DNA of 64,000 nt, from contig PNAS01000027.1 of assembly GCA_003169695.1 (NCBI GenBank), positions 40,488 to 104,487 on the forward strand. Direction: 5' to 3'. The first letter of the stretch is position 1; the number at the start of each line of letters is the position of its first letter. The stretch comes from Spartobacteria bacterium. Lineage in GTDB: Bacteria > Verrucomicrobiota > Verrucomicrobiia > Chthoniobacterales > UBA10450. Both the position numbers and the translations under genes were made by a program. A model generated the notes under the pieces. It searched no databases and was not told the DNA's origin. It was given only the letters and a program-made list of their open reading frames with translations. Shown piece after piece: positions 1 through 64,000 of the stretch.

Positions 1-726
1 ATGGAGGTCGGCCACGTCGGTGTGACCGAAGGTTACACCTATGCGAACGTCGATTCGGTAAACATTACCGTGCGCGGCCTGGGTGGACACGGCGCATATC
101 CACACAAGACCAAAGACCCGATTGTGGTTTCAGCGGAAATCGTCCTCGCATTGCAAACCATCGTCAGCCGCGAAAATAATCCGCTTGATCCGGTGGTGGT
201 GACGGTCGGCTCGATTCATGGCGGGACGAAGCACAACATCATTCCCGACGAAGTGAAAATGCAGCTCACCGTGCGCACCTACAAAACCGAGGTGCGCGAA
301 CGCACGCTGGCAGCGATCGAGCGCATCGCCAAGGGGATCGCAGCGACGGCCGGGATTCCGCCAGAGAGCGCGCCGATTGTCGAGGTCCTAAAAAATGAAT
401 TCACGCCAGCGACTTACAACAATCCGGAACTGACGAAGCGGCTCGTGGCCGTTTGGAAGAAGACGTTAGGCGCGGAGAACGTCGAAGCGACCGATCCCAC
501 CATGGGCGGTGAAGATTTTTCCGAATACAGCCTGCCCGATCATTCCGTTCCGGCGGTTGACTTTCACGTCGGCGCGGTCGATCCCGCGAAAATTGCCGAG
601 AGCAAGAGAACCGGTGTGCCATTGCCGAGTTTGCACTCGAGTAAGTTTGCTCCGGTGCCGGAGCCAACTATTCGCACAGGGTTGATCGGGATGATCAGCG
701 CTGTGCTGGACGTGATGAAGAAATAA
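1..726 (+). CDS. M20-family amidohydrolase/peptidase (aminoacylase / hippurate-hydrolase-like), C-terminal part; 5' end outside window
   Basis: ORF open from base 1. Motifs GLGGHGAYPHKTKDP and VTVGSIHGGTKHNIIPDEV are typical of the M20D family. Stop TAA 724-726. Confidence 0.8.
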   Translation: MEVGHVGVTEGYTYANVDSVNITVRGLGGHGAYPHKTKDPIVVSAEIVLALQTIVSRENNPLDPVVVTVGSIHGGTKHNIIPDEVKMQLTVRTYKTEVRERTLAAIERIAKGIAATAGIPPESAPIVEVLKNEFTPATYNNPELTKRLVAVWKKTLGAENVEATDPTMGGEDFSEYSLPDHSVPAVDFHVGAVDPAKIAESKRTGVPLPSLHSSKFAPVPEPTIRTGLIGMISAVLDVMKK

Positions 727-730
727 TCAA

Positions 731-827
731 GTAGGGATGGCTCTCCGAGCCGTCCGTCGAATTGCCTCTCTTTTTTCCGCATGGCTCACACCAAAACAAG
801 TCGGACGTTTCGGAGAAACGTCCCTAC
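731..827. repeat. REP/REPIN-like inverted pair of GTAG-headed hairpins
   Basis: GTAGGGATGGCTCTCCGAGCCGTCC (731-755, + strand) and GTAGGGACGTTTCTCCGAAACGTCC (827-803, - strand). Each is GTAG plus a 9-bp stem with a 3-nt loop. The pair fills the convergent spacer between the M20 gene and ftsZ. Confidence 0.6.
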
Positions 828-830
828 CTG

Positions 831-2255
831 TTACTTCACCCGAACGTTCTTGCGAAGAAACGTCGGGATGTCGAGATCCTGGCCTTCCACGATGGTCGGC
901 TCGCTTTTCTCAAACCGACCGCGTGTCACCGGCTCGAATTGCAGCACTTCTTGTTTCGCATGAAGCTTTTTCTCCTCGACCGGTCTCGGTTCCTTAAACG
1001 GAGCCGGCTTCTTTTTGGGGAGGATCACGCGCGGCTGTGGCGGCGCCTCTTCGATCACCCGTTCCTCCGGCACATATGCAATCGGAGTCGGCTCACCCTC
1101 AATCTCGACGGCAGGTTCTTCCATTTGAATCAACTCATCCGCAAGTACCGGCGACTCGGAGGCTGCGGCCGCCGGCTCTTCGCGTTGTTCCCAGATCGGC
1201 GGAGCTGGCTCGTACTTCGGGACCGGTTCGGGCTCGAGGAAGTTCGCCGGTTTTGCGGGCGCGGGGGACACTTCTTCCTCAGTCGCAAGTGAGCTGATCA
1301 ACGTCACGCTCAACCGATTTCCCATCCGTCCGTCGACCGACGTACCAAAAAGGATCTGCGTGTGATCGTTGATATGCCGGCCGAGTTCCTGCATCAGAAT
1401 CTCGACTTCAGAAAGCGTCATCGCGGGCCCACCTGCGACCTGGACCAGAACGTGGGACGCATCGGCGAGCATGCGGCCGCGATCCATCAGCGGGTTTTTC
1501 AATGCCTGCGTTAGCGCATCATGCGCGCGATTATCGGAATCCGATTCACCGAAGCCGAACAGACATCGACCGCTCGGGCTGCGGAGAGCGGAGAGCAGAT
1601 CGTCGAAGCCGATTCGAATGAGGCCGGGGCGCTGGATCAAGTTCACAATCGAGCGGACGCTCTGGCTGATCATGAGATCGGCCACCGCGAACGCCTGATG
1701 AATTCCCGCTTTCGGCGCGACCATGTCGCCCATGCGATCGTTCTCGAAACAGATGACGGCGTCGGCATTTTCGCGCAATTTTGCGAGGGCTTCCTGCGCT
1801 TGGGCCAGGCGACGTTTGCCTTCGAAAGCGAACGGCAAGGTCGCAAAAACCACGACAAGTGAGCCCAATTCGCGCGCGACCTGCGCGACCGCCGGCGCGG
1901 CCCCCGAGCCCGTCCCGCCACCCAGGCCGGTACAAACAAAAATCATTCTCGCGTCCGTAAGCGCCTGCCGGATTTCATCCGCGGATTCGTAAGCGGCATT
2001 GTAGCCGAGCTCAGGATCGCCACCGGCTCCGAGGCCACGCGTAACGGTTCGTCCAAGCTGGACTTTGTGTGCAGCGACGGAACTGGCGAGGGATTGGACA
2101 TCGGTGTTGATTGCGATGAGGTCGGCCTTGCTCAAGCCATCGAGCACGATCCGATCAAGGACATTCGAGCCGGCGCCGCCGACGCCGACGATCTTGATGG
2201 GAATTTCCTCCTCTGCCCTTTCCGGCAGGCTGTAATTGCGACTGAGTTGGATCAT
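831..2255 (-). CDS. ftsZ: Cell division GTPase FtsZ
   Basis: VGVGGAGSN and GLGGGTGSGAAP tubulin signature, a long E/P-rich linker and a C-terminal DIPTFLRK peptide. Start set at ATG 2255 (MIQLSRNY...) because the longer ORF (to 2438) runs into ftsA. Confidence 0.95.
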   Translation of the reverse strand: MIQLSRNYSLPERAEEEIPIKIVGVGGAGSNVLDRIVLDGLSKADLIAINTDVQSLASSVAAHKVQLGRTVTRGLGAGGDPELGYNAAYESADEIRQALTDARMIFVCTGLGGGTGSGAAPAVAQVARELGSLVVVFATLPFAFEGKRRLAQAQEALAKLRENADAVICFENDRMGDMVAPKAGIHQAFAVADLMISQSVRSIVNLIQRPGLIRIGFDDLLSALRSPSGRCLFGFGESDSDNRAHDALTQALKNPLMDRGRMLADASHVLVQVAGGPAMTLSEVEILMQELGRHINDHTQILFGTSVDGRMGNRLSVTLISSLATEEEVSPAPAKPANFLEPEPVPKYEPAPPIWEQREEPAAAASESPVLADELIQMEEPAVEIEGEPTPIAYVPEERVIEEAPPQPRVILPKKKPAPFKEPRPVEEKKLHAKQEVLQFEPVTRGRFEKSEPTIVEGQDLDIPTFLRKNVRVK

Positions 2256-2274
2256 AGGCGTGCTGCTTGCGTTT

Positions 2275-2329
2275 GTAGGGCGTTTCTGTGAAACGCCGCT
2301 GCATGTGGCGTCTGACACAGACGCCCTAC
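2275..2329. repeat. REP/REPIN-like inverted pair of GTAG-headed hairpins in the ftsA-ftsZ spacer
   Basis: GTAGGGCGTTTCTGTGAAACGCC (2275-2297, +) and GTAGGGCGTCTGTGTCAGACGCC (2329-2307, -), separated by 9 nt. Confidence 0.6.
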
Positions 2330-2352
2330 AATTCGTTTTGGAATGCCCCGCG

Positions 2353-3567
2353 TCATGAGCGCATCCCGTTGAAAATTTTTCCGAACAAGCGGCCGAAGCC
2401 GCCACGCGGGCGACGATCGACCTGGACCGCTTGCGCATATTTGATCAATCCGATCGCGGCGGAGAACTGCGGGTTCTCAAAAGCGGAGGTCAGACCAGAC
2501 ATAGTTTGCGCGTGAGCGACGCGTGCCGGCAATTCAAAGATGTCCTCCGCAAGATGGTCGATGCCATTCAAATGGCTGCATCCGCCGGTGATGAAAATGC
2601 CTTCGCCGATATAGTTGATGAACGGTTCTTCTTCCAGTTTCCGCTTCAGCAGCTCGAACGTTTCGCGCAGCCGCAAATGAATGATCGTGTTGAGCGTTTC
2701 GCGTTCGATCTCCTTTCCGGCAAATCCGGAGTCATCCTTTAGCAAGACCGTATCGCCCGGCAAACAATTGCCCAGAGTGACGCTGCCCTCCTCGATCTTT
2801 AATTTCTCCGCGCGCGTCATCGGAATGCGCAGGCCCATCGAGATATCGTTCGTGATGTGATCGCCGCCGACGCCGAGGACGCCGCTTTGTTTGACTGCGC
2901 CGTCCACATATAGAATGTAATCCGTCGTGCCGCCGCCGATATCGATCACGAGCGCGCCGAGATTTTTTTGATGCTGCGTGAGCACGATCTGCGCTGAAGC
3001 GAGCGCGGTGAAGACAACGTCCTCCACTTCCAGCGGCAACTCTTTCACGCAACGGATCGTGTTCTGGATGCGCGTGCGCACACCGTGGATAATGTGAAAA
3101 TCCGCTTCGAGTTTTTGTCCGAGCATGCCCACGGGGTTGAGGACGCCGTCCTGCCCGTCGACGTGATAATGCTGGATGATGGAATGGAGAAAGGCGTTTT
3201 GCGCGGGAATGCTCACTTCGCGCGCGTTGATCTTCACGTCCTCGATGTCCTGCTCGTCCATTTCGTCGCGATCTTCGGGCAGCGTCACGCAACCACGATT
3301 GTTGAAGCTTTGAATGTGCGAACCGGCGACGCCGACATAAACGCTGCGGATCATGACATCGCTTTTTGTCTCTGCGTCCACCACCGCCTCGTGCACGCAC
3401 TTCATGGCGGTTTCGAAATCGACGATCTCGCCTTTACGCACGCCGCGCGACGGAGCCTGGCCCACGCCAAGAATCTTGATCGTGCCATCGGGGCGGCCTT
3501 CGCCCACGACGACGCAAATCTTCGATGTGCCAATTTCGAGACCAACCATGAGATCACTGCTTGCCAT
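2353..3567 (-). CDS. ftsA: Cell division protein FtsA (actin-like ATPase)
   Basis: MVGLEIGTSKICVVVGE and DIGGGTTD phosphate motifs. Sits between ftsQ and ftsZ. Confidence 0.95.
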   Translation of the reverse strand: MASSDLMVGLEIGTSKICVVVGEGRPDGTIKILGVGQAPSRGVRKGEIVDFETAMKCVHEAVVDAETKSDVMIRSVYVGVAGSHIQSFNNRGCVTLPEDRDEMDEQDIEDVKINAREVSIPAQNAFLHSIIQHYHVDGQDGVLNPVGMLGQKLEADFHIIHGVRTRIQNTIRCVKELPLEVEDVVFTALASAQIVLTQHQKNLGALVIDIGGGTTDYILYVDGAVKQSGVLGVGGDHITNDISMGLRIPMTRAEKLKIEEGSVTLGNCLPGDTVLLKDDSGFAGKEIERETLNTIIHLRLRETFELLKRKLEEEPFINYIGEGIFITGGCSHLNGIDHLAEDIFELPARVAHAQTMSGLTSAFENPQFSAAIGLIKYAQAVQVDRRPRGGFGRLFGKIFNGMRS

Positions 3568-3572
3568 TTCGC

Positions 3573-4655
3573 TTAATCCTTTCTGTCACGCCGGACGGGA
3601 ATTGCCTTGCGCACCGGCGGTGGCGACGCACGCGCGCGCGACTTCGCTGACACGGGCGGAGGTTCTGCTTTTGCCAAAGGCTGAACCGGAATCGCCTTGA
3701 GAATTCTCGGCTCCGAACCTTCCGGGTCGATCGTTTCGTTGATTACTTCCGAGGGCAATTTCGTAAAGGTCACGGGGATGTTTCGCTGCACCAGAAGGTT
3801 CACTGTCTCGAGCTCGCGCTTCGAATCGTCGGAATAAACGAGAAACTGCTCGAGTCGCTGCAATTGTGTGTCGAGATTATCGAAGCCGAAGGTCACGCGC
3901 GTGTGGTTCTTGTCCGAAACGAGCAGACAGTAACCCTTCGAAACATCGATCTCGCGAATCTGAAAGCGCGTTTGCATGAAGCTGCGCGTGCTCAGACGCA
4001 GGAGCTCGAGCGCCGCCTTCGCTTCGGACGACTCGACGATTTTGCCCGCCTCGAGCGACTCGCTCGTGCATCCCGCGATCAGCGGCAGGCCGAGATATTC
4101 AGGCAACAATCTCTTTTCTTTCATGAGAACACCGCGCGCGTCCACTAGAAAAGCGACATCGGACACAAACGGATCGGCGATTTGTTTGTCGGAAGTGATC
4201 CAGGCTATCGGCTTGCGCTCGACCAGGCGAATGTCGATTTCTCCCGGCATCTTCCGCATCACCTGCACGTCATCCACCTGCGGCAACTGCTGCAGGCGAT
4301 CGTGTACAAGCGCGAGGTTTATCCCGAAAATATTTTCGCCCTCGCGCAGGCCGGCGGCTTTCAAAATCTGATCGCGCTGCAAGGTTCCATCGGTCTGCAC
4401 TTCAATTTGGCTCAGTTGGTAGTCCGGGTTTTCGAAGAACAGACGCTTCGCTCCCAGCTGGACGCCAAAATAGACGCCGGTGCAAATGCCCGCGGCAAGC
4501 ACGACCTTCGAAACGATGACCAGAACGCGGCGATTGCGATACTGCGTCGCCTTATGGGATCGGACCCTGACATCGAGAAGATGTTGCTGGCGGCGCTGCC
4601 GTGGATTCGAAACGCGCTCGTTTCGCGCGCGCGGGCGTTGATTCGTCGCTTTCAT
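3573..4655 (-). CDS. ftsQ: Cell division protein FtsQ (bitopic, POTRA domain)
   Basis: Basic N-terminus, one TM (VLVIVSKVVLAAGICTGVYF) and a periplasmic FtsQ/DivIB-like domain in the dcw position. ATG 4655 overlaps the ddl stop (ATGA). The alternative upstream start at 4703 would overlap ddl by 52 nt. Confidence 0.85.
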   Translation of the reverse strand: MKATNQRPRARNERVSNPRQRRQQHLLDVRVRSHKATQYRNRRVLVIVSKVVLAAGICTGVYFGVQLGAKRLFFENPDYQLSQIEVQTDGTLQRDQILKAAGLREGENIFGINLALVHDRLQQLPQVDDVQVMRKMPGEIDIRLVERKPIAWITSDKQIADPFVSDVAFLVDARGVLMKEKRLLPEYLGLPLIAGCTSESLEAGKIVESSEAKAALELLRLSTRSFMQTRFQIREIDVSKGYCLLVSDKNHTRVTFGFDNLDTQLQRLEQFLVYSDDSKRELETVNLLVQRNIPVTFTKLPSEVINETIDPEGSEPRILKAIPVQPLAKAEPPPVSAKSRARASPPPVRKAIPVRRDRKD

Positions 4656-5578
4656 CGGTCTGACCTGGGTCTCCGCCGCGAAAGGTCGATAATCCGCGCG
4701 CACAATTCCGCGTAGCCGATGCCGGCGGCGGCCGCTGCCTCAGGCAGCAAACTCGCCTCCGTCATCCCTGGAATCGTGTTCACCTCAAGAACAGCCGGCT
4801 CGCCCTCTTCGGGTAACATGATATCCACCCGCGAATAAACCTGCAGCCCAAGCGAGCGATGCGCTCGCAAAGCGAGATCTTGAATCGCGCGCGTTCGGTC
4901 CTCTGGAATTTTCGCCGGACAAACATGTTCGGCGCCGCCACCCGCGCTCGGATTCAGAAACGGATACTTGTTCGTGAAATCGTAAAAGCCGCCCTTCGGG
5001 ATAATTTCCAAAATCGGCAACGCCTGCTCACCAAGAATGCCGATGGTCAACTCGCGACCTGGAACAAACTTCTCGATCAGGAGTTCACGATCGTATTTGC
5101 CAGCATCCAAAATCGCCGCATCAATTTCCCGTTCATTCTTAATGATATGCACCCCGACCGTCGAACCCTGCCGGGGCGCTTTGATGACGAACGGAATGGG
5201 AATCGTCGGACGTTGGCCAATTGTCACGATCTGCCAATACGGCGTGGCAACACCATGCTGACGAAACGCCTCCTTGGAGCGAATCTTATCAAAAGCCAGC
5301 TCACTTTCCGCAACCCCGTCTCCGGTGTAGGCGACGCCGCGATGCTCCAGAATTCTTTGCACCTGTCCGTCTTCACCAAACGTTCCGTGCAGCGCGATGA
5401 AAGCGAGGTCGATGCCGTGCGGCAATTCGAAGTCCGGACCTTTGACGTCGACCTCCGCCACCTCGGCGCCTAACGAGCGTAAAGCTTTGGCGACTCCGTT
5501 GCCCGTGGCAAAGGAAACATCCCGCTCTGAGCCAGGTCCGCCCATCAGCACGGCGATCTTTTTCACGCGGAGTTTCAT
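4652..5578 (-). CDS. ddl: D-alanine--D-alanine ligase
   Basis: ATP-grasp Ddl motifs KIAVLMGGPGSERDVS, ALHGTFGEDGQ and LEVNTIPGMTE. Confidence 0.95.
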   Translation of the reverse strand: MKLRVKKIAVLMGGPGSERDVSFATGNGVAKALRSLGAEVAEVDVKGPDFELPHGIDLAFIALHGTFGEDGQVQRILEHRGVAYTGDGVAESELAFDKIRSKEAFRQHGVATPYWQIVTIGQRPTIPIPFVIKAPRQGSTVGVHIIKNEREIDAAILDAGKYDRELLIEKFVPGRELTIGILGEQALPILEIIPKGGFYDFTNKYPFLNPSAGGGAEHVCPAKIPEDRTRAIQDLALRAHRSLGLQVYSRVDIMLPEEGEPAVLEVNTIPGMTEASLLPEAAAAAGIGYAELCARIIDLSRRRPRSDR

Positions 5579-5786
5579 GTCACGACGCGCTTGGGGAGCG
5601 CGGGCCTCCAGCCCGTTCCCGCCGACATCCTGCCGGCGGGCTGTGCTAACGCGATAATTGGTTCGCCCTGCGAAAAGGCAGGGCGTGCCAGCGAAATTCC
5701 GATGCCCGGCAGAATGCCCCGCCCTGCGGGATGGAAGCCCGCGGTCCCCATCCGCTCATCTACGTGTTGCGACAAATGGAATGCGA

Positions 5787-8084
5787 TCACGCTGGTTCTC
5801 CGACAATTTGCACTTCGGTCTCCAATTCAACTCCACGTTGCGTACGCGCGACGTGCTTGATTCTTTCGATCAGCTCGAGCACTTCTGCCGCCGTAGCGCC
5901 GCCTTCATTGATAATAAAGTTCCCGTGCACTTCGGAAACACGAGCGTGACCGACTCGCGAATTCTTCAGCCCAAGTTCGTCGACCAGTTTGCCCGCGGGG
6001 CCACTCTTCGGATTCTTGAAAATGCAGCCCGCGCTCTTCGCGCTCGGTTGTGTTGTCCGACGTTTCTCCTGCGAATCGTCCAGGCGTCGAGTGATTTCCT
6101 CCGGCGCTGAAGGTGCTCCGCTAAACACTGCGGAAACCGCAAAATTATGGTCCAATGAGGGGACGTGACGGTAATTAATCTCGAGCTCCGCCGGGGTTTT
6201 CGTATGCGCATTTCCCTCGCCATCCAGGTATCGAACGCGCACGACGTTCTCAAAAGTTTGAGCGCCCATGGCGCCAGCATTCATTCGCAAGCCGCCGCCA
6301 ACCGCGCCCGGAATTCCCTCCATCCATTCAAGACCGCCGAGACCGGCGGCCTTGCCTGCATAAGCGACTTGCTTGAGTTTGGCGCCGACTCCCGCCGTAA
6401 TTTCGTTTCCGGAAACGTCCACCTTGTCGAACTCACCGCCGCACGGATGAACCACCACGCCGCGGATCCCCCCATCGCGGACGAGCAAGTTTGATCCTCG
6501 GCCAATGACGAAAAGCGGAAGATTTTCGCGACGGCAATAGCGGATCAAGTCGGCGAACGCAGCTTCGTTACGCGGCTCGACCCAAAACTGCGCGGGGCCG
6601 CCCACACGTAGCGTCGTGTGCTTCGCGAGCGGCTCATAAAGAAGCACGTCGCCTTCTTCACCGACAATCTCCTTCAACCGTTCAGCGATGACCAAATCGG
6701 CAGCGAGAATCGAAAGCTGCTCATGGATATTGCCAGCCCCAAGGCTCAAAATCAGATCGCCCGAAGCGATCATATTTCCGACATCGCAATGGAGACGATC
6801 CAGCCGCGGCTGGTAAGTGACGCCGCGATGGCCGTGCGCAATAATCTCATCGGCGATCGTCTGTCCGCTGATGCCGGGAAGCGGCGCTTCGCTGGCAGGG
6901 TAAATGTCGGTCACGACGACGCAATCGGCATTATCGAAGGCGCGCCCGAACTCGCGCCGCAGTGCCTTGGTGCGCGAATATCGATGCGGCTGAAACATAG
7001 TGAGAACGCGATTGCGCCCGGCCGATTTCGCGGTCGCGAGCGTCGCGCGAATCTCGGTGGGATGATGCGCGTAATCATCCACGAGCAAAAAGCGATCGCT
7101 CTCGTACTTTATTTCAAAACGCCGCCTGGCGTGCTCGAAGCGGCGCAGTGAAGCGACGATCTTCGCAAAGGGTATTCCCAGCTCTGTGGCGAGGGCGATC
7201 ACGCCGAGAGAATTACTCACGTTGTGGCGGCCAGGAACGTTCAGGACGGCTTCGCCTAACTTCTCGCCCCGGCGAAAGACACAGAAGACGGACGCGAAAT
7301 CCTGAAGATCGATATCAGTCCCGCGATAATCCGCATCCGGTGCAAAACCGAAGGAGATGGAACGCGGGCGTGCACCACAAATTCTCCCGGCGTGCGGATC
7401 ATCCGCACAATAAAAAACCGATCCAGATGTCTGATCGAGCAGTTGTGAAAACACGCCTTCGATCGCGGCGAGGTCCGGGTAAAAATCGAGATGCTCTTCC
7501 TCGATGTTTAGAACGAGCGTGTGTTCCGGCTTGAAAAACCGCAGCGTCCCATCGCTCTCGTCGCCTTCCGCCACGAAATACTCGCCGCGTGGATCCCAAT
7601 GCGCGTTCGAACCGAGCAGCGGAATTTCCGCCCCAACATAGTGCGACGGATGCAACCCTCCTTCGCGCAAAACATGCGCCGTCATGGCCGAAGTCGTCGT
7701 CTTGCCATGCATGCCCGCGATCACGATTCCACGCTTGCCTAACATGATCGCGGCCAGCGCCACGGCGCGGCGGACGAGCTGCTTGCCCATGTCACGCGCG
7801 CTCACCAGGATCGGATTTTCCTCCTTGATCGCCGAAGAAAAAATTACCAGTTCCGCGTTATTCGCATCTTCCGCTCGATGCTGCGCATGGAAGCGGAGTC
7901 CCAACCGCTGCAGGCGATCGGTCTCGAGCGAGCCGACCTTGTCGGAGCCGCTCACGTCGTGTCCGAGCTCGAGCAAAAGCGCCGCGATGCCGCTCATCCC
8001 ACTCCCCGCCACTCCCACCAGGTGAATCCGGTGATGCTCGCGCGTGAGTAGTTGTCGAAGATCGACTTCAGAGGTGAGCGTCAT
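5787..8084 (-). CDS. murC/murB: Fused UDP-N-acetylmuramate--L-alanine ligase (MurC, N-terminal) / UDP-N-acetylenolpyruvoylglucosamine reductase (MurB, C-terminal)
   Basis: Single uninterrupted 765-codon ORF. N-terminal Mur ligase motifs are HLVGVAGSGMSGIA and AGMHGKTTTSAM. From about residue 470 there is a MurB FAD-binding domain (LAKHTTLRVGGPA, VIGRGSNLLV, SAGCIFKNP). Confidence 0.9.
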   Translation of the reverse strand: MTLTSEVDLRQLLTREHHRIHLVGVAGSGMSGIAALLLELGHDVSGSDKVGSLETDRLQRLGLRFHAQHRAEDANNAELVIFSSAIKEENPILVSARDMGKQLVRRAVALAAIMLGKRGIVIAGMHGKTTTSAMTAHVLREGGLHPSHYVGAEIPLLGSNAHWDPRGEYFVAEGDESDGTLRFFKPEHTLVLNIEEEHLDFYPDLAAIEGVFSQLLDQTSGSVFYCADDPHAGRICGARPRSISFGFAPDADYRGTDIDLQDFASVFCVFRRGEKLGEAVLNVPGRHNVSNSLGVIALATELGIPFAKIVASLRRFEHARRRFEIKYESDRFLLVDDYAHHPTEIRATLATAKSAGRNRVLTMFQPHRYSRTKALRREFGRAFDNADCVVVTDIYPASEAPLPGISGQTIADEIIAHGHRGVTYQPRLDRLHCDVGNMIASGDLILSLGAGNIHEQLSILAADLVIAERLKEIVGEEGDVLLYEPLAKHTTLRVGGPAQFWVEPRNEAAFADLIRYCRRENLPLFVIGRGSNLLVRDGGIRGVVVHPCGGEFDKVDVSGNEITAGVGAKLKQVAYAGKAAGLGGLEWMEGIPGAVGGGLRMNAGAMGAQTFENVVRVRYLDGEGNAHTKTPAELEINYRHVPSLDHNFAVSAVFSGAPSAPEEITRRLDDSQEKRRTTQPSAKSAGCIFKNPKSGPAGKLVDELGLKNSRVGHARVSEVHGNFIINEGGATAAEVLELIERIKHVARTQRGVELETEVQIVGEPA

Positions 8085-9171
8085 GATTGGGTTGCGTATA
8101 TCTTTCCATCGTTTCCACGACGAGGGCGGCTGCGTTTTTTGGCGCCAGCCGCGCGGAATTCTCCGACATGCGAAGCAGTTTGCTCGGGTCGCCGGTTAAC
8201 TCCCGGATTTTCCGTGCGAGCAGATCACCCGCGAGATCGGACTCCTTCAAAATGACGCCGGCATCGGCGCGGACGAAAATCTCGGCGTTTCGCGTTTGGT
8301 GGTCCTCCGCCGCGTAGGGAAAAGGAATCAAGATCGCGGGCAGTGAAAAGGCAGCGAGCTCCGCGAGACTGGCCGCGCCCGAGCGGGCGATCGCGAAATC
8401 CGCGGCGCTATAAACTTCCTCCATAGCGTGATGAAAGGCCGCGACATGGGCCGGGATTTTTTCGCGCTGATAATTGTCGGCGACCAGCCGTTCATCGCGC
8501 GCTCCGGAAAGGTGGATCACCTGGATGGGCGCGCCTTGCAGCTCCGGCAGCGATTTGATCATCGCCTGATTGATGCCGCTCGCGCCCTGGCTTCCGCCCA
8601 TTACCAGGAGCGTAAGCAGATCTTCCCGCAGACCCAGCCGTTGCCTCGCGATCTTTCGATCAAGGCGCTGGAGATCCTTACGGATCGGTGTGCCGGTCAC
8701 CTCCGTGCGCACTTTTGGAAAAAAAGGAGCGCATTCTTTAAACCCAAGCAGAACCGCGCGCACCATTCGTCCAGTGAGCCGGTTCGCCTTTCCGGGAATC
8801 GCATTGGATTCGTGAATGAAAGTCGGAATGCCGCGCATCTTTCCCGCGAGCACCGGCGCAGTGGAGGTGAAACCACCCATCCCGAGGACGACGTGTGGCT
8901 TGAATTTCCGATAGATGCCACGGCAAAGCGAAAGACTTTCGTTGAAGCGGCGCAGGAACCCGAGAATCGCGGGTGAAAAAGGTGAAGGAAGACCAATCGT
9001 TGGCAGTTTATGGAATCGAAAATCGGACCGACCGGAGAGCGCAAGTGCGTCGATCTCCTTTTCGGAAATGAAGATCATCACCTCGTGACCGCGGGCGCGC
9101 AGAACTTCCGCCACCGCGAGACCAGGAAATAGATGTCCGCCCGTTCCTCCGCATGCGATCACGGTGTTCAT
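8068..9171 (-). CDS. murG: Lipid II synthase MurG (GT28)
   Basis: ACGGTGGHLFPGLAVAE N-terminal G-loop. dcw position between ftsW and murC. Confidence 0.93.
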   Translation of the reverse strand: MNTVIACGGTGGHLFPGLAVAEVLRARGHEVMIFISEKEIDALALSGRSDFRFHKLPTIGLPSPFSPAILGFLRRFNESLSLCRGIYRKFKPHVVLGMGGFTSTAPVLAGKMRGIPTFIHESNAIPGKANRLTGRMVRAVLLGFKECAPFFPKVRTEVTGTPIRKDLQRLDRKIARQRLGLREDLLTLLVMGGSQGASGINQAMIKSLPELQGAPIQVIHLSGARDERLVADNYQREKIPAHVAAFHHAMEEVYSAADFAIARSGAASLAELAAFSLPAILIPFPYAAEDHQTRNAEIFVRADAGVILKESDLAGDLLARKIRELTGDPSKLLRMSENSARLAPKNAAALVVETMERYTQPNHDAHL

Positions 9172-9218
9172 AGCGAGATTGCAGATTGGAAAATGGGGGA
9201 TGCAGGTATCTGTCCCAG

Positions 9219-9246
9219 TCTGAAATCTGAAATCTGAAATCTGAAA
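9219..9246. repeat. Heptanucleotide microsatellite (TCTGAAA)x4
   Basis: Four perfect tandem 7-mers in the 79-nt ftsW-murG spacer. Confidence 0.9.
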
Positions 9247-9250
9247 TGAC

Positions 9251-10393
9251 TCATATTCTGGGCGTCGTTCGCGCCTGGATCATCGTCCGTTTCCGATTCG
9301 CCGGCTCGAGTACTCCTTGACGATAAATGTTCAGCAGCAATCCAATTCCAAAAAGGCACGCGGCAAGATTCGATCCTCCGTAGCTCACAAACGGGAGCGG
9401 CAAGCCTTTATTGGGCAGGAGCGATGTCGTGACACCGATGTTGACCGCCGCTTGCAGTCCGAGAAGCGAGACGATCCCGCAGCCGAGAAGCAACCCGACG
9501 CGATCCTTCGCATGCAGCGCGATCATCATCCCGCACACAATGATTACAACAAAGAGGAACACGACGACCAAACTCACCCGCAAACCAAGTTCCTCGCCGA
9601 TCATCGGGAAGATGAAATCGGTGTGCGCATATGGGAGGTAAAGCATTTTCTGCCGGCCGTTCCCGAGGCCGAGACCTTCCATTCCGCCACTTCCCCACGC
9701 GATCAGAGCCTGCATTTGCTGCAAGCCGGCGTCGTCTTTGAAGCGTTCGGGATCCATAAACGCCGAGAGCCGGGCCATACGTTCCGACATGTGCGTCGCG
9801 ACGAAGAGAATGCCGGCCAGGCCACCTAACGAGAGCAGGCCGAGGAGCACCGGGTTGGTTCCCGCGACGAACATGATCACGAACATCGTTGCGCCGATTA
9901 GCGCGGTCGTTCCGAGATCGACTTCCGTCACGATTAGCAGCAAGAGTGTGACGACGATGGCGAATGGAATCATGAAACCCTGCAGGATACGGCCCGCTCC
10001 CTTTTCATAACGGGCGAACCACCAGGCGAGAAAAAAGACGACGGCGATCTTCGCGATTTCCGACGGCTGAAATGTAACCGGACCGAGTCCGATCCAACGG
10101 CGCGAACCGTTGATGCGCATTCCGAGGTGCGGCACGAAACAAAGCAAGAGAGCGATGAGGGCCAGTCCAAACCAGATCCACCACGTCCGCTGCCAGAAAT
10201 GGTAGTCGACCAGCGCTGCCACGGTGCACCCAATGAGACCGACGCCGAGCCAGACCACCTGTCTCTTCACGAAAAAATAGACGTCACCGTGACTGTCGCG
10301 CGCGAACGCACTCGTGCTGAAAAGCATAACGATGCCGATGACCAGCATGCCGAGAACTGCCAGGAACAAAAAGTAGGCGCTCTTGCGATGCAT
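9251..10393 (-). CDS. ftsW: SEDS-family lipid II polymerase/flippase FtsW
   Basis: About 10 TM segments, FtsW/RodA/SpoVE motifs (LLPNKGLPLPFVSYGGS) and dcw position. Confidence 0.93.
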   Translation of the reverse strand: MHRKSAYFLFLAVLGMLVIGIVMLFSTSAFARDSHGDVYFFVKRQVVWLGVGLIGCTVAALVDYHFWQRTWWIWFGLALIALLLCFVPHLGMRINGSRRWIGLGPVTFQPSEIAKIAVVFFLAWWFARYEKGAGRILQGFMIPFAIVVTLLLLIVTEVDLGTTALIGATMFVIMFVAGTNPVLLGLLSLGGLAGILFVATHMSERMARLSAFMDPERFKDDAGLQQMQALIAWGSGGMEGLGLGNGRQKMLYLPYAHTDFIFPMIGEELGLRVSLVVVFLFVVIIVCGMMIALHAKDRVGLLLGCGIVSLLGLQAAVNIGVTTSLLPNKGLPLPFVSYGGSNLAACLFGIGLLLNIYRQGVLEPANRKRTMIQARTTPRI

Positions 10394-10497
10394 CTAGTTT
10401 CGTGGCGGCGGCGGCGGCACGGGTGGACAAAAGCGTTGCCCGTACGCGCGATTAGCGCTCGCCGCGGCGAGCGCCTTTATATTCGTTCGATGTTTCA

Positions 10498-11076
10498 CTA
10501 GTCGGCTTTCTTCGGCTTCGTGGGTTTGGTTGGGATGATCAGTTTCTGTCCGATTTGAAGCTTGTGCGGATCCTCGATGTGGTTCGCCGCCATGAGGTCG
10601 TCGTAGGGAACTTTCAACTTTCGCGCGATCGAGACGGGGTTGTCCCCTTTCGCGACGACGTAAGTTTTCGGGGCATCCGATTTTGTCGAATTGTTCTCCG
10701 TTGGTTTCGCGTGGTCGCTCTTGCGATCGTCTTTCGCGACTGACTTCGGCGGCACTTTCGCCATCCTCGATTCGTCACTCCGTGTCGAAGCGAAAACGGT
10801 CGAACCCTCGGATTTTGCCGAGGTAATTGACGCAACTTTCGCGCTTGCGCTTTCACTCGAAATCGGCGGAAGAGGACCCTGCCGCGTCTTGATGGTGTTG
10901 AAAGCGATGATGCCGGCGACGGCCACAACGTGAAGCACGAGCACAATGAGCAGCGCGCGAGAGAGCTTCATGTTCGGTTCGGACATCTCTTCATAGTCCA
11001 TTTCCGCCGCGCCGAGAGCGCGGCGCGCAGTCGTAGCGCGCAGTTTTTTGCGAGTGAAAAGCTGGGGTAGTTTCAT
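10498..11076 (-). CDS. Bitopic membrane protein with C-terminal LysM peptidoglycan-binding domain
   Basis: TM LSRALLIVLVLHVVAVAGIIAF, a long S/K/A-rich linker, and LysM YVVAKGDNPVSIARKLKVPYDDLMAANHIEDPHKLQIGQKLIIP. ATG 11076 lies 4 nt after the murD stop. The longer ORF (to 11211) overlaps murD. Confidence 0.8.
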   Translation of the reverse strand: MKLPQLFTRKKLRATTARRALGAAEMDYEEMSEPNMKLSRALLIVLVLHVVAVAGIIAFNTIKTRQGPLPPISSESASAKVASITSAKSEGSTVFASTRSDESRMAKVPPKSVAKDDRKSDHAKPTENNSTKSDAPKTYVVAKGDNPVSIARKLKVPYDDLMAANHIEDPHKLQIGQKLIIPTKPTKPKKAD

Positions 11077-11080
11077 GATG

Positions 11081-12406
11081 TTATTTGGGCAAGGCGTGCA
11101 CCAGGGCACGAAATTGATCGCCGCGATCGGCGTAGCTCTTGAACATGTCGAAGGAGGACGTGCCCGGAGAAAAAAGGACGACTTCACCGGGCTTTGCGAT
11201 CGCGTGCGCACGCTCGACTGCGTCGGCCAGCGAGTGCGCGATCTCGCAGGGAACCGCAGCCTTCCAATCCTGCGCGATCCGCTCGGCCAGCTCTCCGATC
11301 AGAACCGCGGCCCGAACTCTCTCGGAAACGAGCGGCCGCAGCGTTTCGAAGGTGAATCCCTTGTCCTTTCCGCCCGCGATCAAAATCACACTCTTGTTCT
11401 GCGCGAGCAGCCCCTTTTCGACTGCGTCGAGATTGGTCGCCTTGGAATCGTTGACGTAGGTCACGTCGCCGACTTCCCGCACGAATTCACACCGATGCGG
11501 CCGCGACTCGTACGCAGAGAGCGGCGGGATCATTTGCTCGAACGACAAGCCACGCGCGAGACCAACGGCGAGCGTGGCCATGATGTTTTCGATATTGTGC
11601 GAGCCGCGCAACTTCGTTTCCGCCATGCGGAGGACTGGCGCGTTTTGAAAAACGATCGATCCACCTTCGAGGCGGAAATCCGCGTGATCCGCGTAGGCGC
11701 TGAAGGTGACCGTCCCCGCCGCGATTTTCGGCAGCGTTTCGCCGGCATTTACAACCGCAACGTCGTCCGTCGTTTGATTTTCAAAAATGTGCAGCTTCGC
11801 CGCGCGATATTCTGCGACCGAGCGATAGCGATCGAGATGGTCGGGGGCAAAATTCAGCCAGACGCTGATCGAAGGCCGGAACGTCCGGATGGTTTCGAGC
11901 TGGAATGAGCTCACTTCCACGGTGAGCACGTCGAGGTCATGCTGTTCCAGCGCGACTTCGCAGAGCGGCTTGCCGATGTTGCCGCAAGCAATCGTGCGCT
12001 GTCCGCACGCATTCAACATCTGCGCGAGCAACTCCGTGGTGGTCGTCTTTCCGTTTGTGCCGGTAATGGCGATGACCGGCACGTTTACCGAACGCCAACC
12101 CAGCTCGAGCTCCCCCATCGTCTCTATGTTTCGCGACGAAAAATTCGTCGCGAGTGGTGAGATCGAATCGATGCCCGGACTCAGGACAACAAAATCATAC
12201 GCGGAGGAATCTTGCTCGGCCGCGGGACCGCAACGCACCTCCACTCCGCGCGCGCGCAGGTTTTCGATCGTAGATTTCAGTAAAGTTTTTTCATCGGCGC
12301 TGTCCAGAACGGTGACATCGGCGCCCTCACTTCGGAGCAAAAGCGCCGCGGCGGTCCCGCTCAATCCCGCTCCCAGCACCGCAACTTTTTTGCCCTGGTA
12401 TTTCAC
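11081..12406 (-). CDS. murD: UDP-N-acetylmuramoylalanine--D-glutamate ligase
   Basis: KKVAVLGAGLSGTAAA Rossmann motif, ITGTNGKTTT P-loop and dcw position. Confidence 0.95.
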   Translation of the reverse strand: MKYQGKKVAVLGAGLSGTAAALLLRSEGADVTVLDSADEKTLLKSTIENLRARGVEVRCGPAAEQDSSAYDFVVLSPGIDSISPLATNFSSRNIETMGELELGWRSVNVPVIAITGTNGKTTTTELLAQMLNACGQRTIACGNIGKPLCEVALEQHDLDVLTVEVSSFQLETIRTFRPSISVWLNFAPDHLDRYRSVAEYRAAKLHIFENQTTDDVAVVNAGETLPKIAAGTVTFSAYADHADFRLEGGSIVFQNAPVLRMAETKLRGSHNIENIMATLAVGLARGLSFEQMIPPLSAYESRPHRCEFVREVGDVTYVNDSKATNLDAVEKGLLAQNKSVILIAGGKDKGFTFETLRPLVSERVRAAVLIGELAERIAQDWKAAVPCEIAHSLADAVERAHAIAKPGEVVLFSPGTSSFDMFKSYADRGDQFRALVHALPK

Positions 12407-12409
12407 AAT

Positions 12410-13510
12410 TTACCTCAGCTTCAGCGTTGCCAATCCGAGGAGCGCGAAAATGGCCGACAGAATCCAGAACCGCACGATCACGGTATTTTCCTTCCAGCCA
12501 CTCAGCTCGAAATGATGGTGGATCGGCGACATCAGGAAGATGCGTTTGCCGGTCAGTCGAAAACTCAGCACCTGAAGGATCACGGAAACGGCTTCGAGAA
12601 CGAAGACCCCACCTACGACCGCAAGGAGCAGTTCTTGTTTGCAACAGATCGCGATGACCCCGATCACTCCGCCGATCGCGAGCGCTCCTGTGTCGCCCAT
12701 GATGATTTTCGCGGGATGGCAGTTGAACCAGAGAAACCCCAGACAGGCTCCAACGAGCGCCGAACAAACCACGGCGAGCTCTCCGGTGTAGGGATAAAAC
12801 GGGACCTGGAGGTATTCCGCGATGCGAAAATTTCCGGCCGCGTAGGAAAGCAACGCGTAGGCAAAAGCGACCGTGATCGTGCAGCCGATGGCGAGGCCAT
12901 CCAGCCCGTCGGTGAGATTGACTGCGTTCGACGAGCCCACGATGACGAACGCGAAAAAAACGAGGGTCATCCAGCCCATATTCGCGATGACCGGAGCCTT
13001 GAAGAACGGCAGATAGAGCGAGCGGGCCTGAACTTCGATAAGCGGATTAGTCAGGAAAACCGCTGTGACGATGGCCGCGAGAGCGATTTGAAAAACCAGT
13101 TTGAACCGACCGCTGATGCCATCGGATTTCTTCTTCGTAACCTTCAGGTAATCATCCGCAAACCCAAGCGCCCCGAGATAAACCATGCTGAAGAGGGCCA
13201 GCCAAACGAAGCGGTTATCCGGTCGCGCCCACAGGAAACTCGAGAGCACAACGGTGCCGATCACGAGGACGCCGCCCATCGTGGGCACGCCTTGTTTGCT
13301 GCTGTGCAATTCAGCCAGCCGATGCACTTCGTCCGCCGTCCGAATCGGCTGACCAGCCTTGAGCGCAATCAACTTTCGAATGACGTAATTGCCGAAGGCA
13401 AGCGAAAGGACGAAAGCCGTGACCGCCGCTGCGACCGCGCGAAACGTCACATAATTAAAAACGTTGAAGCCTTTTATCTCCTCACTCAGGAGATGGAGGT
13501 AATACATCAT
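12410..13510 (-). CDS. mraY: Phospho-N-acetylmuramoyl-pentapeptide transferase
   Basis: Polytopic protein with NAVNLTDGLDGLA and other MraY motifs. Its start overlaps the murF stop. Confidence 0.95.
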   Translation of the reverse strand: MMYYLHLLSEEIKGFNVFNYVTFRAVAAAVTAFVLSLAFGNYVIRKLIALKAGQPIRTADEVHRLAELHSSKQGVPTMGGVLVIGTVVLSSFLWARPDNRFVWLALFSMVYLGALGFADDYLKVTKKKSDGISGRFKLVFQIALAAIVTAVFLTNPLIEVQARSLYLPFFKAPVIANMGWMTLVFFAFVIVGSSNAVNLTDGLDGLAIGCTITVAFAYALLSYAAGNFRIAEYLQVPFYPYTGELAVVCSALVGACLGFLWFNCHPAKIIMGDTGALAIGGVIGVIAICCKQELLLAVVGGVFVLEAVSVILQVLSFRLTGKRIFLMSPIHHHFELSGWKENTVIVRFWILSAIFALLGLATLKLR

Positions 13511-14901
13511 GTCGTTACCTCCGCGGTTGACTGGCGTTTCGAGAACGCTTCCAACACGCGCTCCATCCGCGCCGAGCGGCTGCCTTTGACGAGAATCAAA
13601 TCGCCAGGCGAGGCCGTTTCCCCGAGCAGCTCAGCGGCATCGTCTGGTGAATCAACGGAGAGGCTCTTCTCCAAACCGGCGTTCTGCGCCGCGCGCGCTA
13701 TGGCCGCGCCTGTCGCGCCGACCGCGATCAACTCATCGATGCCGAGCGCCGCCGCGGCCTCACCCACTTCCCGATGGCCACGGTCCGATCCTTCACCCAG
13801 CTCGCTCATCTGCCCGAGGACGGCGATGCGCCGGCCGTCTGCGTCCAGTTCGACGAGCGTGCGGAGCGCCGCTTTCATCGAATCGGGATTCGCGTTGTAA
13901 CTGTCGTCGATGAACTGAATGCCGTTGATTTCCCTAATTTGCAGACGCGCTTTCGTGAGCGGAGCGGAGGCAAGGCCAGCAGCGCAATCCTCCAACGAAA
14001 GGCCAAACGCGCGGCCCGCCGCGACGGCCAGCATCGCATTTTGCACCATGTGAATTCCCGGCACCGGCAGTTGTGCGCGACATCGGTGTGCGCCTTCCAA
14101 TATCGTGAACTCGCATCCGGTCGGGCTTTGGCGCACCTCGCTTGCGCGAACCGAGCCGTTCTCGATTCCAGCAAGAATCACTTTTGCGCGGGTGCGTTCG
14201 CTGAGGGCTTGGCTAAATGGATCGTCCGCATTCAAGATCACCGTCCCGTCGGCGCCGACAGCTTCCGCCAGAGCTCCTTTCTCCGCGGCGATCGCTTCAC
14301 GGCTGCCCATGAATTCGATATGCGCGAGACCAACGTTCGTGATGATCGCGGCATCCGGAGCGGCGAGCTTCGACAGCGTAGCGATTTCTCCCGGATGATT
14401 CATTCCGATTTCCCACACGGCGATTTCGTCGCTCGAAGATGCAGCGAGCATCGTCTGCGGAAGACCCACGTGGTTGTTGAAATTCCCTTCTGTTTTTGTG
14501 ACCCGGAATCCGCGCGAGAGGGTCGCGGCGACAAAATCCTTTGTGCTGGTTTTGCCGTTGCTACCCGTAATGACGACTACCTTCAACGGTAATGATCTTC
14601 GGTAGTTTGCAGCGAGGTTTTGATAGCCTGCGAGCGTGTCGGGAACACGAATAAGAGCGAAGGTTTTAGTGGTCGTGCCTTTCCAACTCTCTTCGACCAT
14701 CGCGCCCACGGCGCCACGCTCGCTGGTTTGCTCGATGAATTTATGCCCGTCGAAGTTTTCGCCTCGCAACGGTACAAAAAGATCGCCTGGTTGCAGCGTT
14801 CTCGAGTCTGTGCTGATCTTCGAAACGGTCAGTGCGGCGTCGCCGGCACTAAGCGAGCCCTGCGCGAATTCGGCGATCTTGCGGAGTGAAAGCGGATCCA
14901 T
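13507..14901 (-). CDS. murF: UDP-MurNAc-tripeptide--D-alanyl-D-alanine ligase
   Basis: Mur ligase P-loop ITGSNGKTSTKD. dcw position. Confidence 0.93.
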   Translation of the reverse strand: MDPLSLRKIAEFAQGSLSAGDAALTVSKISTDSRTLQPGDLFVPLRGENFDGHKFIEQTSERGAVGAMVEESWKGTTTKTFALIRVPDTLAGYQNLAANYRRSLPLKVVVITGSNGKTSTKDFVAATLSRGFRVTKTEGNFNNHVGLPQTMLAASSSDEIAVWEIGMNHPGEIATLSKLAAPDAAIITNVGLAHIEFMGSREAIAAEKGALAEAVGADGTVILNADDPFSQALSERTRAKVILAGIENGSVRASEVRQSPTGCEFTILEGAHRCRAQLPVPGIHMVQNAMLAVAAGRAFGLSLEDCAAGLASAPLTKARLQIREINGIQFIDDSYNANPDSMKAALRTLVELDADGRRIAVLGQMSELGEGSDRGHREVGEAAAALGIDELIAVGATGAAIARAAQNAGLEKSLSVDSPDDAAELLGETASPGDLILVKGSRSARMERVLEAFSKRQSTAEVTT

Positions 14902-14903
14902 GA

Positions 14904-16427
14904 TCAGAATTCGAGCGGATGATTTTCCAAAGCATGGCGTGCCACCTGGATGTCGTCGAACGGCACTGTGTGATCGGCAAATTCCTGGTAAGCCTCGTGG
15001 CCTTTGCCAGCGATGAGAACGATGTCGCGCGGCTGAGCCAACTCGATGGCACGGGCGATTGCTTTCGCGCGGTCGGGAATTTTCTCGTAGTGATCCGAGC
15101 GAAAACCTTGTTCAACTTCGGCGATGATTGCGTCGGGATCCTCTTTCCGCGGATTATCCGAGGTGATGATGCCGTAATCGGCATTTTGATCGACCACGCG
15201 ACCCATGAGTGGACGCTTCTGCCGGTCGCGATCGCCGCCGCAACCGAAAACGACAATGAGACGCCTCGGCGAAAGTTCGCGGAGTGTCTTGAGGACGTTG
15301 AGCAACGCGTCGTCAGTGTGGGCGTAATCAACAAAGACCTGAAACTGTCGTTTCGCCGGGACTGCTTCGAGTCGTCCCGGCACTTGGGGTGATCGCGACA
15401 GACTGAGAATCGCTTCGCGCAAGTTAATCCCCAAGCTGCAAGCAGCGGCGAGAGCAGCCATTGAGTTTGCGACGTTGAATCGGCCGATCAATGGAACGCG
15501 CACGAGATAGCTCTTCCCCCGTGCGTCGAGCTGATAGGACGTGCCTGCAAACTCCGCGTGATAATTCGACGCGCGAAAGCCAGCGCGGGCACTCATTCCA
15601 TAGGTGATCACGGGAGTTTTGTTGTCCAGCCGATCGATGAGTTGCGCGCCGTAGCGATCATCGATGTTGATTACGGCCGCCGGGTTCGTCTTCGTCTTCT
15701 GTTCTGCGAGTCCGGTGAAGAGTTGCGTTTTCGCTTCGAAATAATTCTCCATCGTGGCGTGAAAATCGAGATGGTCCTGAGTCAGATTGGTGAAGACAGC
15801 GACGTCCCATTCGAGTCCGCGCGTTCGATCTTGCGCGATCGCGTGGGATGACACTTCCATGGCGACGGCTTTGCATCCGGCGTCCGCGATTTGCGCGAGG
15901 AGTTCCTGAATGTCGAGCGACTCCGGGGTCGTGCGAACCGCAGGCAGAATGCGATCGCCGATTTCATAGCGAACGGTCCCAAGCAATCCGCAGCGCAGTC
16001 CCCCTTTTTCGCAAATGTGTTTCAGCAAAAACGTCGTGGTGGTTTTGCCATTGGTCCCCGTGACCGCGGCAAGCTTGAGCCGGCGCATGGGCCGTTCATA
16101 AAAGGCAGCGCCGAGATCGGCGAGAGCGTGGCGCGTGTTCTCGACCACGATGCACGTGGCGCGCGCTTGTTGAACCTCCTGCTCCGTCACGATGACCGAT
16201 GCACCTTTTTCGATGGCTTGCTCGATGAATTGATGGCCATCGCTTTTTTCGCCGCGCAATGCGACGAAAAGAAAGTTCCTTTGCACACGCCGCGAGTCAT
16301 ACGCGATGCCTTCCACGACGCGATCAAGCGGCCCGGTGACTTGGCGGGGGGAAATCGCCGAGGCGAGAATTTTGAGCTGCATGAGGTGGCAAAAGGCGGG
16401 CGCAAGGCGCTCAACGGCGTGAGGCAT
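14904..16427 (-). CDS. murE: UDP-MurNAc-L-Ala-D-Glu--2,6-diaminopimelate ligase
   Basis: VTGTNGKTTTTFL P-loop and DNPR motif (TSDNPRKEDP). ATG 16427 overlaps the ftsI end by 17 nt. The alternative ATG 16382 (MQLKILAS...) is equally plausible. Confidence 0.9.
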   Translation of the reverse strand: MPHAVERLAPAFCHLMQLKILASAISPRQVTGPLDRVVEGIAYDSRRVQRNFLFVALRGEKSDGHQFIEQAIEKGASVIVTEQEVQQARATCIVVENTRHALADLGAAFYERPMRRLKLAAVTGTNGKTTTTFLLKHICEKGGLRCGLLGTVRYEIGDRILPAVRTTPESLDIQELLAQIADAGCKAVAMEVSSHAIAQDRTRGLEWDVAVFTNLTQDHLDFHATMENYFEAKTQLFTGLAEQKTKTNPAAVINIDDRYGAQLIDRLDNKTPVITYGMSARAGFRASNYHAEFAGTSYQLDARGKSYLVRVPLIGRFNVANSMAALAAACSLGINLREAILSLSRSPQVPGRLEAVPAKRQFQVFVDYAHTDDALLNVLKTLRELSPRRLIVVFGCGGDRDRQKRPLMGRVVDQNADYGIITSDNPRKEDPDAIIAEVEQGFRSDHYEKIPDRAKAIARAIELAQPRDIVLIAGKGHEAYQEFADHTVPFDDIQVARHALENHPLEF

Positions 16428-18174
16428 TGGTTAAGGCTACTCGCCCCGCGACGGACGGTTTCCCCACTTCCTCATGCGGCTCAAGATCGAGATAACGCGC
16501 CGCCTTCTCCGCAATGCGCGAAAAGATGGGACCCGCGACAAGGCCGCCGTAGTTCAACTCCGGCTTCGTTGTGTGCGCGTCGTCCAGCACAACGAGTCCG
16601 ACGAACTCCGGATGCTCGGACGGCAAATAACCTGAGAACGAAACGACATACTTCCCGCGCTCGTATCCGCCTTTTGGATCCACTTTTTGCGCTGTGCCGG
16701 TTTTGCCTGAGATGGTGAAACCGGGCACCGCAGCGGCGGCGGCCGTGCCCCGATCGCTCACGACGCCGCGCAACGCATTCCCGATCTGCGCTGCTGTTTC
16801 CGGTGAGATGACCTGGCGCAGAACTACCGGCGAAAATGTGCTCACCGTCTTGCCGTCTTCCGTGGTGATCGACCTTACAATGCGCGGAGTGACGAGTTTG
16901 CCGCCATTCGCGATCGTCGCCATGGCGGAGGTCATTTGCAGCGGCGTCACGCCGACTTCGTGGCCCATCGGGATGCGCGTGATCGAAATCTTGCTCCAGG
17001 ATTGCGGCGGCCGAATCACGCCACCGATTTCGCCGGGCAATTCGATTCCGGTGCGCTCGCCGAATCCAAAGCGCCGGATGTATTCGTAGAATTTCTGGTC
17101 GCCGACCGAGATCGCCAGCTTCGCCGCGCCGATGTTGCTCGATTTCACGAGAATGTCCCGCACGCTCAAGTCCGCGTAAGCCTTGTGATCATGCAGCGGG
17201 CGTCCGCCAAAATTCCAAAGGCCGTTCTCGCAAAAAATGGTCGTATCGGGTCGAACCTTATGCTCATTCAGGGCCGCGGCGGCGCAGACGATCTTAAAAG
17301 TTGAGCCGGGCTCCATCATGTCGATGATGGCGCGGTTTTTCATCTGTTCAGGCTTCGCCTCCGAGCGCTGATTCAGATCGAAGTGCGGGCGGTTCGCCAT
17401 CGCGAGAATCTCACCGGTCTGCGGACGCATGAGGATGATCGTGGCCTTTTGCGGCGTGTATTCGCGCATAGCAGCGTCGATCTCGTTCTCAACGATATTT
17501 TGCAAATTGAGATCGATCGTCAGGTGTACCTGATAACCATTGCGCGGCGTTCGCTCCTGTCCGCGATAAATTACTATTTCCTGACCAGCGCGGTTGTGCT
17601 CGATGTAACGGTAGCCGTCCTGACCATGGAGATATTCCTCCATGGACGATTCCACACCTTGAATGCCGCGATGCTCGAAGTCCGTGAACCCGATCACGTG
17701 ACAAAGCATCGAGCCATTCGGGTAGATGCGCGTGGAATCGCGCTCGAAATAAATGCCGCGCAGGTTTTGGGTGCGCAGTCTCTCTTTCAGCGCGACGGCA
17801 ACCGATTCCGGCACTTCACGCTTCAGAACGATGTAACGCCGGTCGCCCTCTAATTTTTCCGACAGTTCGCCGGCCGGAATTTCCAGCGCGTCACGCAGCA
17901 GTGGGATGAGCGACTCGCGATTGTTCAGGTGCGTCGCATCGGCCACGACCGTCTCGACGGGAGTGTTGTGAGCAAGGACCTCGTTGTTCGCGTCCAGAAT
18001 CGAGCCGCGCTCGGCGTAGATCGCTTGTTTGTAGACGTGTTTTTCAGCAGCGAGCCCGGCGTACTCGTCGTGCTTGATCATCTGCAGATAAACGAGCCGG
18101 AAGGAAAAGGCGCTAAACAACGCCGTGAACGCGAGGCAGACCAGCGCGCAACGAATCCGGCTGTTCCACTTCAT
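16411..18174 (-). CDS. ftsI: Class B penicillin-binding protein / division transpeptidase FtsI
   Basis: N-terminal TM, then the transpeptidase triad STFK (EPGSTFKIV), SSN (KSSNIG) and KTG (SGKTGTA). Confidence 0.93.
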   Translation of the reverse strand: MKWNSRIRCALVCLAFTALFSAFSFRLVYLQMIKHDEYAGLAAEKHVYKQAIYAERGSILDANNEVLAHNTPVETVVADATHLNNRESLIPLLRDALEIPAGELSEKLEGDRRYIVLKREVPESVAVALKERLRTQNLRGIYFERDSTRIYPNGSMLCHVIGFTDFEHRGIQGVESSMEEYLHGQDGYRYIEHNRAGQEIVIYRGQERTPRNGYQVHLTIDLNLQNIVENEIDAAMREYTPQKATIILMRPQTGEILAMANRPHFDLNQRSEAKPEQMKNRAIIDMMEPGSTFKIVCAAAALNEHKVRPDTTIFCENGLWNFGGRPLHDHKAYADLSVRDILVKSSNIGAAKLAISVGDQKFYEYIRRFGFGERTGIELPGEIGGVIRPPQSWSKISITRIPMGHEVGVTPLQMTSAMATIANGGKLVTPRIVRSITTEDGKTVSTFSPVVLRQVISPETAAQIGNALRGVVSDRGTAAAAAVPGFTISGKTGTAQKVDPKGGYERGKYVVSFSGYLPSEHPEFVGLVVLDDAHTTKPELNYGGLVAGPIFSRIAEKAARYLDLEPHEEVGKPSVAGRVALTNASRR

Positions 18175-18539
18175 CTGCCGGCACGTTTGTTCGCGACCGG
18201 CTGGACGGCGTCTTCCCCGCGCGGGCCCGATGGTGCGCTCAATCGCACGATGTTGTGCTCGGAGACCGGGATCATCTTCAGATAGCCCTCTTTGAGCCGG
18301 CGCTGCATCGCCGAGCGCGAGGTCAAAGCTGCAATCTGCACGCTTGCGACGTCATTTTGCGCACGCAAACTGGTCAGCTCATTCTCGAGCGTCTTCTTGC
18401 GATCGCCCAGATGATAGAGTTGCAGGCTGAGATAAACGTAAATCAATCCGGTCAACGCCAGAAACGCCGTGATCACTATCCAGCGCGCGAGCGAGGCAGC
18501 ATTGACTGAATTGAAAGCTTTTCGGCGCGGTGCGTGCAT
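18171..18539 (-). CDS. ftsL: Cell division protein FtsL-like (bitopic, coiled coil)
   Basis: 122 aa with a single TM (WIVITAFLALTGLIYVYLSL) followed by a heptad-like segment. Sits in the canonical slot between rsmH and ftsI. Its ATG overlaps the rsmH stop (TAATG). Confidence 0.75.
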   Translation of the reverse strand: MHAPRRKAFNSVNAASLARWIVITAFLALTGLIYVYLSLQLYHLGDRKKTLENELTSLRAQNDVASVQIAALTSRSAMQRRLKEGYLKMIPVSEHNIVRLSAPSGPRGEDAVQPVANKRAGR

Positions 18540-19462
18540 TAGATTTTTTCAGCGACGCGCAACTTCGCGCTCCGCGAGCGTGGATTGACGCGTTGTTCAT
18601 TTTCACCAGGCTCGACCGGCTTCGAAGTGATGAGGCGCAGAGCGAAATCCGGATTGGGTCGTGGTTCCGGCCACTCCGGTCGATCCAGCAACTGGCGGCT
18701 GCGATCGCGGAAGAAATTTTTCACAATCCGATCCTCGAGAGAATGGAAAGTGATGACCGCAATGCGCGCACTGGACTCGAGTCGCGCGGTCAGGATGCGC
18801 AAGCCCTCTTCGAGTGCGCCAAGCTCGTCGTTCACTTCCAAGCGCAACGCCTGGAAAACTTGGGTCGCGGGATGACGCCGTCCGTGCCGCCAGACGATTT
18901 TCTCCACGGCTTTCGCCAACTGCATCGTATCGTGGAAGGGGTTGACCTTGCGCAGCTTGACCAATTGGCTGGCAATGCGCCGCGCGGCGGGCTCTTCCCC
19001 AAACTCACGAAAGATCCGGGTCAGCTCTTCTTCTGTGTAGGAGTTGACGATGGTCGCGGCCGTGAGCTCGCGCCGCGGATCCATCCGCATATCGAGAGGT
19101 CCGTTGCGCATGACGCTGAAACCGCGCTCTGCATTTTCCAATTGGCGCGATGAAACGCCGAGATCGAGCAGCGCACCACCGATGCCCACGATTCCGAGTT
19201 GGTCGAGGGCTTCTCCGACGTTGCGGAAGTTGATCTGCCGCAGGGTGACGCGGCCGCCATATGACGTAAGCCTTTCGCTGGCGTGCTCGATGGCGTCGGG
19301 ATCTTGATCGAGCGCGAGAACATCGGCGCCGGTGCGCAGAATTTCCTCGGTGTGGCCGCCGCCCCCGCAGGTGGCATCGACGACCAATGCGCCGGCGCGG
19401 GGCGCAAGCAGCTCGACGGCTTCCGTCACGAGCACCGGACGATGATAAGTAATGTCCTCCAT
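18539..19462 (-). CDS. rsmH: 16S rRNA (cytosine1402-N4)-methyltransferase RsmH (MraW)
   Basis: HRPVLVTEAV, DATCGGGGHTE and DLGVSS motifs. Start chosen at ATG 19462 (MEDITYHRPVL), which has GAGGAGG upstream. The ORF also permits ATG 19537. Confidence 0.9.
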   Translation of the reverse strand: MEDITYHRPVLVTEAVELLAPRAGALVVDATCGGGGHTEEILRTGADVLALDQDPDAIEHASERLTSYGGRVTLRQINFRNVGEALDQLGIVGIGGALLDLGVSSRQLENAERGFSVMRNGPLDMRMDPRRELTAATIVNSYTEEELTRIFREFGEEPAARRIASQLVKLRKVNPFHDTMQLAKAVEKIVWRHGRRHPATQVFQALRLEVNDELGALEEGLRILTARLESSARIAVITFHSLEDRIVKNFFRDRSRQLLDRPEWPEPRPNPDFALRLITSKPVEPGENEQRVNPRSRSAKLRVAEKI

Positions 19463-19556
19463 TTCCTGCGCTTCCTCCTCGAACTCCAGCGGACCCGTCG
19501 CGAACCAGATGGGCCGCTCAAACAGCAACGCGTTCATGATTTCTTCGTCACGATCC

Positions 19557-20012
19557 CTACAGTCCGATCACATTCGCGACGTGTTGGTAGGTCGGCGTTT
19601 CGTCCTCGTGAGCGCGTTTCCATTTCTGTAGATTCCAAATTTCAAAACGGCCGCGCCCGCCGACGAGTGCGACCTCGCCCTTCAAGCCCAGCTCCTTGCA
19701 CATATCCTCAGGCAAGACCAGACGCCCCTGGCGGTCGGATGCACCGTGTTCCGCGCGCGAATGCAATTGGCGTGAGAAAATCCGGCGGTCGCGCGCCGAG
19801 ATCGTGCTGTCTGACTCGGCCCGCGCGCTCATGCGGGCGAACTCCTCCGCTGACATGACAAGGAGATACTGGTGGCTCGGTTCGGGCAGAATGATGAAAT
19901 CTTCGCCGTCGCTTTGGCGCCAGCGGGAAGGGACGGTGATGCGGTTTTTTTCGTCAATCGAATGACGAAACTCGCCGGCGAAGAATTTTTGGGGTTGAGA
20001 GTCGGAGTCCAT
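19557..20012 (-). CDS. mraZ: Transcriptional regulator MraZ
   Basis: Two SpoVT/AbrB-like MraZ repeats (DEKNRITVPSRWR and DRQGRLVLPEDM). First gene of the dcw cluster. Confidence 0.93.
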   Translation of the reverse strand: MDSDSQPQKFFAGEFRHSIDEKNRITVPSRWRQSDGEDFIILPEPSHQYLLVMSAEEFARMSARAESDSTISARDRRIFSRQLHSRAEHGASDRQGRLVLPEDMCKELGLKGEVALVGGRGRFEIWNLQKWKRAHEDETPTYQHVANVIGL

Positions 20013-20031
20013 GCGCCAGCGGCTGATCGTT

Positions 20032-20068
20032 CCATTCTAATCCACTTTCCTCCACTTCTAACCACTTC
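20032..20068 (-). promoter_or_regulatory. Putative MraZ operator: four direct 7-mer boxes at 10-nt period
   Basis: The minus strand reads GAAGTGG-tta-GAAGTGG-agg-AAAGTGG-att-AGAATGG and ends 19 nt upstream of the mraZ ATG. This matches the reported MraZ box style (direct repeats with 10-nt phasing; AAAGTG[G/T] in Mollicutes, TGGGN in E. coli). Confidence 0.65.
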
Positions 20069-20078
20069 TCGTACCAGG

Positions 20079-20084
20079 GGTCAA
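20079..20084 (-). promoter_or_regulatory. Candidate -35 hexamer (TTGACC) of the dcw/mraZ promoter
   Basis: TTGACC on the minus strand, preceded by an A/T-rich tract (GTTAATTTTTA). Only weak -10 candidates (TAGAAG/TTAGAA) lie 17-18 nt downstream, overlapping the first MraZ box. Confidence 0.3.
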
Positions 20085-20190
20085 TAAAAATTAACGCCTG
20101 TTTGCTGGGACACGCGTCACCGACCTCCCGGGCCGTCGAACCAGCTTCCCTGCTTGCCACGGGCGGCAAAGGCGGCTAAGACAACTCCAG

Positions 20191-20850
20191 ATGATCGACT
20201 ACATCCAGAAGGGCGGCTTGCTGATGTGGCCGATTCTGGCTTGCAGCGTTATCGCCATCGCTGTCTTCGCGGAGCGGCTCTTCTATTTGCATCGCGCGAC
20301 CATCCACGTCGGCGAGTTCTTGCAAGGGCTCTCGAATCTGGTCCAGCGGCGCAACTTCGCCGAGGCGCTGCATGAGTCAGCCGGCACGCCGGGACCTGTC
20401 GCCCGCGTCATTCACGCCGCGATCATTCACCATGACGCGCCCCGTGCGGAACTCCGTGAGATAGTGCAGGAAGCGGGGCAACTCGAGGTACCGAAGCTGG
20501 AGCGCTTTCTCGGCGTCCTCGCGACACTGGCTTATCTGGCGCCGTTGCTTGGCCTGCTCGGCACGGTTGCCGGAATGATCGATGCCTTCGGAACGCTCTC
20601 CTCGAACGGCGGGTACGCGACCGTGACAGAGCTTTCCAATGGCGTTTACAAGAGTTTGCTCACGACCGCGGCCGGGCTTGTCGTCGCGATGCCGACCTTC
20701 GTTGCCTACAGTTACCTATCTTCCCGAGTGAACACGTTGATGCACGAAATGGAGCGGGCGGGGATCGAAGTAGTGCATATGTTGACCAACCGCGAGCCGA
20801 CGAGCGACATCATCACTTTCCAGGCGCCGGTTGAAGAACAAGGCCGCTAA
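20191..20850 (+). CDS. exbB: MotA/TolQ/ExbB proton-channel family protein
   Basis: Three TM segments with conserved C-terminal half LAYLAPLLGLLGTVAGMI...TTAAGLVVAMP. Followed by exbD and a tonB-like gene. Confidence 0.88.
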   Translation: MIDYIQKGGLLMWPILACSVIAIAVFAERLFYLHRATIHVGEFLQGLSNLVQRRNFAEALHESAGTPGPVARVIHAAIIHHDAPRAELREIVQEAGQLEVPKLERFLGVLATLAYLAPLLGLLGTVAGMIDAFGTLSSNGGYATVTELSNGVYKSLLTTAAGLVVAMPTFVAYSYLSSRVNTLMHEMERAGIEVVHMLTNREPTSDIITFQAPVEEQGR

Positions 20851-20880
20851 GTTTTCGTCGGCCGGCCGGCCGCGCATCGC

Positions 20881-21285
20881 ATGAAGCTTTCCCGAACGAA
20901 GGAATATCATTTCGGCTGGCTCGGCGTCATCCCGATGCTGGATGTCGTTTTTCTTTTGATCTTTTTTCTGCTGCTCAGCTCGAATTTCATCCTGCAGCCC
21001 GGTATCTCGGTTTCGGTGCCGCTGTCCCGCTTCACACTCGGTCCGCAAATCAATCCGCAAATCATCAGCATCACAGGGGGCACTGCTCCCGCGATTTATT
21101 TTCGCGATCAGAAAATCGCACTCGAACAACTGGGACCGTTGCTGGACGCGGCGAAGAAAGAGGGGCGACCAATCATTATCAAGGCGGATCGCTTGACTCC
21201 CTACACGCTCGTCGTTGAGGTCACGAACCTGGCTCTCGAACACGGAATTGCTTCCGTGGCGCTCGCCACCACTCCTTCGAAGTGA
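20881..21285 (+). CDS. exbD: Biopolymer transport protein ExbD/TolR
   Basis: 134 aa, an N-terminal TM (IPMLDVVFLLIFFLLL) and an ExbD periplasmic domain. Confidence 0.88.
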   Translation: MKLSRTKEYHFGWLGVIPMLDVVFLLIFFLLLSSNFILQPGISVSVPLSRFTLGPQINPQIISITGGTAPAIYFRDQKIALEQLGPLLDAAKKEGRPIIIKADRLTPYTLVVEVTNLALEHGIASVALATTPSK

Positions 21286-22067
21286 GCGCTCCGCTGGCTT
21301 CCGAGAGCGATTTCGGCCTCGTCTTTGCCTGGGATCAGCCACGCCGTCGGAAACTGGCGATCACGGGATTTCTTGTCGCCTCCGTCGTGCTGCACGCCCT
21401 GTGCTTCTACGTCTTTCAAATTATCTATCCGCCGGCGGTCGCTCTTTTGCCGCCGCCGGGACGCGTCACCGTGATCGCACCAAACACCGAGGAAGGGCGC
21501 GTTCTGTTGCGTTGGCTGGAGGCCGAAGATCCGGCGCTGGCCTCGACCACGCAGTCGCCGGAGGACGGAAAGTCGCTCGCAATGCCTACGATCCAGCACG
21601 CGCCTTCCTACCTGATGCGGCAACCCACGTTAAGAGACGTGCCACCAGCACCGCCTGATCCTGCTGTGCCCAGTGCGCAGCCGCCCGCCCCAGTTGAGCC
21701 GCCGCACGCGCCAATCCAAATGGTGGCGACGATCGCGCCGACGATTGTGCGCTTGTCTACGGAACTCGAAACGCTCGGCGCCATGCAAAGTCCGCAAATG
21801 AAATTCACGGCCGCCGGTCATGAATCGCCGCAGGCCGCGCAGTTTCGCGTCGCCGTGGATGAAAACGGAGCTGTGCGTTATTGCTTTCTCGAGAAGTCCT
21901 CGGGTGGCACCGCGCTCGACGAACAGGCGAGAAAATATCTTGTGCTCTGTCGGTTCTCCGCAATCCGCAATCCGCAATCCGCAATCCGAAATGGTTTCGT
22001 TTGGGGGACGGCAACCATCGAGTGGGGGAATGACGTCGTCGCACCGCCTGAAAGTGTTGCGCCGTGA
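21282..22067 (+). CDS. TonB-like energy transducer
   Basis: GTG start overlaps the exbD stop (GTGA). N-terminal TM, a proline-rich spacer (PPAPPDPAVPSAQPPAPVEPP) and a C-terminal TonB-like fold (VAVDENGAVRYCFLEKSSGGTALDEQARKYL). Contains a 7-nt repeat array. Confidence 0.75.
   Translation: MSAPLASESDFGLVFAWDQPRRRKLAITGFLVASVVLHALCFYVFQIIYPPAVALLPPPGRVTVIAPNTEEGRVLLRWLEAEDPALASTTQSPEDGKSLAMPTIQHAPSYLMRQPTLRDVPPAPPDPAVPSAQPPAPVEPPHAPIQMVATIAPTIVRLSTELETLGAMQSPQMKFTAAGHESPQAAQFRVAVDENGAVRYCFLEKSSGGTALDEQARKYLVLCRFSAIRNPQSAIRNGFVWGTATIEWGNDVVAPPESVAP
21957..21991. repeat. Heptanucleotide microsatellite (TCCGCAA)x4 + TCCGAAA inside the tonB-like CDS
   Basis: Five tandem 7-mers (the last is degenerate) encoding SAIRNPQSAIRN. 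Confidence 0.9.
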
Positions 22068-22303
22068 TTCGGGTCAGCCTTTCCGCCCTGGTCACGATCT
22101 ATTTGCTGGTTTTTCTTGCGGCAGTTTTCCTCCTCTGGATAGTTGGAGAGTGGAATCGTCGCCGACGCGAGCGCCGCGCTTTGCGCTATCGGTTGCGTTG
22201 CGTGATCTGCGCGTTTGAGTTTGAAGATCGAACGCCCGCTTTGCTTCCGCGGTGTCCACGCTGCGGAAGTTTGAACGAAAGATTTAAACCGGAACAAATT
22301 TAA
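22064..22303 (+). CDS. Small membrane-anchored zinc-ribbon protein
   Basis: 79 aa with one TM (LVTIYLLVFLAAVFLLWIV) and CVIC...CPRC. GTG start overlaps the tonB-like stop (GTGA). Confidence 0.6.
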   Translation: MIRVSLSALVTIYLLVFLAAVFLLWIVGEWNRRRRERRALRYRLRCVICAFEFEDRTPALLPRCPRCGSLNERFKPEQI

Positions 22304-22305
22304 TC

Positions 22306-23484
22306 ATGGGAATGTGGATAGGCCGAAATCGAAAAGCCCGCGTGACTTACGGTTTCGACGAAATCGCGCTGGCGCCGGGGCGTATCACGATCAATCCGAA
22401 CGAAGTTGACATTGCCTGGCGTTTACCGCGACGAAACGCAGAACCGCTTGATTTTAAAATTCCCATCCTGGCCAGCGCGATGGATGGCGTGGTGGATGTG
22501 CGCTTCGCCATTGAAATGAGCAAGCTTGGGGGCCTCGCGGTGCTGAATCTTGAAGGCGTCCAGACGCGCTACAAAAACCCTAAGGAAGTTCTCCAGAAAA
22601 TTGTCGAAACTGACAAAGGGGAGATCACGGGGCTGCTCCAAAAAATTTACCAGGAACCTGTGCAGGAAGATTTGATCGCGGGGCGCATCCGGCAGATCAA
22701 GGACAGCGGCGCGACCGCGGCGGTCAGTTCCATTCCGCAGCGGGCCGCGGAATTCGGAGCGATCGCGCAGGAAGCCGGGGCGGACGTTTTCGTCGTGCAA
22801 AGCACCGTCTCCACAGTCCGTCACATTTCGACGGAATATAAATCACTCGACCTCGAAAAATTCTGCCGGGAAATGAAGATTCCGGTCATCGTCGGGAACA
22901 CCGTCGGATACGACGTCACGTTCGAGATCATGGAATGCGGTCCCGCGGCGGTGCTCATCGGCGTCGGGCCAGGAGCGGCATGTACATCGCGCGGCGTGCT
23001 CGGCCTCGGCGTGCCGCAGGTGACCGCCACCGTTGATTGCGCTGCGGCGCGCGACGCCTATTTCAAGAAAACCTCGCGTTACGTCCCGATCATCACCGAC
23101 GGCGGAATGAGCAAGGGCGGCGACGTTTGCAAAGCGCTCGCTTGCGGGGCGGACGCGGTTATGGTCGGCAGCGCCTTCGCAAGAGCGCACGAAGCGCCGG
23201 GGTGCGGTTACCATTGGGGAATGGCAACGCCGCACGCAAATCTACCGCGCGGAACCCGCATTAAGGTGGGCGCCACTGGTTCTCTAAAGCAGATCCTCTT
23301 TGGCCCCGCCGAGGTCGACGACGGAAGTCAGAATCTTGTCGGCGCGATCACGACTTGCATGGGGAATGTCGGCGCGCGAACGGTCGCCGAGTTTCAACAA
23401 ACCGAAATCATCATCGCCCCCTCGATCAAGACCGAAGGCAAACTGTTTCAGACGGTGCAAAGCGTTGGGATGGGAACGCGGTGA
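22306..23484 (+). CDS. IMP dehydrogenase/GMP reductase-family protein (short form, no obvious CBS pair)
   Basis: TIM-barrel IMPDH-family motifs: FDEIALAPG, ILASAMDGV, GVGPGAACTSR (Cys loop) and ITDGGMSKGGDVCKALACGADAVMVGS. Confidence 0.85.
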   Translation: MGMWIGRNRKARVTYGFDEIALAPGRITINPNEVDIAWRLPRRNAEPLDFKIPILASAMDGVVDVRFAIEMSKLGGLAVLNLEGVQTRYKNPKEVLQKIVETDKGEITGLLQKIYQEPVQEDLIAGRIRQIKDSGATAAVSSIPQRAAEFGAIAQEAGADVFVVQSTVSTVRHISTEYKSLDLEKFCREMKIPVIVGNTVGYDVTFEIMECGPAAVLIGVGPGAACTSRGVLGLGVPQVTATVDCAAARDAYFKKTSRYVPIITDGGMSKGGDVCKALACGADAVMVGSAFARAHEAPGCGYHWGMATPHANLPRGTRIKVGATGSLKQILFGPAEVDDGSQNLVGAITTCMGNVGARTVAEFQQTEIIIAPSIKTEGKLFQTVQSVGMGTR

Positions 23485-23506
23485 TCCCAGCTCACTCACT
23501 CTCTAA

Positions 23507-24757
23507 ATGATTTCCGATCGTAGAGTTGTCATCACCGGCCTTGGGGTGATTTCCCCGGTCGGGAACGACGTCGAGACCTTCTGGCGCAATCTCCAAAATG
23601 GGGTCAGTGGCATTGAGCGGGTTCAGGCGTTCGATACGACGAATTACGATTGCCGGATCGGCGGCGAAGTTCGGGGGTTTGAGCCAAAGCAATTTTTTAA
23701 AAACCCGAAGGACGTTCGACGCACGGACCGTTTCGCGCAGTTGGCCATGGCGGCCGCAAAAATGGCGATGACCGATTGCGGCGTCGATTTGGACAAGATC
23801 AACCGCCACCGCTTCGGTGTGATCGTGAGCAGCGGAATCGGCGGCCTGAAGACCCTTGAGGATCAGCACGCGGTCTTGCTCGCCAAGGGTCCCTCGCGCG
23901 TTTCCCCCTTCACCATCCCGATGCTGATCAGCAACATGGGAAGCGGTTTGATTTCCATGGAGTTCGGATTGAAGGGCCCGAACCTTTGCATCGTCACAGC
24001 ATGCGCGACCTCGAACAACGCCATCGGTGAATCATGGCGGATGATCAAATTTGGCGACGCGGACATATTTCTCGCTGGCGGTTCCGAAGCGTCGATCGTC
24101 ACGGTCGGTATGGCTGCTTTTTCGGCGATGAAAGCGCTCAGCACGCGCAATGACGACCCGCATCGAGCGTCGCGGCCGTGGGATCGCGATCGCGACGGAT
24201 TCGTCATGGGCGAGGGCGCCGGTGTCGTCGTGGTGGAAGAATTGGAACACGCCAAAGCCCGTGGCGCGAAAATATATTGCGAACTGACCGGGTACGGACT
24301 TTCCGCCGACGCTCACCATATGACCGCACCGCCGCCGGATGGCGAAGGCGCCGTGCGGGCGATGCAGATGGCACTCGATCACGCGAAGATTAACTCGAAC
24401 CAGGTGGATTACGTGAATGCACACGCAACCTCGACCGGCCTCGGCGATGTCTGTGAGACGCGGGCTATCAAAACGGTTTTCGGCGAATACGCGCGAACGG
24501 TTTCCATCAGCTCGACAAAATCGATGACCGGTCACTTGTTAGGCGGAGCCGGTGCGGTCGAGATGGCAGCCTGCGCGCTCGCGATCCGCGACTCGGTAAT
24601 TCCGCCGACCATCAATCTCGAGGATCCCGACGAAGAGTGCGACCTGGATTACACGCCGAACGTCGCAAAGGAAAAGAAAGTGCGCGTCGTGGTTAATAAT
24701 TCATTTGGCTTCGGCGGCCACAACGCGACGCTCGTCGCCGCCGAATTTACCCGGTAG
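23507..24757 (+). CDS. fabF: 3-oxoacyl-ACP synthase II
   Basis: RVVITGLGVISPVGN, active-site Cys in VTACATSNNAIG, NAHATST and GHLLGGAG. Confidence 0.95.
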   Translation: MISDRRVVITGLGVISPVGNDVETFWRNLQNGVSGIERVQAFDTTNYDCRIGGEVRGFEPKQFFKNPKDVRRTDRFAQLAMAAAKMAMTDCGVDLDKINRHRFGVIVSSGIGGLKTLEDQHAVLLAKGPSRVSPFTIPMLISNMGSGLISMEFGLKGPNLCIVTACATSNNAIGESWRMIKFGDADIFLAGGSEASIVTVGMAAFSAMKALSTRNDDPHRASRPWDRDRDGFVMGEGAGVVVVEELEHAKARGAKIYCELTGYGLSADAHHMTAPPPDGEGAVRAMQMALDHAKINSNQVDYVNAHATSTGLGDVCETRAIKTVFGEYARTVSISSTKSMTGHLLGGAGAVEMAACALAIRDSVIPPTINLEDPDEECDLDYTPNVAKEKKVRVVVNNSFGFGGHNATLVAAEFTR

Positions 24758-24837
24758 GGATGGCGCGCTGCGGCGTCCGCTCGAGTCAGTCTCGTGATCT
24801 TACACCGCGGCCGGCGCAACGCGCCGTCCCTGCCTAC
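24754..24837. repeat. REP/REPIN-like inverted pair of GTAG-headed palindromes
   Basis: GTAGGGATGGCGCGCTGCGGCGTCC (24754-24778, +) and GTAGGCAGGGACGGCGCGTTGCGCC (24837-24813, -). The two GTAG heads contain the TAG stops of fabF and mglB. Confidence 0.5.
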
Positions 24838-25301
24838 TGGTCGGCAAAGACCGGGGTGGCGGTAATGTCCGAAGCGTCGAAGGAAAATCCGTGGCCGGTA
24901 TTCTGCAGCGACTTTAGAAGTGCGGCGACACTTTGTGCCGTGCTCGCGGAATAGAATCGCACCAAACCAACCGTCGTCCGGCGTCCGAAAACGGTAATCA
25001 TGATCGTATCGTCGTCGACCGAATTCATGAAAATATGATTCCCGTTACCCTGGTGATAAAGCGCATTGAATTCCACTTCGCCGATGCGCCGCGCGAGTTC
25101 CTTCGTGGCGGCGAATGAACCCGCCGCCAGCGCCGCAATGATCGTAACGTCCATCGCGGTCATGTCGCCGAATTGCGAGATCACATTTCCACCGCGATCG
25201 ATCACGACGGTCAGCTCCGCTTCGGCCTTTGTCAGAAAATTACCGAGGACACCGTCGAGATTCGCGACGTCTTCGATCGTCAGGCAAGGGATCGCGTTCA
25301 T
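24834..25301 (-). CDS. mglB: Roadblock/LC7-domain protein, MglB-like GTPase-activating protein
   Basis: 155 aa with a Roadblock/LC7 pattern (VVIDRGGNVISQFGD...ALAAGSFAATKELA...HIFMNSVDDDTIMITVF). Its ATG overlaps the mglA stop (ATGA). Confidence 0.8.
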   Translation of the reverse strand: MNAIPCLTIEDVANLDGVLGNFLTKAEAELTVVIDRGGNVISQFGDMTAMDVTIIAALAAGSFAATKELARRIGEVEFNALYHQGNGNHIFMNSVDDDTIMITVFGRRTTVGLVRFYSASTAQSVAALLKSLQNTGHGFSFDASDITATPVFADQ

Positions 25302-25969
25302 ACCGCAGCGCTCTGTTTCTGTGTGACCGGGGGTTCAACGGGAATCGCGACGGGCGCAGGCGTCGTCTTCGGCACATCGCTTTGCTTGCTGAATTTGTGC
25401 AGCAGAATCTGTGAGACCGCGTTGAGTGACGCGAAAACATTCTGTCCGGTGCTGGAGATGACTTCGAAACTCTGCACGCGCCTCTTCCGGTTGTTCAGGA
25501 CGTACTCGAGATAATTGACCGGGGCGATGTTTTCGAGGTCGCGTTTGTTGTATTGCAGGACGTACGGAATCTCGTCGATTGAGATGTTCTGTTTCGCGAG
25601 ATTGTCTTCGAGGTTCTTAAAGCTCTCGACGTTCTCCTCCATTTTTTCCCATTGCGAATCGGCGACAAAAATGACGCCATCCACGCTGCGCAAAACGAGC
25701 TGCCGCGTCGCGTTGTAAATCACCTGTCCCGGCACAGTGTAGAGCTGAAACTTCGTGACGAACCCTTTGATCACGACCGCGTTCAGCGGCAGGAAATCGA
25801 AGAATAAAGTGCGATCCGACGCGGTGGCGAGCGAGACAAGGTCACCGCGATTCTCGGGATTAATCCGCTGATGGATATAACCCAGGTTCGTCGTCTTCCC
25901 GCACAGCGCCGGACCGTAGTAGACGATTTTAAACTGAATCTCGCGGCTCGCGTAATTGATGATCGACAT
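25298..25969 (-). CDS. mglA: Ras-like small GTPase MglA
   Basis: Long stretches match Myxococcus MglA as I recall it: SIINYASREIQFKIVYYGPALCGKTTNL, DRTLFFDFLP, LYTVPGQV, VFVADSQ and IPYVLQYNKRDL. ATG 25969 is preceded by AGGAGG. The longer ORF (to 26215) overlaps the upstream gene. There is an extra P/V-rich C-terminal tail. Confidence 0.92.
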   Translation of the reverse strand: MSIINYASREIQFKIVYYGPALCGKTTNLGYIHQRINPENRGDLVSLATASDRTLFFDFLPLNAVVIKGFVTKFQLYTVPGQVIYNATRQLVLRSVDGVIFVADSQWEKMEENVESFKNLEDNLAKQNISIDEIPYVLQYNKRDLENIAPVNYLEYVLNNRKRRVQSFEVISSTGQNVFASLNAVSQILLHKFSKQSDVPKTTPAPVAIPVEPPVTQKQSAAV

Positions 25970-25980
25970 ACAAAATCCTC

Positions 25981-27927
25981 CTAGACCGGATGCGAATATT
26001 TTCGTGAAACCTCGTGCACGACGCGCGCGAGCTTCTCTCGTACCTCCGACGCCAGCTCGCCGCTCGCATGGAACGCGGCGAGGCATAGATTCTCGTGCAT
26101 AAAAAATGTGACGGCGCCTTTCACACAGGAAAGCGTCATGCCTCGGAGCGCGCCGAGTTTGGTTTCGACCATGTGGTTCTCGATGCGCTGCATCAGTGAA
26201 GGCGCCATGGCGCAAAGCCCCTCCGTCTCATATTCGGCCGGCAAACTCCCTGCGAGACTAAGACCGTCGCTAAACATGAGCGCGCAGGCCTTCACTCCGG
26301 CGAGTTTGTTAACGTGTGCGACCACACCCTTAGCATCCAGCTTCTCATCGGTCTCAAGCGCGACTTGCAATGAGTTCCGAGGCAGCAGATCGAACGGGTT
26401 TCTCACTGGCACCGCGGCGGCTTGCGCTTCCTCCACCGCTGCGACCGGCGTTGCGACCGGCGTTGCGACCGGCGTTACAATCGGTTTCGCAACTGCTGTC
26501 CCGGCTATATTGAAACGTTTCGCGTCTTCTTCTGCTTTCGCGGAAAACGGCGTGGCAAAATTTGCTCCTGCGTCCTGTTCTTCCTGGTCTTCGCGCATGC
26601 GCAAGGAAGCCGTGGGTAGGCTCTTCAGGACTTCGTGCAGCGGCAGCATGACATCCGCAGCCTCGCCGTCCTTGAAGAGGCTTCGATATTCCGGCGGCAG
26701 TCCCGCTGCAAAAACCTCCGGCGTCACGGTGATTCGTCCGGCCGCGAGCTGTGGTTCGATCAGGGAAAACGGCAGTTCGATTTGCGCTTCGGCTGGAAGA
26801 CTGCCGGAGTCGCCGCTCAATTGAAATGGCGGAAGCGCCTGCAAGATCGGCTTGAGCGCGAGAGTGATCTTCACTTCGGCCTTGCTCTCCGTCGCCGGGG
26901 CAACCGCTGTCTCGGCCGAAGCCGCCAGGCTTTCCGCGGTCAACCACGGTTCATGTTTGGGCCGCAGGTCGTCCGAAGGAGCCGTCATCTTGAACGGAAT
27001 CCGCGTGGGCGCCGGCGCGGATGGGAAACTAGTCGGAACGGACGGCCCGCTTGAGGCTGGAACACTCTCAGGTGCGGGGCCGCCCGTTCCATTCGGTGAA
27101 AGTTTGAAGGGGATGCGCGTGGGCATGGCCGACATGTTTTCGCTCCTCGGATGCTGCATGAACCCGTTCCCGGCGGCCTCTGGCTCGGCGGCGGCAAACG
27201 CTTCCGCCGTGGGCGGCTCGACCCGCACCGGCGGCAGATCGGCAGTCTCGACCGCCTCGGTTGTCGTGCCGAAACGGGAGTTGTCCTCGAGTGTGACCCT
27301 TAAGAACGGCGTCTCGACTTGAGGAACGGCCTGGTGGCGCTCCTGATTGCTGCGGACTTGCAAGCTCGTGAATTGCTCGAGCACCTTCTTGAAAGGAAGC
27401 TGCACTTGCGCCTCATCGGTCGGGGCGATTGAGCGCAGAAAAATTTCCGGCACCTGCTGGTAAATAGTGGCAAGCGAAACGGCCGGTTTCCCACTCGCCA
27501 TTCCTCTTTCAACCTCGGATGCCTTCAAGAGAATCCGGCGGGTCCCGTCGATGCTTTCAATCGGCTTGATGTAATCAGCGGGCATTTGCGCCACGAGGTC
27601 TGCGAGCTCGAGCGAGATCACGCGTTCAACCCTCGGTTCGAGCGCCAATGCGACGGCCGGCGGCAAATCGCGTGGGCGGACGGGCGCAAGTACGCTTGCG
27701 TTCGACATCTGACCGCCCACGACCGGCGAACGCGCCGCCATCTCAAATGGATCCTGGGGTGGCAACACCCGCGTCGCGTTCGGCATCACCGTCTTGCTGA
27801 AGCGTTCGCTGCTTGGCTTCTCGAGCGGCGCCAACGGCTTCGGTGCGGCGACGGATCGCTCTTTCGTAGCCAGGGCCTGGTCCTTGACCTTCTTGAAAAA
27901 GCTTAGGAATGGAATCGTCATGGTCAT
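25981..27927 (-). CDS. 648-aa protein: two ~85-aa internal repeats, P/A-rich linkers and a C-terminal Roadblock/LC7-like domain
   Basis: The ATG directly abuts the pilB stop. The C-terminal ~115 aa (GVVAHVNKLAGVKACALMFSDGLSLAGSLP...GAVTFFMHENLCLAAF) resembles Roadblock/LC7. No confident family assignment for the N-terminal part. Confidence 0.75.
   Translation of the reverse strand: MTMTIPFLSFFKKVKDQALATKERSVAAPKPLAPLEKPSSERFSKTVMPNATRVLPPQDPFEMAARSPVVGGQMSNASVLAPVRPRDLPPAVALALEPRVERVISLELADLVAQMPADYIKPIESIDGTRRILLKASEVERGMASGKPAVSLATIYQQVPEIFLRSIAPTDEAQVQLPFKKVLEQFTSLQVRSNQERHQAVPQVETPFLRVTLEDNSRFGTTTEAVETADLPPVRVEPPTAEAFAAAEPEAAGNGFMQHPRSENMSAMPTRIPFKLSPNGTGGPAPESVPASSGPSVPTSFPSAPAPTRIPFKMTAPSDDLRPKHEPWLTAESLAASAETAVAPATESKAEVKITLALKPILQALPPFQLSGDSGSLPAEAQIELPFSLIEPQLAAGRITVTPEVFAAGLPPEYRSLFKDGEAADVMLPLHEVLKSLPTASLRMREDQEEQDAGANFATPFSAKAEEDAKRFNIAGTAVAKPIVTPVATPVATPVAAVEEAQAAAVPVRNPFDLLPRNSLQVALETDEKLDAKGVVAHVNKLAGVKACALMFSDGLSLAGSLPAEYETEGLCAMAPSLMQRIENHMVETKLGALRGMTLSCVKGAVTFFMHENLCLAAFHASGELASEVREKLARVVHEVSRKYSHPV
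26441..26476. repeat. 12-nt tandem repeat (GCGACCGGCGTT)x3 inside a CDS
   Basis: Three perfect in-frame copies encoding (TPVA)3 in the linker of the 648-aa protein. Confidence 0.9.
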
Positions 27928-29661
27928 TTAATGGTCCTCTCCCGTGACGCGCCAGATTTCCTCGAGCGTCGTGACCCCCTCGAGCGCTTTGTCGAGTCCG
28001 ACCATACGCAGAGTTCTCATCCCCTCCGCCATTGCTTGATTTTTCACGACCGCGGAAGAGGCGCGCTTGATGATGAGGCGGCGGATTGACTCGCTCACGG
28101 GCAGCGCTTCGATAATCGCCACGCGGCCGAGATACCCGCGGCCCTTGCATCGTTCGCAACCGCTTCCGTGATAGAAAACAGCGCCCTCCGGCGCCTTCAT
28201 CGAAAGGCGTTCGAAGATTTCCGGCTCCGGCACAAACTCCTCGCGGCAGTTCGTGCAAATTCGCCTAACGAGTCGTTGCGCGCAAGCCATGATGACCGAG
28301 CTGGAAATTAGGAACGGCTCGATCCCCATATCGTCAAGACGCGTGATCGCACCAGCCGCGTCGTTCGTGTGGAGCGTGCTCAAGACCTGGTGACCGGTCA
28401 GCGCCGCTTTCACGGCAATGTCGGCTGTTTCGTTGTCACGAATCTCACCCACCATCACGATGTCCGGATCCTGCCGGAGGATGGAACGGAGCGCCGAAGC
28501 GAAATCGAGACCGATGTCGTTGCGCACCGAGACCTGATTGATGCCCGTGAGCTCGTACTCGATTGGGTCTTCGACCGTTACGATGTTGTATTGCGGGTTG
28601 TTCAGCTCCTGTAGCACGGAGTAGAGCGTCGTCGTTTTGCCGGAACCAGTCGGGCCGGTCACGAGAATCATTCCGTGCGGTGCGTCGATCGCCTTCTTGA
28701 ATTTGTCGAGCGTACCCTGGTCCATGCCCATCTGGTCGATGCTGCCGGTGAGCGCCGCTTTATCGAGAATACGGATGACGATCTTCTCGCCGTACGCGGT
28801 CGGCAAAATCGAGACACGCAAATCCACTTCCTTGCCGATCACCTTGATGCGGAAGCGCCCGTCCTGCGGCACCCGGCGTTCGGCGATATTCAGGCCCGAG
28901 AGAATTTTGATGCGGGATGTGATCGCGAGCTGAAGCGCCTTCGGCGGCGATTCCGCCATGATCAGTTCGCCGTCGATGCGGTAACGCAGCTTTAGCGTGC
29001 GCTGGAACGGTTCAATGTGAATGTCTGACGCCTTTTCCTTCACTGCCTGGACGAGAATCAGGTTGACGATTTTGATCACGGGCGCGTCTTCGCTGTCCGT
29101 CGCGAGCCGATCGAGATCGATCTCCTCGTTCTTCGCCGACTGCACTTCCACCTCGCCCGCATTTGCCACATCTTCTGCGACCTGCTTGAGCACCTGGCTC
29201 ATGTTCGAGGCGCCATGCACCCCCGCGAGCGCGTCGCTGACCGCCTTCTCCGTCGCAATCATCGGAACGATTTCGAGCTGCACACGCCGCTTCACGTCGT
29301 CGACCGCGAGCACATTTGTCGGATCGGCCATCGCCACGAAGAGCTTGCCGTTGAGGCGCGCGATCGGGACGAGCTTGTTCGCTCTTGCCATTTCGCGCGG
29401 CACCAGCGACATCACTTCCTCCGGCACGCGCAACTTCGAGAGATTAATCAGCGGCGTATTGAGGCAACGGCTCATGCTCACCGTCATGTCCTGGTCTGTC
29501 ACGAACTGGCGGTCCGTCAGAATCTTGAGCAGCCGACCACCTTCCTTCTGCTGAATGCCGACCGCTTCCTCGAGCTGGTTCGGCAGAAGAAGACCGTCCT
29601 CGATAAGGACATCAGCGATGCGTTCGGCGAAGGATTTGCTTCTCATCGTCGTCGCGCGCAT
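27928..29661 (-). CDS. pilB: PilB/GspE-family type IV pilus / type II secretion assembly ATPase
   Basis: N-terminal T2SSE_N-type domain, Walker A GPTGSGKTTT, Asp and His boxes, and a tetra-Cys cluster CTNC...CERC. ATG 29661 overlaps the upstream stop (TAATG). The longer ORF runs to 29733. Confidence 0.92.
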   Translation of the reverse strand: MRATTMRSKSFAERIADVLIEDGLLLPNQLEEAVGIQQKEGGRLLKILTDRQFVTDQDMTVSMSRCLNTPLINLSKLRVPEEVMSLVPREMARANKLVPIARLNGKLFVAMADPTNVLAVDDVKRRVQLEIVPMIATEKAVSDALAGVHGASNMSQVLKQVAEDVANAGEVEVQSAKNEEIDLDRLATDSEDAPVIKIVNLILVQAVKEKASDIHIEPFQRTLKLRYRIDGELIMAESPPKALQLAITSRIKILSGLNIAERRVPQDGRFRIKVIGKEVDLRVSILPTAYGEKIVIRILDKAALTGSIDQMGMDQGTLDKFKKAIDAPHGMILVTGPTGSGKTTTLYSVLQELNNPQYNIVTVEDPIEYELTGINQVSVRNDIGLDFASALRSILRQDPDIVMVGEIRDNETADIAVKAALTGHQVLSTLHTNDAAGAITRLDDMGIEPFLISSSVIMACAQRLVRRICTNCREEFVPEPEIFERLSMKAPEGAVFYHGSGCERCKGRGYLGRVAIIEALPVSESIRRLIIKRASSAVVKNQAMAEGMRTLRMVGLDKALEGVTTLEEIWRVTGEDH

Positions 29662-30557
29662 TAGACCCGGCTTTCCAACCGGTAGATGTCCTGCAGAGCT
29701 TTGATGATCGCGTCCGGCCGCGCGAGATACCACGTCACGGTGTAATCGAGCGATTGCTGCACCGCTTCACGGCCGGCCGCGTCGAACGGGTTACAGCACG
29801 CCACCATGATCGTGCGGCTAATCAAATCGAACGGCACATAGAGGCGGCCGAGCGTTAAATGGTCCGGCAACATCCGCGCGATCTGCCGGTCGATGTCGTA
29901 ATACTCGAGCGGCACGTAGGCAAACTTTGTCCGGTCGATCAAGCCGGAGAGCGACTGGTCCACCTTATCGACGTCTTGCCGGCAAAGTTTGTCCAGAAGC
30001 GATGCTGCGAGCGATTGCCCGCTCAAATCCTTGTTCAGATGCTTGACCGTTTCGACAGCCTTGGTCACCTGGTCCTCGGTAAAGAGTTGCTGCATCACCA
30101 AAAATTTGGCGAGATGCTCGTCCCCGCGATCTTGCGAATGCTGTGCGTTCTTCCCGTGCTGGAGGTCCACGAGACCACCCTCGTGCGCCCCATTCGTGCT
30201 TGCCGGCGCGATCAACCCATTTTTCGAGCCGGTCGTCGCGATTGCATGACCGGCCGCTTGCAAGCGCGTTTCGATATCGCCGAGCATCGCGAGAATCTCC
30301 GGCGCGTTGGGTTCCTTGAGCAAAATGACCTCGCACTCCTGGATCGCGAGGGTGTAGGAACCGACGTTAAAATAGGCTTCGGCCAGACGGCGCGAAGTCT
30401 TGAGCGATTCGGCCGCGCGGCCGACCTTTTGATAAGCCTCCTTGAGGATTTCGAGCGACTGATAATCGTCAGGCTGTGTTTGAGTTATGACCTCAAACAT
30501 CTCGATCGTCTGAACGATCTGACTATGCTCCTCCTCGGATAACGTGTGTTCCAGCAC
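29661..30557 (-). CDS. TPR-repeat protein with C-terminal GspE/PilB N-terminal-like (T2SSE_N) domain
   Basis: TPR-like helices in the first ~100 aa. The C-terminal ~140 aa show the pattern FAYVPLEYYDIDRQIARMLPDHLTLGRLYVPFDLISRTIMVACCNPFD...ALQDIY, typical of T2SSE_N domains. GTG start. Confidence 0.7.
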   Translation of the reverse strand: MLEHTLSEEEHSQIVQTIEMFEVITQTQPDDYQSLEILKEAYQKVGRAAESLKTSRRLAEAYFNVGSYTLAIQECEVILLKEPNAPEILAMLGDIETRLQAAGHAIATTGSKNGLIAPASTNGAHEGGLVDLQHGKNAQHSQDRGDEHLAKFLVMQQLFTEDQVTKAVETVKHLNKDLSGQSLAASLLDKLCRQDVDKVDQSLSGLIDRTKFAYVPLEYYDIDRQIARMLPDHLTLGRLYVPFDLISRTIMVACCNPFDAAGREAVQQSLDYTVTWYLARPDAIIKALQDIYRLESRV

Positions 30558-30845
30558 AACCCCCTCATAAAAGCTAGAAGCGTGCCCCCATCTCTCTGTC
30601 TCGGAAAACCCACGTAAAAAGTTCAGTGCGCTTCCTGCAGCGGCGGCCCGGGACCGTCGAATCTCCCTCTGAACCGCTGAATTGACCGTAGATGGTGGGG
30701 ATGCAGCGGATTGATGATTTTTGAAATCGTTAAATCACTGATTCGCTCAATCGCCAAGTTTCTTTCGAATCTGCCCTATTTTTCGTCTTCCGCTCCCGCC
30801 CGCGATGCGATATTAGTTTGTCGACAACGTTCCGCTGTTAGACTC

Positions 30846-31664
30846 GTGATTCCCCCACCCAATCACAACCTGCACGCTTTCACCTTAATCGAGCTCGTCG
30901 TCGTCATTGCGATCGTCGCCGTCTTGACCGCATTCCTCGTCCCGGCTTTCACCAATCTTAAAGGGGCGAATGACCTCACAAACGCCGCCTATACCATCAA
31001 AGGTGTTCTTGAGCAGGCGCGCACCTACGCGAGAGTAAACAATACCTACGCCTGGGTTGGATTCTACGAAGAGAACGGCTCAATCGCATCAACAAATCTA
31101 CCGACCGCAGGGAACGGCCGGCTTGTGATGTCGAGCGTCGCTTCAACAGATGGAACGACGGTGTACGGTTCGACGCCCGGTGCGATTGATCCAACAAAGC
31201 TGATGCAAGTCGCCAAGTTAGTTAAGATCGATAATTTACATCTTCCGCTCTTGGCAATTGGCACTGGAACGGGAGACACATTTGATACTCGTCCTGCACT
31301 TCAGTTCGAGCCTACCGCAGGTTATAACTACTCGCGGTTTGGAGAGCTTAACGCTGCATCTCCCAATGCTGCGCCATATACTAATTCGCAATATCCGTTT
31401 CAGTATCCGGTAGGAACCCCTGTCCCCACTCCGCAATACACTTTCCTGAAAACGCTCCAGTTTAGTCCGCGAAGCGAGAGCAGAATCAATGGTAACAATT
31501 ATGATGTTCGACGAGTTGTCGAGATTGGGTTGCTTCAGACCCATGGTAACACTGTCCCGGCTGCTACCACCGGTGCGGGCACATCCACAGCCACCTATAA
31601 CGGCAACATCATCGCGATCCAAATCAGCGGGTTCGGCAGTATCGTAAAACTTTACAGGCGATGA
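30846..31664 (+). CDS. Prepilin-type N-terminal cleavage/methylation-domain protein (large pilin/pseudopilin)
   Basis: Class III signal HNLHA|FTLIELVVVIAIVAVLTAFLVP. Start chosen at in-frame GTG 30846, giving an 11-aa leader. The ORF is open from TTG 30711/ATG 30714, which would give an atypically long leader. Confidence 0.75.
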   Translation: MIPPPNHNLHAFTLIELVVVIAIVAVLTAFLVPAFTNLKGANDLTNAAYTIKGVLEQARTYARVNNTYAWVGFYEENGSIASTNLPTAGNGRLVMSSVASTDGTTVYGSTPGAIDPTKLMQVAKLVKIDNLHLPLLAIGTGTGDTFDTRPALQFEPTAGYNYSRFGELNAASPNAAPYTNSQYPFQYPVGTPVPTPQYTFLKTLQFSPRSESRINGNNYDVRRVVEIGLLQTHGNTVPAATTGAGTSTATYNGNIIAIQISGFGSIVKLYRR

Positions 31665-32122
31665 GCCGACGAATTCATTTTTTCGCGGGATTCTCCCTTG
31701 TCGAAGTGACGCTTGCCCTTGGTGTCGCCGCGTTCTGCTTGATCGCCCTGTTCGGATTGCTCCCGCTGGGCGTTCAAACAAACCAAAGCTCGATTTCGCA
31801 AACTGCGGCGGCTTCATTGCTATCGAGCGTCGCCGCAGACCTCCGTGGGACACCTAGAACAAGCCTGACGTCCCCGCAATATGGCATCTCGTTTGGTACC
31901 GCGAAGTTCTTGTACTTCGACGGCCAGGGAAGAGCCGTGACTCCGACAGATCCGAATGCGACTCCCCGCTACCGGGTAACGATTACATTTCCGGCCAGCC
32001 CAGTCGGTACATTTGCGCCGACGTTCGTTAGCCTAAAAATCACTTGGCCTGCGTTGGTTGATCCGGCGACAACAATACCAGCGGGCTTCGTGGAAACGTT
32101 CGCCGCATTTGATCGGCATTGA
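31661..32122 (+). CDS. Prepilin-type minor pilin/pseudopilin
   Basis: MSRRIHFFAG|FSLVEVTLALGVAAFCLIALFGLLP (G-1, E+5). Overlaps the upstream stop. Confidence 0.75.
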   Translation: MSRRIHFFAGFSLVEVTLALGVAAFCLIALFGLLPLGVQTNQSSISQTAAASLLSSVAADLRGTPRTSLTSPQYGISFGTAKFLYFDGQGRAVTPTDPNATPRYRVTITFPASPVGTFAPTFVSLKITWPALVDPATTIPAGFVETFAAFDRH

Positions 32123-32125
32123 GTT

Positions 32126-33007
32126 ATGCGTTCGACGCAACGAGCAAATCCCGCATTCACCCTGGCTGAAATGCTGGTCGCGATAAGTGTGCTAGCGCTT
32201 CTCGTTCTTCTGGTCACGCAGCTACTCAATAACGCCGCTTCCGTTATGACTCTAGGCAACAAGCGAATGGACGCAGGCGCTCAGGCAAGGCCGTTTTTCG
32301 AGCGTATGGCGCTGGATCTTGCCCAAATAGTTAAAAGGAACGACGTCAGCTATTACGTAAAGACTGCTGGAACGCCCATGACTGGCAATGATTTGGTGGG
32401 ATTTTACAGCGCTGTTGAAGGATATTACCCCACAACACCAAGCCCGATTTCCATCGTGGCCTATAGGGTCAATTCCGATTCTTCTAGCTTAGTTGCTTAC
32501 AATTGCTTAGAGCGCATGGGAAAGGGACTGGATTGGAATGGTGCGTCCGCGACTAACATACCAGTTGTCTTTCTTCCGCTCACTATTCACGGCACTTGGC
32601 CCTCAGTGGCAAGCAGTTCCGCGTACGATGACACTGATCCTACCAAAAGGACTTACGAGACAATTGGACCTCAGGTCTTTCGTTTTGAATATTATTATCT
32701 TGAGAAAACAACGGGCAGCCTTGTTGCGTATCCCACCGCTTGGACCTCGTTGTCCGCGGTAGCAATAAAGGATGCCGCCGCAATCGTGGTGGCAATCGCA
32801 GTCGTTGATCCCAAAAGCAAAGTTTTATTGTCCCATTCACAGATGGCGACACTGGTCGAAAGCCTGCCCGATTATGCATCGGGATGGGGCCCCGGCGAGC
32901 TCTTGGCGCGATGGCAATCCGCGCTCGATAGCATTACGAATATGCCACGCCCCGCGATTTCCGGTATCCGTCTTTACGAGCGCTCCTTTTATATTTCCGA
33001 CCAGTGA
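32126..33007 (+). CDS. Prepilin-type minor pilin/pseudopilin (PulJ/PilW-like size)
   Basis: MRSTQRANPA|FTLAEMLVAISVLALLVLLV (A-1, E+5). Confidence 0.7.
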   Translation: MRSTQRANPAFTLAEMLVAISVLALLVLLVTQLLNNAASVMTLGNKRMDAGAQARPFFERMALDLAQIVKRNDVSYYVKTAGTPMTGNDLVGFYSAVEGYYPTTPSPISIVAYRVNSDSSSLVAYNCLERMGKGLDWNGASATNIPVVFLPLTIHGTWPSVASSSAYDDTDPTKRTYETIGPQVFRFEYYYLEKTTGSLVAYPTAWTSLSAVAIKDAAAIVVAIAVVDPKSKVLLSHSQMATLVESLPDYASGWGPGELLARWQSALDSITNMPRPAISGIRLYERSFYISDQ

Positions 33008-35247
33008 CTTGTTCATCTTCGGCCGATCAGGCCTCAAACAAGGGCGTGGCCCTCATCATTGTTCTCGCCTTTGTTGTGCTCCTCAGCGGGCTGATGGTGG
33101 CGTATCTAACCCGCGCCGGGATCGATCGCCAATTGGCCCAATCAAGCTTCCAGGACACAAAATCTGATCTTTTGGCAAGGAGTGCCCTCGATATTGTCGT
33201 CACCGATTTCAAGCAGGAAATTGCCGACCGGGCGATAGTCACGGCGACCAACATTCAGCCGCAACGGTGGGGCACACCCCTTGCCGGCGGAACACCGTTT
33301 CCAAACTTAATTCGGCGCAGTGTTCAAGGAGACCCAACCGGGCGCACGTCAAGTCTCAGCTCTGGGCCGGCGCCGTCCGCAAGCCCAAAGCGCGGCGAAA
33401 TCACATCGACACGTTGGAATAGCCACTTTTTACTTCCGCGCGCCTCTTCGCTAGGAAACGATTCTACGCCAGTCTCCAATTTCGCTGCACCGGATTGGGT
33501 ATTGCTGACGCCGCAGGGGCCGAATTCGGCGCCCGTTCCGAGTTCGGTAATCGGAAGATATGCATACGCGGTTTATGACGAAGGAGGGACGCTTGATGTG
33601 AACGTCGCAGGTTTCCCATATTATACATCATCTTCCCCATGGCCCACACCAGTGCCTACGCCTGGTTTGGCACTTAGCGACATCGGTCGAAAAGGGAGTG
33701 TTGCGTTCGCAGATCTCAGAGCCATACCGACGACCGCAGGCGGCGCTCTACTTAGTGCCGGCGGTATAAACGCCCTCGTCGGATGGAGAAATTATGCCAC
33801 GGTCCATCCTTATTCCACTTTCCCAAACTTCACTTTCGACTTACCAAGCTTCATAGGCGGCACCGGATCCCGTTTTGTAAATTACTTTGCCGGCAATCCT
33901 CAGATCGGTACCAGTCAGGATTTCAGAACGGTCTCGCCGACTGTTTATCTCAATCGAACCGATCAAGCTTTCATCACCAGGACTGAGCTTATCAAGCTTC
34001 AACGGGAAGCCGGCTTTGGTGCGGGTGCGATGCAATACCTCGGAACATTCTCGCGCGAAAAGAACACTCCTACGTGGAAAGCCGGCACGGCGGAGATCGC
34101 TCAGAGGTTTTATGTCGGTAACTTGAATCTAATTAAACCGGATCCATCTACGACTCGGATTGCAGATATCCAGAGGTACTTTGGTCTCAAATGGGTTAAC
34201 GGCACAGCAGGGGCAGTTTCCCCGCCAACCCCCGCAGTCCCCGGTCACTGGCAATACATCGGAGCTTCGGGAAATGCGATGCAAGATCATATTCCCGCTT
34301 TCACGAGCAATCCGGAATTTTTCCAACTCTTAAACCATGCAATGAATCGGACGAATGGTGATGATCCCGTCCACATTTTAACAACCCTCTCGGTCGGAGC
34401 CGCCCTGATTGATCAATATGATGACGACACTGCTGCAGATCCGTTAACAGGGACCACGACCACCATGATAGAATACAACGGCGGCTGGGCTATTGGCCTG
34501 GAAAACATAGATCCCGCCAGGCCCAGCGCATCGCCTTCGCCGACACCATCGCCTTTTCCACCCCCTGCTGGTATGTCCCCCACTCCTCCCCCTGCTATAT
34601 CCACCTACGCGATGCTTAATCGGCCATTTCGCAATGTTGGGGAGTTCGGTTACGCTTTCCGGACGGCGTCAGGTCCAACTCCGACCCCTTCGCCAAACCC
34701 CAAGACACTCGACTTCTATACTGCCACTAGTCCAGACGCTCCCATACTTGACCTGTTTACCTACAACAGCGCACCTATTCGATCCGGCATCGTCAATTTG
34801 AATACACAAGACGTTCCCGTTATTACCGCACTTTTGACCGGAGCTTTTCAGACCGAGCAAAATATCGGGCCATCGCCGAGCGCTTCTCCGGTCGCAAGCC
34901 CCGCCGCGAAAACCGCGGCGACAACTATCGTGAATGCGACCACAACTCAACCCGCACTGAGTCGGGCCGAAATCACGCGTCTGTGCAGCGTCGTCCTTAA
35001 TACACCTTTCACGGCGAGCGAAGAAACAAGGGAAACAATTTCGCGCGCGCTCGCCGAGGTCACACAGACACGTACTTGGGGGCTACTAATTGACTTGATC
35101 ACCCAGACGGGACGGTACCCTCGAGGAACTACGGACCTCACGCAGCAATTCGTCGTTGAAGGAGAAAAACGCTATTGGTTGCATATTGCGATCGATCGCT
35201 TCACCGGCGAGATAATCGATCAGCAGCTCGAGGCCGTTTCCGAATAG
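33004..35247 (+). CDS. Very large GspK/PilX-like minor pseudopilin-like protein (747 aa)
   Basis: N-terminal hydrophobic segment KGVALIIVLAFVVLLSGLMVAYL without E+5, as in GspK/PilX. Several P/S/T-rich linkers. Last gene of the pseudopilin operon. Confidence 0.6.
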   Translation: MTCSSSADQASNKGVALIIVLAFVVLLSGLMVAYLTRAGIDRQLAQSSFQDTKSDLLARSALDIVVTDFKQEIADRAIVTATNIQPQRWGTPLAGGTPFPNLIRRSVQGDPTGRTSSLSSGPAPSASPKRGEITSTRWNSHFLLPRASSLGNDSTPVSNFAAPDWVLLTPQGPNSAPVPSSVIGRYAYAVYDEGGTLDVNVAGFPYYTSSSPWPTPVPTPGLALSDIGRKGSVAFADLRAIPTTAGGALLSAGGINALVGWRNYATVHPYSTFPNFTFDLPSFIGGTGSRFVNYFAGNPQIGTSQDFRTVSPTVYLNRTDQAFITRTELIKLQREAGFGAGAMQYLGTFSREKNTPTWKAGTAEIAQRFYVGNLNLIKPDPSTTRIADIQRYFGLKWVNGTAGAVSPPTPAVPGHWQYIGASGNAMQDHIPAFTSNPEFFQLLNHAMNRTNGDDPVHILTTLSVGAALIDQYDDDTAADPLTGTTTTMIEYNGGWAIGLENIDPARPSASPSPTPSPFPPPAGMSPTPPPAISTYAMLNRPFRNVGEFGYAFRTASGPTPTPSPNPKTLDFYTATSPDAPILDLFTYNSAPIRSGIVNLNTQDVPVITALLTGAFQTEQNIGPSPSASPVASPAAKTAATTIVNATTTQPALSRAEITRLCSVVLNTPFTASEETRETISRALAEVTQTRTWGLLIDLITQTGRYPRGTTDLTQQFVVEGEKRYWLHIAIDRFTGEIIDQQLEAVSE

Positions 35248-35353
35248 CCAACGGTATTACCGGGCGAGGCAGATAGAAATCGCGGCAATAGATCCCTCAT
35301 CGCCATTTCAAATTGGGACACCACCCCGTTTACGGCCGGCGCCCGCGCTACAT

Positions 35354-35995
35354 CTAGGAAAACCGGTCCTCGGTCCAGGGATCGGCGGTGTTGCTGTAGC
35401 CGCGCAGTTCCCAGAAACCGAGCCGATCCTCGGACGCGAACTCGATTGAGCGCACGAACTTCGCGCCTTTCCAGGCGTACAGTTTCGGGATGATGACGCG
35501 CGCCGGGCCGCCGTGCTCGCGTGGAATTGACTGGCCGTCGAAATGTGTGGCGATGAGAACGTCGTCGTCCATGCAATCTTCGAGCCGGACGTTGGTGCTG
35601 TAACCGTCATAGCTCGTGAAGAGGACGTGTCTTACTTCGGGCTTCGTTTTCACGATCTCGGCAAGAGTGAAGAACGCGACGCCGCTCCAGCGGCAATCGA
35701 ATTTGCTCCAGGTCGTGACGCAGTGGAAATCGCTCACGTCCTCGAACCGCGGCAGCGCGTTGAATTCTTCCCAGGTGAAGGTTTTCGGATGTTCGACGAA
35801 ACCGCTGACTTCGAGCCGCCATTTTTCCAATGAGATGTCCGGGCGAATGCCGAGATCGAGGACAGGAAATCCGGAAGTGAGGTGCTGACCGGGCGGCAAC
35901 CGGTTCTCCGAGCGGTTGATCGGTTTCGCTTTACCGCTCATCTTGCGCGCCCAACGCTCCTTGCGCTCAATGATGTTGGGATTAGCGCTGCTCAC
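35354..35995 (-). CDS. Small sulfite-oxidase-family molybdopterin oxidoreductase (MsrP/YedY-like catalytic domain)
   Basis: Oxidored_molyb-type motifs: LPPGQHL..FPVLDLG, W.L.V.G.V, FHCVTTWSKFD, GGPARVIIPKLYAWKGAKFV. GTG start. Confidence 0.8.
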   Translation of the reverse strand: MSSANPNIIERKERWARKMSGKAKPINRSENRLPPGQHLTSGFPVLDLGIRPDISLEKWRLEVSGFVEHPKTFTWEEFNALPRFEDVSDFHCVTTWSKFDCRWSGVAFFTLAEIVKTKPEVRHVLFTSYDGYSTNVRLEDCMDDDVLIATHFDGQSIPREHGGPARVIIPKLYAWKGAKFVRSIEFASEDRLGFWELRGYSNTADPWTEDRFS

Positions 35996-36006
35996 GAAGA
36001 GGAAGG

Positions 36007-36049
36007 TATCCGCAGATTACGCAGAGGAACGCAATTTTGTCAGCGAAGC
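36007..36049. repeat. Copy A of a ~44-nt dispersed repeat (TATCCGCAGATTACGCAGAGGAACGCAATTTT...)
   Basis: 38 of 44 aligned positions are identical to copy B at 38020-38063. Lies 11 nt upstream of the minus-strand start at 35995. Confidence 0.8.
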
Positions 36050-36073
36050 AGCGGCGGATTATCAACTGCCGTT

Positions 36074-37987
36074 TCATTTTTGGCGCGCGTCGATCTGTCT
36101 CTGCGCCCGCCTTAGGTTGTCCGAAGCGACCGTGAAGTTCGGTTTCAGACGTAGCGCCGTGGAAAAATGCGGAAGACTCTTTTCGGGCTGCCCCGCCATT
36201 AGAAAAACGAGTCCGAGATTGTTGTGCGCTTCGGCGCTTGTCGGATTGAGCCGCAATGCCTCATTCAGCTGTGCGGTTGCTTCCGAAAGCTTGCCCTGAC
36301 GCGCCAGCATCAGCCCAAGATTCGTGCGGATATCAGGGTCGTTCGGGGCAAGCTCCAGCGCCTTGTAGAACTGCTGCAGGGCGTCATCCCCCTTTTCCTG
36401 TTTGACCAACGCCAGCGCGAGCTGCATATGCGCTTTGGCGGAGTCCGGCTCAACGCCCAGGGCTCGATGGTAGTAGGAGATGGCCTCGGCCGGCTTGCCT
36501 TGTTCCAAGAGAGTGACGCCCACGTTGATGAGCGCGTCGAAGAAGTCGGGCTTAATTCGCAATGCTTCCTCGAAATGTGGAATGGCTTCATCGTATCTTC
36601 TTTGCTGACCCAGAACGTGACCAAGATTGTAGTGGACGACCAGGTTGTCGGAAGTGACCGACAAGGTATATTCAAACAAGGTCATACTATCACGCCATCG
36701 GCTGATCTGGAGCGCGGTCAGAGATCCAGAGAGCAAGAGCACGGCTATCGACACTACAGCGATGCTGACGCGCCCGATACACCATGCGATCGCCAGATCC
36801 GCGAGGCCGAAGACGAGAGCCACGAAGAGTCCGATGGAAGGAATGTAGTGGTAGCGATCTGCCATCGCCTGGCCACCGACCTGCACCAGCCCGATCACCG
36901 GAACCAATGTCCCCAGGAACCAGAGCCATCCCATGATGAGATATGGCCGTTTCCTCGCCTGTTGAAGCGCCATTGCGGTTATGGCCGAGAGGAGAACCAA
37001 GGCTGCGGCAACTTGCCAGCCCGGCACACCCGCTGGAGAAAACGGATAGTAGACACCCAAGCCGCTGGGCCAGACCGTCAAGAGAAGGTACTTGGCGTAC
37101 GATACAAACGCGTTAGACAGACGCAACGAAAGCGGCGCGTCGACAAGTCCTCGAACCGCTCCTCCATGCGCTTGCGCCAGGTAGGTGACGACCATCGAAG
37201 CACCGACCAGACAGAAGAGCGGCAGCTTTTCGCGAATCAGCGGCAGCCAAGCTCCTGCGAATCGCCTGATCCCATCCGCCGGCCGCCACTCGAGGCGGCG
37301 GAACGGCCAGTAATCCAATAAGAGCAAGACGAAGGGCCACGTCACCAGCATGGGTTTCGCCATGAGGCCTAAGCCCAGCCAAAGCGCAACCAGGGCGTAT
37401 CGCTTCCACGAAATTGCCTCCGCATAGCGAGCGTAGGCCAGCAAACTCAGCAACCCGAAGAAGGTCGCCAATGTATCTTTGCGTTCGGCGGCCCACGCAA
37501 CCGATTCGACGTGCAGCGGATGCAGGGCGAAGAGGGCCGCCACGATCGCGCTTCTCCAGGTGGCCCCAGTTACTCGCTGGAAAAAAAAGAAAAGGAGCAA
37601 CGTATTCGAAACATGGATCAGCCCGTTCACGAACAAGTGTCCACCTGCGTTCAGACCAAAGATCTGGCTGTCCACCATATGCGACAGCCAGGTGAGCGGA
37701 TGCCAGTTTGCCGCATGAAAAGTCGTAAAAGCCCAGGCGATCCCTTTCAGGGTCAACCCGCCGGCAACCATCGGGTTGTCCCGAATGTAGACATCATCAT
37801 CCAGGCTGATGAACTGATGACTGATCACCTGCCCGTAAACCGCGAGAGTGGCAACGGCCAACGCTGCCGCTATCAATAGTTCACTCCGACCAAAGCTCCT
37901 CGCCGCCTGCGCAGGCCTAACGATTCGCGGCCTCTCGCCGTGACGAGCCTTGCGGCCGCCAACGGACACACGGCGTTGCTTTTTCAT
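36074..37987 (-). CDS. TMTC-like polytopic membrane protein (GT-C/PMT_2-like N-terminal region) with C-terminal TPR repeats
   Basis: About 11 predicted TM helices followed by 5-6 TPR units (YNLGHVLGQQRRYDEAIPHFEEALRIKPDF...). ATG 37987 chosen; TTG 38017 is also open. Confidence 0.75.
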   Translation of the reverse strand: MKKQRRVSVGGRKARHGERPRIVRPAQAARSFGRSELLIAAALAVATLAVYGQVISHQFISLDDDVYIRDNPMVAGGLTLKGIAWAFTTFHAANWHPLTWLSHMVDSQIFGLNAGGHLFVNGLIHVSNTLLLFFFFQRVTGATWRSAIVAALFALHPLHVESVAWAAERKDTLATFFGLLSLLAYARYAEAISWKRYALVALWLGLGLMAKPMLVTWPFVLLLLDYWPFRRLEWRPADGIRRFAGAWLPLIREKLPLFCLVGASMVVTYLAQAHGGAVRGLVDAPLSLRLSNAFVSYAKYLLLTVWPSGLGVYYPFSPAGVPGWQVAAALVLLSAITAMALQQARKRPYLIMGWLWFLGTLVPVIGLVQVGGQAMADRYHYIPSIGLFVALVFGLADLAIAWCIGRVSIAVVSIAVLLLSGSLTALQISRWRDSMTLFEYTLSVTSDNLVVHYNLGHVLGQQRRYDEAIPHFEEALRIKPDFFDALINVGVTLLEQGKPAEAISYYHRALGVEPDSAKAHMQLALALVKQEKGDDALQQFYKALELAPNDPDIRTNLGLMLARQGKLSEATAQLNEALRLNPTSAEAHNNLGLVFLMAGQPEKSLPHFSTALRLKPNFTVASDNLRRAQRQIDARQK

Positions 37988-38019
37988 TCCGCCAGTTTTC
38001 CGAGCCACACGATTCAAGT

Positions 38020-38063
38020 TATCCGCAAATTACGCAGATGAACGCAGATTTTCTCGGCGAACC
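38020..38063. repeat. Copy B of the ~44-nt dispersed repeat
   Basis: TATCCGCAAATTACGCAGATGAACGCAGATTTTCTCGGCGAACC. Immediately upstream of the TMTC-like gene. Confidence 0.8.
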
Positions 38064-38072
38064 ATGTGGCAT

Positions 38073-38095
38073 GGCGTTTGATACAAACGCCCTGC
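38073..38095 (-). repeat. Single REP-like hairpin (GCAG head variant)
   Basis: The minus strand reads GCAGGGCGTTTGTATCAAACGCC, close to GTAGGGCGTTTCTGTGAAACGCC at 2275-2297. 8-bp stem, 3-nt loop. Confidence 0.45.
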
Positions 38096-38109
38096 AAATG
38101 TGCGGACTA

Positions 38110-38868
38110 CTAAGCTGCCGTGTCTGGAGTTTTCAGTAGCTTGATTGCGTCGCGCAGCTCGGCGGCGCGCTCATAGAGTTCGCTTGCGATAGCGACCTCC
38201 ATCTCGCGCTGCATGATCTCTAGCTTCGAGAGCGGACGTTTCGAGCTGACTTCCTCGAGCCACTCCTCAAGAAAGGCGAGCTCGGAACTTTTCGTCGCCA
38301 GCTCCGGAAAATTTGATTGCTGAAAGAATTCCTGAATGGCATCGCGGCCCCGCTCGATCTCGCGCATGGCGTCGCCAAACCGGCCTTCGCCGAGGAGGAT
38401 CGAAGCTTTGGCGCGCGTGTTCATCATCAACACGTAGGGACGAAATTGCTGGAAGCTCCAAATAAGCTCGTCGCGGTCGGCGTGCTCGGCGACGAAGGCG
38501 AAGAGATCGAGGTTGCGTTGCGTGTCACGAATCACGCCGGGGAAATCGTTGATCTGAAAAAGACTAAGGTAACGGTGATAGTACTGAATGCCTTCCTGCT
38601 GGAGCTCGTTGCATTGCTCGGGCGTAAGCTCGTAGTTCTCGCCGCGCGCTTCGGCTCGCTCGGCGCGGCGTTGATGATAAACGAGCAACGACTCGCAGTT
38701 GTGCGGCCGCTGCCCATCGGGCCGGCCGGTCACTTCCATCTGCAGAATGCCGAGGTCGATCCGGAGCTGCAATTTTTCGTTGCCATCCAGGCCGACGATT
38801 TTACGCACTTTGATCGCGCCGGTTTCATGGGGCCAATCTTTGAGGAGCGAATTGAGATCAAGACTCAT
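38110..38868 (-). CDS. UVR-domain-containing protein
   Basis: C-terminal UvrB/UvrC-type motif EMEVAIASELYERAAELRDAIKLL. ATG 38868 chosen; the ORF is open to TTG 38943. Confidence 0.7.
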   Translation of the reverse strand: MSLDLNSLLKDWPHETGAIKVRKIVGLDGNEKLQLRIDLGILQMEVTGRPDGQRPHNCESLLVYHQRRAERAEARGENYELTPEQCNELQQEGIQYYHRYLSLFQINDFPGVIRDTQRNLDLFAFVAEHADRDELIWSFQQFRPYVLMMNTRAKASILLGEGRFGDAMREIERGRDAIQEFFQQSNFPELATKSSELAFLEEWLEEVSSKRPLSKLEIMQREMEVAIASELYERAAELRDAIKLLKTPDTAA

Positions 38869-38998
38869 TATGTGATCAACGTTCGGAACACACTCTCTCT
38901 TTGTCAATCCTTCGAACGTCGAATGGCGAATGAGGCGACTCAAAGATCGAACTTCGCACTTCCAAAATCACCCAATCGCTGATTCGCTAAATGCCTAA

Positions 38999-39889
38999 GT
39001 GGAACAGGAGATTGATTCGTTTATCCGTTTCCTCGCAACGGAGCGCGGTCTCTCGAGTAATTATCAACTCTCCACGCGCCGGTCGCTGACCGAGTTCGCG
39101 GCCTGGTGTTCGAGTGCCAGAAAAATTACGGTCCCCTGGGAGGTGACGCAGCCGCTAATCAGTGAGTACCTTTCGATACGAAAGAAGGGCGGACTCTCGG
39201 CGTCGTCGATCAAACTGGTCGTCGTGGCGTTGAAGATTTTCTTTCGGTTTCTGAGCGGGAAGGGCGCGCTCGAACGCGACCCAACGGAAACGCTTACGCT
39301 GCCACGAATTGAACGTTATCTGCCGGAGACGCTGAACGAGCTTCAAGTCGAATGCCTGATTGAAAGCATCGATACGAAACATCCGCTCGGGTTGCGCGAC
39401 CGCGCGATCGTGGAACTGCTCTACGCGAGCGGGCTGCGAATTTCGGAATTGGCGGATGCACGCCTCGAGAATCTGAATTTCGAAGAGCGCATTCTGCGCG
39501 TGACCGGCAAGGGAAACAAGATGCGCCTGGTGCCGGTGGGAAGGAAAGCGTGTCATGCACTCACCTCCTATATCACGACGGAACGCCCGAAGCTGGTGAA
39601 GCGCCGCAGCGGGAGCGAGATTTTTCTGTCGCGCCGCGGGACGAAGCTTACGACTGTTCGCATTTGGCAAATCGTGAAGACGCTCGCGCGGCACTCGGGA
39701 CTGGAGATGAATATTTATCCGCACCTGCTCCGCCATAGTTTCGCGACGCACCTGCTCAGCAATGGCGCGGACCTGCGAATCATCCAGGAACTGCTTGGCC
39801 ACGCCGATATTTCGACGACGCAGGTTTACACGCACGTGGACCAGCAACGGTTGAAAGCCGTGCACCGGAAGTTTCATCCGCGGGCTTGA
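38999..39889 (+). CDS. xerD: Tyrosine recombinase XerD/XerC family
   Basis: N-terminal SAM-like FIRFLATERGLSSNYQLSTRRSL. Catalytic R...HLLRHSFATHLL...LLGH...TTQVYTHV. GTG start. Confidence 0.88.
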   Translation: MEQEIDSFIRFLATERGLSSNYQLSTRRSLTEFAAWCSSARKITVPWEVTQPLISEYLSIRKKGGLSASSIKLVVVALKIFFRFLSGKGALERDPTETLTLPRIERYLPETLNELQVECLIESIDTKHPLGLRDRAIVELLYASGLRISELADARLENLNFEERILRVTGKGNKMRLVPVGRKACHALTSYITTERPKLVKRRSGSEIFLSRRGTKLTTVRIWQIVKTLARHSGLEMNIYPHLLRHSFATHLLSNGADLRIIQELLGHADISTTQVYTHVDQQRLKAVHRKFHPRA

Positions 39890-40013
39890 TGGGCGGCGCG
39901 CGGCGCCGTCCTCTCAGCTAAGGTTCGCGGCGGTCCGACCACGAACGAACACCGCAGCGCGGCCTGCCCGGAAAAATTCGCGGCGGCGGTAGACCGCGCT
40001 ACAATGTCCGCCT

Positions 40014-41870
40014 ATGAAACGATTTCAGCTGCTCGTCATCGTGTCGATGATCACGGCGGGCGCCATCTGGATGGGCCTCTACCGGTCCCGCCACACTTCG
40101 AGCGCCGCAGTCGCCGCGCTCCTTCCGAAAGACACTCTCGCGTTTGTGCACATGCCGGATTTCAACCGGTCGCGCGCGGAATTGCATCAGACGGATCTCT
40201 ACCAAATCTGGACTGAACCGGCCGTGGAGGATTTCCTGCAAAAACCCCGCGCGAAAATTCCCATGAACGAGGCCTTGGCACCAACTCTTCAGGAATGTGA
40301 ATCCCTCCAGATGAAGGACGCGTTTGTCGCCGTGCTCACTATTGAATATGGCGCGTGGAAAATAGTGGGCGGGTTCCGGTTCAAAGGAGACCCTGGGAAC
40401 GCGGAAAAAATCGTGGCGAACTGGAAGGCAAAGTTGCTCGGCAAGACGCCGGATTTCAAACGGGAAACCGTGGATTACCAGGGCCATCAGATCCAGGCCG
40501 ACACCGCGGGTATCGTCCATCTCTCCACAGTGCGCGACGGTCAATGGTTCTTTGTCGCGAACGATCCCGAGCAGTTGAAGTCGCTGTTGGATCGCGTGGA
40601 TGGCCGGGTCAAAGACCCCAACAGTGCGCTCGCGGCGGATGACGTTTTCGCCGCGGCAGCCAAGCGAATGCCCTCGAGCTACACGGCGCTGGCCTTTGCG
40701 CGGATCGATCGAGTGGTCGAGAAGCTGATGCCTCTCGCGGACAAAGACGCGAATGAATCAGCCGATCAGCTGAGGGCGATACGTCAAATCCGCAGCCTTT
40801 GCGGTGCGACCTCTTTCGATGGCGGAAAAATCCGAGACACGATTTTCGTTGGCATGCCGAAATTGTTGGACGCGGGCAATCTTATGCGCGTGTCGCTTCC
40901 GATTGCGACGAAGGACACATTTCTCTACGCTGCCGGCTTTTTGAATTTGACGAAGCCGGTGCCACTCCCGAGTTCGCAGGGCGCCCTCGGGTGGATGGGT
41001 GGTTTGCAGAAAATCACCAACGCCCTTTCGTCGAATGGCATAACTCTGGAAGGTTGGAACAGCGCCTTCGGGCCGGAATTGAGTTGGGTGGGCGATTGGC
41101 CGGCGAACTCTCACTGGCCTTCGCTCTTTGCCACCCTTCCCGTGAAAGATCCGGCGAAGGCGAACAAAATTGTGAGCGTCATCACAACGGCGAATGAGGA
41201 CTCCGCCGCCTGGACGCATCAGGAAAAAGATGGCGTACAATATTTTTCCACGCGCTCGGGCGGGCAATTCTTCTCCCTTTCGCCCACGATCGGATTGTCG
41301 GACCGGATGTTGGTGGCGGGTGCGGACGCGGGATCGGTGGAAGCCGCGATGAAGCGAAGCGCGAATGGAAATTCCGAGCTGGCCACTTCAAAAAATTTCC
41401 AGAATGCCGAACGTGCGGTTCCCACAGCCAAGCAGGCGTTCACCTACATCGACCCCGCCCTTATCTACACCCGAATGGATGCGACTTTGCGACCAATGCT
41501 TTTCATGAGCGCGGCCTTTCTGCCCGGGATCGCCGAGACGGTCGATCTGAACAAGCTGCCCGCCCCCGAAGTCATCACGAAGCATCTTAGCCCGATTGTG
41601 ATGTCGCAAAGTTATGACGGAGACGGATACATCGCAGAGTCGGTCGGTCCGGTCACCGTCTACCAAACGATCATCGGTGTGGGCGGGCTTGGCGGAGCGG
41701 CAGCGGTGCTTTATCACTACCAAACGCGCGGGCAGACTCGCGGACCGGCCGGTTCTCCGGTGGCGCCCGCAATCGCCCCGGCGGCATCGTCGTCGGTCTC
41801 TCCCTCCTCAGGCCCGGACGCGTCGCCGGAGCAAATGGCGCGCTGGGATCGCGCGCTGAGCCAACCCTAA
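40014..41870 (+). CDS. Large N-terminally anchored/secreted protein, DUF3352-like
   Basis: Signal/anchor MKRFQLLVIVSMITAGAIWMGL. The N-terminal region (LLPKDTLAFVHMPDFNRSRAEL...) resembles DUF3352-family proteins from memory. S/P/A-rich tail. Confidence 0.6.
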   Translation: MKRFQLLVIVSMITAGAIWMGLYRSRHTSSAAVAALLPKDTLAFVHMPDFNRSRAELHQTDLYQIWTEPAVEDFLQKPRAKIPMNEALAPTLQECESLQMKDAFVAVLTIEYGAWKIVGGFRFKGDPGNAEKIVANWKAKLLGKTPDFKRETVDYQGHQIQADTAGIVHLSTVRDGQWFFVANDPEQLKSLLDRVDGRVKDPNSALAADDVFAAAAKRMPSSYTALAFARIDRVVEKLMPLADKDANESADQLRAIRQIRSLCGATSFDGGKIRDTIFVGMPKLLDAGNLMRVSLPIATKDTFLYAAGFLNLTKPVPLPSSQGALGWMGGLQKITNALSSNGITLEGWNSAFGPELSWVGDWPANSHWPSLFATLPVKDPAKANKIVSVITTANEDSAAWTHQEKDGVQYFSTRSGGQFFSLSPTIGLSDRMLVAGADAGSVEAAMKRSANGNSELATSKNFQNAERAVPTAKQAFTYIDPALIYTRMDATLRPMLFMSAAFLPGIAETVDLNKLPAPEVITKHLSPIVMSQSYDGDGYIAESVGPVTVYQTIIGVGGLGGAAAVLYHYQTRGQTRGPAGSPVAPAIAPAASSSVSPSSGPDASPEQMARWDRALSQP

Positions 41871-41929
41871 ACGGCTGGGCGGGAGAAATCTGCTGCGTTA
41901 CGGGCAAAATGTGATATCATTTTCGCCTT

Positions 41930-42298
41930 ATGGCTATTCTCAAGAAAAATGCATTCTCGCGCCGAGTTCCTGATCTTGTGACAGAGGAATTAGTTGCGGT
42001 GCTTTCCCGGCGTGCATCGTTCGAGTTCAAGCAACTCTTCGATATCGTGCACGAAAATCTGCGCGCGCGAAATGCGGCCAGCGGTGGCGAGGAGATGCTT
42101 CGCCTGCGAGCGTATGAGAAGCTGCAAAATCTTGTGGCGCGTGGCGCGGTGAGAAAGACCGGCAAGAAATACAAAGGGCTTCCGGCGGCTCTCGCGGCAG
42201 CGATCGCTCCACAGAACGGACATATTCCCGCCGCGGCCGCCGCGGCCGCCAGCGCCAGGACCGCCGCCATCGCCCGGGCCGCCGCCGCGGCCAAGTAA
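41930..42298 (+). CDS. Hypothetical small protein with poly-Ala C-terminus
   Basis: 122-aa ORF. The first ~80 aa have ordinary globular composition, whereas the competing antisense ORF (41917-42342) is R/S/A-rich. No family recognised. Confidence 0.4.
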   Translation: MAILKKNAFSRRVPDLVTEELVAVLSRRASFEFKQLFDIVHENLRARNAASGGEEMLRLRAYEKLQNLVARGAVRKTGKKYKGLPAALAAAIAPQNGHIPAAAAAAASARTAAIARAAAAAK

Positions 42299-42340
42299 AC
42301 CAGCGCTTCAGCCCGGCCGACCGCGCTTGCCTGAACAATC

Positions 42341-42712
42341 ATGATTCACGATTATCTTCCATTGCTACTGCACATTGGGGTCGCGATCGGCTTTGCAGTC
42401 TCCGCGCTGCTCGTCAGCGTGCTCCTCGGCATGGCCGGCCGACGCACACGCGTGAAAGATACCGCATACGAGTGCGGGATGGTGCCGCAGGGCGAAACGC
42501 AGCCGCGCTTCAGCGTGAAGTTTTACCTGGTCGCGATGCTTTTCATTCTCTTCGATCTCGAGATCGTGTTCATGTATCCGTGGGCGGTCGTTTACAAAGA
42601 GATGGTCGTCGAAAGCAAGCTGATCCTTTGGAGCATGTTGAGCTTTATCACGATCCTGATGGTCGGATACGTCTACGCACTGAAGAAGGGCGCACTGGAC
42701 TGGAAGAAATAG
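42341..42712 (+). CDS. nuoA: NADH-quinone oxidoreductase subunit A
   Basis: Three TM segments, AYECG motif and FSVKFYLVAMLFILFDLEIVFMYPWAV. Confidence 0.9.
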   Translation: MIHDYLPLLLHIGVAIGFAVSALLVSVLLGMAGRRTRVKDTAYECGMVPQGETQPRFSVKFYLVAMLFILFDLEIVFMYPWAVVYKEMVVESKLILWSMLSFITILMVGYVYALKKGALDWKK

Positions 42713-42807
42713 CGGCTGGTTTCCAACCAGACGGCTCAAGGGACCTTCGCTAAATCGCCGGTTTCCGGCTTGCCTGCCAGGCGCTCTCCACCTAAAGCTA
42801 AGCCCCC

Positions 42808-43125
42808 ATGGTGCATCACATCGTCTTATTCAAGCTCAAGCCCGAGGTCACTCTTGCGCGGATCGAAGAGATGATGATGAACACGCGCATGCAACTCCTG
42901 AAGATTCCAGAGGTGCTAAGCATTAAATGCGGAAAACGGATCGATCCGGAATTGCCCTGGCCCTTCTTTATCGCGATCGATTTCGAATCGATGGACCGGT
43001 ACGAGATCTTCCGCGAGGATCCGATCCATGTGAAATTTATGGAGGAAGTGATCAAGCCAAACACCTCTGATTCTCTTGCCCTCGATTTCGAGATGGATCC
43101 GGGGAAAGACGTCCGGTTTTCGTAG
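42808..43125 (+). CDS. Dabb (stress-responsive alpha/beta-barrel) family protein
   Basis: MVHHIVLFKLKPEV... and the ...FESMDRYEIFREDPIHVKF pattern. Confidence 0.8.
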   Translation: MVHHIVLFKLKPEVTLARIEEMMMNTRMQLLKIPEVLSIKCGKRIDPELPWPFFIAIDFESMDRYEIFREDPIHVKFMEEVIKPNTSDSLALDFEMDPGKDVRFS

Positions 43126-43211
43126 GTGGGATCGGCCGGCGGAGTCGAGCGACCCGCCCGACAGTGCGTTGCTATTTAAGCGCCGTGGCTTGATCATGCC
43201 GCGAAAGTCCA

Positions 43212-45140
43212 ATGCGACTCGCTTATCTCTACTCGCGTTATCCCGTTCTCTCGCAAACTTTTTGCGACACGGAGATGCTCGCGCTCGAACATCTGGGATT
43301 TGCCCTCATGGTCGGTTCGATCCATCCGCCACTCACGAGCATTCGACACGCGCATGCCGGCAGGCTGCAGGCCCCCATTTATTACGCGCCGCCGCAGCCG
43401 ATCCTGCGGCTCTGGGAAGAAAAAACTCGCGCGGAAAATCGATGGCCGGAGGCGCTCATCGCGACGCACGAACGAAAATACGGCAACGGGGTCAAGGCCG
43501 CGACGCGTGCTCGAAACGCCAGCTACTTCGCCGAACTGTTTGCGCGAAACAAAATCGACCACTTTCACGTGCACTTCGCGAACCGCGCGGCGCATACCGC
43601 CCTCTTTCTGAAAGCGATGGCGAACATCCGGTTCAGCATCACCGCGCACGGTCAGGATTTTATGGCTGATCTCGGCAACGACGATCTCCTCCGGGAGATT
43701 TGCGACGCCTCTGAGTTCGTCGCGGTTGAGACCGAATACAGTCGCGGCTTGATGGCGCAACGCTGTCCGGGGTCAGCGGATAAGATTCATCGCGTGTATA
43801 ACGGAATGAACCTCGCCAATTTTTTCCGACCCGCAGCGACCGTTCAAGTCGCTGGGTCCGTCCAAATTCTGAGCGTCGGGCGGCTGGTTGCGTTTAAGGG
43901 TTTCGAATACTTGATCGAAGCGTGCGAACAAATGCGGCGGCGGAGCGTCCAGTTCCGCTGTGAAATCGTCGGCGACGGGCCGTTGCGCGAAAGTTTGCAA
44001 CAACGGATTGATGATTTGCGACTCGGCGGCCTTGTGACGTTGCACGGCGCCTTGCCGCAAGACCGTGTCATCGAGAAACTCCAGCGGTGTGATGTTTTCG
44101 CGCTGGCCTCAACCGTGGACGATGCGAACGCGAGCGACATCTTTCCGACTGTGATCCTGGAGGCGATGGCATCCGCGCGCCCCGTGGTCTCGACTACGGT
44201 GGCCGGGATTCCTGAAGCGGTGGTCAATAAGGAAACGGGATTGCTGGTCCGGGCCGGCGAGAGCGGTCTTTTCGCCGACGCGTTGGAGATTCTCTGCCGG
44301 GACAGCGAGCTGAGAGCACGTTACGGCTCAGCTGGGCGCACGCGGATCGAAGATTACTTCAAAGTGGAAACGACGGTCCGACCGCTGATCGAACTCTTCG
44401 AAAAACACGGACGCGCCGCGGCCCCGGCGGCGGAGAGCCCGCCAAATTCTTCACCTCGAACAAGGATTGCTTACCTGATCGACCGGTGGCCCGATGACAC
44501 GTCGCCTTCGATCGAAACGGAATTGTTTGAACTTCAGAAACGAAACCATGCAGTGACGGCATTCGTCTGCGAATTCACGCCCGGCCTCCGGCGGACGGCC
44601 GGGATGAACCGATTGGCGCTTCAGCTCGAATTTCTCCCGGACGCGATGGCGATCGAAGCCGAATGGCAGGCCAATCGAAAGCTCGTGCTCGCCTTGGAAG
44701 ACGATCGCGCGAATGAAACCGCTCGCGCACCGGTCGACCTCTTTTTGCGGCAAGCGCGTTTTGCGATCACTTTGCGGCGGATGTTTGCCCAGAAGAATAT
44801 TTCCCACGTGCACGCGACCAGCTCGGGCGCGTTGATCTGCGGAGTTCTATTGAAGAAATTGCTCCGGGTCACTTTGAGCGCATCGATTGAAGCGAAGCCG
44901 CTGGTCTCGCGCGAGGTCATCGAGAATGCGCTGCGGCATGCCGTGGGTGGTCGAATTGCCGATCGCAAATTAAGCGAGCACCTGGGCGATCCTTTCGTCT
45001 TCGACCGCGCCGGCAGCAATCGCGTCTGGGTCCGAAGCCTGCGTTGGTTGAAACCGGTGAGCAGGATCGGTTTGACTCGCCGCGCCCGTTTTTGGCAGGA
45101 ATGGGCCGATCTGCTCGATCGCTGGAGCTCCGGGGCGTGA
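43212..45140 (+). CDS. GT4-family glycosyltransferase with ~230-aa C-terminal extension
   Basis: GT-B/GT4 motifs (VGRLVAFKGF, ...EAMASARPVVSTTVAGIPEAV). The extension resembles a second copy of the N-terminal half. Confidence 0.8.
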   Translation: MRLAYLYSRYPVLSQTFCDTEMLALEHLGFALMVGSIHPPLTSIRHAHAGRLQAPIYYAPPQPILRLWEEKTRAENRWPEALIATHERKYGNGVKAATRARNASYFAELFARNKIDHFHVHFANRAAHTALFLKAMANIRFSITAHGQDFMADLGNDDLLREICDASEFVAVETEYSRGLMAQRCPGSADKIHRVYNGMNLANFFRPAATVQVAGSVQILSVGRLVAFKGFEYLIEACEQMRRRSVQFRCEIVGDGPLRESLQQRIDDLRLGGLVTLHGALPQDRVIEKLQRCDVFALASTVDDANASDIFPTVILEAMASARPVVSTTVAGIPEAVVNKETGLLVRAGESGLFADALEILCRDSELRARYGSAGRTRIEDYFKVETTVRPLIELFEKHGRAAAPAAESPPNSSPRTRIAYLIDRWPDDTSPSIETELFELQKRNHAVTAFVCEFTPGLRRTAGMNRLALQLEFLPDAMAIEAEWQANRKLVLALEDDRANETARAPVDLFLRQARFAITLRRMFAQKNISHVHATSSGALICGVLLKKLLRVTLSASIEAKPLVSREVIENALRHAVGGRIADRKLSEHLGDPFVFDRAGSNRVWVRSLRWLKPVSRIGLTRRARFWQEWADLLDRWSSGA

Positions 45141-45152
45141 TCGCCTTTTCGC

Positions 45153-46052
45153 ATGAATAAAAAAGCAATTCTTCTCGCCGGGGGGGCAGGCACCCGCCTC
45201 TATCCGCTGACCAAGATTGTCTGCAAACAGCTGCTGCCCGTTTACGACAAGCCGATGATTTGCTATCCGCTCGCCACTCTGATGCTCGGCGGGTTGCGGG
45301 AAGTGTTGATTATCTCCACGCCAAAGGACCTACCGATGCTGCAGGATTATCTCGGCGACGGCTCACGGCTCGGAATCCGGATCGATTACGCCGCGCAGCC
45401 AAAGCCGGAAGGAATTGCCCAGGCGTTCCTCATCGGCGCGAAGTTTCTCGGCGATTCCGGCGCGTCCCTAATCCTGGGCGACAACATTTTCTACGGGAAA
45501 CTAGACTTCTTTCGCGAAGCGCTCGCCCTTGAGCGCGGCGCCTGCATTTTTGGTTATCAGGTGCGCGATCCCGAGCGCTATGGAGTAGTGGAGTTTGGCC
45601 CCGACGGTCGCGCGCTTAGCCTCGAGGAGAAGCCGAAACATCCCAAGAGCCACTTCGCGATCCCCGGGCTGTATGTTTACGACAACCGCGTCGTGGAATT
45701 TTGCCGGGATCTGCGGCCGTCAGCGCGCGGCGAACTGGAGATCACCGATCTCAATTTAGTTTATCTCAAGCAAAAAGGACTTCACGTAAAGTTATTGGGG
45801 CGCGGGATGGCGTGGCTGGACACAGGAACGCAAACCAGCTTGCTCGAAGCGGGAAATTACATCGCGACGATTGAACATCGGCAGGGTCTGAAAATCGCCT
45901 GTCTGGAAGAGGTCGCGTTCCGAATGGGCTTTATCAATGAGTCGGAACTGGAGCGAATCGTCGATGGGTTGCCGAAGGGCGAATACCAGGAATATCTGCA
46001 ACTCGTCTGTGCCGAGGGACCGACCGCGTATCCGCCCGAGCCAGCGGCGTGA
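45153..46052 (+). CDS. rfbA: Glucose-1-phosphate thymidylyltransferase
   Basis: KAILLAGGAGTRLYPLTKIVCKQLLPVYDKPMI..., GIAQAF, LGDNIFYG. Confidence 0.93.
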   Translation: MNKKAILLAGGAGTRLYPLTKIVCKQLLPVYDKPMICYPLATLMLGGLREVLIISTPKDLPMLQDYLGDGSRLGIRIDYAAQPKPEGIAQAFLIGAKFLGDSGASLILGDNIFYGKLDFFREALALERGACIFGYQVRDPERYGVVEFGPDGRALSLEEKPKHPKSHFAIPGLYVYDNRVVEFCRDLRPSARGELEITDLNLVYLKQKGLHVKLLGRGMAWLDTGTQTSLLEAGNYIATIEHRQGLKIACLEEVAFRMGFINESELERIVDGLPKGEYQEYLQLVCAEGPTAYPPEPAA

Positions 46053-46058
46053 TTCAGA

Positions 46059-46718
46059 TTATTTCGGCTGTTCGCGAAAGAGATGGTTCGCGTCGGCGAG
46101 TAACTTTGTGACGGCATCCGGCGCCAGCGCGTCGTAGTAGCCGCGGATTGTGCCGTGCCGATCGACCAACACGACGCGAGTGCTGTGGACCGGCATCCCT
46201 GTTTCGTCACTGCCTTCCGAAACGGCGAGCTTAAATCCGTCGCGCGTTAGCGCATAGATTGCGGGGCGCGAGCCAGTCAGAAAATCCCAACGCTTTGGCT
46301 GGGCGTGCAACTTTTCCGCGTAAACGCGCAACACTTCCGGTGTATCTTTTTCCGGATCGACAGTGAAGGAAACGAGATGAATGTCGGTCTTTTCAAGCGG
46401 CTTCTGCAATTCGCTCATCCGGCTGCTGATGATGGGGCATGGACCCGGGCAACTCGTGAAAATGAAATCAGCGATCCAGATTTTTCCAGCCAATTGCGCG
46501 GAACCAAATGGCTCGGCGTCTTGATTAACGAGCTCGAAAGACGGGAGAGCTCCATAGGAGGAGATGGTGCGGTTGGTCAGCTGCTGCACCTGTGCCTGAC
46601 GCAACCAAAGGAGCAGGCCAGCGGTCACGATCGGGATGAGAATCAGAGTCGCCTTCCACGCCGTCGAACTTCTCGGCGTCGGGTGCGTCAGGGGGACGGT
46701 CGCGGTTTCCGATTTCAT
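46059..46718 (-). CDS. SCO1/SenC-family copper chaperone
   Basis: Thioredoxin-fold CxxxC motif FTSCPGPCP, a downstream conserved His and an N-terminal TM. Last gene of the oxidase operon. Confidence 0.88.
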   Translation of the reverse strand: MKSETATVPLTHPTPRSSTAWKATLILIPIVTAGLLLWLRQAQVQQLTNRTISSYGALPSFELVNQDAEPFGSAQLAGKIWIADFIFTSCPGPCPIISSRMSELQKPLEKTDIHLVSFTVDPEKDTPEVLRVYAEKLHAQPKRWDFLTGSRPAIYALTRDGFKLAVSEGSDETGMPVHSTRVVLVDRHGTIRGYYDALAPDAVTKLLADANHLFREQPK

Positions 46719-47632
46719 GATTTGGTCAGGACGAGTGCAATGAGAAGCAAGGGCAGGTAGACGATCGACGCAAGAAAGAGCTTACGCGCATCGGCGGCCA
46801 CTTGTGTGCGCAGAAATCGCATCGCAACGAATATGAACAATCCATTGAGGATCAGCTCAACCAAGAGGTAAATCGAACTGACGACACCGAGGAAAGCGGG
46901 GATCCCGCCGACGAGAAGGAGAACAATGCAAAAGAAAACGCTCTGGCTCGCGCTACGTGTTCCGGTCTCGTCCCCCCTCGACACCATCTGAAATCCAGCC
47001 CGAGCATAATCGTCCCGGTACATCCAGGCGATGGCGAAAAAGTGTGGCAATTGCCAGAAGAAGAGGATGGCGAAAAGACTCCACGCGCCGGGATCCAGTC
47101 GTCCGCGGGCGGCAGCCCAGCCAATCATCGGTGGCAACGCTCCTGGAATTGCACCCACCAGCGTGTTCGCCGTGCTGATGCGTTTCAACGGTGTGTAACC
47201 GAAAATGTAAATGGCTATCGTTAGCGCTGCGAGGACGGCGCTCAGCCCGTTGCATGCGATCGTGAGATACGTTACTCCGGCGATCGCCAGCAGGCTCCCG
47301 ACAATGAACGCATCCCGCGGGAGCATGCGACCGGCGGGAATTGGTCTCGTTCTTGTGCGCTGCATGAGCGCGTCGAGCCGGCGTTCCCACCATTGATTCA
47401 GCGCGGCAGCCCCAGCAGCGGCGAGTGCAGTCCCGCAGACGGCGTGGAAAAGCGCAACGTACTTGATTGAGCCAACCGCACCCAGATAAAAACCGACCGC
47501 AGTGGTGAGTAGAACCAAAAGAGTCAATCGCGCTTTGACGAGTTCCGCGAAATCCGAACCCACGCGCCGGTGCGTTTCACTTTCGATGACTGTTGACTCA
47601 ACATTTACCGGAGGAATCGCGGCAGTTTTCAT
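46715..47632 (-). CDS. ctaB: Protoheme IX farnesyltransferase (heme O synthase)
   Basis: UbiA-family polytopic protein (GAALNQWWERRLDALMQRTRTRP). Overlaps ctaA and sco1 by 4 nt each. Confidence 0.92.
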   Translation of the reverse strand: MKTAAIPPVNVESTVIESETHRRVGSDFAELVKARLTLLVLLTTAVGFYLGAVGSIKYVALFHAVCGTALAAAGAAALNQWWERRLDALMQRTRTRPIPAGRMLPRDAFIVGSLLAIAGVTYLTIACNGLSAVLAALTIAIYIFGYTPLKRISTANTLVGAIPGALPPMIGWAAARGRLDPGAWSLFAILFFWQLPHFFAIAWMYRDDYARAGFQMVSRGDETGTRSASQSVFFCIVLLLVGGIPAFLGVVSSIYLLVELILNGLFIFVAMRFLRTQVAADARKLFLASIVYLPLLLIALVLTKS

Positions 47633-48684
47633 GACGCGTGCAGGTTTTCGGAGACGAGATAGCTGTGCTGCGTCGGCACCGCTTCCGAGTTTTGCGAGAG
47701 CCGCAGGGAGATTGTTGAAATGGCGACGCCCAAGGCAAGCATCGTTGCGCCTATCGCGACGTGAGCCGTCGCAATGTCAGCCGCTTTGTTGCTCCAGATA
47801 ACCCATGCCCCCAATGTGATCTGACAGGCCAGGAGCAGGAACCACGCGTCTGACAATCGCGCGAGTGGCGTGTCGCGCAGTTCCGCCGCGCGTGCCCGGA
47901 TCAAGCACGCGACCACGCCGGTGGCAATGACCAAAGCGAGAAAACGGTGAGCCATTTGCAACCAGATGTGAAACGGCGCAACCTCCGATAAAGCGCGTGC
48001 GTTCCGCCATGCGTTAATCTCGGCCAACCTCGCGGTCGTCAAAGTAGGAATGGCCTGACCGTAGGCGGTGGGAAAATCAAGAATCGCGAGATCACGATGT
48101 TCGTGCCGCATCGTCGCGCCGAGGGCAAGCTGCGCGTAGATCACGCTCGTTGTAAGAATGGCGACGCGCGCCAAAGATTGCGCGGCGCCGGATGGGAAAC
48201 CTTTAGCGGAAATACGCTGCCATAATCGCGACGTCGCAAGTGTGATGACGATGAGCAATCCAAAAAAACCCTGCGCAAGGCAGGCATGAAAGACTCCGAT
48301 CTCATCCTTCAACAAGGTAACGCGCAATCCGCCGAGCACGCCTTGCAAAATCACCGCACCGAGCGCTGCAAAACCCAGATTGCGGAGCCAGCGGCGACTT
48401 TCTCGGCGCCACAACCAGATGGCCAGAATGATCGTGAGAAAACCGACGGTCGAAGCAACCAGCCGATGGATGTGCTCGAAAAATATTCCGCCGACCCATT
48501 TCGAAATAGGAAAGAGAAACATGTTGTAACCGAAAGTCGTTGGCCAATCGGGAACAGCGAGACCAACTCCTTTGCTCGTGACCATGCCGCCGCTGCAAAT
48601 AAGAAAGAGCGTGGCGATGGCCGTGAAGAAGGCGAAACGATGAAGCCATCTTCTATAGGGGCGGTCTATGACCGTCGCAGGCAT
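47629..48684 (-). CDS. ctaA: Heme A synthase (COX15/CtaA)
   Basis: Polytopic with paired His motifs (EHIHRLVAS, AHRFLA, HVAIGA). ATG 48684 chosen; the ORF is open to TTG 48711. Confidence 0.88.
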   Translation of the reverse strand: MPATVIDRPYRRWLHRFAFFTAIATLFLICSGGMVTSKGVGLAVPDWPTTFGYNMFLFPISKWVGGIFFEHIHRLVASTVGFLTIILAIWLWRRESRRWLRNLGFAALGAVILQGVLGGLRVTLLKDEIGVFHACLAQGFFGLLIVITLATSRLWQRISAKGFPSGAAQSLARVAILTTSVIYAQLALGATMRHEHRDLAILDFPTAYGQAIPTLTTARLAEINAWRNARALSEVAPFHIWLQMAHRFLALVIATGVVACLIRARAAELRDTPLARLSDAWFLLLACQITLGAWVIWSNKAADIATAHVAIGATMLALGVAISTISLRLSQNSEAVPTQHSYLVSENLHAS

Positions 48685-48746
48685 CGAGGTTGGTTCGGCC
48701 ACGTAACGCAAAAGTGCAAGAATTCGGTGGTCATAGACCGCCCCTA
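48656..48746. repeat. Perfect 18-bp inverted repeat bracketing the ctaA start
   Basis: TAGGGGCGGTCTATGACC (48656-48673) and its exact reverse complement (48729-48746), with a 55-nt spacer. The outer arm has a GTAG head on the minus strand. Confidence 0.85.
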
Positions 48747-48777
48747 CCGGAAGAAATTCAGGCGCAAGCCGGCAAAC

Positions 48778-49701
48778 CTAATGTCCGCTGGGGCTCGGAG
48801 CTTTCGGGGGCTCGCCGGGTTTGGCGTCGGGCTGGCCGCTCGGGTTTGCGGTTTTGGGAGCGCCGGGTGGCGCCACGGTTCCGGGTGTCGGACCGACTGG
48901 AGGTTCAACGGGCGGTCGCTCGGTGGGCGCTGGCGCCGTTTGCGATCCGGAGAGTTCCACACGTTCCTTCAACCAGGCTTGATAATCCGCCGGATTGTCT
49001 ACGACAAGCATCCCTTTCATGCTGTAATGACCGAGTCCGCAAAGCTGGCCACAGACCACTTCGTAGCTGCCGGTCTTGATCGGTTTAAACCACATCGGAA
49101 TGATCTGGCCGGGAATCGCATCCTGTGCCATCCGCATGTGCGGGAGAGCGAAATTGTGGATCACGTCCTTCGAGGAAAGCTCGATAATGACTGGTCGATC
49201 GACTGGCACATGCAGTTCGCCAAGCACCACGATATCATCCTTCGACGCCGGGTCTTTTGAGTCGAGGCCAAGCGGATTGGAATTGGAAACGAGCGCGATA
49301 TCGCGTCGGCCGAACTGGCCGTCCGGTCCGGGCAAATGAAAATTCCAGTTAAACTGTTGACCAATCGCGTGGACGAGAATCGCGTCTTTGTCTTCCGGAA
49401 ACTGATTGACTCGCTTCGCCCAAAGCGGGATGGCGAAACCGATGAGCAGGACGGCTTCGATCAGCACCACGGCAAATTCCAAATGCGTGGAAATACCGCT
49501 CTTCACACCTTCGTGATCCGCGACCGGATGCCGGCCTTTGCGGAAACGCAGGAGCACGTAAATGAAAAATGCCGACCAGCCAAGAAAGAGCGCGCCCATG
49601 AACCAATGGCTGAATTCGATGATATGATCGATTTGATAGCCGTGCTCGGAAGCATTCGGCGGCAGCCCGATTAGTTCGTTGAGCAGCGCGAGCCTAGTCA
49701 T
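48778..49701 (-). CDS. ctaC: Cytochrome c oxidase subunit II (CuA cupredoxin; no fused cytochrome c)
   Basis: Two N-terminal TM helices. CuA ligands DVIHNF and CGQLCGLGHYSM. P/A-rich C-terminal tail. Confidence 0.9.
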   Translation of the reverse strand: MTRLALLNELIGLPPNASEHGYQIDHIIEFSHWFMGALFLGWSAFFIYVLLRFRKGRHPVADHEGVKSGISTHLEFAVVLIEAVLLIGFAIPLWAKRVNQFPEDKDAILVHAIGQQFNWNFHLPGPDGQFGRRDIALVSNSNPLGLDSKDPASKDDIVVLGELHVPVDRPVIIELSSKDVIHNFALPHMRMAQDAIPGQIIPMWFKPIKTGSYEVVCGQLCGLGHYSMKGMLVVDNPADYQAWLKERVELSGSQTAPAPTERPPVEPPVGPTPGTVAPPGAPKTANPSGQPDAKPGEPPKAPSPSGH

Positions 49702-49954
49702 ATTGATCCAAATCCTCGTTGGTCAATTCTTGATGCGGCTCGAGCGGCGTGTGGGCATGCCGCCAGAGATGGAAACTGAAGGCTCCGACTCCGCCCATGA
49801 CAGACATGACGACCCCCATCAGAACCCAAATCGCGACTGCCATATGCTCGGTGGTCTTGCCATCTTTCGCGCCATAACAAACCGAGCAGGCGAGCATTTG
49901 CCCCATTTGCGAACCGAGAAAGAGCGTAAACGCAACGAGCAACTTCGTTCTCAT
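49694..49954 (-). CDS. Small membrane protein with CSVCYG motif (86 aa)
   Basis: The ATG overlaps the stop of the upstream small ORF (ATGA), and its end overlaps the coxII start by 8 nt. N-terminal hydrophobic segment ending in LACSVCYG, plus a second TM. Confidence 0.55.
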   Translation of the reverse strand: MRTKLLVAFTLFLGSQMGQMLACSVCYGAKDGKTTEHMAVAIWVLMGVVMSVMGGVGAFSFHLWRHAHTPLEPHQELTNEDLDQYD

Positions 49955-50160
49955 GTGATAATCCGAAGGCGTTTCATTTTCCGGTAAAACCAAACGCCGT
50001 AAGCGATAAGCGCCAGTGCGGCGACAAACGAACAAATCGCGCCGGCTCGAAAAGCCGGGGCGCCCTCCATGCGCTCGACCCAGATACACCACGCGCCCAC
50101 ACCGAGCGCCAGCAGCGTCGAGACGGTGATGAAAACGATATGGAATCCTTTCAGCGACAT
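49951..50160 (-). CDS. Small two-TM membrane protein (69 aa)
   Basis: The ATG directly abuts the coxIV stop. Two clear hydrophobic helices and a basic C-terminus. Confidence 0.55.
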   Translation of the reverse strand: MSLKGFHIVFITVSTLLALGVGAWCIWVERMEGAPAFRAGAICSFVAALALIAYGVWFYRKMKRLRIIT

Positions 50161-50529
50161 TTAGCGAGTGATTGGATCGTACCAGGCCAGATAGATGAGC
50201 CAAAAAAGTCCAGAGACGAAGAAGAAGGTGAAGATCAGGATGCGATAGATCATCCTCTTCTCGGAGGAGAGATGCATGAAGATCGCCGCGACGAGGCCTG
50301 CCTTAAAGGTGGCCACGAGCAGCGCGACCGCGACATTGGCCTTTTGCGTTCCGAAATTGACGTAGGAGAGAAAAACGGTGATGGCGGTAAAGAGGAGGAG
50401 CGTCCCGCCGACCATGAGGTAACCGCGGATGTGTTTCGAAACATCGTGGGCGGCGTGCTCGTCGTGCGAAGCATCTCCGGTGGTCGCGGCGGCTGTCTCG
50501 GCGATGAGCGGTTCGTGCGATTCGTCCAT
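50161..50529 (-). CDS. ctaF: Cytochrome c oxidase subunit IV (bacterial CtaF/CoxIV family)
   Basis: 122 aa, three TM segments. Pattern HDVSKHIRGYLMVGGTLLLFTAITV...VALLVATFKAGLVAAIFMHL. Confidence 0.8.
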   Translation of the reverse strand: MDESHEPLIAETAAATTGDASHDEHAAHDVSKHIRGYLMVGGTLLLFTAITVFLSYVNFGTQKANVAVALLVATFKAGLVAAIFMHLSSEKRMIYRILIFTFFFVSGLFWLIYLAWYDPITR

Positions 50530-50532
50530 TGA

Positions 50533-51408
50533 TTAAAGTAGGTAAAAAAGCGGAAAAACGAAAATCCAGACCAAGTCTACAAAGTGCCAGAACAAGCCGG
50601 CGACCTCAACTCGATTGGCGAGATGCTCGGGGTTGCGCTTGTAAAGTTTTGTCCCGACGGGCAACCAGAGGTAGGTGAAGACAATCACGCCACCCAGCAC
50701 GTGCAATCCGTGAAGGCCAGTGATCGTGAAATAGCTCGCGAAATAGGCGCTGTGCTTGGGCAGAAACATGTTCGCGTACTCCACGTCAGCCTTCTCGATT
50801 TTCGCGAGCTTTTCTGTCGGCGGGACGTAGAGGAAATGCGGGCGATCCATTAGCGGATTGGTCGGATCCGCGTTCACTGGATCGAGCGCGATCTCGTACT
50901 CCTTCACGTTCTCGTCGTGGAGCGCCTCGTGATTATGCAAATGACCGCTGATCTCGGTCCGCGGCGCAAGTCCCTTCTCGGCGAGGTGGTGGTTCCCAAG
51001 ATAGGGCTCATATTTCTCAAGCGCGTCTTTCTTGATGAAGGCGCCGAAGTGCTCGAATTTTTGGGGCCACTCGTAGATGAGCTTTACTCCCAGAAAGGTC
51101 ACGCCGCACAAGATCGTGACGAGCATGTACCACCAGTAGGCGCGGAAGCGGCGCATCTTGAGCGACGCCCACGCCATGACGACCGTGACGGAAGACGCGA
51201 TTAGAATCGCGGTGTTCATCGTGCCGACCGGCACGTTCAATAATCCATGGGGCCACGCGCCCGGGGCAGCATCGAGCCTTAGAAAAACGTAAGCGGAGAA
51301 GAGTCCGCCGAAGAGCATGACTTCCGAAGCGAGGAAAAGCCAGATGCCAACCTTGGCATTCCAGAGGCCCGTATCCGGGCGGGCGGTGACCGTGTAGGGA
51401 ATTTCCAT
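50533..51408 (-). CDS. ctaE: Cytochrome c oxidase subunit III (5-TM type) with large hydrophilic insertion
   Basis: WLFLASEVMLFGGLFSAY, FTITGLHGLHVLGG, FWHFVDLVWIFVF. ATG 51408 lies 19 nt after the coxI stop. The longer ORF overlaps coxI. Confidence 0.88.
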   Translation of the reverse strand: MEIPYTVTARPDTGLWNAKVGIWLFLASEVMLFGGLFSAYVFLRLDAAPGAWPHGLLNVPVGTMNTAILIASSVTVVMAWASLKMRRFRAYWWYMLVTILCGVTFLGVKLIYEWPQKFEHFGAFIKKDALEKYEPYLGNHHLAEKGLAPRTEISGHLHNHEALHDENVKEYEIALDPVNADPTNPLMDRPHFLYVPPTEKLAKIEKADVEYANMFLPKHSAYFASYFTITGLHGLHVLGGVIVFTYLWLPVGTKLYKRNPEHLANRVEVAGLFWHFVDLVWIFVFPLFYLL

Positions 51409-51427
51409 GTCGCGGTGTCCTTGGCGA

Positions 51428-53314
51428 TTAATGCACCGCGGCCGCGGCTTCGTACGCTTTGCGGTCGCTTTCGCGCATCGGTTCGCTTTGCATCGTAAAG
51501 TCGTTCTCGCGGCCGGGGAGGCTGTATTCGTATGGGCCACGATAAACAGTAGGCGTCGTGGCGAAATTCCCGTGCGGCGGCGGGGAAGGCGCGGTCCATT
51601 CGAGGGTGGTGGCCTCCCAGGGATTATCGTTCACTTTCTTCCCATGCTTCATGCTCCAGAAGAAATTGATGATGAACGGAATCTGCGCCAGGCCCATGAC
51701 CCAGGCTGCAATCGAGATCGGCGTGTTCCATTGGAACCCGCTCAAGCCCCAGACTTTTTCGCCGGCCAGCGTCCAGCCCTGCCCGCCGTCATACCAGCGC
51801 CGGTGCATGCCGAGCATTCCCTGTAGAAACATCGGCAAGAAGATCATGTTCATGCAGATGAGCGAGGGCCAAAAATGCACTTTCCCCCAGAATTCATTCA
51901 TCATTCGACCAGTCGCTTTCGGGAACCAAAAATAAATTCCAGCGAAGACGGCGAAGATCGTTCCTGGAGCGACGATGTAATGAAAATGCGCGATCACGTA
52001 GTAGGTGTCGTGCAGATAAAGATCGGCCGAATTAAAGGCCAGCGGGATTCCAGTCAAGCCGCCAATGCCGAACATTGGCAAAAACGCCGTCGCGAAGAGC
52101 ATCGGGACATTGAACCTGATCGATCCGCCCCAGAGCGAAATGAAGAACGCGCTCAAGATGATAACCGATGGAATGGAAATGATCATCGTGGTCGTCTGGA
52201 AAAAAGCGCTCACGACCGAGCCCATCCCCGTCAGCCACATGTGATGCGCCCAGACGATGAAAGAGAGGAATCCCAGGACGAGCGCCGCGAAGACGAGCGA
52301 CTTGTAACCCCAGAGCGGCTTGCGCGTGTTGTTCGCGATGATCTCGGCGACGATCCCCATGCCCGGAAGGATGAGCACGTAGACTTCGGGGTGGCCGAGG
52401 AACCAAAACAAATGCTGCCAGAGCAATGGGCTGCCACCGCCGCTGTTATGCAACGGTACGCCGTTGATGATCAACCCGCTCGGCATGAAAAAGCTCGTCC
52501 CGGCCACGCGGTCCATCAGTTGCATCACGATTGCGGATTCGAGTGGCGGAAACGCCAGCAGAAGCAAAAACGCGGTCACGAATTGCGCCCAGACGAAGAA
52601 GGGTAAACGCATCCAGGTCATCCCTTTGGCGCGAAGCTGAATGATGGTCGCGATGAAATTGACCGCGCCGAGGAGCGATGATGTAATCAGCAAAATGAAG
52701 CCGATCAGCCAGAGCGTCTGGCCGTTGAAAATTGGATCGTAAGCTGGCCCCTTATCGGCGATGACCGCGAGCGGCGTGTAGGAGGTCCAGCCGCCTTTCG
52801 CGGCGCCACCAGGAACGAAAAAGCTGATGAGCATGACAACGCCACCGAAAAAGAAAGCCTGGTAGCTCGCCATATTGATTTTCGGGAAGGTCATGTCCGG
52901 TGCGCCGATCTGGAGAGGCACGACGAAATTTCCGAAGGCGGCGAATGCGATCGGCACGATGCCGAGAAAGATCATGATCGTGCCGTGCATTGCGCCTAAC
53001 GAGTTGTAAAACTCGGGCGTCATCTTGCCGTCCGGCATGCTGCCTGGTCCGAAGACGTGACCGATCCAATTCCCAATCACAGGCAGAGCCTGGCCCGGGT
53101 AAGCCAACTGCCAACGCATCAGCATCATGAGCGAAAAACCGAAGAACAGGAAAATCAATCCGGTAATGCCGTACTGGATCCCGATGACCTTGTGATCGGT
53201 CGAGATAATGTACTTCCGCCAGAATGGAAGTTCGTGGTGGTCGTGCCCGGCATCGTGATGATGCGGATCGTGTTGGGCGTGCGGGTGAGGAGCGAGGCCA
53301 GAGGAAGCGTCCAT
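51428..53314 (-). CDS. ctaD: Cytochrome c oxidase subunit I (A-family haem-copper oxidase)
   Basis: All canonical ligand motifs are present: AMHGTIMIF, WFLGHPEVYVLILP, VWAHHMW and HDTYYVIAHFHYIV. Confidence 0.95.
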   Translation of the reverse strand: MDASSGLAPHPHAQHDPHHHDAGHDHHELPFWRKYIISTDHKVIGIQYGITGLIFLFFGFSLMMLMRWQLAYPGQALPVIGNWIGHVFGPGSMPDGKMTPEFYNSLGAMHGTIMIFLGIVPIAFAAFGNFVVPLQIGAPDMTFPKINMASYQAFFFGGVVMLISFFVPGGAAKGGWTSYTPLAVIADKGPAYDPIFNGQTLWLIGFILLITSSLLGAVNFIATIIQLRAKGMTWMRLPFFVWAQFVTAFLLLLAFPPLESAIVMQLMDRVAGTSFFMPSGLIINGVPLHNSGGGSPLLWQHLFWFLGHPEVYVLILPGMGIVAEIIANNTRKPLWGYKSLVFAALVLGFLSFIVWAHHMWLTGMGSVVSAFFQTTTMIISIPSVIILSAFFISLWGGSIRFNVPMLFATAFLPMFGIGGLTGIPLAFNSADLYLHDTYYVIAHFHYIVAPGTIFAVFAGIYFWFPKATGRMMNEFWGKVHFWPSLICMNMIFLPMFLQGMLGMHRRWYDGGQGWTLAGEKVWGLSGFQWNTPISIAAWVMGLAQIPFIINFFWSMKHGKKVNDNPWEATTLEWTAPSPPPHGNFATTPTVYRGPYEYSLPGRENDFTMQSEPMRESDRKAYEAAAAVH

Positions 53315-53502
53315 ATGCGGGAATCTGAAACTGAATATCAGGGCAAAGTTTTCAAGAGAAAAGCGCCTTTTTAATCAGAATGCGCCCTCTCCCGGATAGG
53401 ATCGCAGCATCGGCTCACTCTGCGTGTGACGTTCTTACGGGTTATCCACATCCCTGCTGGGCACAATTCTCGCTAAGTTATCTCTCCAGCGTCTCCGGCC
53501 TT

Positions 53503-54681
53503 GTGAATAAAGAACTTATTGATGCTCTGCTTTCAGCGATGATCAGCAGCAGCGAAGGCATTTCCGATCTGCTCTTCGCTGTTGGCCGGCCGCCTATCGT
53601 GGAAGAGCACGGCGTCCTTGAGGAATTTCCCGTCGAAACGGCCACTGGTGTCTTGGATTTGACTCAAATCGAACAGATCGCGGCCCACCTGATGGGTGAT
53701 GACGACCGGCTGAAAAACGAGTTTGCGACCTACGGTTCGTGCGATTGCAGCTACGCCCTCCCCAAGCTCGCTCGGTTTCGCGTTAACATTTTCAAGCAAA
53801 ATGGCCGGCAAGCCATCGTCATGCGCAAGCTCCAGACGGAAATCCCGACGCTCGAACAACTCGGGCTGCCCCCGATCTTCAATGAAATGGTCAAGGAGAA
53901 AAACGGGATCATTTTCGTCACGGGCGCCACCGGCAGCGGAAAGACGACGACGCTCGCTGCGATGTTGAATGAGCTAAATGTGACGCAAAAGATTCACATT
54001 CTGACCCTGGAAGACCCGATCGAGTTTCTGCACCCGCACAGGCAAGCACTTTTCAACCAGCGTCAGCTCGGCAAGGATTTTCCCGATTTCGCCAGCGGCC
54101 TGCGCGCAGCGCTCCGCCAGGCGCCGAAAGTAATTCTGGTCGGCGAAATTCGCGACCGCGCCACAATGGAAATCGCGATGACCGCGTCCGAGACCGGTCA
54201 CATCGTTTTCACGACGATGCATACGATCAATGCGGGACAAACGATCAACCGCGTCCTCGGAATGTTCAGCAAGGACGAGGAGCAGCAGCTTCGGCAGCGG
54301 CTCGCGGATACAGTTCGTTATGTGGTGAGCCAGCGGCTCGTAAGCAAAATCGGCGGTGGCCGCCTGCTCGTCTCGGAAATCATGGGCAGCAGCTTGCGCA
54401 CGCGAGAAACCTTACTTTACGGTGAGAGCGAGAATCGGACGTTCCAGGAGATCATCGAAGCCGGCGACACTCTGGGCTGGCACACCTTTGATCAATCACT
54501 GCTCAAAGCTTATAAGGCCGATCTCATCACCGACGAGACCACGATCATTTTCTGCGCGCACAAAAACAAAATGCGGCGTGACATCGACATGGTGAAGAAG
54601 TTGCGGAACCGCACCTTCGACGAACCGTCCGGGCTCCGAATGGACGCTGAAGCCGAAGCGACGACGTGGGCCGCGGCGTGA
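53503..54681 (+). CDS. pilT: Type IV pilus retraction ATPase PilT family
   Basis: Walker A GATGSGKTTT, LTLEDPIEF, ILVGEIRD and TGHIVFTTMHT. GTG 53503 (MNKELIDALL...) matches the usual PilT N-terminus. The ORF is open from 53380. Confidence 0.9.
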   Translation: MNKELIDALLSAMISSSEGISDLLFAVGRPPIVEEHGVLEEFPVETATGVLDLTQIEQIAAHLMGDDDRLKNEFATYGSCDCSYALPKLARFRVNIFKQNGRQAIVMRKLQTEIPTLEQLGLPPIFNEMVKEKNGIIFVTGATGSGKTTTLAAMLNELNVTQKIHILTLEDPIEFLHPHRQALFNQRQLGKDFPDFASGLRAALRQAPKVILVGEIRDRATMEIAMTASETGHIVFTTMHTINAGQTINRVLGMFSKDEEQQLRQRLADTVRYVVSQRLVSKIGGGRLLVSEIMGSSLRTRETLLYGESENRTFQEIIEAGDTLGWHTFDQSLLKAYKADLITDETTIIFCAHKNKMRRDIDMVKKLRNRTFDEPSGLRMDAEAEATTWAAA

Positions 54682-54702
54682 TCATGGAACATTAACGAGC
54701 AA

Positions 54703-55410
54703 ATGAATCAAACTAACGAGGCTAGACCTCTGCCGCCCGAGTTTGAGAATGAAGGGACCGCTGTCCCGGATCATTCGGACCGGCAGAACTCCACGGAACG
54801 CGAATTCCGCGCGGAGTTAAGTCAGAAACTGCGCACGCCGCTCAACACGATTATCGGGTTCGCCGAGCTGGTGGCAATGCGTCCCGGGATCGCAACAAAG
54901 GACCCAGACGTGCAGCACATCCTCAAGGCCGCGCGTGACCTGCTCGAAATCATCAATCGCGAATTGGCGGATCCCAATGTCCCGCCGCCGAAAAGCGAGC
55001 CAAGCCTGGTTCCGCCCATCTCAGTCGACGTTCTCTATATTGAAGACGATCTCGTGAATTTCACTTTGATTGAACGAATTCTGGAATTTCGGCCGGCGCT
55101 AAAGCTGCTCCATGCGGCGCGAGGTGAGACGGGCGTCGAGCTGGCACAGATCCATCATCCGAAGTTGATTTTGTTGGATCTCAATCTTCCCGATATACAC
55201 GGCTCGGAAGTGCTCCGGAGGTTGCAAAGCGATCCCACGACAGCCCAAGTGCCGGTCGTGGTGTTGAGCGCCGATGCCACACCGAGCCAGATCGAGCGGT
55301 TGCTAACGGCCGGGGCGCGGAATTACCTCACGAAGCCTTTCGATATCGATCCGTTCCTCGCGGTTGTCGACGAGATGGTGAGCGAACAGACGCCGGCTTC
55401 ACGCTCGTAA
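54703..55410 (+). CDS. Receiver (REC) domain protein with N-terminal degenerate HisKA/DHp segment (Gln in place of phospho-His) and no ATPase domain
   Basis: The H-box-like ELSQKLRTPLNTIIGFAELV has Q41 where His is expected. REC is intact: YIEDD, LILLDLNLPD, VVVLSAD and YLTKPF. Confidence 0.85.
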   Translation: MNQTNEARPLPPEFENEGTAVPDHSDRQNSTEREFRAELSQKLRTPLNTIIGFAELVAMRPGIATKDPDVQHILKAARDLLEIINRELADPNVPPPKSEPSLVPPISVDVLYIEDDLVNFTLIERILEFRPALKLLHAARGETGVELAQIHHPKLILLDLNLPDIHGSEVLRRLQSDPTTAQVPVVVLSADATPSQIERLLTAGARNYLTKPFDIDPFLAVVDEMVSEQTPASRS

Positions 55411-55557
55411 GGCGACCGGCTTTGCTTTCGTCGTACCCAAGGCGCTCCGTCGCCGTGCCTGTCTCCACATGAAAGCGGTCCGACAAAGCGGGGCGGCTCC
55501 AGCGTTCGCCACCCTCACGTGTTTATGAGCTGGCGGTAGTGTGTAAGTTGATTGCCC

Positions 55558-56043
55558 ATGTTCGCAGCATCCGATCTCAGTAACTCAACCAAAGCGGAGC
55601 TCTATCGCGAGCTGGCGGCGCAATGCCGGGCTCTGATCGACGATGAGACCGATCCGATTGCGAACATGGCAAACTGCGCGGCGCTGATTTTCAATTCGGT
55701 TCCGCGCTTGAACTGGGCGGGCTTTTATTTGTTGAAAGGTGGCGAACTGGTTCTGGGCCCGTTCCAAGGACGGCCGGCCTGCGTCCGAATCGCGATCGGG
55801 CACGGCGTCTGCGGGACCGCGGCGGAAAGTCATTCAACGCTTCGAGTCGCGGACGTGACGAAATTTCCTGGGCACATCGCTTGCGACAGCGCGTCGAGAT
55901 CGGAAATCGTGGTGCCGCTCCTGACCGACGATTCTCACCTTATCGGCGTGCTCGACGTCGACAGCTCGGAATTGGATCGCTTTGATGCGGAGGATGAGGC
56001 GGGCCTCTCGGCCCTCGCCAAGATCATCGCCCGCAAGGTCTAG
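55558..56043 (+). CDS. GAF-domain protein, free methionine-(R)-sulfoxide reductase (YebR/MsrC)-like
   Basis: NWAGFYLLKGGELVLGPFQGRPACVRIAIGHGVCGTAA...GHIACDSASRSEIVVPL. ATG 55558; TTG 55552 is also possible. Confidence 0.8.
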   Translation: MFAASDLSNSTKAELYRELAAQCRALIDDETDPIANMANCAALIFNSVPRLNWAGFYLLKGGELVLGPFQGRPACVRIAIGHGVCGTAAESHSTLRVADVTKFPGHIACDSASRSEIVVPLLTDDSHLIGVLDVDSSELDRFDAEDEAGLSALAKIIARKV

Positions 56044-56331
56044 CTACGCCTTTTCCTCCGCCTCTTCACCGTGGTCGACAATGTCATCGCTCTCGAAGAG
56101 CACGCCCGCGCAATCTCACGCCACAGCGGCTTCGATCGCAAAAGCCGTTCGAGATCCATCGCGAAATGTTTGAATTCTTCCTTCGGTGCATTCCGCACGA
56201 TGGCGCGTGCGCTCGTTCTTCCCGAGCGAATTCCGCTGCTCATATCAATTGATCGCCTCCGCTTTTTCCGTTAACGAAACGATCATGTGCGCGTCTCAGC
56301 GGAAAGTTCGCTCGCGGGCTCATGATATTGT

Positions 56332-57369
56332 TCAAATTCCATTATTTCTCTTTTCTTTTCGCCAGGAGATGTTTGACACCCTTTCCGGGACTGTTTTTTC
56401 ATCTGCCAATTGCGCATCGCGAAATCGCCGCAACGAGTGCGTCGCGAGACTCTCGTCAAAAAGATCGCGATTGATCGCCTGCGCGGCAGCGGCGCCCTGA
56501 CCGGCAGCGATTATCATCTGGCAATTCGCCGGCGTCACACACCCAGCGGCGTAAAGTCCCGGCACACTTGTGCGCATGCATTGATCGACTTTGATCTGGC
56601 CGTGTGCGTCCAGTTTCGCGCCCAGCTTTTCGGCCAGCCCGGTGTGAAAAATATCGCCGCGCGTGGTGAAAATGTAGTTGATCTTCACGCACGTCCCGCC
56701 CGCGAAATCAAGCGCGTGAATCTTGCGCTTCCGATGGTCAACGTTGATGATGCGGTTGCGCTCCACTGGGATTTCATATTCGGCTAGCCAGCGTGCATGC
56801 CGCTTGTGCCAACGGGGTTGCTTGCCGTTCGTCGCCACAATTACGCACGCGGAATAATGCAACATCCCGAGCGCGTACTCGACCGCTTCGTTGTTCACGC
56901 CAATGATCGCGATCCGTTTTCCGCGCACCCGAAATCCGTCGCAGTCTTTGCAAAAAAACATGCTGTGGCCGAGGCATTCCGTTACGCCGGGAATCTCCGG
57001 GGGCAGATGAAAAATTCCCGTGGCGAGGAGCAGCCGTTTCGCGCGGTAGGTTTTGTTCTTCCCCTTCAGAACAAAGCCCGACTTTTTCGAGGAGACCGTT
57101 CTGATCTCATCGTGCGCGAAACGCACATTGTGCCGTCTTGCTTGTCGACATCCGTTCTTCAAAAGCTCTTCGCCTCCGACACCGTTTGGAAAACCGAGAT
57201 AGTTCTCCACGATCGGCTCCCATTTCGCCATCGAGTGTCCTGAATCGATCACGAGCGTGTCGCGTTGCGCGCGCCCGAGGTAAATCGCGGCGGACAAGCC
57301 CGCAATGCCACCGCCGATAATAGTGACTTCGCGGGTTTGGGGATCGTCGAGGTCTTTGTGCTGGATCAT
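56332..57369 (-). CDS. FAD/NAD(P)-dependent pyridine nucleotide-disulfide oxidoreductase (thioredoxin-reductase-like)
   Basis: VTIIGGGIAGLSAAIYLGRA, redox-like FFCKDCDG, IAIIGVNNEAVEYA and YAAGCV. ATG 57369 chosen; GTG 57402 is open. Confidence 0.8.
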   Translation of the reverse strand: MIQHKDLDDPQTREVTIIGGGIAGLSAAIYLGRAQRDTLVIDSGHSMAKWEPIVENYLGFPNGVGGEELLKNGCRQARRHNVRFAHDEIRTVSSKKSGFVLKGKNKTYRAKRLLLATGIFHLPPEIPGVTECLGHSMFFCKDCDGFRVRGKRIAIIGVNNEAVEYALGMLHYSACVIVATNGKQPRWHKRHARWLAEYEIPVERNRIINVDHRKRKIHALDFAGGTCVKINYIFTTRGDIFHTGLAEKLGAKLDAHGQIKVDQCMRTSVPGLYAAGCVTPANCQMIIAAGQGAAAAQAINRDLFDESLATHSLRRFRDAQLADEKTVPERVSNISWRKEKRNNGI

Positions 57370-57431
57370 ATGAGTTCGACGAGGAATCGCGCAGGACGTC
57401 ACGGTAAGATGCCTTTACTGGAAAGGCATTT

Positions 57432-57498
57432 GTAGCCGCGGCGCTCTGTCGCTGCGTGAATCGAAGCACGACGCGCCGATAGAAGCGCCGGCGGCTAC
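57432..57498. repeat. REP/REPIN-like inverted pair with GTAG heads
   Basis: GTAGCCGCGGCGCTCTGTCGCTGCG (from 57432, +) and GTAGCCGCCGGCGCTTCTATCGGCGCG (from 57498, -). An adjacent 8-bp hairpin ATGCCTTT-ACTGG-AAAGGCAT lies at 57409-57429. Confidence 0.5.
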
Positions 57499-57510
57499 AT
57501 AAACGGGATG

Positions 57511-58296
57511 CTACGCTTTTGGAGGAGCTGGCGCGGCGCTGGCTTGGGGGTTCGGCGGCTCGCCTGGTTTCGTGGCAGGCGCCTCGCCGCCTGGAAGATT
57601 TGCGTCCTCTGGAACGGCTTTCAGGTCGGGCTCGGTAAAGGAATCAGGATGGTTCGCAAGCTCTTTACGAAGGGCAGCGATGGCTTCCGGTGTCACAGGC
57701 CCGCCCTTGTTCCCCCACTCCTGGCGGATGAAGGTGAGAACGTCGGAGATCTTGGCATCGGTCAGCGTTTTCTCCCATGGCTGCATCACTGCGGAGCCGA
57801 ACGCCATTCCTTTGACAGTGAGCGGGCCTTGCAGGCCTTTCAGCACGATCATGCCTAGCCGACGGGTGCCACCATTCACGTATTCTGACCCAGCCAGCGG
57901 CGGATATTGGCCGGCGACACCAGTGCCGCTCATCTGATGACAGGTGGCGCAATTCGCCGAGAAAATCTTTTTGCCGCGGTCGGCTGGTGAGAGCTCGGCT
58001 GTTTGAGCTCCACCGCCCGGGCCGGTCGCTCCAGATTTGGTCGGACGCGGTGCGCCGCCGAACGGATCAAGACCATCGCCGCTGAAATTTCCGGAATAGC
58101 GCCCGAGGTAAGCGCCGCCAAAAAAGATGGCAAGCCCGTAGATCGCAATCAACCAGAGTGAGAGAGGCTCGAGTCCGACGGCCGGTTCCCGCTTTTCGCG
58201 CTGGATGGCGGCGTGAACCTGATGGACATCCTCGGTTTCACCATAGTCCATCCCCTGCCGGACCCTGCGCTCTGGAGCGGGTGAGTTCTCGTTCAT
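57511..58296 (-). CDS. Membrane-anchored monohaem class I cytochrome c
   Basis: One TM (LSLWLIAIYGLAIFFGGAYL), CATCH haem motif with a downstream Met region (AFGSAVMQPW) and a P-rich tail. ATG 58296 overlaps the ccoO-like stop (ATGA). Confidence 0.85.
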   Translation of the reverse strand: MNENSPAPERRVRQGMDYGETEDVHQVHAAIQREKREPAVGLEPLSLWLIAIYGLAIFFGGAYLGRYSGNFSGDGLDPFGGAPRPTKSGATGPGGGAQTAELSPADRGKKIFSANCATCHQMSGTGVAGQYPPLAGSEYVNGGTRRLGMIVLKGLQGPLTVKGMAFGSAVMQPWEKTLTDAKISDVLTFIRQEWGNKGGPVTPEAIAALRKELANHPDSFTEPDLKAVPEDANLPGGEAPATKPGEPPNPQASAAPAPPKA

Positions 58297-59345
58297 TTCG
58301 CCTCCTTCGTCGGCGCTGGCGCTGGTGATGCGGAGGAGGCCGCCGGTGAAGGAGCGGGTGCAGATGAGGGTGGCGCGGCTGTCGCTTTCACTTCTTTCAA
58401 GGCGTGTGATTGGTCGAGCGACATCAGATACGCGACGAGACATTTCGCATCGTAGGTCGGCACCACTTCCCAACCTGCCGGAACTGCATCTCGCTCACCC
58501 AACTTCAAAGCATCGGCCGCCCGTTCGCCGCTGATGGGTCGTTTCTCATAGAGGAAATGATAAGCCGGCATGTTGGAATCCAGGACAAGGCTGCGCGGAC
58601 TGTAAAGGTGACGATGATGCCACGCTGCAGTGTAGGGAGGCGGCGTGCCATTGGCGGTGGCGGTTGTGCCGGCCAGGGTCGCGGCATTCGCTGCGGGATT
58701 CGGAGAAGCTGCGGTCATAGCAGGACTTACCGAAGCAGGAGCGGGAGATGTTACGGCGGCGACCTTTGCGGGTGAAATGGCCGGCGAAGCAGCGGCAACA
58801 ACCGGCGATGGAGAAGGCGCGGCAGTAGTTGCGGCGGAAGTTGCCGGAGGCGCGGACGCCGCGGGCGCCGGAGGTGTTGACGGAGAAGCTCCGGGCGCGG
58901 GATTGCTCGCAGGTGATGCTTGAGGTGTCGTCGGGCCAGCCGGGGTTGGGTTCCCGGCAGGCGAGGCGTTTTCCTCCTCAACTGGCGCGCGTTTTCCAAT
59001 GTTCGACAAGTCCGGTCCCAACCTCATTTTGCCCAGCATAATGGGGCGTTCGAAGAGATAATCACGCGGCGCGCTGCGACGCTCACCCCATTTGCGATCG
59101 ATGTCCGAAGCCGCGTAATCGGCGCGCACTTGCTGGCTATGACAGTAAACGCAGCCATTCGCGGCATAAATTCGACGGCCACGGTCGGCCATTCCCGACT
59201 TCGGCGCGGGATAAGGGTCATTTCCGTCTTCGTCCATTTGCGGATCGAGGTGCCCGATTTGGTAATTCGGAATGAGGATCAGCCCCGTCCATGAGAAAGC
59301 GAACGTGCCGAAGATCCCCAGAAAGAGCGCTACGATCCCCTTCAT
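58293..59345 (-). CDS. CcoO-like monohaem subunit (cbb3 oxidase subunit II family) with ~115-aa low-complexity insertion
   Basis: N-terminal TM, GCVYCHSQQVR, GKMRLGPDLSNIG ... WHHRHLYSPRSLVLDSNMPAY. An A/P/S/T-rich insert lies between the two conserved halves. Confidence 0.85.
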   Translation of the reverse strand: MKGIVALFLGIFGTFAFSWTGLILIPNYQIGHLDPQMDEDGNDPYPAPKSGMADRGRRIYAANGCVYCHSQQVRADYAASDIDRKWGERRSAPRDYLFERPIMLGKMRLGPDLSNIGKRAPVEEENASPAGNPTPAGPTTPQASPASNPAPGASPSTPPAPAASAPPATSAATTAAPSPSPVVAAASPAISPAKVAAVTSPAPASVSPAMTAASPNPAANAATLAGTTATANGTPPPYTAAWHHRHLYSPRSLVLDSNMPAYHFLYEKRPISGERAADALKLGERDAVPAGWEVVPTYDAKCLVAYLMSLDQSHALKEVKATAAPPSSAPAPSPAASSASPAPAPTKEAK

Positions 59346-60850
59346 AGGCGCGCCTCGAGGGCCTCCCCTTCCTGTGGATTGAGGAATGTCGGAACACTCG
59401 CCGTCCGGCCCAAACCAAGAAGCATCAGGCCGAAGTGAAATGCGAAAACGAAATGCGCGACGGTCAAAAGCAAACCGGAAACGCTGCGGCCCCGCAGATA
59501 CGGCAGAATCGACTCAGTGCTCTCACTGAAAGCAATCGACGGATCATGCATGCTGGCTCCCTGCGAAAGACCACCGGCGAGCAGCATCAGCACCATCAAA
59601 CCGACACCATACGTCGAGGACCAGAAGTGGAGTTTAATCAGCGAGGCGTAACGCCATTCACGCCCGACCAATCGCGGCACGATGTAATACATCGAGCCGA
59701 ACATGATCATGGTAAAGAACGCGTACAATCCCATGTGAGAATAGGCGATGCTTGCCTCGGTGAAGTGCACATAACCGGCAACCGAACGGAGTGAGAGCAA
59801 CACGCCGACCAGGCTGAAGACGGTGTACGAAATCGCGCCGAAGACCGTGAAGCGCAGCGTCGGGCTATAACGAAGCAGACCAAAGTACCCGCGCATCGTC
59901 ATGTGATGATTCAGCCCGACGGTCGCCACCGGGATGATGGTGAGAATCGTGGCTGCGATACTGGCGGTGATCATCCACGCGGGAAACGGTCCGTCGACTA
60001 GCCGTTGCATTCCGGTCCAGCTCGCGAAAAGCGCATAAGTCCAAAATCCGATTGCCGCCAGATGATAACTGTAGACCGGGCGCCCGATCACTTTCGGAAT
60101 CATGTAATACGCGGTGCCGAGTCCGATCGCGCCGAACCAGAGGAAAAGAAGATTATTTGCGAACCACCACGTCACCGCTTCCTGCATCACACCCTGTAGA
60201 GGAACCAGGAAGAGCATGACTTGCGTCGCGCCGTAGACCCACGGGAACCAGAGAAAGGCGCCGAGCAAATACCATTGCGTGATGTAAATGTGGTCGCCGC
60301 GGCGAAAGCGGAACATGAGCATCGCCCAGGAAACGACCAGTGAGTAGGCGACGAAGAGAACGATGGCGGCGTAAGGCGGAAACTCGAGCCATTCATATCC
60401 GGTGCTGTCGCCAGCCAGAATTCCACCCACTCCAAGAAGAACGCCGAGATTCCAGAACGCAGCGCCCCCAATAAGCAGAAGTGGATGGCGCAAAGTGGTG
60501 CGACATAAACGAGCCATCAGCCAGATCGCAGTGCCAATGCCGGCCATCGAGGCCCAACCGTAAACCATCACGTTCATGTGCGCGGGCCGGACGCGACCCC
60601 AGGTGAGAAAGCTGACATTCGCGAGCAAGTCTGGAGCGTGGAGTTTGAAGGAGGTGAATCCGGCCAGCAATGTGCCAAGCAGGAGCCAGACGATCGCGGA
60701 ACCGTAGAAGAACAAAACGGGCAGGCGGGTGGACGCGTCGATCAACGCGCGTTCGACTTGTTCGACCTCACGGATCGTTACGTCCGACTCCGTGCTCGTT
60801 GCAACCGGAACGGTCGTGGGCGGTGTTAGAGGTATGTCAGCGGAATTCAT
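59342..60850 (-). CDS. CcoN-like polytopic protein (cbb3 subunit I family) lacking the binuclear-centre ligands
   Basis: Collinear with CcoN: WGRVRPAHMNVMVYGW, EWLEFPPYAAIV, WWFANNLLFLWFGAIGLGTAYYMIPK, RPVYSYHLAAIGFW, HFTEASIAYSHMGLYAF and MYYIVPRL. ATG 60850; the longer ORF overlaps the upstream gene. Confidence 0.85.
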   Translation of the reverse strand: MNSADIPLTPPTTVPVATSTESDVTIREVEQVERALIDASTRLPVLFFYGSAIVWLLLGTLLAGFTSFKLHAPDLLANVSFLTWGRVRPAHMNVMVYGWASMAGIGTAIWLMARLCRTTLRHPLLLIGGAAFWNLGVLLGVGGILAGDSTGYEWLEFPPYAAIVLFVAYSLVVSWAMLMFRFRRGDHIYITQWYLLGAFLWFPWVYGATQVMLFLVPLQGVMQEAVTWWFANNLLFLWFGAIGLGTAYYMIPKVIGRPVYSYHLAAIGFWTYALFASWTGMQRLVDGPFPAWMITASIAATILTIIPVATVGLNHHMTMRGYFGLLRYSPTLRFTVFGAISYTVFSLVGVLLSLRSVAGYVHFTEASIAYSHMGLYAFFTMIMFGSMYYIVPRLVGREWRYASLIKLHFWSSTYGVGLMVLMLLAGGLSQGASMHDPSIAFSESTESILPYLRGRSVSGLLLTVAHFVFAFHFGLMLLGLGRTASVPTFLNPQEGEALEARL

Positions 60851-60878
60851 CCGAAGAAATTTAGGTGTTGAAGAGCGC

Positions 60879-61514
60879 TCATGGCGTTTTCGCGCGGACC
60901 GGTAATGGAGTGGCCGGCGCGGAAGGTGAAGGCGATGCGGAAGATGACACTGGCGCCTTAGCCTCGGCGGAAGGTGGAGAAGCGGCTGGAGCGTTAGACG
61001 GACCCGGCTGTGTTCCAGGAGGAGCCGGCCGCGGATTGATGGCACCCGCGGGTTGATTCCGACTCTCGGAATTCGGGCCGGTAATGGAAGTGGGCTTCGG
61101 TGTTCCGCTCGCGCTGGCGGTTGGTGACGGCGCGGGAGGCGCGGTAGCTGGCGCGGCGCCTTGGGGAGATGGATTCGCTGCCGGTGTTGCAATCGGGTTT
61201 GCCGGCGCGGGTGTTTTCTGGGACAGCTCGGCCAGGGTTAACTTCATCGCGTCAGTGATCGGGATACGCACCACCCCTTTGTTCTTATCGACCCAGGCAT
61301 ATGTTGTGAGCGCCTTGGTTGTTTCGTCACGCGTGGCTTGCAATTTCTCGGCACGGACCTTGGCCCGTTTCTTCTCATAGCTGTTTCCGCGCGGCGATGC
61401 GCCAATGACGACCAGCGCCAGCAATCCGAAGAAGGCGAAAAGAAGCACCACTCCGATCCAAGTCGAAAACATGGAGCGTGGCTGGAATTTTTGCGATGGG
61501 TCGTCGTGCGTCAC
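60879..61514 (-). CDS. N-terminally anchored protein with short conserved-looking domain and long P/A/S-rich tail
   Basis: TM WIGVVLLFAFFGLLALVVIG, then ...LTTYAWVDKNKGVVRIPITDAMKLTLAEL, then ~110 aa of low complexity. Sits between actF and the ccoN-like gene, 2 nt after the actF stop. Confidence 0.65.
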   Translation of the reverse strand: MTHDDPSQKFQPRSMFSTWIGVVLLFAFFGLLALVVIGASPRGNSYEKKRAKVRAEKLQATRDETTKALTTYAWVDKNKGVVRIPITDAMKLTLAELSQKTPAPANPIATPAANPSPQGAAPATAPPAPSPTASASGTPKPTSITGPNSESRNQPAGAINPRPAPPGTQPGPSNAPAASPPSAEAKAPVSSSASPSPSAPATPLPVRAKTP

Positions 61515-61516
61515 GG

Positions 61517-62719
61517 CTAATTGGTTGTGCGGAGAGATTCAAGGAGGCGGGGATCGCGATTCGGAAAGAGCGACGTCTTGGCGAGAATTCGCAGATAGAA
61601 AAACCCGAGCGTTGCGCCAATTGCGATCAGAGACACGAAATCCCAAATGCTCAGGTGCAGACCGACACCATGCAGCGCTGGCAGAATTACGATATAGATG
61701 TCGACGGCCTGCATGAAGACCAGCCAGCCCGCAATCAGGCAAAGCTGCCGGGCCTTCCTCTTTGGGCTGCGCACAAGCAGAAGGATAAAGGGCACAAAGA
61801 ACCGGCCGATCACCAGGAACAGGCTCAGGCTGTTCCACGATTCGGTATTTCGCCGGATAAAATATTCCGTCTCTTCCGGCATATTGGCGTACCAGATGAG
61901 CATGTATTGGCTGAACCCGATGTAGGCCCAGAAGACGACGAACGAGAGCATCCACTTACCCATGATGTGGTAATGCTCCATCGTGACGATGTCTTTCAAG
62001 TATCCCGCGTTCCGCAAAGCGGTGATGACCAGAACCAGCAAAGACATCGAGCTGCCCGCGGCGCCCGCGAAAATGTAAACGCCCCACATGGTCGAGAACC
62101 AGTGGTAATCCAGCCCTAGGAGCCAATCATAGGCACCGAAAGTGAGCGAGAGCGCAAAAAGCGGCAGGGCGGTGAAAGCGACCCTACGCATCTTCAAGGT
62201 ATACGCGGGATTGCCGTCGCGATCCTGGCGGACCGAGAAACGCCGCAAGAGAAATGCCGCGCCGGTAAAAAATGCGAAATAAAAAATCGCGCGGACGAGA
62301 AAGAAGTGCCAATTCAGGTAGGCGCGCTTGCTGTCGAGAATGGGATCATGTCCGGGAGCGACGTTCATCCACTCATACAGATGATGGCGGAAAATCAGCA
62401 CCGGGATGAAAAACACCGCCATGACCGGTATGAGCATGGCCAGATTTTCCAGTTGTCGCCGCACTACGACCGACCACTCTGCGTCCGTCACATGATGCAC
62501 GATGATCCAGAAAAAGCAGCCGGCCAGGAGCGTAAAGAAAAAGGCAAAGGCAAAAAGCCACGAGAAACTGAATTGGTGGCGATTAACGGAAGCTCCAACG
62601 GCACAAAGCGCCAGGCTGAACAAGCCAACTACAGCCAACAGCAACGACAAACCCGCAAAACGGTTTGTTTCGAAATATTCGCCCTCGGGCACCGGGACGA
62701 AATCAGAACGCTCGCTCAT
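61517..62719 (-). CDS. actF: Alternative Complex III subunit ActF (NrfD-like quinol-interacting membrane subunit)
   Basis: About 10 TM segments with ActC/ActF-family patterns (HHVTDAEWSVVVRRQLE, KRAYLNWHFFLVRAIFYF, MLIWYANMPEET). ATG 62719 overlaps the actE stop (ATGA). The longer ORF (to 63115) overlaps actE. Confidence 0.85.
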   Translation of the reverse strand: MSERSDFVPVPEGEYFETNRFAGLSLLLAVVGLFSLALCAVGASVNRHQFSFSWLFAFAFFFTLLAGCFFWIIVHHVTDAEWSVVVRRQLENLAMLIPVMAVFFIPVLIFRHHLYEWMNVAPGHDPILDSKRAYLNWHFFLVRAIFYFAFFTGAAFLLRRFSVRQDRDGNPAYTLKMRRVAFTALPLFALSLTFGAYDWLLGLDYHWFSTMWGVYIFAGAAGSSMSLLVLVITALRNAGYLKDIVTMEHYHIMGKWMLSFVVFWAYIGFSQYMLIWYANMPEETEYFIRRNTESWNSLSLFLVIGRFFVPFILLLVRSPKRKARQLCLIAGWLVFMQAVDIYIVILPALHGVGLHLSIWDFVSLIAIGATLGFFYLRILAKTSLFPNRDPRLLESLRTTN

Positions 62720-63453
62720 TTTTTTGGCGCCTCCGGCTTCGGCTCGGCTTTGGTTTCCGCCGGTTTGTTCAGTTCTGCGCGGCGTTCCGGAGGCACATCC
62801 GCTTCCGTGGCGTTTTGGCTGCGTTGCAACGCGCGGAGATAGGCGATGATTGCCCACCGATCGATGACCATCACGTTCGGTCCGTAGGGCAGCATCGTGT
62901 TCTTGCCGTTGGTAATCGTGTTGAAGATTTCGCCGTCGGCCATTTTTCGAATCCGCTCGTCCTGCAACGAGACGACGGTCGCAAGGCCGTATTGCTTCGT
63001 GATTCCGTCCCCGGCTGCTGTCATCCCGTGACAAACGGCGCAATTGATATTGAACCGCTGTTTCCCCCGCTCCATCAAATCGCCCGTCAACGTCATCGGC
63101 AACCCGGTTCCCCAATTCGCCCCCATCTTGCCAGTGTCGTAATAATCTGTTCCTTCGCTGAACCCGAGACGGGGTTGCGCATTCATCTCGGCAGCGACCG
63201 GCGCCGCACCCGGGCTCGGCTCGCTCGCCTGCGACATTTCGTAACCCATCGGAACTGTGCCGGCGACCGGGACGCGAGCACCACGCCCGTCAGCAAAAAA
63301 TCCGAGCGGCGCTTGCGCACGGACTTTCGGTTGGCGCACCATGTCGGGAAAAACTTCAATGGGCGAACCAGTGCTCTTTTGCCCACGCAAGCCGAAGACG
63401 GCGACGATGGCGACGCCGGTCAGCAGAAAAATGAGGAAGAAGCCGCGGAGCAT
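62716..63453 (-). CDS. actE: Alternative Complex III monohaem cytochrome c subunit ActE
   Basis: N-terminal anchor MLRGFFLIFLLTGVAIVAVFG, CAVCH haem motif and ...TNGKNTMLPYGP...RWAIIAYLRALQRSQ. ATG 63453 lies 2 nt after the actD stop. Confidence 0.85.
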   Translation of the reverse strand: MLRGFFLIFLLTGVAIVAVFGLRGQKSTGSPIEVFPDMVRQPKVRAQAPLGFFADGRGARVPVAGTVPMGYEMSQASEPSPGAAPVAAEMNAQPRLGFSEGTDYYDTGKMGANWGTGLPMTLTGDLMERGKQRFNINCAVCHGMTAAGDGITKQYGLATVVSLQDERIRKMADGEIFNTITNGKNTMLPYGPNVMVIDRWAIIAYLRALQRSQNATEADVPPERRAELNKPAETKAEPKPEAPKK

Positions 63454-63455
63454 AT

Positions 63456-64000
63456 TTAGTCTTCGTGGATTATCGTCACATGCTGGCCGCCGCTTTGTTC
63501 CAGAAGTTCGCGTGCCTCCAATTCGGTAAAGCGGGGATCCCGCGCTTCGATCACCAGGAAAAATCCATCGTTGGTCGCACGGCTGAACCGTTGCCAATTG
63601 AAAACCGGGTGATACCAGCGTGGCAGGCCGTTCATGAGGAGCATCGCGAAGAACGCGGAGAAGGCGGAGAAAAGAATAGTGAGCTCAAACATGATCGGGA
63701 AAAACGCCGGCACCGTCGCCCAGTTGGTCGGTTTTCCGTGCACAATCAGCGGGTAAATTAACCAGGATGGCCCGAACTCCAGGACCGCCGCCGTAAGCAA
63801 TCCCGTCGTCCCGCCAGCGAGCACAACGGCGCTGAGCCACGACTTGCCGAGCCCCATCGCTTCATCCATGCCGTGAATCGGAAATGGGGAATGCACGTCC
63901 CAGCGCTTGAACCCTGCGTCGCGCACGCGTTTCGCTGCTTCGTAGAGCGCGGTGGCGCTTGGGTATTCCGCGCCCATTCCGTAGACTTTGTTTCCGGACG
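63456..64000 (-). CDS. actD: Alternative Complex III membrane subunit ActD (DUF3341), 5' end probably outside window
   Basis: ALYEAAKRVRDAGFKRWDVHSPFPIHGMDEAMGL followed by two TM segments. The reading frame stays open upstream of ATG 63977 to the window edge (..NKVYGMGAEY). Confidence 0.8.
   Translation of the reverse strand, partial: SGNKVYGMGAEYPSATALYEAAKRVRDAGFKRWDVHSPFPIHGMDEAMGLGKSWLSAVVLAGGTTGLLTAAVLEFGPSWLIYPLIVHGKPTNWATVPAFFPIMFELTILFSAFSAFFAMLLMNGLPRWYHPVFNWQRFSRATNDGFFLVIEARDPRFTELEARELLEQSGGQHVTIIHED

Follow-up and report, generated by a model that had tools for sequence, protein, structure and literature searches.

A conserved gene cassette joining a PilB-type pilus motor to an MglA GTPase module in Chthoniobacterales

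The locus described here raises the question of whether an MglA-type, Ras-like small GTPase controls the pilus motor beside which it is encoded. We analyzed a window of 64,000 nucleotides from the genome of a soil verrucomicrobium of the order Chthoniobacterales (Verrucomicrobiota); the Chthoniobacteraceae have been described as non-flagellated rods having type 4 pilus genes (PMC11596606). Five tightly packed genes occupy positions 24834-30557 on the minus strand, in the order g1, pilB (g2), g3, mglA (g4) and mglB (g5). Gene content, order and coupling signals agree with those of a first-pass annotation, all five open reading frames being present as follows:

29661..30557, minus strand: g1, a 298-aa candidate adaptor, N-terminally TPR-like and C-terminally of MshEN/T2SSE_N type
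27928..29661, minus strand: g2, a PilB-type extension ATPase of 577 aa with an N-terminal MshEN domain
25981..27927, minus strand: g3, a 648-aa candidate scaffold, mostly disordered (conservation profile, AF2 model)
25298..25969, minus strand: g4, the MglA small GTPase, 223 aa, matching M. xanthus MglA
24834..25301, minus strand: g5, MglB, 155 aa, the Roadblock-type GAP of MglA (Robl_LC7, E 1e-12)

The g1/pilB junction is a TAATG overlap, in which the ATG of pilB at 29661 overlaps the g1 stop; pilB and g3 abut (TAAATG), g3 and mglA are separated by an 11-nt gap with a GGAGG that overlaps the g3 stop, and mglA and mglB overlap in ATGA. A longer alternative for pilB, a GTG start at 29733, need not be invoked. 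From this packing we infer that the five genes are co-transcribed as one operon, against which we count that promoter and terminator scans of the locus gave no informative signal.

The arrangement is widely kept. Gene order and spacing (gaps of -4 to ~13 nt) were the same in 55/55 species-level Chthoniobacterales genomes that had all five genes inside the fetched flank, and the mglA-mglB ATGA overlap was invariant among them; the arrangement is therefore not a matter of chance. Farther afield, we found the five-gene cassette again in no fewer than two or three lineages, among them L084/L091 (MglB 42%, PilB 57% and g1 29% identical), and also in L092, L109, L120, L136 and L153. Confinement to a single genome, named beforehand as grounds for refutation, is thus not what we found: the cassette spans an order-level clade and extends beyond it. 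It is nevertheless a fusion, and both of its modules are also found on their own. The g1-pilB pair is widespread in many lineages without mgl genes, and a Roadblock protein-mglA-mglB triad exists without pilB, often adjoining PATAN, PilMNO or secretin genes. The single GTPase-motor unit proposed in the first-pass annotation is conserved in gene order, but its two modules are separable. In an unbootstrapped, midpoint-rooted NJ tree, all MglA-linked PilBs fell into one clade, apart from those of unlinked g1-PilB pairs, although the two clades may simply follow taxonomy.

Three further features of the window lie outside the operon, the last of them relevant to the kind of machine that the motor serves:

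30558..30710, no strand: divergent intergenic region between the operon and the pseudopilin cassette, presumed from its position only to hold promoters
30711..35247, plus strand: divergent four-gene minor-(pseudo)pilin set with N_methyl motifs, related to Verru_Chthon cassette proteins D, B, C, A (GspH/I/J/K-like)
53380..54681, plus strand: PilT/PilU-family retraction ATPase (TIGR01420, 354.1 bits, cutoff 319.1; Pfam T2SSE, E 2e-45)

The ATPase g2 matched Pfam T2SSE (E 3e-138) and MshEN (E 3e-18), and scored 645.8 bits with the NCBIfam PilB model (TIGR02538) versus 618.8 bits with GspE, both slightly below the equivalog cutoffs. The PilB model aligns from end to end, its N-terminal region included; the GspE alignment begins only at residue 111. 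The PilT/PilU gene lies outside the operon, 23 kb away; PilC, PilM/N/O and PilQ were not found among the window ORFs scanned. The divergent genes are prepilin-like, as had been proposed, with matches to TIGR02596, TIGR02598, TIGR02599 and TIGR02600, of which only that of protein B passed its cutoff; the first pseudopilin gene probably begins at a site downstream of the one listed. The intergenic region is the presumed promoter region for both the operon and the cassette, and no match to the sigma-70 consensus was found in it. Adjacency of the pseudopilin set is kept in most Chthoniobacterales loci and is absent outside the order.

The MshEN/T2SSE_N-type domain of g1 (residues ~149-296; Pfam E 6e-10, above cutoff) follows a TPR-like region (residues ~20-95), for which the matches to TPR_19 (E 6e-4) and TPR_14 (E 2e-3) fell under the Pfam cutoffs; precomputed TPR_14 matches are present in g1 orthologues, which also keep the GTG start and MLEH N-terminus. 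Residues 149-293 align with positions 2-137 of the NCBIfam PilB model. The suggestion that g1 carries a spare copy of the motor's N-terminal domain holds as far as family goes, the C-terminal half being an MshEN member, but this half does not closely resemble the neighboring PilB N-terminus (BLASTP not significant). Neither g1 nor PilB, in which the c-di-GMP motif is incomplete, has two intact 24-residue c-di-GMP motifs. We found g1 directly 5′ of PilB in 80/80 metagenome loci, and g1-PilB pairs mostly without mgl genes in the sampled lineages (20 unlinked versus 5 linked loci). Because the pair works without mgl genes in most of these lineages, g1 is not a dedicated MglA effector.

Judged by its residues, g4 is a canonical MglA with the catalytic residues present: it aligned with M. 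xanthus MglA (5ymx) over the full length (residues 1-195, ~60% identity, E 1.7e-67), with the P-loop GPALCGKTT, R53, T78 and Q82 aligned without gaps. For g5, the NCBIfam MglB match (E 1.5e-16) was under its cutoff, and the profile comparison with M. xanthus MglB (6h5b) gave E 5.8e-22. The third member of the GTPase module, g3, had no match in a direct Pfam/NCBIfam search; along its chain lie two copies of an undescribed ~100-aa module and a C-terminal Roadblock domain:

27358..27627, minus strand: g3 module copy 1, residues ~101-190 (AF2 pLDDT 71-80)
26593..26877, minus strand: g3 module copy 2, residues ~351-445 (AF2 pLDDT 78-88)
25993..26358, minus strand: g3 C-terminal Roadblock/LC7 domain, residues ~524-645, from a profile against PDB Robl_LC7 proteins

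The two copies matched each other by hhalign (probability 97%, E 8.5e-11). Copy 2 had no PDB fold match at E<=0.001; BLASTP aligned it with g3-like proteins of L081, L084 and L090, in their N-terminal region. The profile of the last 135 residues matched PDB Robl_LC7 proteins (E 2.8e-5, 8.3e-5 and 9e-4), one g3 orthologue exceeds the Pfam Robl_LC7 cutoff, and JGI labels g3 relatives 'Roadblock/LC7/MglB family'. At the sequence level we could detect no resemblance of this domain to MglB (hhalign) or to a solved MglC; F552, D554 and G555 are invariant in it, and a 'DG' signature marks the MglC-type Roadblock clade (PMC4719450). Transmembrane prediction gave no segment in g1, g3, MglA or MglB, which fits a cytoplasmic complex; for g3, the additional lack of a signal peptide-like segment and the presence of a GTPase-regulator domain predict a cytoplasmic location.

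Taken together, we consider it somewhat more probable than not that a type IVa extension-motor module (g1 and PilB) shares one operon with a three-protein MglA module, and that MglA-GTP licenses or positions PilB. Counting against this reading are the occurrence of either module without the other, the sub-cutoff TPR matches of g1, the lack of similarity between the g3 Roadblock and MglB or a solved MglC, and the absence of PilC, PilM/N/O and PilQ from the window ORFs scanned. MglA-GTP would be the ON state. At one pole or site of the rod-shaped cell it would recruit PilB to the pilus base or license it there, by way of g3, the TPR-like part of g1, or both; MglB would stimulate GTP hydrolysis and turn the system off elsewhere. 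The predicted scaffold g3 would bind MglB or MglA by its non-MglB (MglC-type) Roadblock domain, and the switch would be anchored by the duplicated module together with linear motifs and a hydrophobic-basic peptide at the N-terminus, one chain thereby doing the job of RomR and MglC in Myxococcus. The sequences themselves show the identities of the genes, their catalytic residues, order and coupling signals, and how far the cassette is conserved and distributed; we infer every protein-protein contact and the cellular output of this mechanism, and with them the 'hard-wired switch' of the first-pass annotation.

That a TPR protein should serve as an MglA effector in the control of PilB or pili has precedents. 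In Myxococcus, MglA-GTP brings PilB to the leading pole via the TPR protein SgmX (PMC11580455), and Bdellovibrio bacteriovorus MglA, which is needed for normal pilus formation, binds the TPR protein Bd2492 (PMC3983030). As in M. xanthus, where a TPR-type protein stands between GTPase and PilB (PMC11580455), such a protein is predicted to do so here; the two MglAs belong to one group and have identical catalytic residues, MglB is homologous, and a second Roadblock protein is present, as in the MglA, MglB, MglC, RomR/RomX polarity module. In contrast to M. xanthus, where the genes are dispersed and the operon reads mglB-mglA, mglA here comes before mglB, and both share an operon with pilB; in place of SgmX there is a small TPR-like/MshEN protein as candidate adaptor, and the second Roadblock forms the C-terminal end of a multi-module chain of 648 aa instead of a ~120-aa protein. 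RomR, RomX, FrzS and Frz genes were not seen near the operon. Bdellovibrio differs in having no MglB, and its Bd2492, without an MshEN domain, is encoded with tamAB and not with pilB.

Two mglB-like genes coupled to group-1 mglA have been noted earlier in only seven cases (McLoon et al. 2016, PMC4719450), which likewise pair one MglB-type (D..G signature) with one MglC-type (DG signature) Roadblock; the same triad occurs in L088 and L089. Those cases were described without pilus-motor linkage or an extended scaffold, whereas in g3 a long N-terminal region, bearing the duplicated new module, is fused to the MglC-type domain. Control of an ATPase via, or by imitating, its N-terminal MshEN/GSPII domain recalls the c-di-GMP receptors MshE/MshEN (PMC5013675) and FimX-PilZ-PilB, but the predicted input here is a GTPase and not a nucleotide second messenger. 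We found no publication describing an mglA-pilB operon, in line with the first-pass impression that the unit had not been characterized.

The fact that the two modules are found separately in many lineages, together with the several outputs besides pili that are reported for Myxococcus MglA, would suit mere co-expression, in which MglA, MglB and g3 run general polarity or another polar process and share the pilB promoter without touching the motor. We regard this as unlikely: the tight coupling and invariant gene order survive large divergence (across the order, g3 keeps only 36-86% identity), the linked PilBs fall into one clade, and the same MglB subfamily recurs beside other pilus genes, its relatives adjoining PATAN proteins, PilMNO or secretins. 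It seems quite improbable that g2 is of GspE type and drives a type II secretion-like pseudopilus, with the divergent Verru_Chthon minor pseudopilins as the building blocks of that pseudopilus and with MglA gating secretion rather than pilus extension. The near-equal, sub-cutoff PilB and GspE scores, the resemblance of the divergent genes to GspH/I/J/K and their kept adjacency would agree with it, but type IVa minor pilins also resemble GspH-K, the adjacency ends at the order, and the PilB model, unlike GspE, aligns over its N-terminal region as well.

The PilT/PilU-family ATPase in the window, together with PilMNO or PATAN genes in relatives, favors a type IVa pilus over secretion. Two PATAN proteins lie directly 5′ of the cassette in L084/L091, and PATAN genes lie 3′ of mglB in L088 and L089; a preprint reports that, in a cyanobacterium, PATAN response regulators and the type IV pilus motor interact. 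Unlike such cyanobacterial systems, the window ORFs scanned included no PATAN gene. Where the first-pass annotation had left pilus and secretion motor side by side, a retractile type IVa pilus machine is more likely than type II secretion. Control of a competence (DNA-uptake) pilus, with the g3 family binding DNA by a ComEA-like helix-hairpin-helix domain, is very improbable: HHH_3/ComEA-type domains are present in the g3 orthologues of L084, L090, L091 and L120, but the window g3 and its Chthoniobacterales orthologues had no HHH match, and ComEA acts in the periplasm whereas g3 is predicted to be cytoplasmic.

For the preferred reading, an MglA module joined to a type IVa extension motor, the one-operon linkage suggests direct control by the MglA switch over the site or the timing of pilus formation.

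The minus-strand interval 24834-30557 carries five closely packed ORFs whose content, order and junctions (TAATG, TAAATG, 11 nt and ATGA) agree with those proposed in the first-pass annotation, as judged from the ORFs and their domain matches.

29661-30557, minus strand: g1, 298 aa, with an MshEN domain and sub-threshold TPR matches
start ATG at 29661, minus strand: g2, a PilB/GspE-type ATPase, overlapping the g1 stop (TAATG)
25981-27927, minus strand: g3, 648 aa, beginning right after the PilB stop (TAAATG)
25298-25969, minus strand: MglA, 11 nt past g3, with GGAGG overlapping the g3 stop
24834-25301, minus strand: MglB, overlapping MglA (ATGA)

Scans for sigma-70 promoters and terminators revealed no signal above shuffled sequences, and Rfam and tRNA scans of the 64-kb window were empty.

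The arrangement extends well beyond this genome. The nearest genomes are Chthoniobacterales (Verrucomicrobiota) MAGs, and the order g1-PilB-g3-MglA-MglB was found in every adequately flanked locus among 80 species-representative loci. Where all five genes were present (55 loci), gaps were mostly between -4 and 13 nt, the few large ones falling mostly in assemblies with fragmented matches, and the mglA-mglB overlap was 4 nt in 55 of 55. Across these loci MglA was 86-100% identical, PilB 82-99% and g3 only 36-86%, so gene order has persisted through sequence divergence. We rejected one apparent case of cross-phylum spread, a 3.9-kb contig with g3-MglA-MglB labelled 'Phycisphaerae' (L021, DATMEE010000155.1); its MglA is 95% identical to that of the window, and it is thus most likely a mis-binned Chthoniobacterales contig.

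The fourth gene is assigned to MglA, as a predicted group 1 Ras-like GTPase. It matched M. xanthus MglA (5ymx/6h17) over residues 1-195 (phmmer, E 1.7e-67) and T. thermophilus MglA (3t12; phmmer, E 1.4e-60), and its P-loop, GPALCGKTT, fits GxxxxGK(T/S). The segments D52-R53-T54 and Y77-T78-V79-P80-G81-Q82 are in gap-free register with M. xanthus MglA: R53 corresponds to the intrinsic arginine finger, Thr78 occupies the Asp position of DxxGQ, and Gln82 is the catalytic glutamine, residues whose roles have been described (PMC4316618, PMC3000849). The fifth gene is assigned to MglB, a predicted Roadblock GAP encoded beside mglA: it matched Pfam Robl_LC7 (E 1.2e-12), a profile of its orthologues matched M. 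xanthus MglB (6h5b; E 5.8e-22), and D35 and G38, invariant in 23 orthologues, reproduce the D..G signature of coupled MglBs (D36..G39 in M. xanthus MglB, the Asp standing three residues ahead of the invariant Gly; PMC4719450). Its score against the NCBIfam Thermus-type MglB equivalog was 60.9 bits, below the cutoff of 200.

The motor, g2, contains T2SSE (PF00437, E 3e-138) and MshEN (PF05157, E 3e-18) domains, with Walker A (GPTGSGKTT) and CxxC...CxxC motifs visible in its translation; it scored just below the cutoffs of both TIGR02538 PilB (645.8 bits, cutoff 675.65) and TIGR02533 GspE (618.8 bits, cutoff 630.25). Its upstream partner, g1, had been described as carrying a spare copy of the motor's N-terminal domain. 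The family assignment stands, since MshEN occupies residues 214-296 (Pfam E 6e-10) and residues 149-293 align with the first 137 positions of the NCBIfam PilB model, whereas a close copy of the PilB N-terminus was not supported: BLASTP between the two was not significant, and we therefore rejected g1 as a recent duplicate. TPR matches in g1 residues 35-94 were sub-threshold (TPR_19, 20.5 bits, cutoff 25; TPR_14, 19.2 bits, cutoff 23.5); this N-terminal region is kept in distant orthologues, some of which contain PF13428. We also searched for the two tandem 24-residue motifs RLGxx(L/V/I)(L/V/I)xxG(L/V/I)(L/V/I)xxxxLxxxLxxQ of c-di-GMP-binding MshEN domains (Wang et al., PMC5013675). Neither strict nor relaxed forms matched the window PilB, g1, or 59 PilB and 47 g1 orthologues. 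A near-motif in PilB, RIADVLIEDGLLLPNQLEEAVGIQ, has 10 of the 11 key positions of a c-di-GMP half-site, and we read the second half-site as degenerate.

The third protein has no Pfam or NCBIfam match. The Roadblock-like C-terminus ascribed to it was borne out by a profile of its last 135 residues, which matched Robl_LC7 proteins in the PDB (E 2.8e-5, 8.3e-5 and 9e-4), among them an Asgard archaeal Roadblock protein (7yh1; PMC10933270); its relatives are named 'Roadblock/LC7/MglB family' by JGI, and the orthologue at locus L120 exceeds the Pfam Robl_LC7 cutoff. F552, D554 and G555 do not vary across 34-36 orthologues (F-x-D-G), and an Asp directly before the invariant Gly characterises the MglC-type ('orphan') clade (F25-D26-G27 in MglC; McLoon et al., PMC4719450). 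The Roadblock profile had no similarity to the MglB profile (hhalign) and no MglB or MglC chain among its PDB matches at E<=1, so we call g3 MglC-like by signature and context only. M. xanthus MglC is a single domain of ~120 aa encoded away from mglA, whereas g3 is a multi-module protein of 648 aa encoded immediately upstream of mglA.

Conservation among g3 orthologues consists of many short motifs within variable Pro/Ala-rich segments. The full-length AF2 model (mean pLDDT 48, Roadblock region not confidently folded) contains two ordered modules, at residues ~101-190 and 351-445, which hhalign identifies as internal duplicates (probability 97%, E 8.5e-11).

26593-26877 and 27358-27627, minus strand: duplicated module of ~100 aa inside g3

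The module consists of strand-helix units in which the motif h-x-L-P-h-x-x-h-L-x-x-h-P recurs, and its second copy modelled alone reached a pLDDT of ~85. It belongs to no Pfam family, and Foldseek searches of the PDB with the full g3 model and with the well-folded module gave no match at E<=0.001. It is common to g3-like proteins of the distant lineages represented by contigs L081, L084 and L090. The g3 N-terminus is a conserved hydrophobic-basic peptide, MTIPFLSFFKK, and outgroup g3-like proteins open with similar peptides; its amphipathicity is only moderate and is inconsistent across outgroups, so a membrane-targeting helix stays speculation. No transmembrane-like segments were found in g1, g3, MglA or MglB. 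In g3-family proteins of other lineages, an HHH_3 (ComEA-like helix-hairpin-helix) domain lies just ahead of the Roadblock domain, placing a DNA-binding domain inside a predicted cytoplasmic GTPase scaffold; the Chthoniobacterales g3 proteins are without it.

L084 7265-9355: HHH_3-bearing g3-family protein
L090 417-2687: HHH_3-bearing g3-family protein
L091 12667-14676: HHH_3-bearing g3-family protein
L120 10778-13012: HHH_3-bearing g3-family protein

We looked for more distant relatives by an MglB search of 50%-identity cluster representatives, followed by inspection of the contigs encoding the matches. Contigs L084 and L091 contain the same five-gene cassette with two PATAN-domain genes ahead of it, in a lineage with 42% (MglB), 68% (MglA), 57% (PilB) and 29% (g1) identity to the window, the closest named relative of its GlyRS being from Ca. 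Auribacterota (70% identity). In a Methylacidiphilales-like verrucomicrobial lineage (L081-L083), g3-like-MglA-MglB occurs without PilB, and two secretin genes lie near this triad, as does a divergent PATAN-FHA gene. In L090, MglA-MglB follows a 756-aa HHH_3 protein whose C-terminus aligns with the g3 Roadblock region (BLASTP); in L088 and L089, a 117-aa Roadblock protein with a DG motif ('RDGF') precedes MglA-MglB-PATAN, followed in L089 by PilM-PilN-PilO. The more distant MglB representatives (L172-L174) have short or different contexts.

From the other direction, a metagenome scan with the g1 alignment placed a PilB start directly 3' of g1 in 76 of 80 loci, the other four (L142, L162, L163 and L168) being short contigs with too little sequence past g1. 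Five of these 80 loci (L092, L109, L120, L136 and L153) continue with a 650-870-aa protein and MglA-MglB; ~20 with at least 3.5 kb downstream have no such continuation, and in two unlinked g1-pilB loci that we checked the next gene is moeA. Because g1-pilB and the triad are each found apart, the five-gene operon joins two widespread modules, a g1-pilB pair and a Roadblock-mglA-mglB triad. In a PilB tree (neighbour-joining, midpoint-rooted, no support values), one clade comprised all MglA-linked PilBs and the second the unlinked PilBs. This shared clade points to one old PilB-MglA linkage that was retained; the two clades may merely mirror taxonomy.

PATAN (PatA_N) proteins recur beside this MglA/MglB subfamily, either as stand-alone proteins or joined to receiver, FHA or TPR/beta-propeller domains; none was seen among the window ORFs scanned.

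L084 2227-4541: PATAN protein
L091 7684-9910: PATAN protein
L088 1812-2486: PATAN protein
L089 3299-3949: PATAN protein
L081 6467-7123: PATAN protein
L173 3070-6312: PATAN protein

The more distant MglB relatives show arrays of TPR proteins with two or three Roadblock genes. L173 (JACQFD010000039.1, 3070-9546) encodes a PATAN-TPR-beta-propeller protein, a TPR protein, a Roadblock protein, a 338-aa unknown protein and MglB, and L172 (2822-4551) a TPR+Roadblock fusion plus a pair of Roadblock genes; it seems that TPR-Roadblock-GTPase neighbourhoods recur.

The pseudopilin-type genes reported to lie divergent to the cassette do adjoin it, and a PilT/PilU-family ATPase is encoded further along the window.

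30711-35247, plus strand: four-gene prepilin-like set related to 'Verru_Chthon cassette' D/B/C/A and GspH/I/J/K
53380-54681, plus strand: PilT/PilU-family ATPase, TIGR01420 above its curated cutoff

Tested against TIGR02596, TIGR02598, TIGR02599 and TIGR02600, only protein B passed (61.0 vs 51.4); proteins D, C and A matched in their N-terminal prepilin regions only, far under the cutoffs, and in the last protein (747 aa) the GspK and cassette protein A matches were confined to the N-terminus. We found no literature on the 'Verru_Chthon' cassette, and no PilC, PilM/N/O or PilQ among the window ORFs scanned. We favour a retractile type IVa pilus as the machine served by this motor, because of the PilT/PilU ATPase, the PilMNO, secretin and PATAN links of the relatives, and the description of Chthoniobacteraceae as non-flagellated rods with type 4 pilus genes (PMC11596606). 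That the MglA system instead controls a secretion pseudopilus, as the Gsp-related neighbours might be taken to imply, we regard as improbable.

Several other genes of the window merit record. Within 53380-55410 (plus strand), 21 nt past the PilT/PilU ATPase, a 235-aa protein combines HisKA dimerisation and receiver domains, with no HATPase_c among the matches listed; it may be a phosphorelay element tied to the retraction motor. A 765-aa protein (5787-8084, minus strand) is a MurC-MurB fusion, since it has complete Mur ligase (MurC-like) and MurB domains (FAD_binding_4 and MurB_C), and lies within a long dcw cluster running from mraZ (19557-20012) to ftsZ (831-2438). Two terminal oxidase gene sets are present (46715-53314 and 57511-61192, both minus strand), one aa3-type with CtaA/CtaB assembly genes and the other with a COX1-like subunit, a FixO-like subunit and cytochrome c. 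A XerC/D-type tyrosine recombinase gene lies at 38999-39889 (plus strand).

MglA control of type IV pili is established in Myxococcus and Bdellovibrio, where the route from GTPase to PilB is still being worked out and involves several dispersed proteins (SgmX, FrzS, SopA). PilB of M. xanthus is brought to the leading pole by MglA together with SgmX, a TPR protein (PMC11580455), and Bdellovibrio MglA, a binding partner of the TPR protein Bd2492, is required for normal piliation (PMC3983030). By analogy with SgmX and Bd2492, we give slightly better than even chances to a mechanism in which MglA-GTP would license or position PilB through g1 and/or g3, MglB would act as the GAP for MglA, and g3 would serve as a scaffold, contacting either MglB or MglA through its Roadblock domain. 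Co-expression of the GTPase module and the motor without direct contact is an alternative that we consider unlikely. A role in competence, hinted at by the HHH domains of g3 orthologues, seems to us the least probable of these readings.

A broader extension of MglA-GTP control of PilB would make the cassette a self-contained, ancestral GTPase-gated pilus motor, a reading that we consider unlikely. Within it, g3 would take the place of RomR/RomX/MglC as a polarity scaffold of a new, single-chain type, combining a duplicated domain that resembles no known fold, linear motifs and a Roadblock domain of MglC type, and perhaps acting as an exchange factor; the decoy PilB-like N-domain of g1 would gate docking of PilB to the pilus platform under MglA-GTP control. 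Were this reading true, the single MglA-linked PilB clade would make direct PilB control an old function of group-1 MglA, maybe the original one, dispersed later in Myxococcota.

Wuichet and Sogaard-Andersen reported no conserved neighbourhood for MglA groups 1, 4 and 5 except occasional PATAN genes, and McLoon et al. listed seven instances in which a group-1 mglA is coupled to two mglB-like genes (PMC4719450). Consistent with the earlier impression that such a unit was uncharacterised, our literature search found no report of an mglA-pilB operon or of the g1 and g3 families. The locus defines two uncharacterised families: one is the TPR-like/MshEN protein that partners PilB, the other the g3 scaffold, whose duplicated module lacks any Pfam or PDB match. 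Among soil lineages, Chthoniobacterales are one of the most abundant and also one of the least studied. In this order, plus at least two or three other lineages, one conserved operon unites switch, GAP, second Roadblock scaffold, small adaptor and motor. It offers a minimal set of components with which control of a pilus motor by a GTPase can be tested, and would interest mainly researchers on bacterial polarity and pili. These results suggest that the connection between MglA and pili is much older and wider than Myxococcota.

Follow-up and report, generated by a model that had tools for sequence, protein, structure and literature searches.

A CcoN-derived protein without haem b3-CuB ligands in the ACIII operons of soil Verrucomicrobiota, a possible scaffold for c-type cytochromes

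Introduction

The closest structurally described relative of the protein considered here is CcoN, subunit I of the Pseudomonas stutzeri cbb3 oxidase (3mk7_A), a 12-TM protein partnered by the cytochrome c subunit CcoO. Its metal-ligand roles, which we take to be established by the 3mk7 structure, assign H60 and H347 to the low-spin haem b, H207, H257 and H258 to CuB, H345 to the proximal side of haem b3 and Y251, on helix 7, to the cross-link. High-affinity, microaerobic respiration is commonly inferred from the presence of ccoN.

Six histidines are conserved across the haem-copper oxidases (HCOs), and the standard HCO classifier drops any sequence without them (Sousa 2011, PMC3084760). The most recent HCO survey names gNOR, in which Asp replaces a metal-ligand His, as the sole family whose active-site histidines are not completely conserved; the new NOR families change at most one active-site His, and gNOR is the only one of them to do so (PMC11214002). 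Verrucomicrobial methanotrophs and Opitutaceae are reported, second-hand in a later paper, to have an operon type that joins ACIII to a cbb3 oxidase (Refojo 2010, cited in PMC8498564).

Here we describe CcoN*, a CcoN-derived protein encoded in a 64,000-nucleotide stretch of DNA (the window) from a soil verrucomicrobium of the Chthoniobacterales/Udaeobacter group.

Results

CcoN* lacks the ligands of the catalytic centre

Table 1. Features of the window discussed in the text.
Feature	Coordinates	Strand	Description
Canonical A-family (aa3) oxidase operon	46059..53314	(-)	separate; includes CtaA, CtaB, SCO1
CoxII	48778..49701	(-)	CuA ligands present, no CxxCH
CoxIV	50161..50529	(-)	
CoxIII	50533..51540	(-)	
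CoxI	51428..53314	(-)	
Membrane-anchored monohaem cytochrome c (CcoP-like, CATCH)	57511..58296	(-)	261 aa from ATG overlapping CcoO* stop
CcoO*/FixO-like monohaem cytochrome c	58293..59345	(-)	350 aa; CVYCH, SNMPAY Met-ligand motif
CcoN* (CcoN-derived 12-TM protein)	59342..60850	(-)	502 aa; without haem b3/CuB ligands and cross-link Tyr; H91 and H372 present
Single-TM protein, no Pfam match	60879..61514	(-)	211 aa here, about 120 aa elsewhere
ActF-like ACIII membrane subunit	61517..62719	(-)	400 aa from ATG overlapping ActE stop
ActE-like monohaem cytochrome c of ACIII (CAVCH)	62716..63453	(-)	
ActD subunit of ACIII	63456..63977	(-)	PF11821, 189 bits

The best PDB match of CcoN* in a phmmer search was P. 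stutzeri CcoN (3mk7_A; E=1.7e-40, 25% identity), with which it is collinear. When P. stutzeri numbering is counted along this alignment and paired with that of CcoN*, both low-spin haem b histidines are retained (H60 as H91, H347 as H372), and all three CuB histidines are substituted (H207 by N232, H257 by Q282, H258 by R283), as are the haem b3 proximal histidine (H345 by Y370) and the cross-link tyrosine (Y251 by A276, with Ala or Ser in orthologues). An earlier note on this DNA had proposed these assignments, and the HMMER residue pairing is identical to it in all columns, with HMM- and structure-guided alignment placing the same substitutions at the same ligand positions. From the sequence we share its prediction that no haem b3-CuB centre can form.

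The same register was obtained in alignments to five independent PDB CcoN sequences, and the flanking motifs WW(F/Y)xHN, WxGxHH and TxxHxH agree between CcoN* and CcoN. The ligand assignment is corroborated by 93 canonical verrucomicrobial CcoN, in which these columns are 100% H/H/Y/H/H/H/H; such proteins (for example P0315 from Terrimicrobiaceae, P0377 from Verrucomicrobiales, and P0374) possess all ligands and are 48-56% identical to CcoN*. An alignment artefact, in which the histidines of CcoN* are present but shifted, is opposed by all of these observations and by superposition of the predicted fold, and its probability is close to nil: misaligned histidines are ruled out by the HMMER register, the superposition and the presence of His in exactly these columns in canonical relatives.

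The AlphaFold (AF2) model of CcoN* (pLDDT 86.8, pTM 0.87) predicts the 12-TM fold of an HCO subunit I in a register that agrees with 3mk7_A, on which it superposes with a TM-score of 0.85/0.91 and an rmsd of 2.0 Å over 456 columns (Foldseek). CcoN* matches Pfam COX1 (PF00115) at 194.9 bits and the CcoN equivalog TIGR00780 at 163.9 bits, below the cutoff of 583.15. NorB structures gave weaker Foldseek matches than cbb3 (E 1e-10, 15% identity), and we rejected a NorB identity, as the FeB/haem ligand columns hold N, Q, R and Y and the closest structures are those of cbb3. The parentage of CcoN*, C-family with a CcoO partner, also excludes gNOR, nNOR and the other new NOR families, which are B-family relatives with CuA-type partners, and the 'N2O red' family, which is cNOR-related by description.

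A scan of a one-genome-per-species collection found 330 genome stretches encoding a relative of CcoN*, of which 80 were retained, all belonging to its own clade (the query clade); one mis-picked ORF (L078) was left out of orthologue counts. Among the 93 canonical CcoN, 191 columns are conserved in at least 90% of relatives. The query clade is unchanged at 165 of these, the GRxRPxH region included, and differs at 26, among which are all five centre columns H207, Y251, H257, H258 and H345 (hypergeometric probability about 3e-5).

These 26 columns also include two of the KC channel. Its residues in CcoN are presumably T215, Y223, S240, N289 and Y317 (a list that reportedly goes back to Buschmann 2010 and Ahn 2014); by this list, T215 is changed to G and S240 to A in CcoN*, positions that canonical verrucomicrobial CcoN keep in 86/93 and 88/93 sequences, respectively. 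Y223, N289 and Y317 are kept, the retained lower channel positions being Y248, N314 and Y342 in CcoN* numbering.

Beside the KC-channel Asn, where TM8 (modelled as helix 291-319) ends on the cytoplasmic side, lies an HH pair, H315/H316, in the column of P. stutzeri G290/M291. The earlier note had listed this pair as non-canonical; it is ancestral in canonical verrucomicrobial CcoN and no novelty of CcoN*, since fully liganded relatives also carry it (90 of about 120 sequences show the pattern HHYHHHHHH). We rejected the pair as a substitute metal site, both for its presence in these 90 relatives and for its location, which by model topology would be far from the old centre.

The HH pair and the retained lower channel would suit a proton- or ion-conducting module, with HCO channels reused without redox chemistry as a translocation path for ACIII, whose own ability to translocate protons is debated (PMC8498564). 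We consider this option, raised in the earlier note, very unlikely: the changes at T215, S240 and Y251 (to G, A and A/S) take away upper channel residues as well as the centre, no newly conserved series of acidic or basic residues spanning the membrane was found, and CcoN* would have no internal redox element to drive translocation.

The slot of CcoN* is held by canonical CcoN in other genomes

The gene order in the window is ActD-ActE-ActF, small TM protein, CcoN*, CcoO*, cytochrome c, the three act genes following one another directly with codons that overlap or abut. The genes for ActA-C fall outside the window; the syntenic locus L003 has them intact. An identical order was found in L003 and nine independent comparison loci (ten if L084, which duplicates the L083 place, is counted), and ActF was found in 70/80 query-clade loci and in 77 across all loci examined. 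This conserved co-operonic order with act genes bears out the ACIII linkage that had been suggested for CcoN*. The small single-TM gene lies between ActF and CcoN in 10/11 comparison loci and in nearly all query-clade loci, and had no match in L088, the comparison locus that is not ACIII-linked.

The stop codon of CcoN* overlaps the ATG of the CcoO* gene as ATGA, and CcoO* is joined to the following cytochrome c gene by a stop-start overlap of the same kind. The CcoO* gene, a match to PF02433 (FixO), carries a Pro/Ala/Ser/Thr-rich insert of about 110 aa. Haem c motifs of both partners are invariant (CcoO* CxxCH in 79/79 and S.MP in 71/71; cytochrome c CxxCH in 69/69), and the translational coupling to an intact CcoO-like subunit noted earlier thus stands, resting on the ATGA overlap and the conserved CxxCH and Met motifs.

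Across genomes, the ActABCDEF-small TM-CcoN-FixO-cytochrome c slot is filled by a canonical CcoN (L083/84, L087), a near-canonical one (L089, L090) or a partly or fully degenerate one (L085, L081, L086, L091). Since canonical CcoN holds the same slot in other genomes, ligand loss happened in place. Canonical ACIII-linked CcoN resemble CcoN* in following ActABCDEF and the small TM protein, in preceding FixO and a monohaem cytochrome c and in sharing the TM8 HH pair. Unlike CcoN*, they have all seven centre and haem residues, T215/S240, and an adjacent CcoS/FixS-like gene, often with a Cu P-type ATPase; neither gene is present beside CcoN* or at fully degenerate loci. A tblastn search with canonical queries found no second CcoN in the window.

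The window does contain a canonical aa3 oxidase operon, and such an operon lies 2.8-9 kb downstream of the CcoN* operon in the 36 query-clade loci with measured spacing. CoxI was detectable in 41/80 query-clade loci, many of which are incomplete, and no aa3 operon was found within 10 kb in the Pedosphaera locus L081. The aa3 oxidase is likely the O2-reducing partner.

CcoN* is maintained by purifying selection

The ORF is intact in 79/79 correctly extracted orthologues, with a median dN/dS of about 0.09 at a dS of about 1.4, a range in which dS is saturated, and N232, Q282, R283 and Y370 persist across synonymous codon turnover. A decaying relic or pseudogene of a disused cbb3 oxidase could account for the loss of catalytic ligands and assembly genes, and for the erosion of haem b ligands in some lineages. 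Apart from ORF integrity and dN/dS, it is contradicted by median amino-acid identity to the window, which in the same genomes is 80% for CcoN*, 87% for CoxI and 71% for ActF, by the spread of relatives over the 330 genome stretches and 1722 clusters at 90% identity (E<=1e-10), and by the preserved translational coupling. We regard a relic as highly improbable and effectively ruled out by the selection analysis and ORF integrity. The earlier note had also argued against a pseudogene, and comparison of orthologues shows the ligand substitutions to be conserved under purifying selection, with no frameshifts or decay.

All 80 orthologues keep N232, F236, G240, A265, Q282 and D286, and 79/80 keep R283; position 370 is Tyr in 75, encoded by both TAT and TAC, and Phe in four. 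The invariance of N232/Q282/R283/D286 exceeds what a cavity filler needs, and the site could have been rebuilt, with a haem in the b3 pocket, Tyr370 as proximal ligand and Asn232/Gln282/Arg283 on the distal side, for a catalase- or peroxidase-like reaction, distinct from the reduction of O2 or NO, such as peroxide reduction by cytochrome c. The 'J family' of HCOs offers a precedent for Tyr in place of a haem-ligand His (bioRxiv 10.1101/592808), and a basic residue recurs at the H258 column in degenerate lineages (R in 21/126, K in 6/126). Nevertheless, we judge a rebuilt catalytic site decidedly unlikely, given the Phe at position 370 in four orthologues, the high variability of the ligand columns across the wider radiation, where they share no motif, and the loss of presumed proton-delivering KC-channel residues; G236 to F and other bulky changes beside the old site suggest a filled pocket.

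CcoN* belongs to a large radiation of CcoN with degenerate ligands

CcoN* is not an isolated case; it is part of a large radiation of CcoN with degenerate ligands. In a much larger set of related proteins (more than 120 clusters at 50% identity) the haem b ligands have been lost too; every member of that set with a source name comes from Verrucomicrobiota. Fully degenerate CcoN (such as P0340 from Pedosphaera and P0133 from Verrucomicrobiales) resemble CcoN* in being CcoN-derived, annotated as 'cbb3 subunit I' and devoid of binuclear-centre ligands, and in lying in an ACIII-CcoN-FixO-cytochrome c operon with no CcoS-like gene or Cu-ATPase nearby. They differ in that both low-spin haem histidines are gone, and they are just 37-42% identical to CcoN*. 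A crude NJ tree places the fully degenerate proteins outside the canonical clade and the query clade inside it, which suggests that the query clade lost its ligands separately and later.

The bis-His haem b ligand pair noted earlier is present in the query protein, as H91 and H372, but is no stable hallmark of the family. The two residues are present in 77/80 and 79/80 orthologues, respectively (about 96%), with both His codons used at each; conservation through synonymous change suggests that the haem may matter functionally in the query clade. CcoN* might accordingly be a functional one-haem redox protein, in which the bis-His haem b takes electrons from CcoO* as an obligatory relay or store out of ACIII. 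CcoO*, the natural haem b donor, is intact, and the 165 unchanged columns that include the GRxRPxH region are also consistent with such a role. However, L039 has lost both histidines (Q91/Q372), L058 (Q91), L068 (Y91) and the P0366 group (Y372) have lost one each, and relatives in the same operon slot, P0340 (Pedosphaera) and P0371, have neither. Among 122 non-canonical representatives the two histidines co-occur no more than expected by chance (2/7/8/105, Fisher p=0.16), no acceptor after haem b is evident, and the CcoS-like maturation gene is absent. We therefore consider an obligatory one-haem function unlikely. The transmembrane electron relay suggested in the earlier note is implausible: haem b lies near the periplasmic face in established HCO structures and, as a single haem there, cannot take electrons from one side of the membrane to the other. 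CcoN* itself probably still binds haem b, as a structural or off-pathway cofactor; this haem looks dispensable, as some orthologues and related lineages lost its histidines and kept the gene and its partners.

Discussion

Of the alternatives that had been offered for CcoN*, the evidence agrees best with an ACIII-attached scaffold subunit. We propose, with a probability of about one half, that CcoN* serves ACIII as a pseudo-oxidase scaffold carrying c-type cytochromes, and that the nearby aa3 oxidase is the one that reduces O2. On this reading CcoN* is the in-place orthologue of the subunit that was catalytic in an ACIII-linked cbb3 ancestor; its haem b3-CuB centre, cross-link tyrosine and upper proton-uptake channel are gone, and purifying selection would keep it as a 12-helix platform holding CcoO-type and CcoP-type c cytochromes beside ACIII. 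Electrons would pass from quinol to ACIII (ActA/ActE haems), from there to the tethered haems c that CcoO* and the anchored cytochrome c carry, and finally to CuA of the aa3 oxidase, which would reduce O2 and whose subunit II lacks a built-in cytochrome c domain. The analysis shows the ligand loss, the selection, the place in the operon, the positional orthology with canonical CcoN, the intact haem c partners and the lack of adjacent assembly genes; from these we infer the physical association with ACIII, this electron path and the absence of any catalysis. The conservation of the haem b histidines, the invariance of N232/Q282/R283/D286, the detection of CoxI in only 41/80 query-clade loci and the lack of a nearby aa3 operon in L081 speak against this reading. 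With every residue of the O2-reducing metal centre lost, the "high-affinity oxidase" of the databases is most likely a non-catalytic cytochrome c platform, and CcoN* would count as a pseudoenzyme, its essential residues gone under purifying selection and its lack of catalysis predicted.

CcoN* shares with P. stutzeri CcoN the 12-TM fold, the low-spin haem ligands and the CcoO partner, and departs from it at every CuB and haem b3 histidine and at Tyr251. Respiratory assemblies offer analogies for such a transition: NuoD/Nqo4 of complex I derive from the large subunit of [NiFe]-hydrogenase but are devoid of the Ni-Fe cysteines, and MPP peptidases gave rise to the bc1 core proteins. By analogy, an enzyme fold and its contacts may remain under selection within an assembly after loss of the metal ligands; these proteins belong to unrelated superfamilies, however, and their assembly is structurally shown, whereas that of CcoN* is deduced from its operon. 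The arrangement of the 261-aa cytochrome c and CcoO*, with a TM anchor, a flexible Ala/Pro-rich linker and a cytochrome c domain, resembles that of Rhodobacter cytochrome cy, which is membrane-tethered and shuttles electrons between complex III and oxidase. Cytochrome cy floats free, whereas the cytochromes of the window would sit on a 12-TM ex-oxidase subunit.

Two other HCO families, gNOR and the 'J family', also have a different residue in place of a metal-ligand histidine that was supposed to be universal. These belong to the B-family, have one or two ligands changed and are thought to be still catalytic; CcoN* has a C-family parent and has lost all four binuclear-centre histidines and the cross-link tyrosine. 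We found no description in the searchable literature of ligand loss in CcoN-like or verrucomicrobial (Udaeobacter, Chthoniobacter) cbb3 proteins, in agreement with the earlier statement that no family with this ligand pattern has been described. Given the histidine criteria of the classifier and the survey discussed above, a large HCO branch has probably been filtered out of view, and NCBI and JGI label such proteins "cbb3-type cytochrome c oxidase subunit I".

More tentatively, we suggest that the catalytic subunit of a cbb3 oxidase coupled to ACIII has repeatedly been turned, in independent lineages of Verrucomicrobiota, into a structural subunit with haem b alone or no metal at all. This would amount to an unrecognised, widespread pseudo-oxidase family of hundreds of clusters, the globally abundant soil Udaeobacter group among its carriers, that may be obligate in a new ACIII-cytochrome c supercomplex feeding aa3; natural intermediates short of one, several or all ligands would document how an oxidase active site was dismantled step by step. 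A single operon slot presents the series from canonical CcoN through single-ligand variants and CcoN*, with the haem b ligands only, to ligand-free proteins, a natural experiment in how a respiratory enzyme may become a structural subunit and in the scaffold roles of HCOs beyond catalysis. CcoN* would also provide a testable handle on electron transfer from ACIII to the oxidase. If our reading is true, the inference of microaerobic respiration from ccoN would be wrong for Udaeobacter/Chthoniobacterales, Pedosphaera and other abundant soil Verrucomicrobiota.

A CcoN homologue without the ligands of the catalytic centre

The 502-aa CcoN-derived protein of the window (the query) matched five CcoN entries among all PDB chains (phmmer; best P. 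stutzeri 3mk7_A, E=1.7e-40), all five in a single register. Counting P. stutzeri numbers from the printed alignment, the low-spin haem b ligands H60 and H347 pair with query H91 and H372, the CuB ligands H207 and H257/H258 with N232 and Q282/R283, the cross-link tyrosine Y251 with A276, the haem b3 ligand H345 with Y370, and G290/M291 with H315/H316 (the HH pair). Pfam COX1 matched the query from end to end (194.9 bits), and the CcoN equivalog model scored 164 bits versus a cutoff of 583. An AlphaFold2 model based on 68 homologues (pLDDT 86.8, pTM 0.87) has twelve long helices and superposes on 3mk7_A with TM-scores of 0.85/0.91 and an rmsd of 2.0 Å. Given this register, the Pfam match and the superposition, the alignment in the earlier note was correct: both haem b histidines are retained, and the CuB and haem b3 ligands and the cross-link tyrosine are substituted. 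An alignment artefact, in which the histidines were merely shifted, is thereby refuted.

The literature searched, which covered subscription papers only partly so that an earlier mention is possible, gave no description of a ligand-less CcoN, in agreement with the earlier statement that no described family is known to have this pattern. Murali et al. 2024 described gNOR as the first haem-copper oxidase (HCO) with a replaced active-site histidine, elsewhere completely conserved (PMC11214002), and the HCO classifier of Sousa et al. 2011 was built after discarding sequences without the six histidines (PMC3084760). In one study, acidobacterial 'cbb3' genes were not expressed under nanomolar O2, which led its authors to ask if the enzyme might have lost its function (PMC8407424).

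Purifying selection on the substituted residues

Scanning a genome collection with one genome per species, we found 330 stretches encoding a relative of the query, the best 80 of which were from Chthoniobacterales / Candidatus Udaeobacter MAGs (77-92% identity). Among the query and its orthologues from 79 loci (80 sequences in all, with L078 excluded as a mis-extracted ORF), N232, F236, G240, A265, Q282, D286, H315 and H316 were each found in 80/80 and R283 in 79/80, while position 370 was Tyr in 75 and Phe in 4. The median pairwise Nei-Gojobori dN/dS of the orthologues was 0.09, with dS of about 1.4, and the replacement residues were stable over synonymous codons (AAC 43/AAT 37 for N232, CAG 46/CAA 34 for Q282, four Arg codons for R283 and TAT 50/TAC 26 for Y370). 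The orthologues thus place the substitutions under purifying selection, and the gene is not a pseudogene, in line with the earlier note; that the protein is a relic is refuted by this selection and exceedingly improbable.

In 93 canonical verrucomicrobial CcoN (relatives with all ligands), 191 columns show at least 90% conservation; only 26 of these are changed in the query clade, and all five binuclear-centre residues are among them (chance probability ~3e-5, by our own arithmetic). The loss thus targeted the catalytic site, the remainder of the protein being well kept. The 26 columns also include the neighbouring changes G236F, P241S, G286D and M304T, as well as T215 to G and S240 to A, which we take to be residues of the upper KC proton-uptake channel. 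With the upper channel lost, a proton- or ion-conducting module is a very unlikely function for the query. A rebuilt site, with a Tyr370-ligated haem below an Asn/Gln/Arg pocket, would fit the near-complete invariance of N232, Q282, R283 and D286, and tyrosine for histidine has a precedent in the HCO 'J family' (bioRxiv 10.1101/592808), but Y370F orthologues exist, the proton channel is gone, and the wider radiation of degenerate CcoN has no shared motif, such that we consider this reading distinctly unlikely.

Ancestry of the degenerate CcoN proteins

An HMMER search of 50%-identity representatives across the full library gave 2402 matches, including 477 at E<=1e-30. Scores of the best 150 were 238-520 bits, far higher than the ~142 bits for proteobacterial CcoN, and every family member carrying a source name came from Verrucomicrobiota. 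Only 4/126 full-length representatives had the full ligand set, and the ligand columns of the others were highly variable: A 60, F 19 and H 14 in the H60 column, Q 35 and H 15 in the H347 column, and histidine missing from all six positions in 65/126. A profile built from degenerate sequences retrieved mainly canonical verrucomicrobial CcoN (pattern HHYHHHHHH in 90 sequences), together with intermediates, among others HNYHH..HH, HHSHH..HH and HHSQH..QQ. With the canonical proteins the query shares 48-56% identity, with the fully degenerate ones 37-42%, and in a crude NJ tree with ligand columns removed its clade nests within the canonical clade, beside Terrimicrobiaceae and Verrucomicrobiales sequences.

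The canonical proteins also share the query's GLNHHMTM motif, so the HH pair, which the earlier note had listed as non-canonical, is ancestral. Helix limits in the model (TM8 at residues 291-319, entered via the periplasmic loop 285-290), combined with HCO topology, would place the pair at the cytoplasmic membrane end, adjoining the KC-channel Asn, and it is predicted to be unable to replace the CuB or haem b3 ligands.

One operon slot with and without ligands

At least seven tightly packed minus-strand genes make up the query locus, namely ActD, ActE and ActF of alternative complex III (ACIII), a conserved single-TM protein, the query, a CcoO/FixO-like monohaem cytochrome c (the FixO-like partner) and an anchored cytochrome c, with ATGA overlaps at the ActE/ActF, query/FixO-like and FixO-like/cytochrome c junctions, the second of which bears out the translational coupling proposed earlier. 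ActA-C lie outside the window; the syntenic complete-chromosome locus L003 has them intact. No second CcoN occurs in the window. Complete Chthoniobacterales chromosomes with this form of CcoN include OY969715.1 and OY970345.1.

Contig look-up by exact protein revealed that the order ActA-B-C-D-E-F, small TM protein, CcoN, FixO, cytochrome c is common to canonical through degenerate loci. The CcoN slot is occupied by canonical proteins (P0374 in L083/84, P0315 in L087), single-substitution proteins (P0330 in L089, P0345 in L090), a partly degenerate protein (P0363 in L085) and fully degenerate ones (P0340 of Pedosphaera in L081, P0371 in L086, P0350 in L091), so the ligands were lost in place, inside an ancestral ACIII-cbb3 operon; one canonical copy (P0298, L088) has no ACIII linkage. 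This operon type is already known from verrucomicrobial methanotrophs and Opitutaceae (PMC8498564).

The natural intermediates with one or a few substituted ligands, P0330 (H207N), P0345 (Y251S), P0312 (H207S), P0324 (Y251V+H257A) and P0363 (Y251S+H257Q+H345Q+H347Q), share the ACIII operon. The gene for the single-TM protein (motif Y.W.D...G.VR.PI..AM), which has no Pfam or NCBIfam match, separates ActF from CcoN in every ACIII-linked locus examined, canonical and degenerate alike; we regard this protein as a candidate for an uncharacterised ACIII-cbb3 subunit.

The same strand carries, ~4 kb beyond the query locus, a canonical A-family (aa3) oxidase operon, whose gene order is unusual (CoxI-CoxIII-CoxIV-small ORF-CoxII-CtaA-CtaB-SCO1). 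CuA ligands are present in its CoxII, which lacks both a haem c motif and a cytochrome c domain; the CuA motif, CGQLCGLGHYSM, has Gln in place of the usual Glu. CoxI was detectable in 41/80 query-clade loci, many of the 80 being truncated, and lay 2.8-9 kb downstream of the CcoN gene in the 36 loci with measured spacing. In Terrimicrobiaceae-like loci, the gene immediately after that for the cbb3-type cytochrome c encodes COX2 (CuA subunit II), and no COX1 is found in the vicinity, hinting at cross-talk of an A-family oxidase with the ACIII-cbb3 module even where CcoN is canonical.

Coordinates of features in the window and in comparison loci (L-numbers)
Feature	Sequence	Positions	Strand	Length
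ActD	window	63456..63977	(-)	
ActE	window	62716..63453	(-)	
ActF	window	61517..62719	(-)	
Conserved single-TM protein	window	60879..61514	(-)	211 aa
Query CcoN homologue	window	59342..60850	(-)	502 aa
FixO-like partner	window	58293..59345	(-)	
Anchored monohaem cytochrome c	window	57511..58296	(-)	
aa3 oxidase operon	window	46059..53314	(-)	
CoxII	window	48778..49701	(-)	
Single-TM protein homologues (among others)	L081; L083; L087	9602-9985; 9427-9786; 9445-9825		~120 aa
CcoS-like ORFs	L083; L087; L088; L089; L090; L085	9801-10004; 9822-10004; 9783-10004; 9822-10004; 9633-9821; 9701-9907		
CcoS remnants (examples)	L075; L070; L050	9843-9977; 9780-9914; 9840-9935		
Copper P-type ATPase	L083; L088	12742-15492; 12860-15649		
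COX2 after cytochrome c gene	L087; L089	12937-13791; 12918-13769		
Query orthologue	L039	10001-11494		

Assembly genes are lost and haem c partners are kept

Every canonical or near-canonical locus has, directly upstream of CcoN, a 60-73-aa ORF with a TM helix, an IFDxEEPxGxxTDxFP motif and a 14-27-bit Pfam match to FixS/CcoS, a cbb3 maturation protein. No such ORF is present in the window (gap 60851 to 60878) or in fully degenerate loci, and 17 query-clade loci have only a TM-less remnant, M..DLI.RMK...KNAEMIFD.EEPIG.PTDLVMPRRRWFR. A gene for a P-type ATPase (E1-E2_ATPase, CcoI-like copper pump) comes after the cytochrome c gene in L083/84 and L088, only beside canonical CcoN; it was found in 0/80 query-clade loci and in none of L081, L085 and L086. 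These lost assembly genes are independent signs that the metal centre was abandoned.

The haem c motifs of the partners are strictly kept (FixO-like partner: CxxCH 79/79, S.MP Met motif 71/71; cytochrome c: CxxCH 69/69). Residues ~121-235 of the FixO-like partner form a ~110-aa Pro/Ala/Ser/Thr-rich insert between the CxxCH half and the Met-ligand half of its cytochrome c domain, which canonical FixO (203-240 aa) lacks; similar PA-rich tails occur in the downstream cytochrome c, the 211-aa protein and CoxII.

Haem b and a model for the retained protein

H91 is found in 77/80 sequences and H372 in 79/80, and since selection acts on both across most of the query clade, the query probably still binds haem b. 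The bis-His haem b of the earlier note thus probably stands for the query itself and is not fixed in its clade: among orthologues about 75-80% identical to it, both histidines are lost in L039 (Q91 and Q372), and one in L058 (Q91), L068 (Y91) and the P0366 group, with P0378-P0380 (Y372). The haem b site is eroding within this clade. As the two histidines also show no co-occurrence beyond chance among non-canonical representatives (Fisher p=0.16), retention of the gene does not generally require haem b. An obligatory haem b relay is unlikely given this erosion, and no acceptor past haem b is evident.

Our preferred reading, to which we assign a probability of roughly one half, is that the query is a pseudo-oxidase, incapable of catalysis, kept as a membrane platform that would hold the FixO-like partner and the anchored cytochrome c in association with ACIII. 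In this scheme, the ACIII haems would deliver quinol electrons to the tethered c haems of these two cytochromes, which would in turn reduce CuA of the aa3 oxidase, an enzyme lacking a cytochrome c domain of its own; the Pro/Ala-rich linkers in both cytochromes are consistent with such a tethered-shuttle design.
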